From NCBI GenBank assembly GCA_000004695.1, contig CM000152.2, positions 2,304,001-2,368,000 on the forward strand: a stretch of DNA of 64,000 bases, in the 5' to 3' direction. The notes under the pieces are model-generated. The model searched no databases. It saw nothing but the letters and a program-made list of their open reading frames with translations, and was not told the DNA's origin. The stretch is from Dictyostelium discoideum (Eukaryota). This document shows, piece by piece, positions 1 through 64,000 of the stretch (within the stretch, counting starts at the first letter, position 1; every line of letters begins with the position of its first letter). Made by a program: the position numbers and the translations under genes.

Positions 1-2
1 GG

Positions 3-1061
3 AAACCAAATGGTAAAGGTGTCTTTCATAGTTCTTGTCCTATTGATTTCTTTGAATTCTTAACTCAATGTTATAGTGGTATTCAATCTTTGGAAATTAA
101 ACTATCAATTCCATCCAATCCAATGACCAGATCATTTGGTACTAATCTAGGTGACACTTTCTTATTCTTTGTTAAAGGTATAAGAGCAGTGATTTTGGAA
201 GATTTACCAATTGATCAACAAAAAATCATTTCAAATGTAATTGATAATGCAATCTCAAATCAAGTTACACCTAAACAGCTATTCCAAACATTGGTTGAAA
301 ATGTTAGATTGCCAAAGTTATCAAGTTATAATATCACCGAGAGAATGTGTTTACAAATTAATGATATTGAACAATCTCGTGGTTTACTCTTGGATTTTGA
401 TGATAAATATAATAATATCTTTAGAAATTCATTAAATGAATTATTCACAACTTTAAAAGATCATTGGAATTGTCTCTTGACTTATTATGTCTACAAAATG
501 AATTGCTATATTAAACCAATCATTCAAAGCATTTCATTATCTTTGAATGATAATTCAACATCAAACTATACCAAAGAGTTATCCAATTTCATCGAAATTA
601 ATCTTTCATTATCAAATAAAAAATTACAAGCAAATTTATTCCCTGTATTATTAAAAAGGTTATTTCAAAGTATTGTAAATAATATGTTGGAAATCATTTT
701 ACCACCAAATAAAAAGAACTATAATAAAATGGTTGTTGAAAAATCACTATCAAATTTTAAAGGTTTAATGGATGAATTAACAAAAGTTTTCCATGGTGAA
801 GGCGATAAAACAAGTTCCTATTTCGAATTAACTCTTGATGATTATACAAGAATTAAAAAAGTTATTGAACTCTACTCTTTCGAACCTCAACAACTCATTG
901 AATTTCATAAAATACTTTTACGTTCTCATTCAAAATCAATTATCACCGAAAATGAAATTTCAAATTCAAATAATCTTTTAGATGAATCTTTTACAATTAT
1001 GATCTTTAAAAGAAGTGAAAGTAAAGAAATTGATAATTATTTAAAAAATTCAAATAAATAA
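3..1061 (+). CDS. 3'-terminal part of a protein-coding gene whose 5' end lies upstream of the window; hypothetical protein (about 352 aa visible), no domain recognised
   Basis: Frame 3 is open from nt 3 with no stop until TAA at 1059-1061. The track ORF 90..1061 starts at a TTG, not ATG, so it is the same frame truncated. Composition is non-repetitive and protein-like; there is no upstream ATG within the window. Confidence 0.5.
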   Translation, partial: KPNGKGVFHSSCPIDFFEFLTQCYSGIQSLEIKLSIPSNPMTRSFGTNLGDTFLFFVKGIRAVILEDLPIDQQKIISNVIDNAISNQVTPKQLFQTLVENVRLPKLSSYNITERMCLQINDIEQSRGLLLDFDDKYNNIFRNSLNELFTTLKDHWNCLLTYYVYKMNCYIKPIIQSISLSLNDNSTSNYTKELSNFIEINLSLSNKKLQANLFPVLLKRLFQSIVNNMLEIILPPNKKNYNKMVVEKSLSNFKGLMDELTKVFHGEGDKTSSYFELTLDDYTRIKKVIELYSFEPQQLIEFHKILLRSHSKSIITENEISNSNNLLDESFTIMIFKRSESKEIDNYLKNSNK

Positions 1062-1470
1062 ATAAATTTTTTTTTTTTTTTTAAAAAAATAATTTTGTTT
1101 AATTTTTTATTTTTATTTTTAGGATTTGGTTAATTTTTACACCCAAATTCGTAATTTGTAAAAAGATATCAAAATATTACCCCCAAAATAATTAAAAAAA
1201 AAAAAAAAAATTACACCCCCACACATCCCCAAAGTAATAAAAAAAAAAAAAAAAAAAAAAAAATTGTTGTGTTTTTATTTGATATTTTTTTTTTATTTTC
1301 CTAAATAAAAAAAAGAAACACTAACTCGCACCCCATTTAAAACCAGTAATAAAACAAAAAAAAAAAAAAATAATTAAAAAAAAAAAAAATATATTGAAAA
1401 AAAAAAAACAATATAAAAAAACAAACTAAAAATTTACTACATTAAAATAAAACCAAAAAAAATAAACATA

Positions 1471-1517
<47 letters not shown>

Positions 1518-1661
1518 AAATAATAATACTATTAAAATACTAAAACAAATAAGTAAATAAATAATAAAATAATTAAATAATTAAATAATTAAATAATTAA
1601 ATAATTAAATAAAAAGAAAAACAAAAAAAATTAATGGGTAAAACTATTAAAAACTATAAAT

Positions 1662-2772
1662 ATGAAAATTATTTTAAATATTATTTTTATTATTTTAATT
1701 TCTATTAAAATAATAAATGGTGAGCTATTAGTAATACCATCCATACAAGATCCTCATCAAAAGCAACTTGATCAAATAAAACAAGCACTATATTGTTTAA
1801 TAGAGCCAGGTTTAAATTTCAAAACCTATAGTTCACCAACAGTAAAAAATATAAATTCATACACATTCTCAAACCACAACAATGAAGGCCCCAACAATGA
1901 AGAAATGGAATTTTCAAGCAACACTGATACCACCACCACCACCACCACCACACTAGCGTCATCATGTTATAGATATAATCATAGTAGTATGGTAACATTA
2001 AATTGTGAAGGTGATAGAAATCAAGAATGGAAGAAAAATCAAAATAGTTTATTTAGTATTGACCAATACATATTAGTTGAAGATGTACTTTTAGATGAAA
2101 CAAACAATATATCCCATAAACTCATTACAATAGAACAAAGATTTAAAACCATACCATCAGAGAATGGTTCTGTCATTATTAATAATGTTAATGAACATAT
2201 TGCATACTTTCAAGCTTCATTTAATATTGAAAATAATTTACAACCTATAAATCCAAATGATGATAAGAAAAAAATAGTACAATTATCATTCTACAACTAT
2301 ACAGATCCATATGATAATCATTATAATACTGGTAATAATAACAACAACAACAATAAAAATAATAATAATAATGAATGGGACATTTCATTAAATTATAATA
2401 AAGAAAAGGATAGTTTAGCTTTTTTGTATTACCAAAAGAATCCAATTGATACAATGACTTCAACACCTGATAATATAAAACAATGGTTTAAAGAATCAGC
2501 TAGAAAAATGAAAACTGGAAAACATATTGCACCAATCTCATTCACTGGTATTGATGGATTTGTTACCTCCAAATGGATTGTACCATCTGATGTTGATTCA
2601 ATACTATTAAATGTAACCTATACAAGTACTATGGCTGATATTGTATTAAGTTTTCGTCACATTGAAAATAATAGTTATAAACTTGTTGAATTTGGTTTCC
2701 ACGATATTAAAAAATTGGATTTAAAAACTGGTTCAATTATACCAATTGAAAAACAATATTTTAATAGAAAGC

Positions 2773-2840
<68 letters not shown>

Positions 2841-2846
2841 AAATAA
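1662..2846 (+). CDS. hypothetical secreted protein (394 aa): N-terminal signal peptide, Thr run, polyN tract and C-terminal polyQ tail
   Basis: ATG at 1662 in an A-rich context. MKIILNIIFIILISIKIINGE looks like a cleavable signal peptide. Single long ORF typical of Dictyostelium low-complexity proteins; function unknown. Confidence 0.5.
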
Positions 2847-3295
2847 TTATTTTTGTTGTTGTAGTAATTACATAATAATATTTTATAATTTAATAAATAA
2901 ATAAAAAAGTTTATTTCAATTTATTTAGCATTTTTCTATTTTCATTTTACTTGAGTAGTTTTAAATAGAAATAGTGAAATAAATTAAAATATATTTATTT
3001 TTTTTTAAAAAAAGTTTGGAATCATTAATTAATGCTTTTTTTTATTTATTTATTTTATTTTATTTTTTAACTATATAATAATGAACCTCCACGACAATCA
3101 AAAATGACTGTATAAAATATTAAATGCTCCAAAATTGACTAACACCCAAAAAATGGATTTAATACATTAAAATTATAAAATATATTAAATACAGAATGTT
3201 TACATTCATTTTTTTATATTTTATATCATTTCGTGTATTTTTCAGTGTTCTATTTTTATACAATATTTTCATATTAAAAATATAAAATTAAATCA

Positions 3296-3331
<36 letters not shown>

Positions 3332-3457
3332 AAAATAAGTGTCGTTTTTTTTTTTTTTAAAGAAAAAAATTAAAAAAAATAAAATTAATTCACACCTCGG
3401 ACGATTTTTTTTTTTTTTTTTTTTATTTTTCAGAAATTTAAAAAATAAATAAAAAAA

Positions 3458-4309
3458 ATGGCAAACAAAGAGATAAAAAGAAAAACTACTGAACCAAAAA
3501 AAGAAATAATAAAAGAAGATGATAAAAAGAAAAAAATAGATGTTGTAGTATCAAAAAATAAAAAACAAAAAGTTGAATCACCACCATCTTCTGAAAGCGA
3601 ATCAGAAAGTGAATCAGAGTCAGAATCATCAGAATCAGAATCAGAATCAGAATCAGAATCAGAATCAGAATCAGAATCAGAATCAGAATCAGTTGAAAGT
3701 GAATCCTCAGAATCTGAATCTGAATCATCAGAATCTGAACAATCTGAAAGTGAATTAGAAAAAAAAAAAGAAAAAGAAAGAAAAGCATTTGAAAAATTAT
3801 CACCAAAAGAAAAAATTGATTATCAAAAGAAACAAATTGAAAAAGAATTTAAAGTACAAGAAAAAGAGAAAAAGAGAGAAAAAGAAAAGAAATTATTAAA
3901 GCAAGAGAAAATTAAAAAAGAATTGGAAGAAAAGAAATTAAAATCAAAAAATTCAGAGATTTTAATGTATTTAGATACTTGGAAAAATGATAAATCAAGT
4001 TGGAAATTTGAAAAGAATACTCAAGTTATTTTAATTAAAAATATTTATTCAATAGATACATTACCAGAGAAATATTTCAAAATCGCATTAGAATATTTAG
4101 CACCACTAAGAGGTTTAATTAAAGATAGAACTGTTGATGAAGCAAAACAAGTTATTACAAAATATAAAACAAGTCAAACTAAAAAGAAATTACCAAAATC
4201 TAAAACTGATAGTGATGATGAAAGTGATGATGATGATGATGAAATTGAAAAAGAAGATAAAATTAAATTCGAAAGAGCTCAAAGTATAATAGAAACTTTA
4301 GTTAAATAA
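3458..4309 (+). CDS. acidic Ser/Glu- and Lys-rich nucleolar-type protein with a WKF (C7orf50-like, DUF2373-type) motif
   Basis: 283 aa ORF with (SE)n acidic repeats, KKEKE-rich basic stretches and the segment WKNDKSSWKFEKNTQVILIKNIY...LAPLRGLI that resembles the WKF domain of C7orf50-family proteins. Ends with a DDESDDDDDE acidic tail. Confidence 0.5.
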   Translation: MANKEIKRKTTEPKKEIIKEDDKKKKIDVVVSKNKKQKVESPPSSESESESESESESSESESESESESESESESESESVESESSESESESSESEQSESELEKKKEKERKAFEKLSPKEKIDYQKKQIEKEFKVQEKEKKREKEKKLLKQEKIKKELEEKKLKSKNSEILMYLDTWKNDKSSWKFEKNTQVILIKNIYSIDTLPEKYFKIALEYLAPLRGLIKDRTVDEAKQVITKYKTSQTKKKLPKSKTDSDDESDDDDDEIEKEDKIKFERAQSIIETLVK

Positions 4310-4566
4310 AAATTAATAAAAAAAAATAAAAAATAAAAAATAAAAAATAAAAAAGACTTGTAATATTTATCTAAAAGAAAATATATTTATTTTTATTTAC
4401 AACTTTTTATTTCGATTATTATTATTATTTTTTTTTTTTTTTTTTTTTGGATTTTTTTTTTTTTCTTTTTAATTATAAAAGAGCCTTATTATTTTTGGAA
4501 AATTATTTCTGGTTTGATTTTTTTTTTTTTTTTTTTTTATTATTATTATATTTTAATTAATTATTT

Positions 4567-4569
4567 GAC

Positions 4570-4614
<45 letters not shown>
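4567..4614. repeat. (GATT)n microsatellite, about 11 units
   Basis: gact gatt x11 is read directly from the sequence, immediately 3' of the JmjC gene stop. Confidence 0.9.
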
Positions 4615-4618
4615 AATA

Positions 4619-5756
4619 TTAAATTATTTTTTTATTATTATAAAGTTCTTGTTTTACATATAAACCTTCTTCTTTTTCTTCAATTTGATTTTTATAGTTA
4701 AAGGCAGCAATATCTTTTTTCATGGCAATTTCAGGTTCAGTAGTATTGAATAAATCCTCCAATTGAGCGAGAGGAACCTCACCACATTTTAAGAGGAGAG
4801 TTTGATTAACTTCATCGAAACTAAATATTGATTTCTTACCTACGATACCTACGTACTCTTCTTGATCTTGGTCACCGAAAAACAAAACAACAATCTTTTT
4901 ACCTTGAATCAATGATGGGAGTAATTTAGTGTTTGGAGGAATTACAGATAAATCTTTAACCCAAATACATGGTAACAATGGACAACTATTTGTCTTTGCC
5001 CATAAAACACCACCGAAAGCTTTTCTTTGACTGAGATACAATTGAACTAAGGGAGGTAAATTTTCAATTGGCTTATAGTGTGGATTTGGTTTACCCAAGA
5101 TTGCATTATTAGAGGATCTAAACAATTCAATCAATGAAATAATAAATTTATGAGTTGATGTCCATTCTTTTAAATTCTTTGGTGGTCTACCTTTTGGTTT
5201 ATCATTATCTAAAACAATTGGTCTTTTCTTGGAATGCACATCCATTGGTTTTTGTGTTGATGTTGATGAAGAAGATAATGAAGTTGATAAACTTGAAAGT
5301 GATGATGTTGTTGGATTATTATTGTTATTATTATTATTATTGTTATTATGATGATGATGTGACATCATATGATGATTATTATTATTATTATTATTATTGT
5401 TATGATGATTATTGTTATTATTATTATTACCAGAAAAATGAGACATTAAACCATCATCACCACCATTACGTGGTCTTGGTTTTGTTGGTGTTGAGTTTGA
5501 TGATCCTGATCCTGATGATGATGATTGTTCATCATCATATTGACGTCCAGATTTTAAAATTTGAATATGACCATTATTATTATTGTTATTGTTATAATTA
5601 TTATTATTATTATTATTGTTATAATTATCATAACTACCATATGATTGTTGTTGAGAGAGTGAAGATAAAGCATTTAATGAAGAATATGATGAATTTAAAT
5701 TATTATTACCGTTATTATTATGATGATTATTATTATTAATATTGTTATTATTAATA

Positions 5757-5791
<35 letters not shown>

Positions 5792-5829
5792 ACTATTGTT
5801 GTTATTCATATTATTATTGTTATTATTAA

Positions 5830-5863
<34 letters not shown>

Positions 5864-7790
5864 ATTATTGTTGTTATTATTATTACTATTATTATTATTA
5901 TTATAAGGTAAACCAAGTTGTTGATTATTATTTAAAATACGTGGATGATTTGAAGAATTTGAATTACTAGTACAATTTGAACAATCGCAAAGTCCTTTAC
6001 AACAGAAACATTCCCATTCATTTCTTTTCATTAAAACTTGAAAGTTTTGACCAAAAGTATTGACTACACATTGTTCACAGAAACGAGCGTTACAATTGGT
6101 ACAAAAGATGATTGAAAACTTTTTAAAACGTTTTTCACATCTATGACATTTGATCTTCTTTTGAGAGGAATAAAAGACTACATGATAAGCGACAGTTGCA
6201 GTTGTAAGGAAACCACATTCATCAGAGACACGATCGGTTGATTTGGTGATGATATCATCGACTTCCTTTGGACGACGACCACTATGAGCCAATAGATTCT
6301 TGTAGATTTCATAGAAACTACTCAATTCTTTCTTTAATTTGCTATGAGAGATGAATTCTTTGAGTACCATAACCTTGAAATGGAATTCACAACCGATACC
6401 AGACGAGACACAATCGAAACAGAAATCCTTACCTTGACCATCATCGGTTTTACAAGTTTCACAATGGTAACAACGATTGAAGATATCAGAGTTACAATGA
6501 TCACAACGACGATCTTGAATACGGTCGCCATTAAAGTATTTGAAAGGTTGAAGGAATGGTATGGTTTCACCATTACAATAGGGATAGTTTGGTTTTGGGA
6601 TTAGGATGGACTCAGTTTGTAAAATGTTATGAAATATCTCCAACAATGGTGCAATGATATCGATGACATCGTTTACATCGATCGTATTGAAATTGGTATT
6701 CTCTACATCACCCATAATCTTTCTAAGGGTGTAATAAGCGATGGCTTTAATTCTAAAGAGTTCTGGTTTTGCCATTCTTCTTGTATGAGGTAATGATGAA
6801 AAGTAAGAGATTGGCAAAGACTTTAAAGAGATACTATTCCATGCTACCTTTGTTGAAATGCCTGGACCACAGTTTACCACTTGATGTACGGAATCGGGTG
6901 GAACGAAAATGAAATCTCCTGGACGTTGTTTAAATACGTATATTGGAAATGGAGCACCCAAAAGATCGATTGGTCTAATGAATCTTGATTCGTTGTAAAC
7001 GTCACCTCCCTTGTCACCCCAAAACTTTAATGCCTCATCTTTGTATTCAGTTGGAACTATAAACCACCATGCAAAAGCGTCTTGGTCACTTGATACCATA
7101 AGGTTTTGACTAAGACTGCCACACATATCGATATGGCCTGGTGTATAGGTACCATTGCTACCAATATAAACTAACAATGTCTCTGGTTGTAAATAATCTG
7201 GTAAATGTGATACTAAATCGAATCTACTCTTGTATGAATATTGTGGTTGAAGTTTATGTGAAAGATATTCTTGCCATTCGCGTGGACATGCTATATCTTT
7301 ACCATATAAATGTTTTGGATTTCTTTCTTCTGGTGAAACTTGTAAATATGATATAAAATCTTTCATTCTCCATCCTTGTAAATCTGTATGAGTTTCATTA
7401 TTTCTTGGTGAATTAATTAATTCCATTTCTGAATATCTTTCCTATTTTTTTTTTTTTTTTTATAATTTATTTAAAAAAAAAAAAAAAATAAAAAAAAAAA
7501 AGTTAGTATTTAAAACATTTTTTTTTTCTTTTTAAATTTAACCATATAGTGATATTGTTTATAATTTATTATTTATTTATTTTTTTTATTATTATTTGAT
7601 AAGATGATTTTTTTTTTTTTTTTTTTTTTTTTTCATTTGATTTAAAAAAAATTTAATTTAAAAAAAAAAAAAAAATTAATTTGAAAAAAAAAAAAAAAAT
7701 AAAAATTCTGATACGAAATAGTGATATTTTTAAATTGAAATTAAAAAACAAAAAATAAAATAAAATAAAATATTTTTTAATTTAAAAAAA

Positions 7791-7822
<32 letters not shown>

Positions 7823-8107
7823 TGAATAATAATGATGATAATAATAACTTACAGATAAAAAGTCAAGAGTAAACATATTACTTCTTGACCAACCTTGAGT
7901 TGTACCTGTTAATACAAATGGTTGACCTCTTTTTATTATATAATCCTCTACTATTTCTGGACTAGTTGTTTGGTATGGTTGGTTTGACATTATTATGAAA
8001 TTCGAATTTGGTGCCTTTATTAATTCTTCCATATTAAAATTAAGTATATTATCAACACTAGGAAGATACATTGGGAATTCTATATTTCTAGTTGTATCAA
8101 CTTGCAT
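4619..8107 (-). CDS. JmjC-domain protein (putative 2OG/Fe(II) histone demethylase/hydroxylase) with Cys-rich Zn-finger-like clusters, polyN linkers and a C-terminal PWWP-like segment; proposed model complement(join(4619..7441,7853..8107)), about 1025 aa
   Basis: Track ORF 4619..7426 contains the cupin/JmjC signature (GSNGTYTPGHIDMCGS ... WWFIVP ... QRPGDFIFVPPDSVHQVVN, HxD...H triad). Two Cys clusters follow (CDHCNSDIFNRCYHCETC...; CHRCEKRF...CTNCNARFCEQC...CFCCKGLCDCSNC). Upstream ORF 7853..8107 encodes the start of the cupin fold (RGQPFVLTGTTQGW) and ends exactly at a GTAAGT donor (7852..7847). The first in-frame acceptor is the TAG at 7444..7442, giving phase-0 splicing into ...ERYSEMELINS. 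The exon-1 join is inferred from splice signals and frame. Confidence 0.65.
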
Positions 8108-8330
8108 CTTTTAAGATATATATATATATGTGTGTGTGTGTGTGGTATAGTTTTTATAAATGTATTATGTATATATTTATATAAGTTATTTATAAATATG
8201 TGTGTTTTTTTTATTTTTATTTTTATTTTTTTATTTTTATTTTTATTCGTTTTGTTTTTGCTGTAATTATTAACTATTAATTCTTTTATTTGTTTGATTT
8301 TTGTTAAATTTTTTTTTTTTTTTTTATTTT

Positions 8331-8397
<67 letters not shown>

Positions 8398-8523
8398 AAG
8401 TAAAATAAAGATTAAAAAAAAAAAAAAAAAAAAGAAATAATTAATTATATTAATAGGTCGTTGGTTTAGAAAAAAAAAAAAAAAAAACAATTATTGTATA
8501 TACACGGTACAAAATAATTTGAA

Positions 8524-8718
<195 letters not shown>

Positions 8719-8747
8719 TTTTTAAAAGTAAATAAAAGAGAAACACT

Positions 8748-8847
8748 NNNNNNNNNNNNNNNNNNNNNNNNNNNNNNNNNNNNNNNNNNNNNNNNNNNNN
8801 NNNNNNNNNNNNNNNNNNNNNNNNNNNNNNNNNNNNNNNNNNNNNNN
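8748..8847. other. assembly gap (100 N)
   Basis: Run of exactly 100 n characters embedded in homopolymer sequence. The true length and content are unknown. Confidence 0.99.
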
Positions 8848-8970
8848 TAAAAAAAATAAAAATAAAGAAAAAAAAAAAAAAAAAAAAAAAAGAATTCAAG
8901 ATAAAGATTATTATATTTGATTATCACTTTTTAAACCATAATAATTTAAAAAAAAAAACACTATCCTACG

Positions 8971-9014
<44 letters not shown>

Positions 9015-9264
9015 TTTTATTATTATTTTTTTTTTTTTTTTATTTTTTTTTTTTTTATTTTTTTTTTTTTTTTATTTTTTTTTTTTTTATTTTTTATTTT
9101 TTTTTCTCAAATTATTTTTTTAAAAAAAAAAGAAACACTCTTGGACCTTTTCTTAATGTTCAATCTATGGACAATAAATCTATTTTAACTAAATATCTAA
9201 TTTTTTAATTATTATTTTTTTTTTTTTTTAATTAAATATTTATTTTTATTTTTTTTTTTTTTTT

Positions 9265-10626
9265 TTAATAAAATAACACCATAGTATCTAGCAAATCAGA
9301 TAAAAAAGGAAGATGAATTGAATCTAAACCCTTTTTCCAAGCATTTGTAGTACTATCGACTTTAACTAAATGTCTAAGTTTCTCTTTGGTATCGGATAAT
9401 ATTGAGATAGAGATTCGACTAATTATTAATTGTACACCTTGAATTATACCACGTTGTATTGAGATACCACAAGAGGAGGATAGATTAATTTTATAAGATT
9501 TTGATATACTTTCTCTCATCTTTTTAATTTGATTTGATTCGATATTTGGTCTTTTAAAAAGTGCATACAATATAGACTTTACTCGAGTAATATATTTCCT
9601 ATAGCCAATTGTGAAACTACTATTATTTATACATGTTACATTTGAATTCATTAAAGAAATATACCACCCATTCCTATTTGGTATATCATAGAATAGTATA
9701 TTTGAAAAATGACTACTAACATTATCCCAAATCAATGGCAATCTATCACTATTATTACAAAATATATCAAATGCAATAACTTGACCCAACTGATTCAATT
9801 TCTTTTCACCACCATACCCTGAAAAGTATTCTTTATAATCTAAATCTTTAAATGATTTACCATTTGGTGCATATTCCATAACTATTTATTTTTTTAAAAA
9901 AAAAAAAAAATAATAAAATATTATTAGTATTAATGTTTTTTTTTTTTTTTTATTTTTTATTTTTTTAAAAAAAAAGAACTTACTTAAAAAAAATGATTTT
10001 AATAATTCCAATTTAATATAATCATATAAACTTTTATTAGTTTTTGAAGATATTGTTAAAAGTGATCTTGACATTTGAATATATTCATCATTTGAGTATT
10101 CTAATAATCTCATTTCGGGTATTGGTAATTTTAAGATACTTTCTAAAACAGATGCATAAACTTCTTGAACAATAGTTGTTGATGATTTTAATAAAACTTG
10201 ATTGTACTCACATTTATTATTTAAAAATGTTGCAATTAAAAATATATTTGAACTACCTAAATCAAGTTTATCAACACTAATTAATGATGACCAGTCAATA
10301 CAATGTATATTTGAATATTGAATCATTGGAATATATGAATTATTATTTTTATTTTTATTTTTATTATTATTATTATTATTATTATTTATTGAATTATTAT
10401 TATTATTAATATTATTATTATTTACACTATTATTACCAATATTAATATTATTATTATTTTCTATATTTTCTTCATTTATTTTATTCTCAATTATTATATT
10501 ATTTTTTATATCAGTACAAGTATTAGAGGTTGAATCATTTGTTGATTTTTTAATTTCTATATTATTTTTCTTATTTTTTATCTTTTCAAAAAAAAAGTTT
10601 TTTTTAAACACTTTTATTTTATTCAT
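9265..10626 (-). CDS. hypothetical protein with an atypical protein-kinase-like core (no canonical HRD/DFG); model complement(join(9265..9881,9984..10626)), about 419 aa
   Basis: Track ORFs 9886..10626 and 9265..9879 are 6 nt apart. The upstream ORF runs into a GTAAGT donor (9983..9978, phase 1) and the acceptor TAG at 9884..9882 restores the frame (...KSFFL-I-MEYAPNG...). N-terminal polyN region, then kinase-like elements: QVLLK (beta3 Lys-like), a Glu-containing helix, a hinge-like LIMEYAPNG, and AFDIFCNNSDR. Confidence 0.5.
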
Positions 10627-11034
10627 TTTATTTTATTTTTAGTAATTACAAAAAAAAATACTGGTTTATTTAAAAATTGTCGGATTTGGGATTAATTTTA
10701 TTATTATTATTTTCCTTTCCCCCAAAAAAAAAAAATTGGTTAAAATTTTTTTAAATTTAAAAAATTAAATAAATAAATAAATAAATAAATTTTTAATATT
10801 AAATATGTGTCAATTATAATTGTGAATCAACTATAAATTATTCGTATTATATATATATATATATTTTTTTTTTTTGATATTTTTTTTTTTGAGTTAAATT
10901 TAAAAATAGATTATTGGATATATGTTGCTATTGTTATAAATAGATTTTTTTTTTTTGGGTTTGAATGTGTGTTTTTCTTTATTTTTACAGTGATATTAAT
11001 CTTATTTTATTTATTTAAATCTAAATCTTTAAGG

Positions 11035-11067
<33 letters not shown>

Positions 11068-12339
11068 AAAAAAAATAAAAAAATAAAAAATACTAATTTA
11101 AAATGTAATCTTTTAAAAAAAAATAAAAAATAAAAAAAATAAAAAAAATGAATAAAAAAATAATATTGAGAATGCAAATAAAAAAAACAATTGCCATATG
11201 CTAATATAGACTCACACCTCCAATTTAAATAAAAACACCATAACACACTACCCACACTATTAAACCACACCCTTAATAATTTTCTAAAATTATTTTATGT
11301 ATGATAAAATACTTCCCTTAAATAGTTCATACTCATAACACTTACTTCTCTCTCTCTATTTCTCTCTCCCACACACACACACACAAACACACACTTTTAT
11401 ATATATATTGTTAATAAAAGTCGAAAACAATTCATTTTTTGTAATAAAAAATTTTAATTCAAAGTATTTCTGTTATAAAATAAATTACGATTATTTTTCA
11501 AAAAATGACAACAAATATGTCAAGTATGTTGTCAAATTATTATAATAACACTAACACTAAAAAAAAAAAAAAAAAAAATTAAAAAAAAATAAATAAAAGT
11601 AATAATAAAAAAAAAAAAAAAAAATTAAATATATAATTTGTTTAAAATTTAGTGTGGATGTGGGTAAAATAATTAACAAAATTTAAAATTTATATATTTA
11701 TATTTAAATTTAAAATGAAAAAAATAAAATAATAATTGATTCTTTAAAAAAATTAATTGCCATATCTGGATCAAAAATAATTTGATTAAGGATTTGTTTT
11801 TTTTTTTCATCTGTATTTTTATTTTATTTTTTACTTTCTTATTTATTATATCGTATCTAATTTACAAAGATTAATTTTTAAATTTGTCCAATGGAATTTT
11901 TATTTTTTTTTTTTTCAAATTAATTTTGTAATAATCAGTGCAATATTTAAGGATATTATCCTATATGAATATATATTTTAAAATATTATTTAAATATCAT
12001 GAACTATAAAATATTTTATTGTTTTTGAATTTTTATTTTATGGATGTTTTGAAATGTGACTACTGAATTATTAATATTATTATTTAAAAAAAAAAAAAAA
12101 ACTAATAAATAAATTTTTGAGAGAGTGATAAAAATGATTATATAATGGTTAGCGCGCACTATTATAATGGTTATAACTTTTTATTTTTTTTTTTTTTTAT
12201 AAAAAATTTTTTATTTTATTTTATTTTATATACATATAAAAATAAATATTTATTGTTCATAAAATAAAAAAGAAAAAGATTTTGTGGAAAAAAAATAAAA
12301 AAATAATAAAAATTATTATAATAATAAAAAATAATTAAA

Positions 12340-12847
12340 TTAGTTTGATTTTGATTTTGGTTTTGATCTTTCTTTATAAGTTCCTAATAATTTATCTAAA
12401 TAAGTGAATCTTGAACCATAGTTGCATGTAAACTCTTTATGATGATAATCATGGAAAGATGTACCACCATAGTATGGCATGAAATTGAATGGGAAAACAT
12501 CAATATCATAACCAGAGTGAGTTAAAACGGCATCTAATTGACGAACGACAAACCATGAATAAAAAGTGAGATAATGTGGTCTAATAATTAAAACTGGTGC
12601 GAATGTGGCAATACCTAAAAATACAACTTCAACTGGATGTGCATATGAAGCTGTAAATCCAAATGGTGCTGAATAGTAGTGATGTTCCTTATGAATATTT
12701 TTATAGAACCATGGAGTATGGAAAAATCTATGCATAAAATAATGGAAGAAATCTTCACCAATTAAACAAAGGAAAATATCAAATAAAAATTTCCAACTAT
12801 TATAATAATAATGATTATTTATGTTAATAATATATTTTTTAAATAAT

Positions 12848-12890
<43 letters not shown>

Positions 12891-13367
12891 CATACACTGA
12901 TGGTAATGGTAAATCATAACTCATTCCTAAAACTTTTGAAAATGGGAAAAATACAACACCCAATGGTAAAATAACGAAAATATAATTTAAAACTAAATTA
13001 TTAATACATCTTTTAATATCTTGAGATGATGGATATTTCTAAAATAATATTAGTGTATGTTAATATTTATTTTTTTTTTTATTTATTTATTTTTTAAATT
13101 ATTTTTTTTTTTTACACATACAGTAACTTGAAGTTTTAACTTTGGGAAAAGTTTATATTTGTCAAATAAATGGAAGACAATTGCACTAAGGGCATAAAGG
13201 ATAGCCATTGAGATATAAAAAATTAAGAATAAACCAAATTCACCATAACTTTGAAGAATCCATGACCAACCATATTCAATTGAATTGGTTGGTTGTGGGT
13301 CGAGTTGGTCAATGTTATAGTTTTTTTCTGATTTGAAAAAACTTAAAATATTTCCTAATTTCATCAT
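12340..13367 (-). CDS. ERG25/SC4MOL-like methylsterol monooxygenase (fatty-acid hydroxylase superfamily); model complement(join(12340..12796,12896..13038,13122..13367)), 281 aa
   Basis: Histidine boxes HRFFHTPWFYKNIHKEHH and HDYHH plus EDFFHYFMHR align closely with human SC4MOL/yeast Erg25 (CAVIEDTWHYFLHRLLHH...HHDFHH). Exon 1 (MMKLGNIL...KLQVT) ends at a GTATGT donor and exon 2 starts after a TTTTAG acceptor. Exon 2 ends with GTATGT (phase 2) and exon 3 starts after ATAATAG, giving ...YDLPLPS-V-WKFLFDIFLCLIGEDFFHYFMHRFF. Confidence 0.8.
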
Positions 13368-13849
13368 TTTTTATTAATTGTTATTTTATTTTTATGAAGT
13401 ATTTTTTTTTTTTTTTCCCGAATAATATAAAAAAAAAAAAAAAAAAACTCGAGTATAAAATAAACAAATTATTGAAGTAATAAATTAAATATGATGGTGA
13501 TGATTAACTTTTTTTAAAAAAAAAAAAAATACTAAAAAAAAAAAAAAGCTCTAAGCTGCAAAAAATTAAAATAAATAAAAAAGAAATTAAAAAAAAAATA
13601 AAAAAAAATAAAAATCAGAAAAAAAAAAAATAAAAAAAAAAAAAAGAATAAAAAAAATAAATAATTCGGTTTTTTTTTTAATGGTTTTTTATATGAATTA
13701 TTTAAGCCCTAGTCTCGCCTAACACGAATTTTGATTTTCAAAATATCACAAAACATTTTTTTTTAATTTTTTTTCTTTTTTTTTTTTAACAGCACTGTTT
13801 TTTTTTTTTTTTTTTTAGCGAGATTTCAAAATCCAATCAATTTTTTTTT

Positions 13850-13893
<44 letters not shown>

Positions 13894-13987
13894 CTAACCA
13901 TCGTCACCTTTATTATTAATAAAACAACTAATTTATAAATTTCAATCCAGCGAATTTATTATTCATCAAGTTGATTTATTACTAAAA

Positions 13988-15847
13988 ATGGAAAATAGTC
14001 ATTCTCAATGCATCTTTAAGAATGCAAAGGATTTTTTGACTGCCAACAATGCACTTATTTATCAAGTAGTTGTTGCAATCTTATCCATTGCTTTTTTATA
14101 TAAAATTCTTTTCAATAGAAAGAATATTACTAAAAGAGCAAAGAGAGATATTGGTATTTCACCAGCATCAAATGGTACCGGTCAAAAAATTGATTGTGTT
14201 AATCCAGCAACTGGAAAATCAATGGGTATTGTAAATTCATTAAAACCAGATGAAGTTAAAACTTGTTTAGAAGCTGCTCAAAAAGCTCAAGTTGAATGGG
14301 GTCAAACAACTTTTGATGAAAGAAGACAAATCTTACAAGATTTCATTGATATGTTTATTAAACATGAAAATGAATTAGTTGAAGCATCAATGAGAGATAC
14401 TGGTAAAACAAGTAAGTTTAAATTTTATATATATTTTATTTTTTTTTTTTTAAAAAAAAGATTATCGTTTATTAATAAATTTTTTTTTTTTTCTTAAAAA
14501 GGATTTGAAGCAATGTTTGGTGAAATTTTAACAAGTTGTGAAAAATTAAGATATTTAATTCAAAATGGTGAAAAAGCATTAAAAACTGAAGATAGAATTG
14601 TACCAATGTTAATGGGTACAAAATCAGCAAGATTAGAATATCATCCATTAGGTGTAATTGGTATTATTATTCCATGGAATTATCCAATTCATAGTATTAT
14701 TTCAGCAGCAGCAGCAGCAATTTTTGCAGGTAATGCAGCATTGGTAAAGGTATCAGAATGGTCAACTCATTCAAAGATTCTTTTTGAACATCTTTTAAGA
14801 AAAGTTTTATCCAATAGAGGTTATGATCCAAATTTGATTCAAATTCTTCCAGGTATGGGTGAAACTGGTGAAGCATTAGTTCGTAGTGGTGTCGATAAGA
14901 TTTTATTCATTGGTTCACCAGGTACTGGTAAACGTGTTATGAAAGCTGCAAGTGATAGTCTCACTCCAGTTATTTTAGAACTCGGTGGTAAAGATCCAAT
15001 GATTGTTTTCGATGATGTTGAATTGGATTGGGCATTAGCAATTGTACAAAGAGGTTGTTTCATTAATTTAGGTCAAAATTGTATTTCATCAGAGAGAGTA
15101 TTTGTTCATGAGAAGATCTATGATCAATTCTGTAAACAAATGGCTGATAAAATCAATTCTCTCAAACAAGGTCCACCAGAAGAAGGTCATTTCGATTTTG
15201 GTTCAATGACTATGCCAGCACAGGTTGATAAGGTTGAACATCTCGTTGGCACCGCCATCAAAGAGGGTGCCACATTATTAGCTGGTGGTAAAAGAAATCC
15301 AGCTTATCCAAAGGGTAACTATTTCCTTCCAACCGTTTTAGCAAATGTCACTGAAAATATGACAATTTTCCAAGAGGAAGCTTTTGGTCCAGTTTGTAGT
15401 ATCATTAAATTCTCTGATGAACACGATCTCATTCGTAAGGCCAATGGCACTGCTTTTGGTTTAGGTTGTTCAATCCTCAGTAGTGACATTAAAAGAGCTG
15501 AACGTATAGGTAGCAAAATCTCAACTGGTATGTTAACTATCAATGATTATGGTGCATCTTATTTAATTCAAGATCTTCCATTTGGTGGTTGTAAAGAATC
15601 TGGTTTCGGTCGTTTCAATGGTCCAGAAGGTCTTAGAGGTTTCTCACGTGAAGTTTCTATCCTCACTGATCGTTTTGGTATTAAAACTCCAGTTCCACGT
15701 CTTATTCGTTATCCAATTGATCCAGCTTCAGTTGGTATCATTCGTCAAGCTATCTATATGATTTATCAAAGAGGTATTGTCAATAAATTAAGAGCTGCTT
15801 TAAATTTTACTTCTCAAGTTATTAAAAATCCAAAATTATTATTATAA
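13988..15847 (+). CDS. aldehyde dehydrogenase family protein with N-terminal transmembrane anchor (ALDH22/Msc7-like); model join(13988..14411,14502..15847), about 589 aa
   Basis: ALDH motifs ELGGKDP, FINLGQNC (catalytic Cys), EEAFGPV and GKT-R-FEAMFGEI spanning the splice junction. Exon 1 ends at a GTAAGT donor (14412-14417, phase 1) and the acceptor is AAAAAG at 14501. The hydrophobic N-terminus (LIYQVVVAILSIAFLYKILF) is consistent with a membrane anchor. Confidence 0.8.
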
Positions 15848-15867
15848 GAAATTTTAAATAAAATACT

Positions 15868-15899
<32 letters not shown>

Positions 15900-16141
15900 T
15901 TAAAAAAAATAATAAATACAAATATGTAATATTATATTAATATTTCAATTTTATTATTTTATTATTTTTTTAGTTTTTTTTTAATTATTAAAAATATAAT
16001 AATTATTATTAAGTATCTATTTTTATGTTTTAAGTAATTATAATTAAAAATTAAATTTGCGTGTCATATTTTTTTTATTTTTTTTATTATTTTATTTTTT
16101 TTTGGTTTTGTAATAATGATTAGATCTTGAAAAAGTTAAAC

Positions 16142-16172
<31 letters not shown>

Positions 16173-16204
16173 TGAAATGATGATTAGCAAGATTGTGTAT
16201 TTGA

Positions 16205-16236
<32 letters not shown>

Positions 16237-16737
16237 AAAAATATAAAAAAAAAAGGTTTATAAAGGGGTATGTGGGGGTTGTTGATTTTTTTTTATCAAA
16301 ACTACCTTTATCTTTTTTTTTTTTTTTTTTTTTTAAGTTATCTTATTAAATCTAACTTTATCTGTCCAATTTTTAAAATTTTTTTTTTTAAAAAAAAAAC
16401 AAGAATTTATAAATCTGTCAAACGGATGATGGATGGATATTTTATATTTGTATTCTGTATTTACATTGTTAATTTTTATAATGTTTTTTTTTTTTTTATT
16501 AATTTTTTTTAAAAAAAAAAAAAAATATAAATAATAAAAGAAATTATTTTTTATTTTCATTATTAATCTTCTTTTAATAGTTATCAACAAACAAAAAAAA
16601 AAAAGTATTTAAAATACTTGAGTATATAATTTCAATATTATTATCTCAAAAAATTTAATAAAAATATATATTAATTTTTTATTTTTTTTTTCAATTATTT
16701 ATTTTTTTATTATAGAATTTAAATTTTTTACAAAAAA

Positions 16738-17070
16738 ATGGCAGCATTAGAAAATTTTTTAATTTTAAGAGATGGAATTAACCAATCAAAATTTATGGAA
16801 ATGTTTGAAAAATTTTTTCATGAAAATGTTGTAATGATCCAAAATGGAGCCATCATAGAGGGAAAAGCCAAAAATAGAGAAATCCAAGAAAACTTTATTA
16901 AAAACTCTGTTATTCATGAAATTAAAATTGTTTCATTTGAAGAAAGGGGAGACACTATTGTTTATCAAATGGTAATGAATTTTGAAATTGGTGGTCATGT
17001 AATTAACAAAAACCAAGAGGTTCATCAAACTTGGGAATATGATAAAGTTATTAGAGAATTATATGTTTAG
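16738..17070 (+). CDS. small hypothetical protein (110 aa), possibly NTF2-like/SnoaL-like fold
   Basis: ATG in an A-rich context with non-repetitive protein-like composition. The fold assignment rests only on size and alternating hydrophobic pattern and is weak. Confidence 0.4.
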   Translation: MAALENFLILRDGINQSKFMEMFEKFFHENVVMIQNGAIIEGKAKNREIQENFIKNSVIHEIKIVSFEERGDTIVYQMVMNFEIGGHVINKNQEVHQTWEYDKVIRELYV

Positions 17071-17488
17071 AAAAAAGTAAAAAAGAAAAAAAAAGTAAAA
17101 ATTAATAATTTTATATAAAATTAAATAAAAATATCATTTGAATTTATTTTTAAATGATTTAATAATTAAATAAAAAAAAAAAAAAAAAAAAAAAAAAAAT
17201 AAAAATAATCTTTAAGAAAGCTAAAAAAAACATTGATAATTTTTTTTTTTTTATGGATCCTATTCTTATTAATATCCAAAAAAACAAAAAAACGTTTAAA
17301 AAAAAAAAAAAAAAAAAAAAAATAAAAATAAACAAAAAATAAGGATAAAAATAACTTTTTTTTATGGGGGTTACAATTAATTTTTAATAGGGGGTTGGAA
17401 AAAATAAAAATAAAAATAAAAATAAAAATAAAAATAAAAATATAAAATATTAATAATTTAATTTTTTAAAAAAGATATACGTGGATAA

Positions 17489-17758
17489 TTAAATTTTTAT
17501 TAAACACAAAACATTCTTTTTCATTGTTTTTGAAATCGATATAATTTTTTTTTCACTTAAAAAGCTTTTTTTCTTTAATTTAAAATTTGATTTGCCAATA
17601 TTATTATTTAAGGTTTTCTTAACTTTTGGAATTTTGATTTTACCCTCTCTTTCTAATTTTCCTAAATGATTTCTAATATTTTCAATTGGACAATTATTTA
17701 TATTATTATTATTATTATTTATTTGGTCATTATTTATTTGGTTATTATTATTAATTTG

Positions 17759-17830
<72 letters not shown>

Positions 17831-18121
17831 TTCATTTTTAATATTTTCATTTTGTGGTAGAGGATTTAAAGATGGATTAAAGGTCGAACATGGAATATTA
17901 GAAGGACGGAAAATAAATTCGGAACTATATCTTATATTGGCATTATGATAAAAATTTAATTCTTGATCATCGAGAGAATCATCGTCATCAACACCTTCAA
18001 ATTCAAAAACCAATGGCTGGGTCGATAGAAATTGTCTTTGTTCGAGGAGATGACTAGTTGTATTTAAGCATGTTGGATGAATTAATGATATAGTTTCAAA
18101 TTCTGGTAATAAACTTTCCAT
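17489..18121 (-). CDS. divergent member (210 aa) of the MESLLP-family that is tandemly repeated at 21.5-25.9 kb
   Basis: Shares the N-terminus (MESLLPEFETISLIHP...TSHLLEQRQFLSTQPLVFEFEGVDDDD) and C-terminus (ENIRNHLGKLEREGKIKIPK...KKKSFLSEKKIISISKTMKKNVLCLIKI) with ORFs 21510..22037, 23562..24077 and 25430..25918, separated by a polyN/QINN spacer. Confidence 0.5.
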
Positions 18122-18226
18122 TTTTTTTTTTTTTTTTTTTTTTTTAATTAACTAATTTTTTTAAAATAAAATGAAAACTGTTTTTTTTTTTTTTGGAAAA
18201 AAAATAATAATTATTTTAATATGTGA

Positions 18227-18261
<35 letters not shown>

Positions 18262-18279
18262 CTTTTAGAAAAAAAAAAT

Positions 18280-18314
<35 letters not shown>

Positions 18315-19649
18315 CCTTTTTATTTTATATATGTTACCTTAATTTTTTTTTTTTTTTTTTTATTTTTATATAAATAACTGTTTATGGTGGTTAGAAATTT
18401 TTTTTTTTGTTTTCTTTTATTTTGATTTTTATATTATCGTGATGGTGAGGATGAAATAAAAAGAAATGAAAAAAAAAAAAAAAAAAAACAAAAAAAACAA
18501 AACAAAAATAAACAACACAAAAAAAAAAAAATAATAATAATAAATATATAAAAAATAAAAAAAATAAAAATAAAATAAAAAATTTAAAAATAAAAAAAAA
18601 AAAAAAAAAAAAAAAACAATTTAAATATGTAAAAATAAAATTTAATTAAATCTCGACATTACGATCACCATGGGTGATAATTAATTGTATCCGAATAATA
18701 ATGTGGGTGTATAAATTATAATAGTATTAATAATAATAGTGCGTGGTGTGGGTGTGAATGTGTGTTGAATAATATCCAAAATGATTGGCTTAATAAATTA
18801 TCTTTTTTATTATTACTATTTTTATTTTATTTTATTTTATTATTAATTTAATTTTTATTTTTATTATTTTTAATAGTTATTGTATTGTTGATGGAAAATG
18901 GTGGTGTTGGATTATAATTTAAAATAACTATTTCTACAACAACAACAACAACAACAACAACAAAAAAAAAAAAAAAAAAAAATACAATAAAAAAAAAAAA
19001 AAAATCAAAAATAACAACAACACATATTTTTTTTTAAATCTAATAAAAAAAAACTTTTTGAAATTTATATTTTTTTTAATCTTTTTGGCGAGAGATTTGT
19101 ATTTGAAAATTATTTTCCACCAAATGAGATTCAAATCAACTCCCCCCACCACTACAACCACACATGAAAATTAAAAAAAAAAAAAAAAAAAAATTTAATT
19201 AGGGGGGTCTGTTAACTAAATTACATATATATATATACATTTTTCATATGTAAATGATCTTAGGGTAAAATTAAAAGTAATAATATACTTTTTTATGTAA
19301 TTAAAATGAGTGTGAAAGTGGGTTGTTTTGTAAACTTGTTTTTTTTTTTTTTTTTACTTGTTATTGTAACATTTTGGTGATCTAAAAATATAAATGAATT
19401 TTTAAAATTAAATATCATACCATTAACTATATATTTTTTTAAATAAGTGGGTGAATTTGAATGTTGGTGAGTGTGTGTGAGAGTGGGTTATTATGTATTA
19501 AACTTGTTTAGAGAAAAAAAAAAAAAAAAATAAAAAAAAAAAAAGGTGGTTGTGTGTGTAAATGGTGTGGGGAAATTAAATTAAAAAATGGCTTGAAATA
19601 GAAAAAGTATAGAGTTATTCTATATACATTTGTGTAAAAATTTATTTCC

Positions 19650-19688
<39 letters not shown>

Positions 19689-20465
19689 TGCCAATGAGAA
19701 CTTTTATTTTAAAATTTTTATCTTATATTAAATTAATACTAATATTAGATCTAAAAAAATTGGTATTTTAAGGGAATAAAAAAAAAAAAAAAAAACTGTT
19801 TTAATAAAGTCATATCATATAAATTTCCAAATTACTCTACTTTAATTTTATTTTTTTTATTTTTTAAAAATTTTAATTTGTTAGGTAACAATAAATATTT
19901 CATTTATTTGAAAAATTAATTCATAAAATAGACTTGAAATCAAAAAAACGTCAAAAAAGATAATAGTGATTTTTTTTTTTTATTTTTAGATTTTATTATT
20001 TGCCAATTGTAAATGGTGTGGGGGAAAAAATGTTTTTCATTATTTTTTATTTTATTTTTTCCACTTTTAAAAAAACAGTAAAGTTTATTTGTAGCGACAA
20101 TTTTAAAAAAAAAAAAAACAAAACAAAATTTTATAAAATAATAGTTTTTGAATTAAGATTTTAAAACATGTCTCCATTTGATCGAAATTTTTATATAAAT
20201 TAATAAAATTTAATTTTAGATCAATTAAAAATAGTAAAAATGAAAGATAAAAAACTTTTTTAAAAAAAAAATAAATAAAAAATAATAATGATACATAAAC
20301 CTCATATAATTCAATGGTGTTGATGATGATATAAATTAATGTCAATACAATAAAAACTTTGGGAATAGGGAGTATTTCATAAACCTCTTAATTTTTGAAA
20401 AATAATTAGAAAAAAAAAAAAAAAAAATTTATAAATTAGTTTTGTGTGTACGTGTCTGTGTATGG

Positions 20466-20503
<38 letters not shown>

Positions 20504-21509
20504 AAGATGATATTGTTATTATTGATTGTAAATTAAGGTTGGATGATTTAAAATTTTTATTAAACTCCAATTACTACATTTGATAATCTATTATTAATAA
20601 TATTTATGAGAAATAATCACATTTAATCTATTGAAATCTTGATAATTCTTTTTCTTTTTACTACCAAAAAAAACAACCACATCTTTTATTCATTTTTTTT
20701 TTTTTTTATACAAAAATAGGTTTTATCTTCCTCAAATCATTTATTTCTCAACTCTCATGACATTAGATTTTATTTTTTATAGATTAAAATTAAACCAATA
20801 ATAATAAACTTCCTTTTTTATATTTTTATTAAATCATGAATGTTTTTTATTTTTTTTAAAAAATGTTTTTATTGTTAATTTAAAATTTGTATTGTATAAA
20901 TATGTACAAATGGGTGTGTTATCTATTATTCCTAATAAAGTATTGTTAAATTTGTAATTCAATAATTGGGTAACACAAAACAAAGTTTCTAATATTGAAA
21001 AAACCATACCCCAAAAAAAAGTATTTAAATTAAACTTATGGGGGCAGTGTTTATTTCATTCTTAACTAATTTTTTATCTAATTATTATTTTATTAATAAA
21101 AAAAAAAAAAACACCAATTCAAAATTTGTCGTTATTTCATTTCCATAAAAAGGTGTTTTATTGTTAATTTTTTTTTTTTTTTTATTTTTTAAAAAAAATA
21201 AAAAATAAATCACAAATAAATAAAAAATAGAAAATTAAAAAAAAAAAAAATAAAAAAAAAATTAAAATAAAAAAATTAAAATAAAAAAATTTCCCTAAAA
21301 AAGTTAAAATTAATTTGTTTATTTTTTTAATTTTTTTTGTTTTTTTTTTTTTTTTTTTTTATCTGAAAAAAAAAAATCAAAATAATTTCAAGGAAAACAC
21401 TGGGGGTAGTTAATTGAAAAAAAAAAAAAAAAAAAAAATATGAACAATCTTTTGTTCATATTTTTTTTTTTTGAGAATATTTTATATTAAAAAAAAGAAA
21501 TAACTTTAT

Positions 21510-21742
21510 TTATTTTATTAAGCAATGAAACATATTTTTTTTCATTGTATTTGAAATTGAAATGAACTTTTTATCCCTTATAAAACTATTTTTTTTAATT
21601 TGAAAACCAGATTGATGGCTTTTATGAGAATTTAAACTTTTAGGAATTTTAATATGACCCTCTTTTTCTAAATTCTTTAAATGATTTGTAATATTTTCAA
21701 TTTGGTAATAATTATTTATATTATTGGTTTCATTTGAAATTA

Positions 21743-21821
<79 letters not shown>

Positions 21822-22037
21822 TTGTTTTAATGTTTGATCTGGTTTAAAATTATTATTATAAAAATTTAATTCTTGATCGAGAGTATCATCGGATTCGTCA
21901 TCATCCCAAACACCTTCAAATTCAATTACTAATGGTTGAGTTGATAGAAATTTTCTTTGTTCAAGGAGATGACTAGTTGCAGAACTCATTGGATGAATTA
22001 ATGATATTGTATTAAATTGTGGTAATAAACTTTCCAT
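21510..22037 (-). CDS. MESLLP-family hypothetical protein, tandem copy A (175 aa)
   Basis: ATG-initiated ORF with the conserved N-terminal 60 aa, a polyN spacer and the conserved C-terminal block ending CLIK. Nearly identical to copies B and C. Confidence 0.55.
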
Positions 22038-22069
22038 ATTTTTATTATTAATTTTATTATTACTATTAT

Positions 22070-22110
<41 letters not shown>

Positions 22111-22695
22111 TAATTACTATGATACTATTTTTTTTTTTTTTTTTTTAAAAATTTTTTTTTTTTTTTCTTGCTTGTCTTATTATTTTTTATTTTTATTTTT
22201 TTTTTATACAAATAAAATAAGATTTGATTTGTTTTGTTTTTTTAAAAAAATGAAATTAAAAAAAAAAAAAAAAAAAAGAAAAGGAAAAAAAAAAAAGGGT
22301 AATAATGTAAAAAATTAAAATAAAAGTTTTTTTTTTTTTTTCACACCGTCAGGTGAAATGAATTTATTTAAGAATTTCGCCAACAAAGATCTTTTTAGAT
22401 TGTTGTGATTATTTTGCGAATTAAAAAAAAGTTTTTTTTATTTTTTATTTTAATTTTATTTTTTTTTTATTTTAATTTTTTTTTTTTTTTTTTTTTTTAT
22501 AAAAATTTGCACATATGCATCGACGGGTAAGGTGCTCTAAATCAAATTTTTTTAATTTTATTTTTTTTATTTTTTAATTTTATTTTTTTATTTTTTTTTT
22601 TTTTTTTGTTTATTTATTTTTATTTGAATAATTTAAATGGATTGAACCATTTTAAATTTCTTTTGGATTGAACCATTTTTTTTATTTTTTTTTTA

Positions 22696-22726
<31 letters not shown>

Positions 22727-22848
22727 AATAACTCTATTTTATTATATTTTAAATTTTATATTAAAATTATTTTTAAAATAATAAAGAATATGATCTAATT
22801 CACTGTCTAATCGTCTCTAAAAAATTCAAACGTTAATGGGCGAAAGAC

Positions 22849-22881
<33 letters not shown>

Positions 22882-23561
22882 GTGTTGGGTGATAATATCT
22901 TTAAAGTAAGTATAAATTAAATATCATTGGCGGGTGTTTTTTTTTTTTTTTTTTTGAAAAAACTATATATTTGAAAATTTCAATCTGATTAATCTCAAAC
23001 AACCAATATTGCTGTTAATAAATTAATGTGAAAAGTTCGCCCCCCTTTTGCCATCGTTAGTTACAAACTCCATCAAAACTAAAAAGCTTGACAATCGGAG
23101 GATCTGACAAAGATACACAAACATATGTTTATGAAAAAAAAAAAAAATAAAATAAAAAAAATAATAATAGCAAAATAAAACAATAATAATAATAATTATA
23201 ATAATTGGCCAAAAAAAAATAAAATAAAATAAAATAAAAATAAAAATAAAAATAAATTGCAAACCCTTTTTTTTAATCCCAAAATAAAAAAAAAAAAAAC
23301 GTGTCCAAAATTTGCAAATTTTACATTTTTTTTATTTTTTTATTTTTTTGTTTTTTTTATTTTTTTGTTTTTTTTGGGCCAAAAAAATCTAAATTTCGAA
23401 ATAATTTTTCGAGGAAGATGGTGAGTGGTCAATCCAAAAATTTTTTTTTTACAAAAAAAAAAAAAATATTAAAAAAAGATACCCACACAAAAAAAAAATA
23501 TAAAAACAGTATGGGGTGATTAAAATAATTAAAAAAAAAAGAAAAAAAGAAATAATTTTAT

Positions 23562-23791
23562 TTATTTTATAAAGCAATGAAATATATTATTTTTCATTGT
23601 ATTTGAAATTGAAATTAATTTTTTATCCCTTATAAAACTATTTTTTTTAATTTGAAATCCAGATTGATGGCTTTTACGAAAATTTAAACTTTTAGGAATT
23701 TTAACATGACCTTCTTTTTCTAATTTTTTTAAATGTTTTTTAATATTTTCAATTTGATAATTATTTATATTATTGGTTTCATTTGAAATTA

Positions 23792-23873
<82 letters not shown>

Positions 23874-24077
23874 TTGAATTTGTTTAAAATTATTATTATA
23901 AAAATTTAATTCTTGATCTAAAGTATCATCGGATTCGTCATCATCCCAAACACCTTCAAATTCGATTACTAGTGGCTGGGTTGATAGAAATTGTCTTTGT
24001 TCAAGGAGATGACTAGTTGCAGAACTCATTGGATGAATTAATGATATTGTATTAAATTGTGGTAATAAACTTTCCAT
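23562..24077 (-). CDS. MESLLP-family hypothetical protein, tandem copy B (171 aa)
   Basis: About 95 percent identical to copies A and C at protein level. Sits in the same position within a ~1.95 kb repeat unit. Confidence 0.55.
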
Positions 24078-24875
24078 TTTTTTTTTTTTTATTATCGTTA
24101 TAGTTTTTTTTTTTTTTTTTATTTATATTTAATTTATTTTAATATATTTATATTTATTTTATTTTTTAATAGGAAAATATTTTTATATTTAAATTTTTAT
24201 TATTATTATTTTATAACAAATGAAATATTTTTTGATTTGTTTTTTTTTAAAAAAAATGAAGAAAAAAAAAAAAAAAAAAAAGAAAAGAAAAAAAGAAAAA
24301 AAAAAAAAAAAGGGTAATAATGTAAAAATAAATTAAATTTAAATAAATTTTTTTTTTTTTTTTAAACCGGGTCAGTGACTAAATGAATTTATTAAAGAAT
24401 TTCGTCAACAAAGATCTTTTTGGATTGTTTGTGATTATTTTTTTTAATTTGCGACCTAAAAAAAAGGTTTTTTTTTTTTATTTTTCTTTTTTTATTTTTT
24501 ATTTTTTTTATTTTCAAAAAATATTTAGGATTGCACCATTTTAAATTTCTTTTAATTTTCCACCATTTTTTTTTTATTTTGTTTTTAACTTAAAGTTATT
24601 ATTGTAATTGATTAATATCTTTTTTTTTTTTTTTTTTTATCTAATTTATAAATTTTATTAAAATTATTTTTTATAAAAAAAATTATAAATTTAAGTTTCC
24701 AGAAAAATAATTTCCATAAAAGGAAAAAAAACTATAAAAAAAAAAAAAAAAAAAAAATAGAAAAATATAAAAAAAAAAAAAAAAAATAGAAAAATATAAA
24801 AAAAAAAAAAATTTGCCCTTTAACAGTTGGGTGATAATATCTTAGATAGGTAAGTATAAATTAAATATCGTTTGT

Positions 24876-24920
<45 letters not shown>

Positions 24921-25429
24921 AAAAAAACTATACATTACAAACAACCAATGTTGCTGTTAATAAATTAATGTGAAAAGTTCGCCCCCCTTTTGCCATCGTT
25001 AGTTACAAACTCCATCAAAACTAAAAAGCTTGATAATAAAAGGATCTGATAAAGACACACAAATATATGTTTATATTAAAAAAATAAAAAAATATAAAAA
25101 AAATAAAAAAATAATAACAATAATAAAATAAAACAATAATAAAAATAATAATGGTCAATTAACCAAAAAAAAAAAAAATAAATAAAAAAAAAAAAAAATT
25201 AATTACAGCGCAAATTTTACAATTTCAATTTTTTATTTTTTTGTTTTTTTTTATTTTTTTTTTTTGTCCAAAAAAAATCTAAATAATTTTTCAAGGAAGA
25301 AGGTGAGTGGTCAATCCAAAAATTTTAAAAAAAAAAATTTTAAAAAAAAAAAAAATATGAAAAAAATAGATGCACACAAACAGTGCGGGGTGATTTAAAA
25401 TTATTAAAAAAAAAAAGAGATAACTTTAT

Positions 25430-25918
25430 TTATTTTATTAAGCAATGAAATATATTATTTTTCATTGTATTTGAAATTGAAATTAATTTTTTATCCCTTA
25501 TAAAACTATTTTTTTTAATTTGAAATCCAGATTGATGGCTTTTACGAAAATTTAAACTTTTTGGAATTTTAATATGACCTTCTTTTTCTAATTTTTTTAA
25601 ATGTTTTGAAATGGTTTCAATTTGATAATTATTTATATTATTGTTTTCATTTGAAATTATATTGTTATTATTATTATTATTATTACTATTATTATTATTA
25701 TTATTATTTATATTTTGTGTTTGTTTAAAATTATTATTATAAAAATTTAATTCTAGATCTAGGGTATCTTCAGATTCGTCGTCGTCCCAAACACCTTCAA
25801 ATTCGATTACTAATGGTTGAGTTGATAGAAATTGTCTTTGTTCAAGGAGATGACTAGTTGCGGAACTCATTGGATGAATTAATGATATTGTATTAAATTG
25901 TGGTAATAAACTTTCCAT
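25430..25918 (-). CDS. MESLLP-family hypothetical protein, tandem copy C (162 aa)
   Basis: Same family; the polyN spacer is shorter. Flanks match those of copy B. Confidence 0.55.
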   Translation of the reverse strand: MESLLPQFNTISLIHPMSSATSHLLEQRQFLSTQPLVIEFEGVWDDDESEDTLDLELNFYNNNFKQTQNINNNNNNNSNNNNNNNNIISNENNNINNYQIETISKHLKKLEKEGHIKIPKSLNFRKSHQSGFQIKKNSFIRDKKLISISNTMKNNIFHCLIK

Positions 25919-26676
25919 ATTTTTATTATTATTATTATAATTAATTTTTTTTATTTTATTTTATTTTTATTTTTATTTTTATATTTATTAGAAAATTTTT
26001 TTATTATTCTATTACAAATAAAATATTTTTTGATTTGTTTTTTTTTTTAAAAAAAATGAACAAAAAAAAAAAAAGAAAAAAAAAAAAAAAAGAAAAAAAG
26101 AAAAAAAAAAAAAAGGGTAATAATTTAAAAAATAAATTAAATTTAAATAAATTTTTTTAAACCGGGTCACCAAATGAATTTATAAAAGAATTTCGTCAAC
26201 AAAGATCTTTTTAGATTGTTTTGTGATTATTTTTTTTTTTTTTAAAATTTGCGACCCAACCATTCCACAAACAAATGGTTTTTTTTTTTTTTTTTAATTT
26301 TGATTTTTTTAATATTTTTTATTTTTATTTTTATTTTTATTTTTATTTTTATTTTTTTTTATCGATACGAATTATTCCAAAAACAAATGGGTTTTTTTTA
26401 TTTTTCTTTTTTTATTTTTTATTTTTTTTTTATTTTTAATTTTATTTTGGCAAGTGGATTTTGCACCATTCAAAATTTTGACCTTTTTTTTTTTTTTTTT
26501 TATTTTTTTTGTTTTTTAAGTTATTATTATAATTGATTATTATCTTTTTATTAATACTAATTCTATTACTTTTATTTAAATCTATTTTTTATTATAAATA
26601 ATTTTAAGTCTCACAAAACTTTTTACTTAAAAAGGAAAAAGCCGAGAATAGCTAAAAATTTTAAATTTCATCAATA

Positions 26677-26748
26677 GTTTCGATAGCTCAGTGGAAGAGC
26701 AAGCGACTGCAAATCGTTAGGTCGCCAGTTCAATCCTGGTTCGGAACT
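26677..26748 (+). tRNA. tRNA-Cys (anticodon GCA)
   Basis: Hand-folded cloverleaf: acceptor stem GTTTCGA/TCGGAAC (one G-U pair), D arm GCTC-AGTGGAA-GAGC, anticodon stem AGCGA/TCGTT with loop CTGCAAA (GCA at 34-36), T arm GCCAG-TTCAATC-CTGGT containing the B box, discriminator T. A box TAGCTCAGTGG is present. Confidence 0.85.
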
Positions 26749-26760
26749 TTCGTTTTTGTT
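26749..26760 (+). terminator. RNA polymerase III terminator T-run downstream of tRNA-Cys
   Basis: tttcgtttttgtt immediately follows the tRNA and contains a T5 run. Confidence 0.5.
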
Positions 26761-27116
26761 TGAGATGGGGTCTCCGAACTTCGTATTTTATAAAAAATTG
26801 TTATTTTCGTCTTGGTAGCCATAAACATACAATAAAAACCAATGGCTACTACATTTTAAAATTAAAATTCTTTTTTTAGTTTAAATTACCAAATAACTAC
26901 TTTACTTTTTAAAATTAGAATTAATAAATAAACTATTAATTATTGTTTATTTCCTTTAATGGATAAACACTGATTAATCAATATTAATAAAAAAAAAAGA
27001 AAAAAAAAACACAATTGGTGGACTGCAAATTAACGTGGTCCATAATTCATTTAATTAATACAGTTTTATTAATTGATTAATTTATCAAATTTTTAAATAC
27101 TGCATTAAAATGTAAT

Positions 27117-27147
<31 letters not shown>

Positions 27148-27596
27148 TAATAATAACACAAGGTATATAAATATATATAACAGTTTTCTATTTAATTTAT
27201 AGACATTTTATTTAGAATTTTTATTACAATTGTTTACTTTTTTTTATTTAATTTAATTTATTTAGTTTTTTTTTTATTTTTTTATTTGGTTTTAAATATA
27301 GCACCAATTCAATTAACAGTATTTTGTCGACATGACTCAAAAGATAAAGATTTTTTTTTTTTTTTTTAAAAAAAAAAAATTCTTTGAAAATTATTAAATT
27401 AATTTTTTTTTTTTTTTTTTATTAAAAAATTAAGAATTGTTTAAAAAAAAAAAAACAATAAAAAGAAATTTTTTTTATTTATTTTTTTATTAATAACAAC
27501 AATTTAAAATTATTATTAAAATCATTTGTTTATTTATTTGTTTATTTATTTATTTATTTATTTATTACTTATTTATTTTTAATTATAAAATATTAA

Positions 27597-28754
<1,158 letters not shown>

Positions 28755-29647
28755 AAAAAAATAAAATAAAATCAAACTGCCATATTGTATAATTAATTTT
28801 TCTTTTTTCCATTCGATTTATTATATGATAAATTGTAATATTTTTTTTTTTTTTTTTTTTTCTTTAAATTTATTTTTAAAATATTATACATGTTTTCTTT
28901 ATTTTTTTTATTTTATTTTTTTATTTTATAAAACCAAATGAATTCTAATGTTTGATTAATGGCTATAAACACACTGACACTATTAAAGAGTGAAAAATTT
29001 CTTTTCTTGATAAACGAAATGGATATTGGTGAACTTCTAATTAATTGATTTTTTGGGTCATGTATATCAAAATTTAAATATTTAATATTATTAAAAAAAC
29101 TTTAAGAATTGGGAATTGACCAAGAGAGGAGCTATTCTTGATTGTATAAGGAATAAACTTAATGATTTTTGGTTTTGAAACAGGTGAGGCAGTATATCTT
29201 GGGGTTAAAATACTTTGCATTTTTTTTTTTTTTTTTTAATTGTTATTTGTTATTGTTTTAGTTTGTTTGTTAATGAAAAAAATTATAAATTTCCCTCATT
29301 TTATACTAAATAATTTTGTTAATCAAATAACACTGACTATTTTAAAAACTGGCACTGACACTGACCCCTTAATTGAAAAAAAAAAATAGCTGGAAAAAAA
29401 AAAAAAAAAAATTGAAAAAAAAGTTGAAAAAAATATCTGATAATAAGAATGTCAATGCAAAAAAAAAAAAAAAAAAAAATTAATAATATTAATTGTCACA
29501 CACAAACTTGAAGTGAATTAATAAAACCATGAGAAAATAAAATTTAAAAAACTAGTTTTAATAGAATAACAAATTACTAATTACAAATGAAACAAATTTT
29601 AATTTTATATTATATTTTATTATCTACACTTTTTTTTTTTACTTTAA

Positions 29648-29680
<33 letters not shown>

Positions 29681-29693
29681 TATTTTTTTTAAA

Positions 29694-30224
29694 TTATATT
29701 TTTTTAAATTGGTCAGTATCTATTTTTTTACCAATTTGCATTGATTCTTCAATCTCTTTTTGAATTCTTCTATCTCTATCTTCAGGCCATTCTGGAACAG
29801 TTAAACCAACTCTATTTGAAGATTTTTCAACTCTTTGTCTTGATGAAAGACCAATATTATATGAATCCAAAAGTTCCTACATAAATATATTTATATAAAA
29901 TATTAATATTGTTTATTTGTATAATTTTTTTTTTTTTTTTTTAATTATTAATTATTAATTATTAATTAATAATTTTTTAAACTTTTCCTAATTTATTCAT
30001 ACACTTAAATCTTTTGAACTTTTAATTAAATATCTATATGATTTAACCTTATCTTGTAATGATCTAATTTCATTTGGATCAGTAACATCTTTATTATCTC
30101 TGAATAATTGAATAACATTTGTTCTCCACCATGGATCATATTTAAATGTATTATATCTTGTACCTTCTCTAATTAATCTTCTAAATAAAACCATTGAAGA
30201 TGTTGTTATTGTATTAGTTGTCAT
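29694..30224 (-). CDS. small LYR-motif (Complex1_LYR-like) family protein; model complement(join(29694..29876,30003..30224)), 134 aa
   Basis: Exon 1 (MTTNTITTSSMVLFRRLIREGTRYNTFKYDPWWRTNVIQLFRDNKDV...KDLS) carries an L-x-x-LFRRxLR-type motif and ends at a GTATGA donor (30002..29997). The acceptor ATGTAG (29882..29877) opens exon 2, ELLDSYNIGLSSRQRVEKSSNRVGLTVPEWPEDRDRRIQKEIEESMQIGKKIDTDQFKKI. The family assignment is tentative. Confidence 0.5.
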
Positions 30225-30390
30225 TTTATTTAATTTTTTTCTTTTTTTTTTTTGCTTATGTTAAACACAAATATGCAATCACTTTTTTATTCGTTTTTTT
30301 AAAAAAAAAAAAAAATGAAAATAATTTCCCACAAAAAAAAAAAAATAAAAAAAAAAAAAAAAATTAAAAAAAAACTTTTATTTAAATATT

Positions 30391-30440
<50 letters not shown>

Positions 30441-31028
30441 AAACCATGTAAAACCTAAAAAAGTGATTTAAATTTATAAATCTTTTTTTTTTTTTTATTT
30501 AATATTAAAATTAAACACAAAATTTTAATTGGGTATTCAATTTTTTAAAAAAAAAAAAATATCCAATATTTTTTATAATTTTTTATATACCACATTTTTT
30601 ATTAACTTTATCTTTTTTTTTTTTTTTTTAATAATTTATTTTCAAAATATTATAAAATCATTTTTATTTACTCTTTTTTTTTGATTAATAATTTTGTTTT
30701 TAAAGGAAAAATAAAAATAAAAAAATAATTATAAAATATAATCGCATATGCAAAGTTAATTAGTTTATTAAAAATAGTAAATAAATTTTATTTTAAAGAT
30801 GATTATTTTGATAATGTATATAAATTTTATGTACAATAAGAAAAGAAAAAAAAAAAAAAAAAGTGGTAGACATGACAACTTCACAAATGTTCTGAGTTTG
30901 AGAACTTCATTCCTTTCTTCATTTTTTTTCTTTTTTTTGATTTTTTTTTTTTTTTTTGTGATTTGGAAAAAAAGGTGGAAAATAAAATAAAAAACTTGGA
31001 AAAAAAAAATGATGATATATATATTTCA

Positions 31029-31066
<38 letters not shown>

Positions 31067-31073
31067 GAAAAAC

Positions 31074-32933
31074 TTAATTAATGATACATTTTGACTTATT
31101 ATGTGGAGATTCAAAAGTAATTTTTGGCCTTCTATTACTTGAATTTCTTAAAGGTGGTTGAGGTGAAGAACGGTTTGGATTAAATTCAACTTTTGGAGAA
31201 GTGGAATTATTATTATTATTATTACTACTACTATTCTTTCTTTTACTTGATCTTGAACTCTTATCACGTGAGCCAACTCTATCAGCACGGTGGTGGTGGT
31301 GATTTGTTGGATTTAAATCTTCACCACTAATTTCATTATCATCTGAATAGTCTTCATCATCTTGACCACTACTAGCATCATTATCAGAGCATATATAATT
31401 CTCACGAATTAAAGCCACATCAGAAATATTTGTACCAATTGAACTCTTTTTAATATTTACAGGGTCGAGTTCAATTGGGTGCACTGGTAAACCATTAATT
31501 AAATGTTCATTATTATTTGTATTAAATAATAAATTATTATTTGAATCAAATATTAAATTATTATTTGAATCAAATAATAAATTATTATCTCCATTACCAT
31601 GAAATTGTTGTGATTGTTGTAGTTGCTGTTGTTGTTGTTGATGTTGATGTTGGTTATTATGATGATGATGATGATGATGATCACTACTATGTAATATTGG
31701 AGTTGATGGTGGTTGATCACCCACTGATATAGAGGGTATATATTCTGGATCTTGTAAATCTATTGTATTTCCATCATTTTCATAACCAAAAATAAGTTCA
31801 TCATCTCCTCCTCCTCCTCTACCACCTCCACCATCATCACCTTCATCATCACCATATGCCATCTCTAATGGTAAAAATTTACTTTCTTCTAATAATGGCA
31901 CAAATGGTTCTACCTCTGGTATATATTTAATACACCACCTAAATTTATGAAAATAAAAAAAAAGGTATTAATATTTATCTCTCTCTTATCTATTTAAATA
32001 GTTTTATTATTATTATTATTATTATTTATTTATTTAATACTTTACGGATGATTTTTAATTTGACCTAATGAAAATCTTTGAATATGATCAACTTGTAAAA
32101 TACCTTTAATTAAATTAACCAAATCTTTATCGAGATCATTTGGAAATTCTATTTTACATTTAGAGATATTTTCAAAAAGTACAAACATATTTGCACCGGA
32201 AAAAGGGAATTTACCAATGGTCATAAGGTATAATGTTACACCCATTGCCCAAATATCGATTTTAAATGGTGAAAATGTAGTTTGAAATTGTGTTAACTCT
32301 GGTGGTTGAAATGCTGGTGAACCATAACTTCTTGATAAACATTCAAAATCTTCCAATTGGCTACTATCCTCTGCAACTCCAAAATCACTCAATTTCAATA
32401 CATTTGCATGTGTAAATAGTATATTATCAGGTTTAATATCACGATGTAATATCTTTTGTGAATGAATATATTCACATGCTTCAATTAATTGTCTAAATAT
32501 ACTGTAATTATTATTATTATTAATAAAATATTTTATTTAATAATAAAAATAAAATATAAAAATTTTAAAAAATAAATAATACATACAATTGTGATTGGTG
32601 TGGTGGTAATCTACCATTTGGTGCATTTTCTAAAATATTTTGTGAAGTTCCACCACCAACATATTCATAGACAATGTACAGTTTACCTTTTTCCTCTATA
32701 ATGAAATGATCAATTAATTTGATTATATGTTTATTGTGTAACTTTTTTGTAATATTAATCTCTTTTAAAACTGATGCTTCCCCGCCAGGAATCTTTTTTA
32801 ATCTTGCTCTTTTTAATATTTTAACTGCTACTCTTTTTTGTGTAAATGAATCCATGCCATCTTTAACTTTACCATAAGCACCTAAAAATAATTAATAAAT
32901 AATAAATTAATATATTTCATACTATATATATAA

Positions 32934-32966
<33 letters not shown>

Positions 32967-33125
32967 CGATTGAAAAATACCTTCACCTAAAACTTCACCT
33001 AATATATAATGTTTAACTAATTTTGGTGTAGATTTTCTTGATCTATATGAAATGCCATTATCTTCATTTTCATTTAAATGAATTATAAAATTCGATGTAT
33101 ATGATGGTTGTTGTTCAACTTCCAT
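31074..33125 (-). CDS. lkb1: serine/threonine kinase LKB1 (STK11 orthologue); model complement(join(31074..31938,32046..32501,32587..32881,32981..33125)), 586 aa
   Basis: Four track ORFs carry consecutive kinase subdomains that align closely with human LKB1: [58 protein letters not shown], LFENI. The junctions are GTATTT/TTTTAG (phase 1), GTATGT/ATTACAG (phase 2, giving [30 protein letters not shown]) and GTAAAG/AAATTTAG (phase 2). The C-terminal His/Gln/Asn-rich tail is low complexity. Confidence 0.85.
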
Positions 33126-33469
33126 TATAAACTTATTATTATTATTATTAAATTATAAAATATTGCTATATAAATTTCTCTCTCTTTTTTTTTTGTGTTT
33201 GTGTTTGTTTTTTTTTTTGTTTTTTTTTTTTTGTGTGATTTGAGTTGAAGTGAAAGGGGGTTGAAACTGGGTTTAACTGAATTAGTTTTCTTTTTTTTTT
33301 GTGTATTAAAATTATAATGTGGTATCTAAATATAAAAAAAAAAAAAAATAAAAATAAAAATAAAATTTCCAATTAAAAAAAAAAAAATAATAATAATAAA
33401 CAATAATAATTATTTTTAATAGGTTTTTAGCTGATGTTATATAATTGTTTTATTTTTTAACGGACGCAT

Positions 33470-33517
33470 TTTTTTTTTTTTTTTTTTTTTATTTTTTTTT
33501 TTTTTTCAAAACAAAAG

Positions 33518-33598
<81 letters not shown>
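33470..33598. repeat. poly(T) homopolymer tracts (core run about 78 T at 33521..33598)
   Basis: Read directly from the sequence, upstream of the lkb1 start. Confidence 0.9.
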
Positions 33599-33949
33599 CA
33601 AACTGTTATTATTATTTTTATTTTTATTATAATTATTATTTAATTTAATTTTATTTTATCAAATTATACACACACCTCACACACAAGTAAACACATATAT
33701 TTATTTATTTATTTATATAAAGAAGAATGGTGGTGTGTGGGGGTTTGGTGGAATTTTTTTTGTTGTTGGTGAAATTTAAATTATATTCAAACAAAGGGGG
33801 TGGTAATGATTTTATTTTTTTTTTTTTTTTTTTGTTTGTTTTATTATTATTTTTTTATTTTTTATTTTTTATTTTTTTTTTTTGTTTTTTTTTTTTTGTT
33901 TTTTTTTTTTGATTATTATTTTATGTGGAAACAAAAAGAAGTCTAGATA

Positions 33950-33995
<46 letters not shown>

Positions 33996-34674
33996 TTTTT
34001 TTTAAGTGTCAATTTAAAAAATAAAAAAAAAACAAAACTATTTTTTTAAATTTTTTTTTCTTTTTTTTTTTTTTTTTTCTTTATTTTTTTTTAAATTTCA
34101 TTCGGACCCTGGTCGCGATTCGATCTCGCAAAAGAATAATTTTTATTATTATTTTTTTTTATTTTTTTTTGTTATTTTTTTTTTATTTTTTATTTTTTAT
34201 TTTTTTTTTTTCCATATATACACATATATAAAATTTTTATGTTTAGAAAATATATTTGAAATGTTTATTGTAAAAAGTTGAATTTGCAATATTAATAAAA
34301 AATTATTAATGCCATTAAATTTTACTATTTCAATTATTTTTTTATTTTCAAATAAAATAATTTTAAAATAATTTTAAAATAATTTTAAAATAATTTTATT
34401 TTAAAATTATATACATATTAATTATTATATTTTTTTTTTTTTTTCCTTTAAAAATTATTGATATTTTATCATCTATCTTTTAAATTATTATTGGTTTATT
34501 TTTTGTAGCATTGTCATAAACCACACGAAATTTCAAAAAAAAAAAAAAAAATAAAAAAAGTGGGTTTAGATATTTTTTTTTTCATTGGACTTCTTTTTTT
34601 TTTTATTTTTATACTATTATCATTTAATATTATTTTATTTATTTTTATTTTATTTTTTTAAAACTTTGTGGTGG

Positions 34675-34707
<33 letters not shown>

Positions 34708-34837
34708 ATAATATTATAGTATTAATGTAAAATTTTTTTAAAATTATTTTTAAATTTAACTTTTTTTAAAAAATAAAACATGACTTATAAAGTTAAATTA
34801 AGATTGATTTTTTTATTTATCTTATTTTTTTTTTTTT

Positions 34838-36213
34838 TTAATTTTTATTATTTCTTTTTTTAATTAATATAAAATTATCAGGACATGAAAGGCCAATTTT
34901 ATAACTTCCAAATCCATTAGTTCCTGGATTAATAAATTCATAACGATTAATTAAAGTTGCTAAAATTGTAAATAATTCAGATTTGGCAATTGATTTACCA
35001 ATACAATCTCTTACACCAATTCCATAAGCAGCTAAATCCATCTCATCATTTTCTTTTTCAAATCTTTCTGGTATGAAATCATTTGGTGATTTGAAAAATT
35101 TATTTGAGTACCTTTTGCAATTTTAATATGATTTATTTCAACATCTTCAATTAAATAATGAGGAGTAAACGCAGATAAAGGAAGAGCAGGATGAAGTCTA
35201 TATGTTTCTAATAAAAATGATTTTAAAAATGTGAAATTATTATTATATTTTGAGTTTAATAAAATCAATTCACCATGATTATTTTTCACTTGATCATATA
35301 ACTTAATTTGATAATTTCTATTATTAATTAATTCCACTAAACTAAATAAAGCAGTATTTGAAGTTAAATCTACACCAGTAAATAATAAATCTGCATAAAA
35401 ATAATAAATTTCTTTTAGTAATTTCATTTTTTTCATATAATTTTAAAAATTGATTTGGAATAGTAATATTTGTAAAATCATCTTTTTTTCATTTTCAATA
35501 TATTTATCTACCAAATCTGAAACCATTTCTATAAAAATACTATGTGGATCACATTTTAAATAATTACCAATTTTTGGTAAATATTGTAAAAAAACATTAA
35601 ATTTTGAAAAGTTTAAAAAATTATTAACTCCATTTACCAATTTACTAGCTTCACCATCATTTTCTACTTTAATAGGAAAGGAAAACCCAAAAATAAGTGA
35701 GCAAGTTATATTTAATGTAAATTGTTTAATTAAACTAATTAATTGAACTGGTTTACCTTGATTTGCAATTTCATCTAAAATTTCAATTAATTTTAAAAGT
35801 TCTCTATTAAAATGATGATCTTTAATTGATTTAATTTTGGAATTAGTAATTGTGAATAAAACTGCTGTTTTAATTTTACTATGAACTTCACCATTTGATA
35901 ATATTATACCAGCATTACCATTTTGGTATAAATCTCTTTTTTAAATAAATTTGAATTATCAATAAATGCTTTTTAATAATGGTTTTTCAGTTAAAACAAC
36001 AGTTTCAATATTTGCCATTTTAATTCTAAATATATTTCCATATTTATTATACAATTTTTGTAATTTTAAATGTGGTTCATTTTTTATTGTAGATAAATTA
36101 CCCAAAATTGGTAAACTAAATCCAGTCCTGGAATTTTAGAATTAATTTGGGATATTATAATTAGAGTTTTTTATTAAAAATATTATTAAAATAATAATTA
36201 TAAAATAAATCAT
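34838..36213 (-). pseudogene. cytochrome P450 pseudogene: frameshifted/deleted tandem duplicate of the intact P450 at 37132..38556
   Basis: Near-identical nucleotide stretches to the downstream P450 (the ttaattaatataaaattatcaggacatgaaa start region and the FGIGVRDCIGKSIAKSELF heme loop as AYGIGVRDCIGKSIAKSELF). The reading frame is broken into three or more pieces (track ORFs 34838..35041, 35032..35436, 35443..35640 and an unlisted N-terminal part up to the ATG near 36213). About 50 nt of net deletions relative to the intact copy. Confidence 0.75.
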
Positions 36214-37131
36214 TTCTAAAAAATCTTTTTATTGAGAGGTTTTTATATTTTTTAAAAATTGGTTAATATTAATAGTTTCCTAATTTTTTTCTTATTAGTT
36301 TAATAATCTAAACTTGTTTAATTTATTATAAATACTATATTTTTTATTTTTTTATTTTTTTATTTTTTTTCTAAAATTTTTATCCATCTTTTGACAAACA
36401 AAATAGATTTTTAAAATTTTTATTTACAAAAATAAAATTATTTTAAAAAAAAAATTATTAAGTATTACTTTAATTAATATGAAGGTGGTAGAATTAAAAT
36501 AAAATTTTAAAATTAATTGTAGTTATTTTATTATTAAAAATAGTTTCTTGCATTTTTTTTTTTTTTAGTTTTTTTTATTTTTTTTTTCTTTATAAAAAAC
36601 ACTTAATTCAATAATTCATTAATAAATACTACTAGTGAATTAAATAATTATTTTACAGGTATAAAATTTTGGAGAGTTTGGATTTTTCATCTATCGGTTT
36701 TCAATTAACTATTTTTATTTTATTTTTTTTTATAAAAATTAATTTTAAGTCTCCAATTAAAAAAAAAAAAAAAAAAAAAGGATATATCTGGTTCCATAAA
36801 TTTTATTATTTAATGTAAAAAAAAAAAAAAAAAATTAAATTATCTCTTTTTTTTTTACCCATTTTTTTTTCAAAAACCTTTTTATTTGAGAAAAAAAAAA
36901 ATAAAATTTTTTTTTATTTTTAGTGGAAAATATTTTATTTCAATTCCAACCCAATAATCAATTAGTTAAATGAATATATAATATTAATTATTATATATAT
37001 ATTATATATTTTCCTTTAAAAATAAATATTATTTTTTATTATTATTTTTATTTTTTATTTTTTATTTTAATTTAAATGGCTTTGGGACACATAATTTTTC
37101 CAAAAAATATAAAAAAATAAAAAAATTTGTT

Positions 37132-38556
37132 TTATTTTTTTTTTTTTCTTTTTTTAATTAATATAAAATTATCAGGACATGAAACACCAATACTAAAAGT
37201 TCCACACTTGTTTAAAGGAACTAATGGATTAGGATTAATAAATTCATAACGGTTAATTAAAGTTGCTAAAATTGTAAATAATTCGGATTTGGCAATTGAT
37301 TTACCAATACAATCTCTAACACCAATTCCAAATGTAACTAAATCCATCTCATCATTTTCATTTTCAAATCTTTCTGGTATAAACTCATTTGGTGATTTAA
37401 ATTGTTTATTTGATCTATGAGAGGAATAGATATTTAAAATAATTTGAGTACCTTTTGCAATTTTACAATCATTTATTACAACATCTTCATTTAAAAAATG
37501 GGCAGATAAAGGAAGAGCAGGATGAAGTCTATAGGTTTCTAATAAAACTGATTTTAAAAATGTGAAATTATTATTATATTTTGAATTAAATAATATCAAT
37601 TCACCATGATTATTTTTCACTTGATCAAATAACTTTATTTGATATTTTCTATTATTAATTAATTCCAATAAACAAAATAAAGCAGTATTTGCTGTTGAAT
37701 CTACACCTGTAAATAGTAAATCTGCGCAAGAAAATAATAAATTTCTTTTATTAATTTCATTTTTTTCATTTAATTTTAAAAATTGATCTAAAATAGTAAT
37801 ATTTGTAAAATCATCTTTTTTTTCATTTTCAATATATTTATCTACCAAATCTGAAACCATTTCAATTAAAACATTATGTGGATCACATTTTAATAAATTA
37901 CCAATTTTAGGAAAATATTGTAAAAATAAATTTAATTTTGAAATATTTAAAAAATTATTAATTGCATTTACCAATTTACTAGCTTCACCATCATTTTCTA
38001 CTTTAATAGGAAAAGAAGATCCAAAAACAAGTGAACAAGTTATATTTAAAGCAAATTGTTTAAATATTCCAATTAATTGAACTGGTTTACCTTGATTTGC
38101 AAATTCATCTAAAATTTCAATTAATTTTAAAAATTCTCTATTAAAATGATGTTCTTCAATTGATTTTATTTTGGAACTTGTAATAGTTGATAAAACTGCT
38201 GTTTTAATTTTATTATGAACTTCACCATTTGATAAAATTATACCAGCATTTTTATTTAAGTATAAATATCTTTTTTTAAATAAATTTGAATTATCAATAA
38301 ATGCTTTTTTTAATAATGGTTTTTCAGTTAAAACAACAGTTTCAATATTTGCCATTTTAATTCTAAATATATTTCCATATTTATTATACCATTCATGAAT
38401 TTTCAAATGTGGTTCATTATTCATTGAATGTAAATTACCCAAAATTGGTAAACTAAATCCAGGTCCTGGAATTTTAGAATTTATTTGATAAATTCTATTA
38501 TTTAAATTTTTTATTATTAAAAATATTATTAAAACAATTATTATAAAATAAATCAT
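37132..38556 (-). CDS. cytochrome P450 monooxygenase (474 aa, single exon)
   Basis: N-terminal membrane anchor MIYFIIIVLIIFLIIKNL followed by a PGPGFSLPILGNL hinge. ETYRLHP (ExxR region) and the heme-binding loop FGIGVRDCIGKSIAKSELF (FxxGxRxCxG) are present. Confidence 0.85.
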   Translation of the reverse strand: MIYFIIIVLIIFLIIKNLNNRIYQINSKIPGPGFSLPILGNLHSMNNEPHLKIHEWYNKYGNIFRIKMANIETVVLTEKPLLKKAFIDNSNLFKKRYLYLNKNAGIILSNGEVHNKIKTAVLSTITSSKIKSIEEHHFNREFLKLIEILDEFANQGKPVQLIGIFKQFALNITCSLVFGSSFPIKVENDGEASKLVNAINNFLNISKLNLFLQYFPKIGNLLKCDPHNVLIEMVSDLVDKYIENEKKDDFTNITILDQFLKLNEKNEINKRNLLFSCADLLFTGVDSTANTALFCLLELINNRKYQIKLFDQVKNNHGELILFNSKYNNNFTFLKSVLLETYRLHPALPLSAHFLNEDVVINDCKIAKGTQIILNIYSSHRSNKQFKSPNEFIPERFENENDEMDLVTFGIGVRDCIGKSIAKSELFTILATLINRYEFINPNPLVPLNKCGTFSIGVSCPDNFILIKKRKKKK

Positions 38557-39458
38557 TTCTCTTTAAATATTTTTGATTTTTTTTTACAGAAAAAAATTAT
38601 TATTATAAATAAATTATTAAAAGTTTTTATTGGAGGGTTTTATATTTTTTTGAAATTGGTTGATAATTTCCTTTTTTTTTTTGTTTTTTTTTTATAAGTG
38701 GATTTATAATAAATTCTTTTTTTTTTTTGTAATCTTTAGATTTTTATTTTTAATCTATAAAAATATAAAATTTTTAAAATTTTATTTAAAATTATTTAAA
38801 ATTATATACAGGCGGCTAAATAAAAAAAAATTTCGGTTCATTTTATTATTAATAGTATATGCAATTTTTTTTTTTTTAAAGATAATTACTATTTGTGAAT
38901 TAAATGATTATTTGACCAGTATATAACTCCGGAGAGTTTTGGTATTTCAACTGTCGGGCTTTGATTTTCTTTGTTTTTTTTTTTTTTTTAAATGACCAAT
39001 TTTTATTAATATTTTAATTTTAAATCTCCAAATAAAAAAAAAAAATTTTCTTCTTTTTATAGTAAATGTTTTTTTTATAATTCGAATTTTTTCCATTAAT
39101 TATATAATTTGTTGGGTTATCAATTTATTAATAAAAACAACAACCGAAACACTGACAATGAAAACAAAAAAAATGAATGAAGAGGGGGACTTGTTGTGTA
39201 AAGATAAATAAATATTGAAGTTGTAATAAAAGCCGAAGAAATTAATTTCAAACTTTGGAAATTAAGTTTTTATATATTTTTATACAATTTTAAATTTAAA
39301 GAACTATTATTTATTATTATTATTTATTATTATTTATTATTATTTATTATTATTATTATTTATTATTATTATTTATAACATTGGAATCATACAATTTTCT
39401 ATTTTTTTTTTTTTTTTTTTTTTATTTATTCATTTTTATTTTTTATTTTATTTTATTT

Positions 39459-40670
39459 TTAAGCTTGTTTACTTGGTTTATCAGCACCATTAAAGGCGTT
39501 TTGTTCTTTTTCTTTACCTTTATCAGCAACACTTGGTGAAGTAGCAGTAGTTGGTGGAGTGCTATTGATTATATCAGCCTTCTTTTCAGCCTCTCTATTT
39601 GCAGTTTTATTGATAATAAGATTATGAAGAGCTATAATGGATCTAATCATTGAGGATAAATAAATGACAGACATTGTATCATTATTTTGTACAGCAAAAG
39701 ATTTTGAAATTTCATTTGCATTTAAGTTTGGTGAAAGATTAATAATATCTTGAATATATCCAATAATTTGATGATTTGGTGGTAATGTACTATAAATTTT
39801 TTTTAAAAAAAAAAAAAAGAAGTATATTAGTATTAATTAAGGGTAAGAAGATTAAGGATCATTATTACTATTATTATTTTATTAATATTGATTTGATAAA
39901 ATACCCATCACAAACTAATTTTAAATAATGTTGCATTTCTTGAAGATTTGTTAAAAGATGTTTTAATGAAATCTTTTTATCAGTAATTTGAGTAGTTAAT
40001 GATGAAATTGAAGAATCTTTAACATCTCTTAAAAGATGTTCAATACAAATTTCCTCTGCCTCAACTGCATCAATTGATGATGGAATATGTTGGAATCTCA
40101 TTGTTGATTCTGATGTATCCTATTTAAATTTTGAAAAATTAATAAAAAAATAAAAAATAAAGATTATTATTATTTATTATTTATTATTTATTATTATTTA
40201 TTTTTTATTATTATTATTATTATTAATGTTATAATTACTTTATTAATTTCTTCAACAGTAACATAGGATTTTGTTGGAATACCTAATTCTTTTGGTGCGA
40301 CATCAATGATGACCATAACTGGATTTGGAGTGTATCTTCTGAATAATTCATTAATATCTTGATCAGCTGGTCTAATCTTTGGTCCAGTACTGTACCAACC
40401 AACTACATTTTCACGTGCATTAATTTTTTTAAACATTGCAAACATGTTTTCATGGAAATTGTGATCTAAAAACCAAATGTTTGGATTGGCTTCATCCTCT
40501 TCGAATGGAAGACCATAACAATTTGATACATCTACAACACCTTTATTATTTGATCCTAATAATGCACCTACTACTCTCTTGTTGGTATCCTTTGCAACTC
40601 TATTATAATGATCTACAACACTTAAAAGTACTGTTGGATGTACAATTGTTGATGTTGGAAATGTTGACAT
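39459..40670 (-). CDS. psmD7: 26S proteasome regulatory subunit Rpn8 / PSMD7 (MPN domain); model complement(join(39459..39789,39905..40119,40239..40670)), about 325 aa
   Basis: Exon 1 ([16 protein letters not shown]...RVVGALLGS...[33 protein letters not shown]...VMVIIDV) aligns closely with human PSMD7. Junctions are GTAATT / AATTTAAATAG (phase 0), GTATTT / TTTATAG (phase 2, giving [17 protein letters not shown]). The C-terminal Lys/Glu-rich tail is as in PSMD7. Confidence 0.85.
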
Positions 40671-41292
40671 TATTATATAAGTTTTATTTGTATATTGTTT
40701 TTTTAAGGGTATATTTAAAATATATGTATGTGTGTATGTATGTATGTGTGATGATCAATAAAAAAAAATTAAAAAATTAAAAAAAAAAAAAAATAAAAAA
40801 TTGAAAAAAAATTATTGTGAACTTAAAAAAATTTAATTAAAAATTAAAATTAAAAAAAAAAAAAATTAAAAAAAAAAAAAAAAAAAAAATTAAAAATAAA
40901 AAAAAAAATAAAAAAAGGAAATAATATTACAGGTTATTTTTTTATTTTTTCTTTTTTAATTCTATTTTATTATAAATTTCATTGTATTTTATATATATAT
41001 GTATATATCACTTTGTTTTTTTTTATTTTTACTTTTTTTTTTTTTTTTTTTTTTTTTAATTTTAATTTTTTAATTTTTTTTTTTTTTTTTTTTTTTTTTT
41101 GAAATTCTGTGGCACACAAAAAAAAAAAATATATATTAAAAGCAATTAAACAAATAAATAAACAAATAAATAATCAAACAAATAAATAATCAAAAAAATA
41201 GGATAGTATTTTTTTATTATCTATTATTCCCTAATTAATTAATAAAATAAATAAAAAATAAAAAATAAAAAATAAAATAAAATAAAATAAAA

Positions 41293-42516
41293 ATGTCACT
41301 TTTATGCGCATATAGCGACAGTGAAGGTGAAGAAGAAGAAGAAGAAGAAAAAAAAATCAACATTAAGGGAGATAATGAAAATTTTAAACAAGAAAAAGAA
41401 GAAGCAGATGAAGATGATAAATTATCAATTTTAAAAGTTACTGAAAAACCATATGGATTATTAGTTACTGAAGAAACAACATCTATTGATGAAACTGGTA
41501 AAGGTGAAGATTATAATTATAAAGATGAAGATCAAAATGATAATAGTAACAACAACAATAATCATAGTAATAGTAATAATAGTAACAATGAAAATAATGA
41601 TGAAATGTCATATCAAATAGCAGATACAGAAAGTGATAAATTAAATCATTGTCATACAATAATTCATACAATAATAGAGAATAAAGAATATCAACCTAAA
41701 GAACTACAAGAACCTGACACACCATCTAGATTACAATCACCAGCATATGTATCAACACCACCACATTCAAAAGATCCATACTTTCATAACCTTTCACCAA
41801 AAATTTCAATAATAACGGCAGATACAATTTTAAAAAGTAAAATAAAACAAAATATTGATACTTCATTTATCCCAGAAGCACCAAAAGATAGTCAAGTTGA
41901 TTTTGGACTTAAAGAGAAAATCATTAGATATCATAAAATGAAACAAGATGGTATAAGTATAAATCAAGCATTAAGAAACTCTTCATCATTTAAAAATCCC
42001 TCAGTAATTGAAAAGTTAATATCATTTTGTGAAATCGATGAATTAGGTTCAAATTATCCTCTCTCACAATTTAATCCCCATTCCTACCCTCTTGATGATT
42101 ATTATAAACCATTAAATGAGAAACAAAGGAAAATGGATGAAAAAAGAGAATTTGAAAGAATTAATAGAATGAAAATAGATTTTGTACAAAGTGAAATAAA
42201 TAATAATAATAATAGTATTAATAATAATAATATTAATAGTAATAATAATAATAATAATATAGCGAATCCTACACCCTCTATTCCAACCAATACAGCACCA
42301 AAAAGTAATTATTACTTTTATTCCAACTTTTTTTTTGGAATTAAAAAAAAAAAAAAAAAAAAAAAAATCTTATACTAATTATTTATTTTTTTATTATTGT
42401 AACCGTCAATTTTTATTTTTATTATTAATTTTTATTTTATTTTTATCTTATTTATTATAATATTACCACTTTTTTTATTTTAATACCAAAAATCCAATTT
42501 TTTTTTTTGGATCTTT

Positions 42517-42547
<31 letters not shown>

Positions 42548-42834
42548 CAATCTAAAATCTATATAGAAAAATATAATAAATGGGAAAAGGAAAAGCACAA
42601 GCAAAAACAATTACAACAACAAAAATCAAAAGCAACCTTTATATCAGCCGCCCCCTCAATAGCGTAAGTTTTTTTTTTTCCAAAATATCTAAACAAATTA
42701 TTAATTTAATATTTTATTTCAATCTATTTAATAGAAAAAAAAGGGAAAATCCAACTCCAACTAATACCACAACAACTTCAGTTATAAATAAAAGTGAAAG
42801 TTTGATGAAACGATTTAGGACAAATGGTTTCTAA
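41293..42834 (+). CDS. HCNGP-like / SAP30-binding-protein-like protein; model join(41293..42304,42567..42663,42735..42834), about 402 aa
   Basis: The HCNGP signature region RNSSSFKNPSVIEKLISFCEIDELGSNYP matches the FRNP...EKLI...IDE.GTN.P core. The track ORF reads through a GTAATT donor at 42305 into poly(A). Splicing via ATATAG (42566) into KYNKWEKEKHKQKQLQQQKSKATFISAAPSI, then GTAAGT (42664) / TTTAATAG (42734) into a short Thr-rich terminal exon, keeps frame (phases 1 and 2). The basic-region resemblance to SAP30BP rests on uncertain recall. Confidence 0.6.
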
Positions 42835-43353
42835 AAAAAAAAAAAAAACCCCTTTCTTACTTTCTTATTTTCATTTTTTTTTTTTTTTTTTAATTTTTTT
42901 TATTTTTTTTATTTTTTTTATTTTATTTTAAAATTTAATTATTAGAACATTTTCGATATCTTGTCAACTTCCATTTATGTTTAAAGAGTTTATTTTTATT
43001 TTTTTTTAATTTTAAAATTTTTTTTTTTATTTTTTTTTTTTTTTAATTTTTTTATTTTTTAATTTTTTTTTTTTAATAAAATAGGTTATTTTTATTTTTA
43101 TTTTATTTTTAACCTTATAACTTAATTTCGAATTACTGTAACATTATAATTTTTTTTTTTATATTTTTAACAAAAAATAAAAATTAAAATAAAAAAAAAA
43201 AAAAAAAAAAAAGTCAAAAAAAAAAAACATTATTTTTTTTTTTTTTCAAAATAATTTAAACTAAATAAACACACGCACCCCACGCAATACACATACTACT
43301 TATAAACTTTTCATATTATTTTTTAAAAAAAAAAAGAAAAAAACAAGATAAAA

Positions 43354-44655
43354 ATGTTAAAGTCAACACAATTTGCACTTTCAAGTATGGCAAACATTCA
43401 AAACCCAAGAGTTCTTCAACCAGTTCAATTGGTTCTTCATGGCAATCAATATTTAAAAGATTTATCATCAAATTCTCTTAAAAATGATTTTGCAAGTAAG
43501 TATTAATATTAATTTTTTTTTTATACTGTTTCTATTATTGTTGTTGTTGTTGTTGTTTTCATATGTCCACATTTGCATATGCAAATTCACTAACATTTTT
43601 TTTTATTTTTTTTTCAAATTTCCTTTTTTTAATTTTTTTTTAATTTTTTTTTTTTTTTTCCCAAATTTAATTAAAAAAAAAAAAAAAATAGAGAGATCAC
43701 TTGAATCTTTTAATATATCATTAAATGAACCAAATACAAATAGTAATAGAGTTATGAATGCAAAGGATTGGATTCATTCTCTTCATAGTAAGGGTGCATT
43801 ATCTTTATCATTATCAAGAAGTTCAAATAAAAAACAGAATACACATAACAATAGTTTATTATATTCAACTTGCACTCCATTACAAACCCAAAATACAGAA
43901 TCTGAATTTGTCATTGTCTCAAGTGAAATCAGTAAAGCATGGCAATTTGGTAGGGATGAAAATAATGAATCTTTTCCATTATTATCACCTTCAGCAATTA
44001 ATAGTCCACAACAAATGGAAGAGCATTTAGTTTGGAGAAAAATTATGGTATTTATTTTTTATTTTATTTTATTTTATTTTAAAAATAAGATTTACTAATT
44101 TTTATTTATTTATTTATTTATTTTACTTTTTTTAAATAGCTTGGTGAAATTAGGGAAAGAATTAGAGAAGCAGTTGAAAGAATGCGTGATTTTACAATTT
44201 TAAATTTCCATAAGATGGAATTACCTGAACAACAGAAAATTAACTTTTTAAATCAACTTACAGAAGCAGAGAAATTTTTACATATGGATGTTATGGTTAC
44301 AACTCCTAAAGATATCGAATTCTTATTTAATTATTTATCTCTTCCATATTCTCCAAAAAACTCACAATCTAGAGTTGCTTTACAGGTATGTTTCTTTAAT
44401 TATTATTATTATTATTATTATTTTAAACAAAAAAAAAAAAAAAAAAAAAAAAATCTTTTACTAAAATAAATGATTTTTTTTTTTAAAAATTTATAGATTT
44501 TAAATGCTGCATTTAGTGCATATATTTTTGATAAAACCACAAAAATTACAGATCCAAAATTAAATGAAGACTTTAAAAAGCTTGTTATAGAGTTGTATGA
44601 CTCTGTTTTAGATTCTGTCATTTGCTCCACCAACAACTATAACTCAGAATATTAA
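43354..44655 (+). CDS. hypothetical conserved-looking protein, 4 exons; model join(43354..43495,43692..44047,44140..44385,44497..44655), about 300 aa
   Basis: ATG at 43354, with every junction carrying canonical signals and consistent phase: GTAAGT 43496 / AATAG 43691 (phase 1), GTATTT 44048 / AAATAG 44139 (phase 0), GTATGT 44386 / TTATAG 44496 (phase 0). The product (..LGEIRERIREAVERMRDFTILNFHKMELPEQQKINFLNQLTEAEKFLHMDVMVTTPKDIEF..) is non-repetitive but matched no family recognisable by eye. Confidence 0.5.
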
Positions 44656-45668
44656 TTAATATTGTGGAAAAAAAAAAAATTTTATTTAATCACTTTTTTT
44701 TCTTTTTTTTTTTTTATGGATGATGGAGAAAGAGATCATATAATATAACGTTGTAAATAATTAAAATAGTACCAATAAAAAATATAAAAAAAAAAAAAAA
44801 AAAAAAAAAACATTTTAAAAACTTATTTCTTTTTTTTAAATTTTAATTATTTATTTTTTTTCCTTTCATTTTTTTTTATATTTTTTATATTCCCAATGTA
44901 TATGAGGTTTTTAGTTTTATCTAAACAAAAATAAAAAAATAAAAAAAATAAAAAAAGTGTTCAGATAAAACCAAAATAAAATATAAAAAAAATGAAAATG
45001 GAAATAAACAAATAAACTCTTTTTAGAAAATTATTACAACTCAATTTTGGTGTGTATTATAAAAAAAAAAAAAAGAAAAGTAAAAAAATATTAAAAAAAA
45101 AAATTGTATAAATATAAACAATTAACAGAATAAAAAAAAAAAAAAATTAAAAATAGGAAATAAAAACAATAAATAAAAAGTAATTAAAAAGTATTAAAAC
45201 AAAAAGATAATAAATAAAACAAATTTAAAATTAAGATAGGCTATAAAATGAAATAATATAAAAATAAATATGAAACTTAAAATTGATTTCAAAACAATTT
45301 CAGTGAAAAACAAATGGTTTGTTGTATAAAAACAAAAAAAAAATACAAAAAAAAGTTGGATAAAACTTTATAAAAAACAAATTGTTTCCACAAATATTAA
45401 AAAAAAAAAAAAAAATAATAATAATAATAATAAAGTAGAAATACAAAAAAAAAAAAAAAAAAAAATTGGTTTTAAATTTTAATGATCTCAGGATCTATTG
45501 TTGGCTATTAAATTTATTAAATTAGGCAACAATTTTTTTTTTTTTTTTTTTTTTTTTGTTTTTTTTTTTTTTTTTTTTTCTTGTTTTTTTTTAATATATA
45601 AGAAAGAAAAGAAAAAATAGTATTTAGATGTAGAAACTATTTTACTTTCTTGACAAACAGGTTGTCAA

Positions 45669-45699
<31 letters not shown>

Positions 45700-46406
45700 A
45701 ACATGCAATAATTATTAACTGGTGGTGGATTTATTATATTTTATTTTTTTATTTTTTATTTTTTTTAATATATGAACATATATTAATTATACACAATCCA
45801 TTGATTGGTTATTTATGATAAACAGGCTCCACTAGTATTAGTGTTAAAGTTTTTAGGTTTAAAGTTTTTTTTTTTTTTTTTTTGTTTTTGGGTTATTTGG
45901 ATTGAATTTTGGTTGTATCTTTTTTTTATTTTCATAATTTTTTTTTGGGTTTTGGTTATTTGGATTGAATTTTGGTTGTATCTTTTTTTTTTTTTTTTTA
46001 TAATTTTTTTTTTTTTTTTTTTTTTTTGATAATAAAAAAGGAATTGGACAATGGTGATTAAGTTTTTTTTTCTTGATGTTTTAATAATGATCAAAAAAAA
46101 AAAATAAAAAAAATAAAAAAAAATAAACAAAACCAAGAAAATAACGAAGAATAAATAAGGGTAAACAAAAAATATAAAAATAAAAAAAAAACAGGAAAAA
46201 AAAACAGAAAAAATGAAAATATGGAATTGGAAATGAAATGTTTGAAATATTTTTAAAAATGGTACAATACAAAATAAAAATTGGAAATTGAAAAAACATA
46301 TATAACAAAAAAAAAAAAAGGAAATTGAAAAGATGTGGGTGATTAGATAACAGGTATGGTCATATTGGATGGTGAAAAACTGAATTTTACACCACACTTA
46401 CTTAAA

Positions 46407-46584
46407 TTAATGTCTGTTTCTTTTGTTATCATTTTGGTGGTGAGTGTTGTGTGTGCCATGTGCATTGTATGATTGATTATACATTCCTGAAGTATCGTAT
46501 GTACGTTTGGCACCTACTTGTGTTGAAGGATCACTAGTTGGTGCCTGGAAACTTGCGTAATATGCTGAAATATCTTGCTACAAT

Positions 46585-46647
<63 letters not shown>

Positions 46648-48436
46648 AGTACCTTTTAAAAAAAATAAAATAAACAAAATAAAACCATAATTCTTACTGG
46701 TGAATAACCTGGGAATAATTGCTAAAAAGGAAATATAAAAAAAAAAAAAAAAAAAAAAAAAGGATTATTAATAACAAAGAATAAGAAAAAAAAAAAAAAA
46801 AAAAAGATTTAAAAAAAAAAAAAAAAAGATAAAAAACATACATGTTGTTGAGCATAATAAGTCCATGCAGCAGTTTGTTCTGGTGTAAAATAACCTTGCC
46901 AATTGGCAGCTGATTGATGCGAAAAATTATTTTGGTTAGTTGCACTGGCTGTATTTGGTGAAATAGTTGATTGAGCACCAGTTTGTTTATTACTGTTAGC
47001 ATTATTCATTTGACCATAAAAGCCTTGCATTTGTTGAGATTGTTGTTGTTGTGCTTGTTGTTGAGATTGTTGTTGTGCTTGTTGCTGAGCTTGTTGTTGC
47101 TGCTGTTGTTGAGCTTGCTGTTGTTGCTGTTGTTGTTGTTGAAGTTGTTGAATTTGTTGTTGTTTTTGTAATGCCTCTTGTTGTTTTCTTTGTCTTTCTT
47201 GTTGTTGTTGTTGCTGTTGTTGTTGTTGCTGTTGTTGTTGTTGTTGTCTAAGTAATGCTTCTCTCTGCTGTTTTTCTCTTTGTACTTGTTGTTGAGCTTG
47301 TTGTTGAGCTTGAACCACCTTTTGTTGAGCAGCTCTAATCAATGATTCTTGACCTTTCAATTTTTGTTCCATCAATTGAATTTGGACTTGAGCCGATGCC
47401 AATTGTTGAGCTTGTAAATTTGCTTGTTGATTTATGAGTGGGTTATTATTTGATTGTGGTACGCTCATTGAGTTAACTTGTGGATAACCTTGTTGAGATT
47501 GCATTGGTAGATTCATATGTGGTGGAGGTGGTGGTGGATAGAAAGCACCTTGATTTCTTTGGTGCTCATTGTAGTGTTGATGTTGCATTTGTGAGAATTG
47601 GTGTTGCATTTGTGAACCATAACCACTTTGGTGGAGCATTGGTCCATGATGTGGTGGAGGACCATATGGTTGATGATGCATTGGTCCACCTCTCTCCATT
47701 GCGATTGGACCTGAACCATTTACGCCGCCTACTCCTCTACCACCTCTACCACCTTGATAGATACCAGAATGATCACCAGGATAACCACCTACTCCTCTAC
47801 CACCTCTAAAACCGCCACCTACACTACCGATACCAAAGTGTTGACTATTTGGTGGAGGTACACCCATACTACCCCTACCTCTACCTCTACCTCTAAATGG
47901 GGAAGAAGAGGGTACAGATTCATGACTTCTACCTGATTGTTGTGATGGTGGTTTTACTAAAGAATGACCCGGCTTTGAAGGGTTTGCAAAGTTTACTCTA
48001 ATTTTATAACCTTTCAAATCCTTTTCATTCATCATTCTTTGAGCCTTCTCGGCATCTTCAACATTGTTATAATCTATAAATGCAAAGCCTCTTGGTTGGC
48101 CATAATAATTTGGTACAACATTACAATCTTTAATCTTTCCAAATGGTGAAAATACCTTTCTCAAGATTGGTACATCTGCAAATGAACGTGGTAAACGATC
48201 GACAAATATAGTTTTACTATGCATTGATTCCATTGTATTACAATTTTCTGCCCAATCAACTCTAAGAGTACGACGATTAAATACAATAGATCCTAATGAT
48301 GATTTTGCTGTACTTGCTTGTAATTTAGTTCTATAATCTATAAATGCATATCCTTTATTTTCACCAGTTCTTCTATTTTTAATTAACTATTTATATATAA
48401 TAAAAAAATAAAAAAAAAAAATAAAAAAAAGTTAAT

Positions 48437-48493
<57 letters not shown>

Positions 48494-49794
48494 TTTATAC
48501 TTACAATAATTCTATCAATTGTACCATGTTTTTCAAACATTTTTTTTAATTGTTCTTTACCAACATCATTACCAAGATTACCAACGAATAATAAAGAGTC
48601 AGCTAAAGGTATATCAGTAATTGAGAGAGTACAATTCTTTAATTTTGAATTATTTAATTTCTCTTTGGCAATGGTATGATTTTCCATTTGAACAATTGCA
48701 AAGTCTTTCTTTGAACCTTCATAGGTTATGGTGTGTACTTTACCAACCTCATTGAGGGCTTCCTCTAATTCTTTCTCTGTGAGTGAATCGTTTAAACCAG
48801 TGATTTTAATGGATGGTATTTTTTTGAATGAACCCTCCATCTCTGCTATAGATTGTTGAATCTTTGTTTTATCCAATGAGTCTTCTCTCTTCTTTTCAGA
48901 GGACATCTTTTCTGTTACTGCCTTTTCTGCCTCTTGGATTGCTTTATCGACAATGGATGAATCAACATCTAAAGAATTCAAATCTTGTTTATTTTCATCG
49001 GCTGTAGGTGTACTTGTTGTTGTTGTTGATGTTGTTGTTGAGGTTGAGGTCGAGGTTTTAGATTCACCATTATTGTTTACATCTTCATCTTCATCGTCAG
49101 AATATTGGTTATTATGATTATTATCATCACTACCAAGTAATTCTTCAACAAGATCTTGATCTTCATCACCATTACTATTACCATTACCATTTGTATTAGT
49201 ATTGGTATTAGTATTAGTGTGAGTATTATTATCACTTTCAGTGGTTGTTGAAGATGTTGTATTTGTATTTATATTTGTATTTTCATTTTCATTTGTATTT
49301 GTATTTTCATTTGTATTTGTATTTTCATTTGTTAAAGAAGAAGAAGAAGAAGAGGAGGAATTTTCCTTTGTTTCTTTAGTTGGTGTTGTTGGTTGCTCTG
49401 TTGTTACAGTGGAAGTTGAGGTTGTGGCTGTGGTTGGTGTTGTAATTATTGGTGGTGTTGTGGATGGAGGTGTTGTAGTATTATCAACACCATTTGTTGC
49501 TGTAGTTTCTTCTTTTTTTGTTGTTGTTGTTGCTGCTGATTGTTCTTCAGTTTTACCATTTGTAGGTGTTGTATCTGTTGTAGTAGTTGTAGTTGTAGTA
49601 GTTGCAGTTTCTTCATCGTTTATTTCTTCTTCATCACCACCAGATGTTTCAAGTTCTTTAAATTGTTGTAATCTTTTAATTAAGGCAGGTTTAGCTCCTG
49701 TCACCGGTAAACCCCTTGCTTGAAGTAATGCTTTCAAAGCTACAACTGTTAATGAATTTAAATCATCTGGTATTTCAGCTGTTGCACTTGACAT
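46407..49794 (-). CDS. SAP-domain + two RRM + RGG/Gly-rich + polyQ RNA-binding protein; model complement(join(46407..46577,[optional 46697..46720],46842..48386,48505..49794)), about 1000 aa
   Basis: SAP motif near the N-terminus (LNSLTVVALKALLQARGLPVTGAKPALIKRLQQ). RRM1 is split by a 118-nt intron, LFVGNLGNDVGKEQLKKMFEKHGTIDRII | LIKNRRTGENKGYAFIDY, with GTAAGT at 48504 and AAATAG at 48387. RRM2 is FVDRLPRSF...RGFAFIDY, followed by RGRGRG/GGRGG repeats and a long polyQ coiled region. The track ORF reads through a GTATGT donor at 46841. A strong poly(T)-ATTGTAG acceptor at 46578 opens a terminal exon QDISAYYASFQAPTSDPST...NKRNRH stop. A 24-nt in-frame candidate micro-exon (TTTTAG-caattattcccaggttattcacca-GTAAGA, QLFPGYSP) lies between them. 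Confidence 0.7.
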
Positions 49795-50364
49795 TCTCTT
49801 ATTTTTATTGGTTTATATTGTTTTTGTGGTTTTTTTTTTTTTTTGTTTTTTTTTTTTGTGGTTTTTTTTTTTTTTTTTGTTCAAATATATATATTATATG
49901 TACAAAATTTATATATAAATGTGGTGGGGTTGTAAGTTAATTTCAAAAAAATAAAAAAAATGAAAAAAAAAAAAAAAAAATTTTTAAGAATTATAAAAAA
50001 ATTTCCAAAAAAAAAAAAAAAAAAAAAAAAAAAATTATTCTGAAATTAAAATTAAATTTTTTCTTTTTTCAGCTAAAAATATATATATGAATATATTTTG
50101 AGGATATAAGTTTTTTATTTTTATATTATATATTTATTTATTTATTTATTTATTTTATTTAATTATTTAATTATTTAATTTTGTTTTTATTATTTTTATT
50201 TTATTTTATTTTTTTTTTATATGTACTTATTATTTTTTATTTTTATTTTTTTTTTATTTTTTTTTTTTTTTGTCACAAACAAATGAAATTTTACAAAATT
50301 AAAAAAAAAAAAATTTTCAAAGTCCGCTGTTGATAAAAAAATAAAAGAAAAAAAAGAACACAAG

Positions 50365-51712
50365 ATGACAAACCCCGAAAACACACCAATGACAACCACA
50401 AATGAAGGAGGAAAAGGATTAACAGAATATGAAGCTAAGATCTATGATAGAAGTATTAGATTATGGGGTGTTGATGCACAAGCTAAATTGCGTCAAAGTA
50501 AAGTATTATTCATTGGAATCAATGGTTTAATGTCTGAAATTATAAAAAATGTTGTTTTAGCTGGTGTTGATTCAATTACATTGGTAGATGACCATATTAT
50601 AACAACTTCTGATTTATCTGCTCATTTATTTATTAATGAGGATTCTGTTGGTAAAGTTGTAAGTAATAAATATTACACACACATAGATATATATATATAC
50701 CACCCTCTTTCTTTCCTTTTTTTTTTATTATTTCATTTATAAAGATCTTAAGAAATTTATTTGTACTAATAAAGAAATAAAATAAATAAAAAAAAAAAAA
50801 AAGATATCTACAGAATCAGTATTTGCAATTAGTGAATTAAATCCATTAGTTACAATTGATGTTTATGATAAAGAAATTGAAACTATGGATGATCAATTCA
50901 TTAAAAATTATACAATGGTTGTAATATCTGATAAAAATTTAAATAATGTTTCAAAGGTAAATTCATTATGTAGAAAAAATAATGTATCATTTATATTTAG
51001 TCATAGTTTTGGTTTAAAAGGTTTATTTTTCTCTGATTTAAATGAATTTAAATATTTTACAAAGTAGGTAAATTTATAATAATTATTTATTATTTTTTAA
51101 TCTTAATTTATTTATTAAAATTTTTTTTTTCCTTTTATAAAATTAAATAATTAATAGAACAACAACAGAACCACCAAAAACAGAAACACATATATCAATT
51201 TTTAAATCATTTAAAGAATCAATGGGATATGATTGGAGTAAAACAAATAGTAGAACACCATTACCATTTTTTGCACTTTCAACATTATATCAATTTGAAG
51301 AAAAACATAATAGGGTACCTGATAATATTTCAGATTCAGATTTATCTGAATTAAAATCAATTATTAATTCTTCAATTGAAAAGTTTAATTTAAAAAATAC
51401 TGATTCAAATAAATACTTTGAAGAAACTAAGTATGTTTATTATTATAATTATTATAATTTTCAAATTTTTATAATAATAAATTTAATTATAATAATTTAT
51501 TAGCGCTAATATTAATATTATTATTATTATTATTATTCTTTAATAGGGATTTATTAAATAAAATGAATATAGAAATTTCACCAGTTTGTGCAATTGTGGG
51601 TGGGATTGTTGGTGCTGAAATTATTAAAATTATTACTCAAAATATGCAAGTTCTTAATAACTTTTTCTTTTATGATGGCGTCAAAGGTACAGGTTTAGTT
51701 GAACAATTTTAA
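50365..51712 (+). CDS. sae1: SUMO-activating enzyme subunit 1 (SAE1/AOS1); model join(50365..50658,50804..51063,51158..51430,51547..51712), about 330 aa
   Basis: YEAKIYDRSIRLWGVDAQAKLRQSKVLFIGINGLMSEIIKNVVLAGVDSITLVDDH aligns with human SAE1 ([42 protein letters not shown]). The C-terminal exon SPVCAIVGGIVGAEIIKIITQNMQVLNNFFFYDGVKGTGLVEQF matches APVCAVVGGILAQEIVKALSQRDPPHNNFFFFDG. Junctions are GTAAGT / AAAAAG (phase 0), GTAGGT (unusual donor) / AATAG (phase 2), GTATGT / TTTAATAG (phase 2). Confidence 0.75.
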
Positions 51713-52583
51713 AAAATAAAAAATAAAAAAAAGATATTGTAAATCAAGAAAAAAAAAAAAATAAAAATAAAAAATTCTATTTTAAGTCATGGTGGAAAAA
51801 AAAAAATTAGTGAAAAATAAAAAATTTTTTTTTATTACTTTAAAAATTATTAATTATACAAGATTTATTTTTATTTATTTTTATTTGTTTTTATTTTTTT
51901 TTTTTTTTTTCTAAACACTTTTAATTTTATGATTAATTTTTTTTTTTATTTTTTTTTTTTTTGTTTTTACTTTAAAAACATAAACACACTCATTACCACA
52001 TATAAAATAAATAGTCATTGATTTCCAAGATAAATCTTTTTTAAAAATATTAGTTGTTAATGATTCCACTATTATATTTTTATATGGTAATTGACCATAT
52101 TAAAAAAATGATTAAAAAATTAATACTATCTTTTTTTTTTTAATCCAAAACAATTTCATTGATTTTTTTGGAAATAAACCAATCATATTTGTCTGTGAGT
52201 GTATTATAGATTATTGAAAATGAATAAATATGTTTAATAATCACACACCCACCCTATAAAAATTATAATAAAATTTAAAAATTAAAAATTAGCTATAAAA
52301 GGTTTAATATGTCATTTGATTTAAAGAGAAATAAATATCTTTAAAAAATTATTTTATCATTAATTAGTTATTATTTTTTATTTTTTTTTTTTGTAAAAAA
52401 TAAATAAATAAATATAAAATTAGAAAAATAATTTAAAACAAAAACAAATAAATATAAATAAATATATAAAAACAAAAAAAAAAAAAATGAATATATAAAA
52501 AATCTCAATTATACTATTAAAATAATAATAATACAAAATTTTGTAAAAAAACTTTATAAAAAATAAATAAATATAAATAAATA

Positions 52584-54923
52584 ATGATAAAGAATTTAAA
52601 ATTAATATTACTATTAATTTTAGTAATATTATATTTATCAAATGATTTAGTAAATTGTAAAACTACACCAACATTGGATGAATCAATTGAAAAAACCACT
52701 AAATCTGAAGAAATTGTAACTGAAACTAAACCAACAACAACAGTAACAGAATCATCACCAATTACAAAAGCTCCAACAATAACAAAGAAACCAATGACAA
52801 CAGTCAAACCATTATTAATGGAAGATAGTGATGATGTATCCACAACAAGTGCTAGTAAAAAGCCTGGAGATCCAAAATTCGATCCAAAATCATTGTTTTT
52901 ATGTGGTACTGATATTGAAGAAGATTTATCAGAAGGATCAAATTTTATTGCTGCAAAATCAACCGCCAAAGATGATCCATATCAATGTTATCTAAGTCCA
53001 AAGAATGTTAAGTTTGGTAAAGCAATGACATTAAAATTAGAAAATAAATTATGTGGTGGTAGTGGTGGTAGTATTGTTGATGATAGTAGTAGTGGTGGTG
53101 ACAGTAGTAGTGGTAGTGGCGATAGTGGAAGTGGTAGTGGTAGAGGGGTTGAAAGTGGTGATGTTGGTAAAAGTGTTGATGATATACTTGTAAGTGGTAA
53201 ATCAGTTATATCATCAATTGCTAGTCCAATAAATTGTTTAGATCATAAAATTAGTTGTGCAGAAGTTGAACATTCTGATAAAATGACATATGGTGTTTAT
53301 TCGGTTGTAATGGCAGCAGCACCAGCATCAAACACTGTAACAAAGATATATGCATCCACAGGTGGTAAAGGTCAATATTCTGATATTTACTTTAAAGTTG
53401 AAGGTAATACAACCGTATTGAAATATGGATATACATCATATGGTAAAGTCACTGAATTTAAAAATACAATCTCTGGTTCATCATTTTCAATTGCAAATAA
53501 TTATACTTTTTACTACTCACAAGATACTTTAATTTGGTATTTTAATACTCGTCAACAAGGTGAAATCAACACAAAATACGCCGGACCAAAATCACCACCA
53601 CCACCATTAAGATTCCGTATCTCGTTAACTAATAATGAAAATAAACAAATCAAAGACGCTTCACTACCAACAGTTGCAAGTGTTAAAACATTCACCTATA
53701 CAAGTGTAAAATGTCCAAGTGATTCAGAATCTGAAGAAGAAAATAATTGGGGACCACAAAAAGCAAGTTATAAATATTTTTCAAGTAATTGTACAACCTA
53801 TAGACCCTATTGGATTTTCAATGATACATTGAATGAAGAGTTGGGCTGGACAACTGAACTTTCTAATGGTACTCTAAGAATTCAAAATACTTATTTCCAA
53901 CGTATTGGTGATAATATTGCCTTTGGGTTCAATGAGTATGCAAAGAATTTACGTTTTTCAAATCGTATTGCTTTTCCAATTAAAAGACACAAGTATTTAA
54001 TGTTTTGGATGAATGGTGGTTATAAAGGTAGTCAAAGTTTAGCAATCTATCTTACTTATAAAAAGAGTAAAATCGGGTCAGTAAATCTTGGTGATTTTAT
54101 AATTGGTGGTATTCAAAAGGAGCATTGGTACAAAGTCATCATCCCAATGAAATCATTCCAAATCACACCACCAACTATCACTTTAATGGATGGATTTATG
54201 ATTCAACCAACATATGATGGTTATATGGATATGGCATATTTTGATGACGTAATGTTCTCTAATGGTTCAATTTGTATGGAACCCTTAGGTCAAATGGATG
54301 TATTCAAAAATGGAAAACTAGAAAATGGTGACCCAACTCAATCAGTTGCCAATGTTAATTTCGATTCAGTTGCAATGAAATATAAAGGTAAAGCAACCAT
54401 TGAATATCAAATTGAAAATGTCAATAGATTACAATTAAACTTTATGAATGGTAGTATTGGTATAGATGAATATGATGGTATGATTTTCAATATGTTTTAT
54501 TACCCAGACAATGCATACATTTATCAAGGTCAAGAAGATCTAGAAGCATCACAACACACATACCAAAGACCATTAGATTGTAAAATTTGTTTATTAAATG
54601 AAGCTGGTACTGGTGAATTCCCATGTTTATCACTCTCTGAATATGTTGGTGGAATCTTCCCAAGTAATAAATGGATTCAATTAAGTATACCATGGAATGA
54701 TTTAGCCGTTGATTTCTATGGTGCTCATGTTGGTGGTGTTATAATTAAAACTGATTTAGGTGGTATTCATCAAGGTACACTTTATATTAGTCAAATTTCA
54801 GCTGCAAAATATAAACCACCTCATGTTGATGATGATTCTTCAAATTCTTTCAAATTATTACCAACAACAACAAATTTAATTTCAATTTTATTAATTTCAT
54901 TTTATTTTTTATTCATTTTTTAA
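52584..54923 (+). CDS. hypothetical secreted/GPI-anchored-type glycoprotein (779 aa) with N-terminal signal peptide, Thr/Pro-rich mucin-like stalk, Gly/Ser-rich linker and C-terminal hydrophobic tail
   Basis: Signal peptide MIKNLKLILLLILVILYLSNDLVNC. The TTPT/TTVT-rich segment is a likely O-glycosylated stalk, followed by many N-x-S/T sites. The terminal LLPTTTNLISILLISFYFLFIF is typical of a GPI-attachment signal. No catalytic motif recognised. Confidence 0.6.
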   Translation: MIKNLKLILLLILVILYLSNDLVNCKTTPTLDESIEKTTKSEEIVTETKPTTTVTESSPITKAPTITKKPMTTVKPLLMEDSDDVSTTSASKKPGDPKFDPKSLFLCGTDIEEDLSEGSNFIAAKSTAKDDPYQCYLSPKNVKFGKAMTLKLENKLCGGSGGSIVDDSSSGGDSSSGSGDSGSGSGRGVESGDVGKSVDDILVSGKSVISSIASPINCLDHKISCAEVEHSDKMTYGVYSVVMAAAPASNTVTKIYASTGGKGQYSDIYFKVEGNTTVLKYGYTSYGKVTEFKNTISGSSFSIANNYTFYYSQDTLIWYFNTRQQGEINTKYAGPKSPPPPLRFRISLTNNENKQIKDASLPTVASVKTFTYTSVKCPSDSESEEENNWGPQKASYKYFSSNCTTYRPYWIFNDTLNEELGWTTELSNGTLRIQNTYFQRIGDNIAFGFNEYAKNLRFSNRIAFPIKRHKYLMFWMNGGYKGSQSLAIYLTYKKSKIGSVNLGDFIIGGIQKEHWYKVIIPMKSFQITPPTITLMDGFMIQPTYDGYMDMAYFDDVMFSNGSICMEPLGQMDVFKNGKLENGDPTQSVANVNFDSVAMKYKGKATIEYQIENVNRLQLNFMNGSIGIDEYDGMIFNMFYYPDNAYIYQGQEDLEASQHTYQRPLDCKICLLNEAGTGEFPCLSLSEYVGGIFPSNKWIQLSIPWNDLAVDFYGAHVGGVIIKTDLGGIHQGTLYISQISAAKYKPPHVDDDSSNSFKLLPTTTNLISILLISFYFLFIF

Positions 54924-55061
54924 ATTAAAATAAAAATATGTTTTAAAAATATAAATATAAATTAAAAAAAAAATTAAAATATAAAAAAAAATTAAAATAA
55001 TAATAATTAATAATAAAAATAATTATAAAATTATTTTTTTTATTTTTATTATTTTTTATTA

Positions 55062-56147
55062 TTAATCGTTATTACCATTATTACTATATAACTTATCACT
55101 AGTATAACGATAATAAGTTGAATTTGATAATAGATTGGCTTTTTCTTCATCTTTTGATAATGGTGCAAATGCTTTTCTAAAGATAATGACAAAAACAGTG
55201 AAAGCGATAACAATTATTAAACCAATGACAACAATGAAAATGATATTGAAAAGGGATGATGGTGGCTTAACCCATATGACTTCTCTATTATCGTGTTTAT
55301 TATAATAACATGTTTGAATTGAACCAATTTTAATTTGATGTAAATATGAATCTACCTTTGTTGAATCATCACTCCATAATCCATCGATATCGCCTTGTTG
55401 TAATTCATTATCAGTATCATTGAATGAAACATGAAATAAACCTTGATAACATGTTATAACTTTTGAAATATCACCTTTGCTATTACTATTACTATTTGAT
55501 TCTTTTATTATTAAATTTATTAATTTATTATTTATTTCTTCATTATCACCATCATTGTCACCATTATCACTACTACTACCATTATTAAAATATTGAGCAT
55601 TATTACTATTAAATTTGTAAAAATCCTTTTCATAACTATACCACCATGACTCTTCATTTAATTTTTGACAACTGTCTGGACCATGTGTCTGATTTTTACT
55701 TATATAATCAATTGATTTTAAATAACATTTTGTTTGAATAAATTTAAAACTTTCGAATGTCTATAATAATAAAAAAATAAATAAATAAATAAATAAAAAA
55801 ATATATAAAATTAATATGTGTTAAAATAATTAAATAAAATAATAAAAAAAAAAATGAAAAACTTACTAATTGAGATGTACTAAAAAATATAAAGAATAAT
55901 AATGAAGCAATTGAAAATATAAAAAATATACCAACAATAATTGTCAATACTTTATATTTAAATCTTCGTTTATTTTTTGATTCTTTATTTTTATTTATTA
56001 AAATATCATGGTAATATCCGCTACTTCTTTTTTCGATTTCACTATTATACATTGGATCATAATTATTATTATTATTATTATTATAATTATTATTATTATT
56101 ATTATAATTATTATTATTATTATAATAATTATTATCAAAACTATTAC

Positions 56148-56211
<64 letters not shown>

Positions 56212-56219
56212 ATTATTCA

Positions 56220-56280
<61 letters not shown>

Positions 56281-56328
56281 TATACTAGAATTATTTTCAT
56301 TGCCACTTATATCAAAGTCATTTCCCAT
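55062..56328 (-). CDS. hypothetical two-pass membrane protein with polyN N-terminus and Cys-containing extracellular loop; model complement(join(55062..55760,55867..56328)), about 386 aa
   Basis: Exon 1 (MGNDFDISG...polyN/Y...RRFKYKVLTIIVGIFFIFSIASLLFFIFFSTSQL) ends at a GTAAGT donor (55866..55861). Acceptor TTATTATAG (55761) opens TFESFKFIQTKCYLKSIDYISKNQTHGPDSCQKL... which includes a second TM helix (IIFIVVIGLIIVIAFTVFVIIF) and a short C-terminal tail. It lacks the CDC50 FKQQ.LPAW motif and P2X motifs, so the family is unassigned. Confidence 0.5.
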
Positions 56329-57307
56329 TTTTTTTTATTTTTATTTTGGTTGTTTATTTTAGTAGTTTTTTTTTTTTATTATTTTTATTTTATTTTTGTT
56401 TATTTTTATATTTTTTAAAGATAAAAATAAGACTTTATGGTTTATTTATTTATTTATTTATTATTTTTAATTTATAATCTATTATTTTTTGAAATTAAAT
56501 ATTTATTTTTATTTTTATTTTTAACTTTTATTTTTAATTTTTAATTTTTCCTATTTTTTTATTTTTATTTTTTTTTTTTTTAAAAAAAAAATCTCCTTTT
56601 TTTTTTTACTATTTAAGGTCAAATATTATTTTCATATGTCAAATATCTTGAAAAAAAATTTTAAAAAAAAAAAAAAAATAAAAAAAAATTAAAAAATAAA
56701 AAAAAATTAAAAAAAAAGAAAATTAATTGTATGGGAAAAAAAAAAAAAAAGTGATATTTGTAAGAGTAATTAAGTAAAATCTATTTACCAAAAAAAATAA
56801 ATTAAATAAAGTAAAATAAAAAAAATAAAAATAAAAAAAAACAATTGAAAAATTTATAGAAATTTATAAGTGTGTGTGTGTGTGCGTGCTTGTATGTGAG
56901 TTAGGGAAATGTGTTAAAATCGTATTGATAAAAATCTATTGGCAGTGAACGAGTGTAATTAATATTTATTTTAATGATAATGATGATATTAAATTTATTT
57001 ATTTATTAATTTGTTTACTAATAGATAAAAAAAATTTTAATACTTTAAAAGGAAAAAATGATGGAGAGGTGTGATGATGAAAATAATAAGTGTCACTATT
57101 AAACAGCGTTGATATTAATTTTATCAAAATATTATTTATTTTTTATTTTTTTTTTTTTCAAAATTTGCAAACCAACAACATTTTAAGTTGAAAAATTAAA
57201 AATAAAAAATAAAAAATAAATTAAAAAAATTTAAAAAAAATTATTTTTTTTTTTTTTTTTTTTTTTTCTTTTTTTTTTTTTATTTCTTTTTTATCCACCA
57301 TCACCAC

Positions 57308-57315
57308 ATACACAC

Positions 57316-57346
<31 letters not shown>

Positions 57347-57347
57347 A
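57308..57347. promoter_or_regulatory. (CA)n / C-A-rich element about 60-100 bp upstream of the TAP42-like gene start
   Basis: catacacacacacgcacacacacacacacacacacacacaaagaccctcccaaactcg is read directly from the sequence. CA-rich elements are known developmental promoter elements (G-box/CAE class) in Dictyostelium. No function is shown here. Confidence 0.3.
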
Positions 57348-57406
57348 AGACCCTCCCAAACTCGTTTTCTTTTTTTTTTTTTTAAAAATAAAAATAAAAA
57401 ATAAAA

Positions 57407-58691
57407 ATGAACGATTCAAATAACCAAAATAATGAAGTAAATGAAACTTCAACAACATCCACTACAACTACAACTACCACCACAACAACATCAAACGATA
57501 ATAATAATAATAATAATAATAATAATAGTAACAGTAATAGTATACATGATTTTACATTATTTGAATCATTCACATGGGGTCAAAAAATATATATTGAACT
57601 TGATGAATCACCAATGTCAACAAGTGATCCAGAATATCAAAAACAAGTTAAATCATCAATTACACACTTTTTTACAGCATCAATGAATGTATCAAAACAA
57701 CAAATTTTCTCAAAAAATGAAGAATTGGAAGATATTAGAACTGATTCTTTAAAATATTTATTAATTCCATATTATTTATCTGAACTTTATTTAAAAATTA
57801 CTGGTTCTGATAGAATTAAATTTTTAAGAACTTCAAAAGTAAGTAAAAAAAAAAAAAAAAAAAATTAAAAAATTAAAAAAAAATTAAAATGAGATCTATG
57901 CTATTGACAATAGTTTGAAAATATAATTTTATATTCATTAAAAAAAACAATTATACCCTTTATTAACATTTTATTATTTAACAAAGCAAAAAGTATTATC
58001 ATTTTTACAAGAATGTGAAAGATTAAAATTAATGGATAAAGAGGATTTAGAAATTGTTCATAGGGAAGGTAAATCAGATCCAGTTAATAGAAGAAATGAA
58101 TTGATAAGTAGAAATAAGAGAAATAGAGAGATTAAAGATAAGTTGGCATATACAGTTAAAAAGAGAATTGAAATATTGAAAGCAGCAGGTAAAGATTCAT
58201 CAGAGATTGAAGAGAGTGATACAGGTGACGAGGAATTGGATAGACAATTCTCAATGTTATTAATTAATGAAGCGATATTTAAAGCAATTGGGTTATTGGA
58301 AACTATTGAAATCGAACTTCCAATGCTTCAACAAATTGAAGTTATTAAAGAACAAAACGGTGGTGTTGTGCCACCACCAAAGGTATCCACCAAAGGTAGT
58401 GGTATAGGTAATTTTCAAATCTTGCCAGATGGCAGAAGAATTGCATTGGATCGTGTTTTTAGACCAAGTCATATCTTACCAACTATGACTCCTCAAGAAG
58501 GTGCCGAATGGGATATGCACCATGGTGGTATGGTAAAGGGCAAAGGTGGTAAAGAAAGCGAAGCAAAAGAAAAAACTGACGAAGATTTAGATGCTGAAGA
58601 TGATGATGATGAAAAATTAAGAGAAAAAAGAAATTGGGATAATTATAAAGAAGATAATCCTAAAGGTTGGGGTAATTCATTAAGAAGATAA
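57407..58691 (+). CDS. TAP42 / alpha4 (IGBP1)-like PP2A-family phosphatase regulatory protein; model join(57407..57838,57987..58691), about 378 aa
   Basis: The C-terminal region RPSHILPTMTPQEGAEWDMHHGG...EDDDDEKLREKRNWDNYKEDNPKGWGNSLRR matches the TAP42/alpha4 C-terminus (LPTMT...REWDDWKDTHPRGYGN). Exon 1 ends ...FLRTSK at a GTAAGT donor (57839). Acceptor AACAAAG (57986) continues QKVLSFLQECERLKLMDKEDLE in phase 0. Confidence 0.75.
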
Positions 58692-59600
58692 AATAAAAAA
58701 TAAAAAAATAAAAAAAATAAAAAATAAAAAAATAATAATTATAAATAATAATAATAAAAAAAAAAAAAAAAAAAAAAAAGATAAAAATAGATGGTTTTTT
58801 TTTTATTTTTTTTTTTTTTTTTTTTTTTCAAAAAAAAATCGATTACTTTTTTTTTTTTTTTATTTCTTTTTTTTTTTATTTTTTTTTATCATTATTTTAA
58901 TTTAATTTTTAATTTTATTTTTATTTTTAAAATGATTATTATTTATAAGAAAAAAAAAATATCATCAAGTAATGGAAAACTCAAAAGTTGATTGCTTTTT
59001 TCAAATAAGCAATTCAATCTGGCAAAAATTATCATAAATTTTTTTTTTTTTTTTTTTTTTTTATTTTTAATTTTCTTTTTCTTCCACATAAAAAAAAAAA
59101 ATCACCAAAAAAAAAATAAAAATAAAAAAAAAAATAAAAAAAAAAAAAAAAAAAAAAAAAATTTTCAGTTGAGAGTCTCATCATTTTTTTTTTTTTTTTA
59201 TATATATATTTATAGGTTTTTTTATAAAAAGAACGCATATAAATAAATATAAAAATTAATTAATTTAAAAAATAAAAATTAGTAATAGAGAAAAAAAAAT
59301 AAAATAAAAAAAAAAAAGAAAAGAAAAGAAAAATTTTAATTGTATTTTCACACTTTTTTTTTTTTGAAAATTACTACAAAATTTTAATTAAAAAAAAAAA
59401 CAAACAACCAAAAATATTTTCACACACCACACATTGTATAATAGTAAAAAGTAATAAACTATATAAATAAAAGTAATAAAGTTAAAATAAATAAAATTTT
59501 AAAAAAATAAACGAAAAATTACAATCAATCAAAATTCAAAAAAAAAAACAAAAAAACAAAAAAAAAAAAACAAAAAAAAAAATAAAAAATTGTTTTTTAA

Positions 59601-59705
<105 letters not shown>

Positions 59706-59768
59706 TTGATATTAGTAAACTTAATATAAATTAATAAATAATAATAAGAATAATAATAAAAACCACAT

Positions 59769-59799
<31 letters not shown>

Positions 59800-59862
59800 C
59801 ACACAAATAAATAAAACAATAGTGTAAGAATATATTAATATAGTCATATAAAAATAATAATA

Positions 59863-64000
<4,138 letters not shown>

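Follow-up and report, generated by a model that had tools for sequence, protein, structure and literature searches.

Dictyostelium discoideum has tandemly duplicated, taxonomically restricted families of small proteins, such as the hssA/2C/7E-type clusters. It also encodes Asn-rich (prion-like) proteins whose homopolymers are specified by AAT repeats. A locus on chromosome 3 of the AX4-type genome recalls both systems. As in hssA/2C/7E-type clusters, its genes are short and single-exon, lie head-to-tail with flanks of their own, are regulated in development and occur only in social amoebae; unlike many of those families, they have an ancient single-copy syntenic ortholog across Dictyostelia. 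As in other Asn-rich proteins of this species, polyN is encoded by AAT and differs in length, in frame, between strains; here, however, it forms a variable, non-conserved spacer between two blocks under purifying selection. The locus is best read as holding four genuine protein-coding genes, each of a single exon, from one family restricted to Dictyostelia; this explanation as a whole has a probability of about 70%.

Genes and protein architecture

Four open reading frames of the family were found in the window, a stretch of 64,000 nucleotides, at the positions and on the strand given by the original prediction (ORF listing):

17489..18121, minus strand, ancestral-type family member, 210 aa
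21510..22037, minus strand, tandem copy 1, 175 aa
23562..24077, minus strand, tandem copy 2, 171 aa
25430..25918, minus strand, tandem copy 3, 162 aa

Copy 3 matches DDB_G0279623 (XP_641559.1; UniProt Q54WJ4) exactly. Judging from accession order, the ancestral-type gene is probably DDB_G0279617, copy 1 DDB_G0279619 and copy 2 DDB_G0279621. Their coding sequences are ~80% AT, against 84% in the surrounding region. The trio had been described as about 95 percent identical, yet the full-length proteins share 89-91% identity (97-100% in the N block, 85-94% in the C block) and the whole repeat units 72-78%. The ancestral-type protein is ~70% identical to the trio over alignable columns. A profile search returned no Pfam domain above threshold in the four proteins, as had been anticipated, and there was no similarity to a named family; 12 of 12 database clusters carry the label "hypothetical".

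The proposed three-part layout holds by charge and pI. In all four proteins, a polyN spacer of variable length encoded by (AAT)n separates an N-terminal block of ~60 aa, which is acidic (net charge -10 to -12, pI 4.05), from a C-terminal block of ~63-65 aa, which is basic (net charge +9 to +15, pI 10.2-10.5). AlphaFold models are mostly disordered (pLDDT 41-47), with one short helix at each end. The N-terminal helix carries a conserved T-x-H-x-L-x-Q-R-x-x-L pattern, in which R29 and L32 are invariant throughout the family; after it come QPL, a hydrophobic strand and a stretch of acidic residues. The C-terminus is basic and NLS-like, with the second short helix and an ISxTMKxN.F.CLIK motif. No hydrophobic segment occurs in the family proteins (maximum KD19 0.47-0.71).

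The spacers are encoded by the following tracts (tandem repeat finder):

17693..17845, minus strand, impure (AAT)n tract that specifies the ancestral-type polyN/Q/I spacer (period 3, 51 copies, 77% matches)
21739..21821, minus strand, (AAT)28 tract encoding the polyN of copy 1 (97% matches)
23788..23873, minus strand, (AAT)29 tract encoding the polyN of copy 2 (97% matches)
25656..25708, minus strand, interrupted (AAT)18 tract encoding the polyN of copy 3 (88% matches)

PolyN runs span 7-27 residues and use AAT almost throughout (53 of the 55 Asn codons in the ancestral-type gene). Their length differs between strains, copy 2 being 171, 153, 155 and 188 aa long in four genomes; such in-frame changes would arise by replication slippage, which had been proposed from the variable polyN. 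PolyN stands in place of conserved ancestral RRYSSEFIF and KKRKR regions. The segments LIHPTC and RYSSEFIFRP of the ancestral-type protein are common to orthologs across Dictyostelia (P0009-P0013), whereas the trio lacks RRYSSEFIF; KKRKR is present in distant orthologs and absent from the D. discoideum proteins. S-P sites and an RRxS site are found in the ancestral type.

Repeat units

The trio lies in head-to-tail units of 1.84-2.04 kb, in agreement with the predicted period of ~1.95 kb (ATG-to-ATG distances of 2040 and 1841 bp). The units and their conserved parts are:

21190..23183, minus strand, repeat unit 1, comprising 3' flank, gene, upstream region and junction spacer (self-BLAST, three-way unit alignment)
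23184..25094, minus strand, repeat unit 2 (self-BLAST, three-way unit alignment)
25095..26640, minus strand, repeat unit 3, partial, lacking the ~400 bp junction spacer and adjoining tRNA-Cys (self-BLAST, unit alignment)
22264..22403, minus strand, conserved upstream block of copy 1, putative promoter or 5'UTR (unit alignment)
24279-24428, minus strand, equivalent upstream block of copy 2 (unit alignment)
26082-26219, minus strand, equivalent upstream block of copy 3 (unit alignment)
22880..23140, no strand assigned, relatively GC-rich junction-spacer block between copies 1 and 2 (unit alignment)
24826..25084, no strand assigned, the same junction-spacer block repeated between copies 2 and 3 (sequence comparison)

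Self-BLAST of the window aligned 21190-22484 with 23184-24514 (77.5% identity), 22578-24514 with 24468-26325 (76.4%) and 21190-22776 with 25095-26607 (71.9%), each with E = 0. Blocks ~250-450 bp upstream of each ATG share 86-94% identity in all three units, where the spacer around them reaches 40-65%, and this identity suggests putative promoters. The 3' flanks share 55-78% identity. Similarity of the ancestral-type gene to the units reaches only ~180 bp upstream and ~90 bp downstream of its ORF (self-BLAST). The junction-spacer block gave no Rfam match and no fold signal. A P450 tandem pair is present in the same window, so local duplication is common in this region.

Distribution and ancestry

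The same four genes, with identical proteins and lengths, are found in an independent chromosome-scale assembly (GCA_054883475.1), whose 6.43-Mb chromosome matches the window at 99.35% identity across 14.6 kb. A 3+1 arrangement, with three diverged tandem copies, is present in strains FIR and FIW and in D. cf. discoideum, and a 2+1 arrangement in D. citrinum. In all these genomes the array is flanked by polyubiquitin and tRNA-Cys genes on one side and by SnoaL-like and aldehyde dehydrogenase genes on the other. The D. citrinum segment L003 9589-12238 is collinear with AX4 copy 1 and has an equal repeat period (~1.96 kb); D. citrinum lacks the D. discoideum junction block. Copy 1 is more ancestral-like than copies 2 and 3 and corresponds by position to its ortholog, the proximal D. 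citrinum copy; the clade that groups the copy-1 orthologs has 97% bootstrap support. The family tree separates old from derived members at 94-100% bootstrap. The two D. citrinum copies group together (100% bootstrap); they may go back to a shared duplication with later concerted evolution, or may have duplicated independently. The triplication is older than the divergence of the sampled strains.

The derived subtype was found in D. discoideum, D. cf. discoideum and D. citrinum alone, but the family reaches much further. An exhaustive HMM search recovered single-copy relatives in Heterostelium album, Tieghemostelium lacteum and Acytostelium subglobosum, with further homologs in a EukProt species and on a soil metagenome contig; distant homologs match with E-values from 6e-19 to 1e-6. 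In these three named species the family gene lies beside the same aldehyde dehydrogenase gene. This microsynteny, together with the single copy number in three genera, identifies 17489-18121 as the ancestral ortholog and the trio as derived. The original prediction had thus correctly assigned 17489..18121 to the family, but its label of divergent fourth paralog gives way to that of ancestral ortholog.

Selection and expression

Over the N and C blocks, dN/dS between family copies is 0.05-0.37, indicating purifying selection; for the N block alone, most pairs of derived copies give 0.03-0.14. Trio copies differ by dS of 0.15-0.22. Between AX4 copies 2 and 3, dS is 0.065 in the C blocks versus 0.31 in the N blocks, and the copies of D. 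cf. discoideum group together in the family tree. Both patterns may be read as signs of gene conversion, in line with the original prediction. Frames of 153-253 codons are intact in 18 of 19 copies despite varying AAT-tract length, the one ortholog L004 copy 1 having a C-terminal frameshift.

RNA-seq tables list two of the genes, providing transcript evidence. DDB_G0279623 stands at 7.3 (0 h), 2.0 (4 h) and 0.3 (8 h), with 2.6 TPM in spores, and DDB_G0279621 at 8.5 TPM in spores (PMC6198379 supplement 5); these are low levels, and reads may multi-map between paralogs. DDB_G0279623 is also among the "suspension_DOWN" lists (PMC4403905 supplement 7). Expression of the family is low in growing cells, off early in starvation and present in spores. 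No family peptides were found in supplements of one life-cycle proteome paper.

Alternative explanations

The locus was originally taken for an orphan family specific to the D. discoideum lineage, recent in origin and still duplicating actively. Real tandem units, the lack of a Pfam domain, strain-variable polyN and the narrow range of the derived subtype all suit this view, and the amplification is indeed local and tandem. It is, however, not recent given the dS among copies and the three positional copies in four genomes of the D. discoideum complex; a copy number that does not vary from three among those genomes, with two in D. citrinum, speaks against active duplication, and members in three other dictyostelid genera with conserved synteny contradict lineage specificity for the family as a whole. 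This explanation is largely refuted and unlikely. An extremely AT-rich and repetitive region is error-prone in assembly, and the array might have been mis-assembled or over-expanded; yet the copies stay separate in independent assemblies, with identical proteins in GCA_054883475.1 and three diverged copies in each of three more genomes. Since the copies differ at 9-11% of residues, they cannot be collapsed duplicates of one sequence, and an artefact is scarcely credible. Chance open frames or decaying pseudogenes would account for low expression, the absent proteomic match, the L004 frameshift and low AlphaFold confidence, but they are very unlikely with dN/dS well below 1, 18 of 19 frames open in AT-rich DNA with indel-prone AAT tracts, conservation across Dictyostelia and developmental regulation in RNA-seq.

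Several functional readings can be weighed against these four genes. Disorder, charge segregation, an acidic N-terminus with a helix and an NLS-like basic C-terminus are the grounds for a tentative, low-confidence guess that the proteins could be nuclear adaptors or regulators acting via short linear motifs; the guess draws on composition, the KKRKR of distant orthologs only and pattern resemblance. A further resemblance is to the SUMO-interacting motif, in whose consensus an acidic or serine run comes after a hydrophobic core: every member has QPL-[IV]-[ILF]-x-[IFL]-[DE] and then a D/E-rich run (PLVIEFEGVWDDDESDD, PLVLFELLDDDDDEDD, PLIIGIDLDEIDD). Phe at the fourth core position is atypical, however, the preceding 35 conserved residues are unexplained by it, and the likeness is one of pattern only. 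The segment HLKKLEKEGHIKIP weakly resembles the recognition-helix end and wing (L..LE.eG.I) of winged-helix domains (HTH_34, DUF2513, BLACT_WH, HTH_12), and all four proteins give sub-threshold Pfam matches there (12-17 bits versus gathering thresholds of 21-30 bits); but only ~15-25 residues match, and AlphaFold gives one isolated helix instead of a three-helix bundle with a wing. A D-box-type (RxxL) substrate or regulator of the APC/C, degraded at growth stop, and so a cell-cycle protein of the securin-like kind or another fast-evolving disordered regulator, would fit the invariant R29 and L32, the S-P, RRxS and KKRKR sites of the ancestral type, the disorder, and the mRNA peak at 0 h with its drop on starvation. 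It is nonetheless quite improbable: S-T-Q-P-L after RxxL misfits canonical D-box positions 7-9, AlphaFold places RxxL within a helix and not in an extended degron, and triplication and spore expression are unexpected for a securin-like protein. Membrane anchoring through a prenylated CaaX box beside a polybasic stretch, as in K-Ras, is suggested by the C-[LF]-I-K ends (CLIK/CFIK) of copies 1-3 after a lysine-rich segment. The ancestral-type copy, however, ends in CLIKI with Cys at -5, the Cys is internal in distant orthologs (CLIKPSQEGLLTIP, CLIKPIEHSLLVTP, CLIEPPLEGIILQ), and K is disfavoured as the X residue under CaaX rules, which leaves this reading hardly plausible.

Origin of the array

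Under the favoured reading, the ancestral gene 17489-18121 gave rise, before the split of D. discoideum and D. citrinum, to a derived paralog in which TC became MS in the N-terminal block and the RRYSSEFIF segment was lost. Amplification of this paralog as a ~1.95 kb segment then took its upstream and downstream flanks along, with unequal crossing-over as the simplest route, so that D. citrinum has two copies and the D. discoideum complex three. Since then, gene conversion appears to have partly homogenised the copies. The evolutionary steps are shown by the analysis, while unequal crossing-over and slippage are the mechanisms we infer, and both fall under the probability given to the whole explanation. 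Overall, an uncharacterised gene restricted to Dictyostelia has undergone a tandem expansion of an ordinary kind at this locus.

A tandem array of small-protein genes

Four minus-strand ORFs lie in the ~80% A+T window exactly as the original prediction described them, and their products share an acidic N-terminal block and a basic C-terminal block joined by an (AAT)n-encoded polyN spacer. The net charge is -10 to -12 over the N-terminal 60 residues and +9 to +15 over the C block. The spacers of the three tandem copies are nearly pure (28, 29 and 18 repeats), the fourth gene carries an impure 51-repeat tract, and AAT accounts for 94-100% of the Asn codons. The three tandem proteins are 89-91% identical to one another, below the 95% first estimated, and the fourth protein is about 70% identical to them. 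No further family copies or relics were found by tblastn elsewhere in the window.

Features of the array and its surroundings
16738-17070, 110-aa ORF, exact protein match to DDB_G0279615
17489-18121, minus strand, ancestral-type gene, 210 aa
21510-22037, minus strand, tandem copy 1, 175 aa
22880-23140, junction block of an inter-copy spacer
23562-24077, minus strand, tandem copy 2, 171 aa
24826-25084, junction block of an inter-copy spacer
25430-25918, minus strand, tandem copy 3, 162 aa, exact match to DDB_G0279623 (XP_641559.1, UniProt Q54WJ4)
26676-26749, plus strand, tRNA-Cys(GCA), directly past the right edge of repeat unit 3
27609-28754, plus strand, polyubiquitin gene with five repeats, exact protein match to D. 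discoideum AX4 ubqH (DDB_G0279721)

These exact protein matches place the window on AX4-type chromosome 3. Exactly three accessions, XP_641556-58, separate XP_641555 (DDB_G0279615) from XP_641559 (DDB_G0279623). Judging from accession order, these are presumably DDB_G0279617, DDB_G0279619 and DDB_G0279621, the other three genes. The exact-sequence protein collection lacks the products of 17489-18121, 21510-22037 and 23562-24077, even though gene calling on an independent assembly (GCA_054883475.1) yields identical genes. The only family copy in that collection is the one with the shortest, interrupted polyN tract, and a low-complexity filter, rather than missing annotation, may account for the absence of the others.

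The proposed head-to-tail units were borne out by self-BLAST of the window, in which the flanks proved to be duplicated together with the gene. Three matches, all with E = 0, define the units: 21190-22484 against 23184-24514 (77.5% identity), 22578-24514 against 24468-26325 (76.4%), and 21190-22776 against 25095-26607 (71.9%). The units are 1.84-2.04 kb long and 72-78% identical, upstream and 3′ flanks included, with ATG-to-ATG distances of 2040 and 1841 bp. When the three are aligned, identity is ~90-100% in coding DNA, 86-94% in two upstream blocks and 55-78% in the 3′ flanks. A second tandem duplication in the window (34832-36567 and 37126-38878, minus strand; 82% identity over 1.8 kb) involves cytochrome P450 genes. 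One of these is a 474-aa ORF, and the other, in which only a 134-aa P450 fragment is found as a continuous ORF, either contains introns or is degraded.

Each inter-copy spacer, and no other part of the window, contains a junction block of ~260 bp that reaches 36% GC within spacer DNA of about 10% GC. Its second and third copies in the genome are ~83% identical overall, with a nearly identical center of ~130 bp. Conservation over eight copies from four genomes is ~90%. Neither D. citrinum nor the region upstream of copy 3 has the block, and strain FIR carries it in inverted and truncated form in one spacer. Indels of 2-3 bp rule out a coding exon. Rfam gave no match at E <= 1 for the junction block or for the spacer region 22700-23300, and the block shows no unusual folding (z-scores +0.98 and -0.39). 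The block may have a regulatory role, or may be filler DNA picked up at the junction of the first duplication.

The locus in other strains and species

Were the triplicate an artefact of assembly, it should collapse to one locus elsewhere; instead, the independent assembly, a 6.43-Mb chromosome that matches 14.6 kb of the window at 99.35% identity, keeps three tandem copies, and all four proteins encoded there are unchanged in sequence. Three tandem copies and the divergent gene are likewise found in strains FIR and FIW and in D. cf. discoideum, and D. citrinum has two plus one. An artefact is therefore rejected on the grounds that copy number is reproduced in an independent assembly and in other strains. 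The same genes border the locus in every genome: polyubiquitin and tRNA-Cys at one end, SnoaL-like and aldehyde dehydrogenase at the opposite end. The proposed tandem amplification accordingly holds, with flanks duplicated together with the gene and copy number reproduced across genomes.

Several features of these loci vary. In all D. discoideum-complex genomes examined, the tRNA-Cys gene flanks the array, and in D. citrinum it lies ~4 kb off. Five ubiquitin repeats are found in ubqH of AX4 (381 aa), three in FIR (229 aa; 6066-6755 of its locus), and four (305 aa) in both FIW (7508-8425) and D. cf. discoideum (6838-7755). The D. cf. discoideum locus also has ~3.5 kb between the end of copy 2 and the start of the copy-1 ortholog (12360-15850), compared with ~1.5 kb in other genomes, and the extra DNA has two called ORFs of 180 aa (minus) and 159 aa (plus). 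One annotated member from D. cf. discoideum, P0008 (ACTFIZ_005853), has only 69 aa, with the first 42 N-block residues fused to the last 27 of the C block; either an intron was modeled across the polyN region or the internal deletion is real.

The original prediction regarded the amplification as recent and the family as actively duplicating, and neither description survives the comparison. Synonymous divergence (dS) is 0.15-0.22 among the three AX4 copies, which is comparable to that between positional orthologs of different strains (0.10-0.28) and below that to D. citrinum (0.36-0.42) and to the fourth gene (0.58-0.67). In a neighbor-joining tree the old and derived types split at 94-100% bootstrap, with D. 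citrinum in both groups. AX4 copy 1 joins its positional orthologs of FIW and FIR at 97%, and the second copies of FIW and FIR pair as orthologs, as do their third copies (99-100%). Together, the dS comparison and the tree groupings indicate that the triplication predates the divergence of the sampled strains, in which copy number has been stable at three. In D. citrinum the proximal copy lines up with AX4 copy 1 together with the unique flank downstream of it, and the repeat period (~1.96 kb) equals that of AX4; thus, the first duplication may be common to D. citrinum and D. discoideum.

The expectation of gene conversion held. Between AX4 copies 2 and 3, dS is 0.065 in the C block and 0.31 in the N block, the three D. 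cf. discoideum copies group together by their N blocks, and the two D. citrinum copies group together at 100%. Uneven divergence and within-species clustering are both signs of partial homogenization by gene conversion. The suggestion of slippage stands in part: AAT-tract lengths do change in-frame, and replication slippage would be the simplest mechanism of that change.

Distant relatives and the ancestral gene

Homologs were sought by a word-indexed search, an exhaustive HMM scan of 1.84 billion representatives and a profile search of 5.8 billion proteins. The word-indexed search matched only D. discoideum-clade proteins, and the HMM scan recovered distant dictyostelid members.

Distant homologs found by the HMM scan
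P0009, EukProt species, 267 aa, E = 6e-19
P0010, soil metagenome contig, E = 2e-18
PPL_09113, Heterostelium album, E = 3e-10
DLAC_01635, Tieghemostelium lacteum, E = 1e-8
Homolog in Acytostelium subglobosum, E = 1e-6

The scan found no match outside Dictyostelia save P0014, a 1827-aa bacterial repeat protein dismissed as spurious (E = 3e-4), although HMMER sensitivity is limited for a short disordered protein. The profile search, with a widened alignment, added nothing further outside Dictyostelia. On these searches, the family appears to be restricted to Dictyostelia, and every member found is labeled hypothetical in the databases. No paper was found that names DDB_G0279623, its sibling identifiers, PPL_09113, DLAC_01635 or Q54WJ4. 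The family is broader than the lineage-specific one first envisaged, with homologs in three distant genera, a EukProt species and a metagenome contig, and with conserved synteny.

In Heterostelium, Tieghemostelium and Acytostelium tblastn detected no second copy of the gene within 10 kb to its left or right, and an aldehyde dehydrogenase gene adjoins it in all three, as at 17489-18121. The distant proteins share with the 17489-18121 product the motifs LIHPTC and RRYSSE[FL]IF.P and a serine/proline-rich linker, which are absent or altered in the tandem trio. A KKRKR motif ahead of an acidic run is likewise present in the distant proteins, which extend past CLIK at the C-terminus (CLIKPSQEGLLTIP and similar). 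Because of the conserved synteny and the motifs common with the distant proteins, 17489-18121 is assigned as the ancestral ortholog and the trio as derived copies, which reverses its earlier portrayal as a divergent fourth paralog.

The Heterostelium album model PPL_09113 (GL290991.1; 11397-12143 of the locus examined) is annotated as 424 aa over 3.9 kb and appears to be mis-spliced. The N block of the family lies at 11397 and the C-terminal motif IFSITQTMHDNIFSCVISPPLEG lies at 12075-12143, positions from which a true protein of ~250 aa is deduced. Mis-annotation of this gene is probable.

Selection, expression and protein features

The array has been kept by purifying selection, as expected of functional protein-coding genes. 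Over the alignable N and C blocks of all paralog and ortholog pairs, dN/dS by the Nei-Gojobori method is 0.05-0.37, and the N block alone falls as low as 0.03-0.14. Open frames of 153-253 codons are intact in 18 of 19 copies, with differing AAT-tract lengths; the exception is the copy-1 ortholog of D. cf. discoideum, in which a frameshift eight codons from the end replaces the last eight residues.

Transcripts of two of the genes appear in published RNA-seq tables. DDB_G0279623 has values of 7.3, 2.0 and 0.3 at 0, 4 and 8 h, and reaches 2.6 TPM in spores vs <=0.6 in cup, stalk and vegetative cells; for DDB_G0279621 the 0-h value is 4.8 and the spore value 8.5 TPM; and the spore-specific sheet includes both (PMC6198379 supplement 5). 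In another file, DDB_G0279623 is on the 'suspension_DOWN' sheet of genes down-regulated early in starvation (PMC4403905 supplement 7). The transcript values in these tables are non-zero, regulated and low, with reads that may multi-map among paralogs. The family had no match in the available supplements of one life-cycle proteome paper, a type of data in which proteins that are small, scarce and Asn-rich readily escape detection.

Neither the four window proteins nor five distant homologs scored above threshold in Pfam scans. The only signals were winged-helix-like, on HLKKLEKEGHIKIP, at 12-17 bits vs gathering cut-offs of 21-30 bits. AlphaFold mean pLDDT is 41 for copy 3 and 47 for the ancestral type, in which moderate confidence is limited to helices 23-33 (about 73) and 146-158 (about 55-60). 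At the winged-helix-like site the models place one isolated helix (103-112 in copy 3; 146-158 in the old copy) surrounded by disorder. A winged-helix domain is rejected because the matches are sub-threshold and the model is a single helix, such low-confidence models being weak negative evidence. Profile matches to the PDB were only Dictyostelium nucleoporins, polyN-driven artefacts. No hydrophobic segment compatible with a signal peptide or membrane span is present (maximum 19-residue Kyte-Doolittle mean 0.47-0.71). The terminal CLIK resembles a CaaX prenylation site, a reading that fails because the Cys does not stay four residues from the end of the protein: the ending of the old copy is CLIKI, and 9-11 residues follow the Cys in distant orthologs.

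Every member retains a set of invariant residues (L13, I14, H15, T22, H24, L26, Q28, R29, L32, Q35, P36 and L37 in the 17489-18121 protein) followed by a hydrophobic stretch and an acidic run. Two known motifs are resembled here in pattern only. One is the SUMO-interacting motif, reminiscent of the family's QPL-[IV]-[ILF]-x-[IFL]-[DE] and acidic run. The other is the APC/C D-box, whose RxxL is invariant in the family, but in a non-canonical context where AlphaFold predicts a helix.

Origin and significance

The history of the locus runs from an old, Dictyostelia-wide single-copy gene, through a derived paralog, to tandem amplification together with the flanks, followed by partial homogenization through gene conversion and in-frame variation of the AAT tracts. 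Unequal crossing-over would be the simplest mechanism of the amplification. The flanking tRNA-Cys gene is the only Rfam hit for the array in a gathering-threshold scan of the whole window. An origin as cargo of a mobile element, such as a tRNA-gene-targeted retroelement, is rejected, as no transposase or reverse transcriptase ORF lies between 17 and 27 kb of the window and synteny of the locus holds in all genomes. A transposase gene of the DDE_3 (Tc1/mariner) type occurs in FIR (2680-3668) and FIW (4003-5287), between kinase and LYR-motif genes and outside the array, and is absent from the AX4-type independent assembly. The locus is an ordinary tandem expansion of annotated but uncharacterized genes. 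Such orphan-gene expansions are commonplace in the D. discoideum genome, and no new kind of genetic element or mechanism is therefore revealed.

As to function, the products may be disordered nuclear short-linear-motif proteins, on in growing cells, off in starvation and stored in spores, a reading in which our confidence is low, at about 25-30%. A more specific proposal, which we consider improbable, casts the family as an unrecognized nuclear regulator, present across Dictyostelia, that controls either the switch from growth to development or spore dormancy. Its action would depend on the N-terminal helix with its invariant T-x-H-x-L-x-Q-R-x-x-L-x-x-Q-P-L and the adjoining hydrophobic-acidic segment, SUMO-interacting-motif- or degron-like, and the trio would have neofunctionalized by dropping the RRYSSEFIF phospho-motif and the KKRKR motif. 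On this proposal the family could correspond, in fast-evolving form, to a disordered component of the cell cycle or the SUMO pathway that seems 'missing'.

What is new is the definition of an undescribed, Dictyostelia-restricted small-protein family: its ancestral ortholog is clear, its synteny is conserved, it has diagnostic motifs, and its tandem expansion within the D. discoideum clade is dated. A probable mis-annotation in H. album is also corrected. Its value is modest and lies in a family defined with clear evolutionary polarity. The small array offers a clean example of gene conversion and of what is probably in-frame AAT-repeat slippage, and for dictyostelid researchers it presents a tractable four-gene knock-out target.
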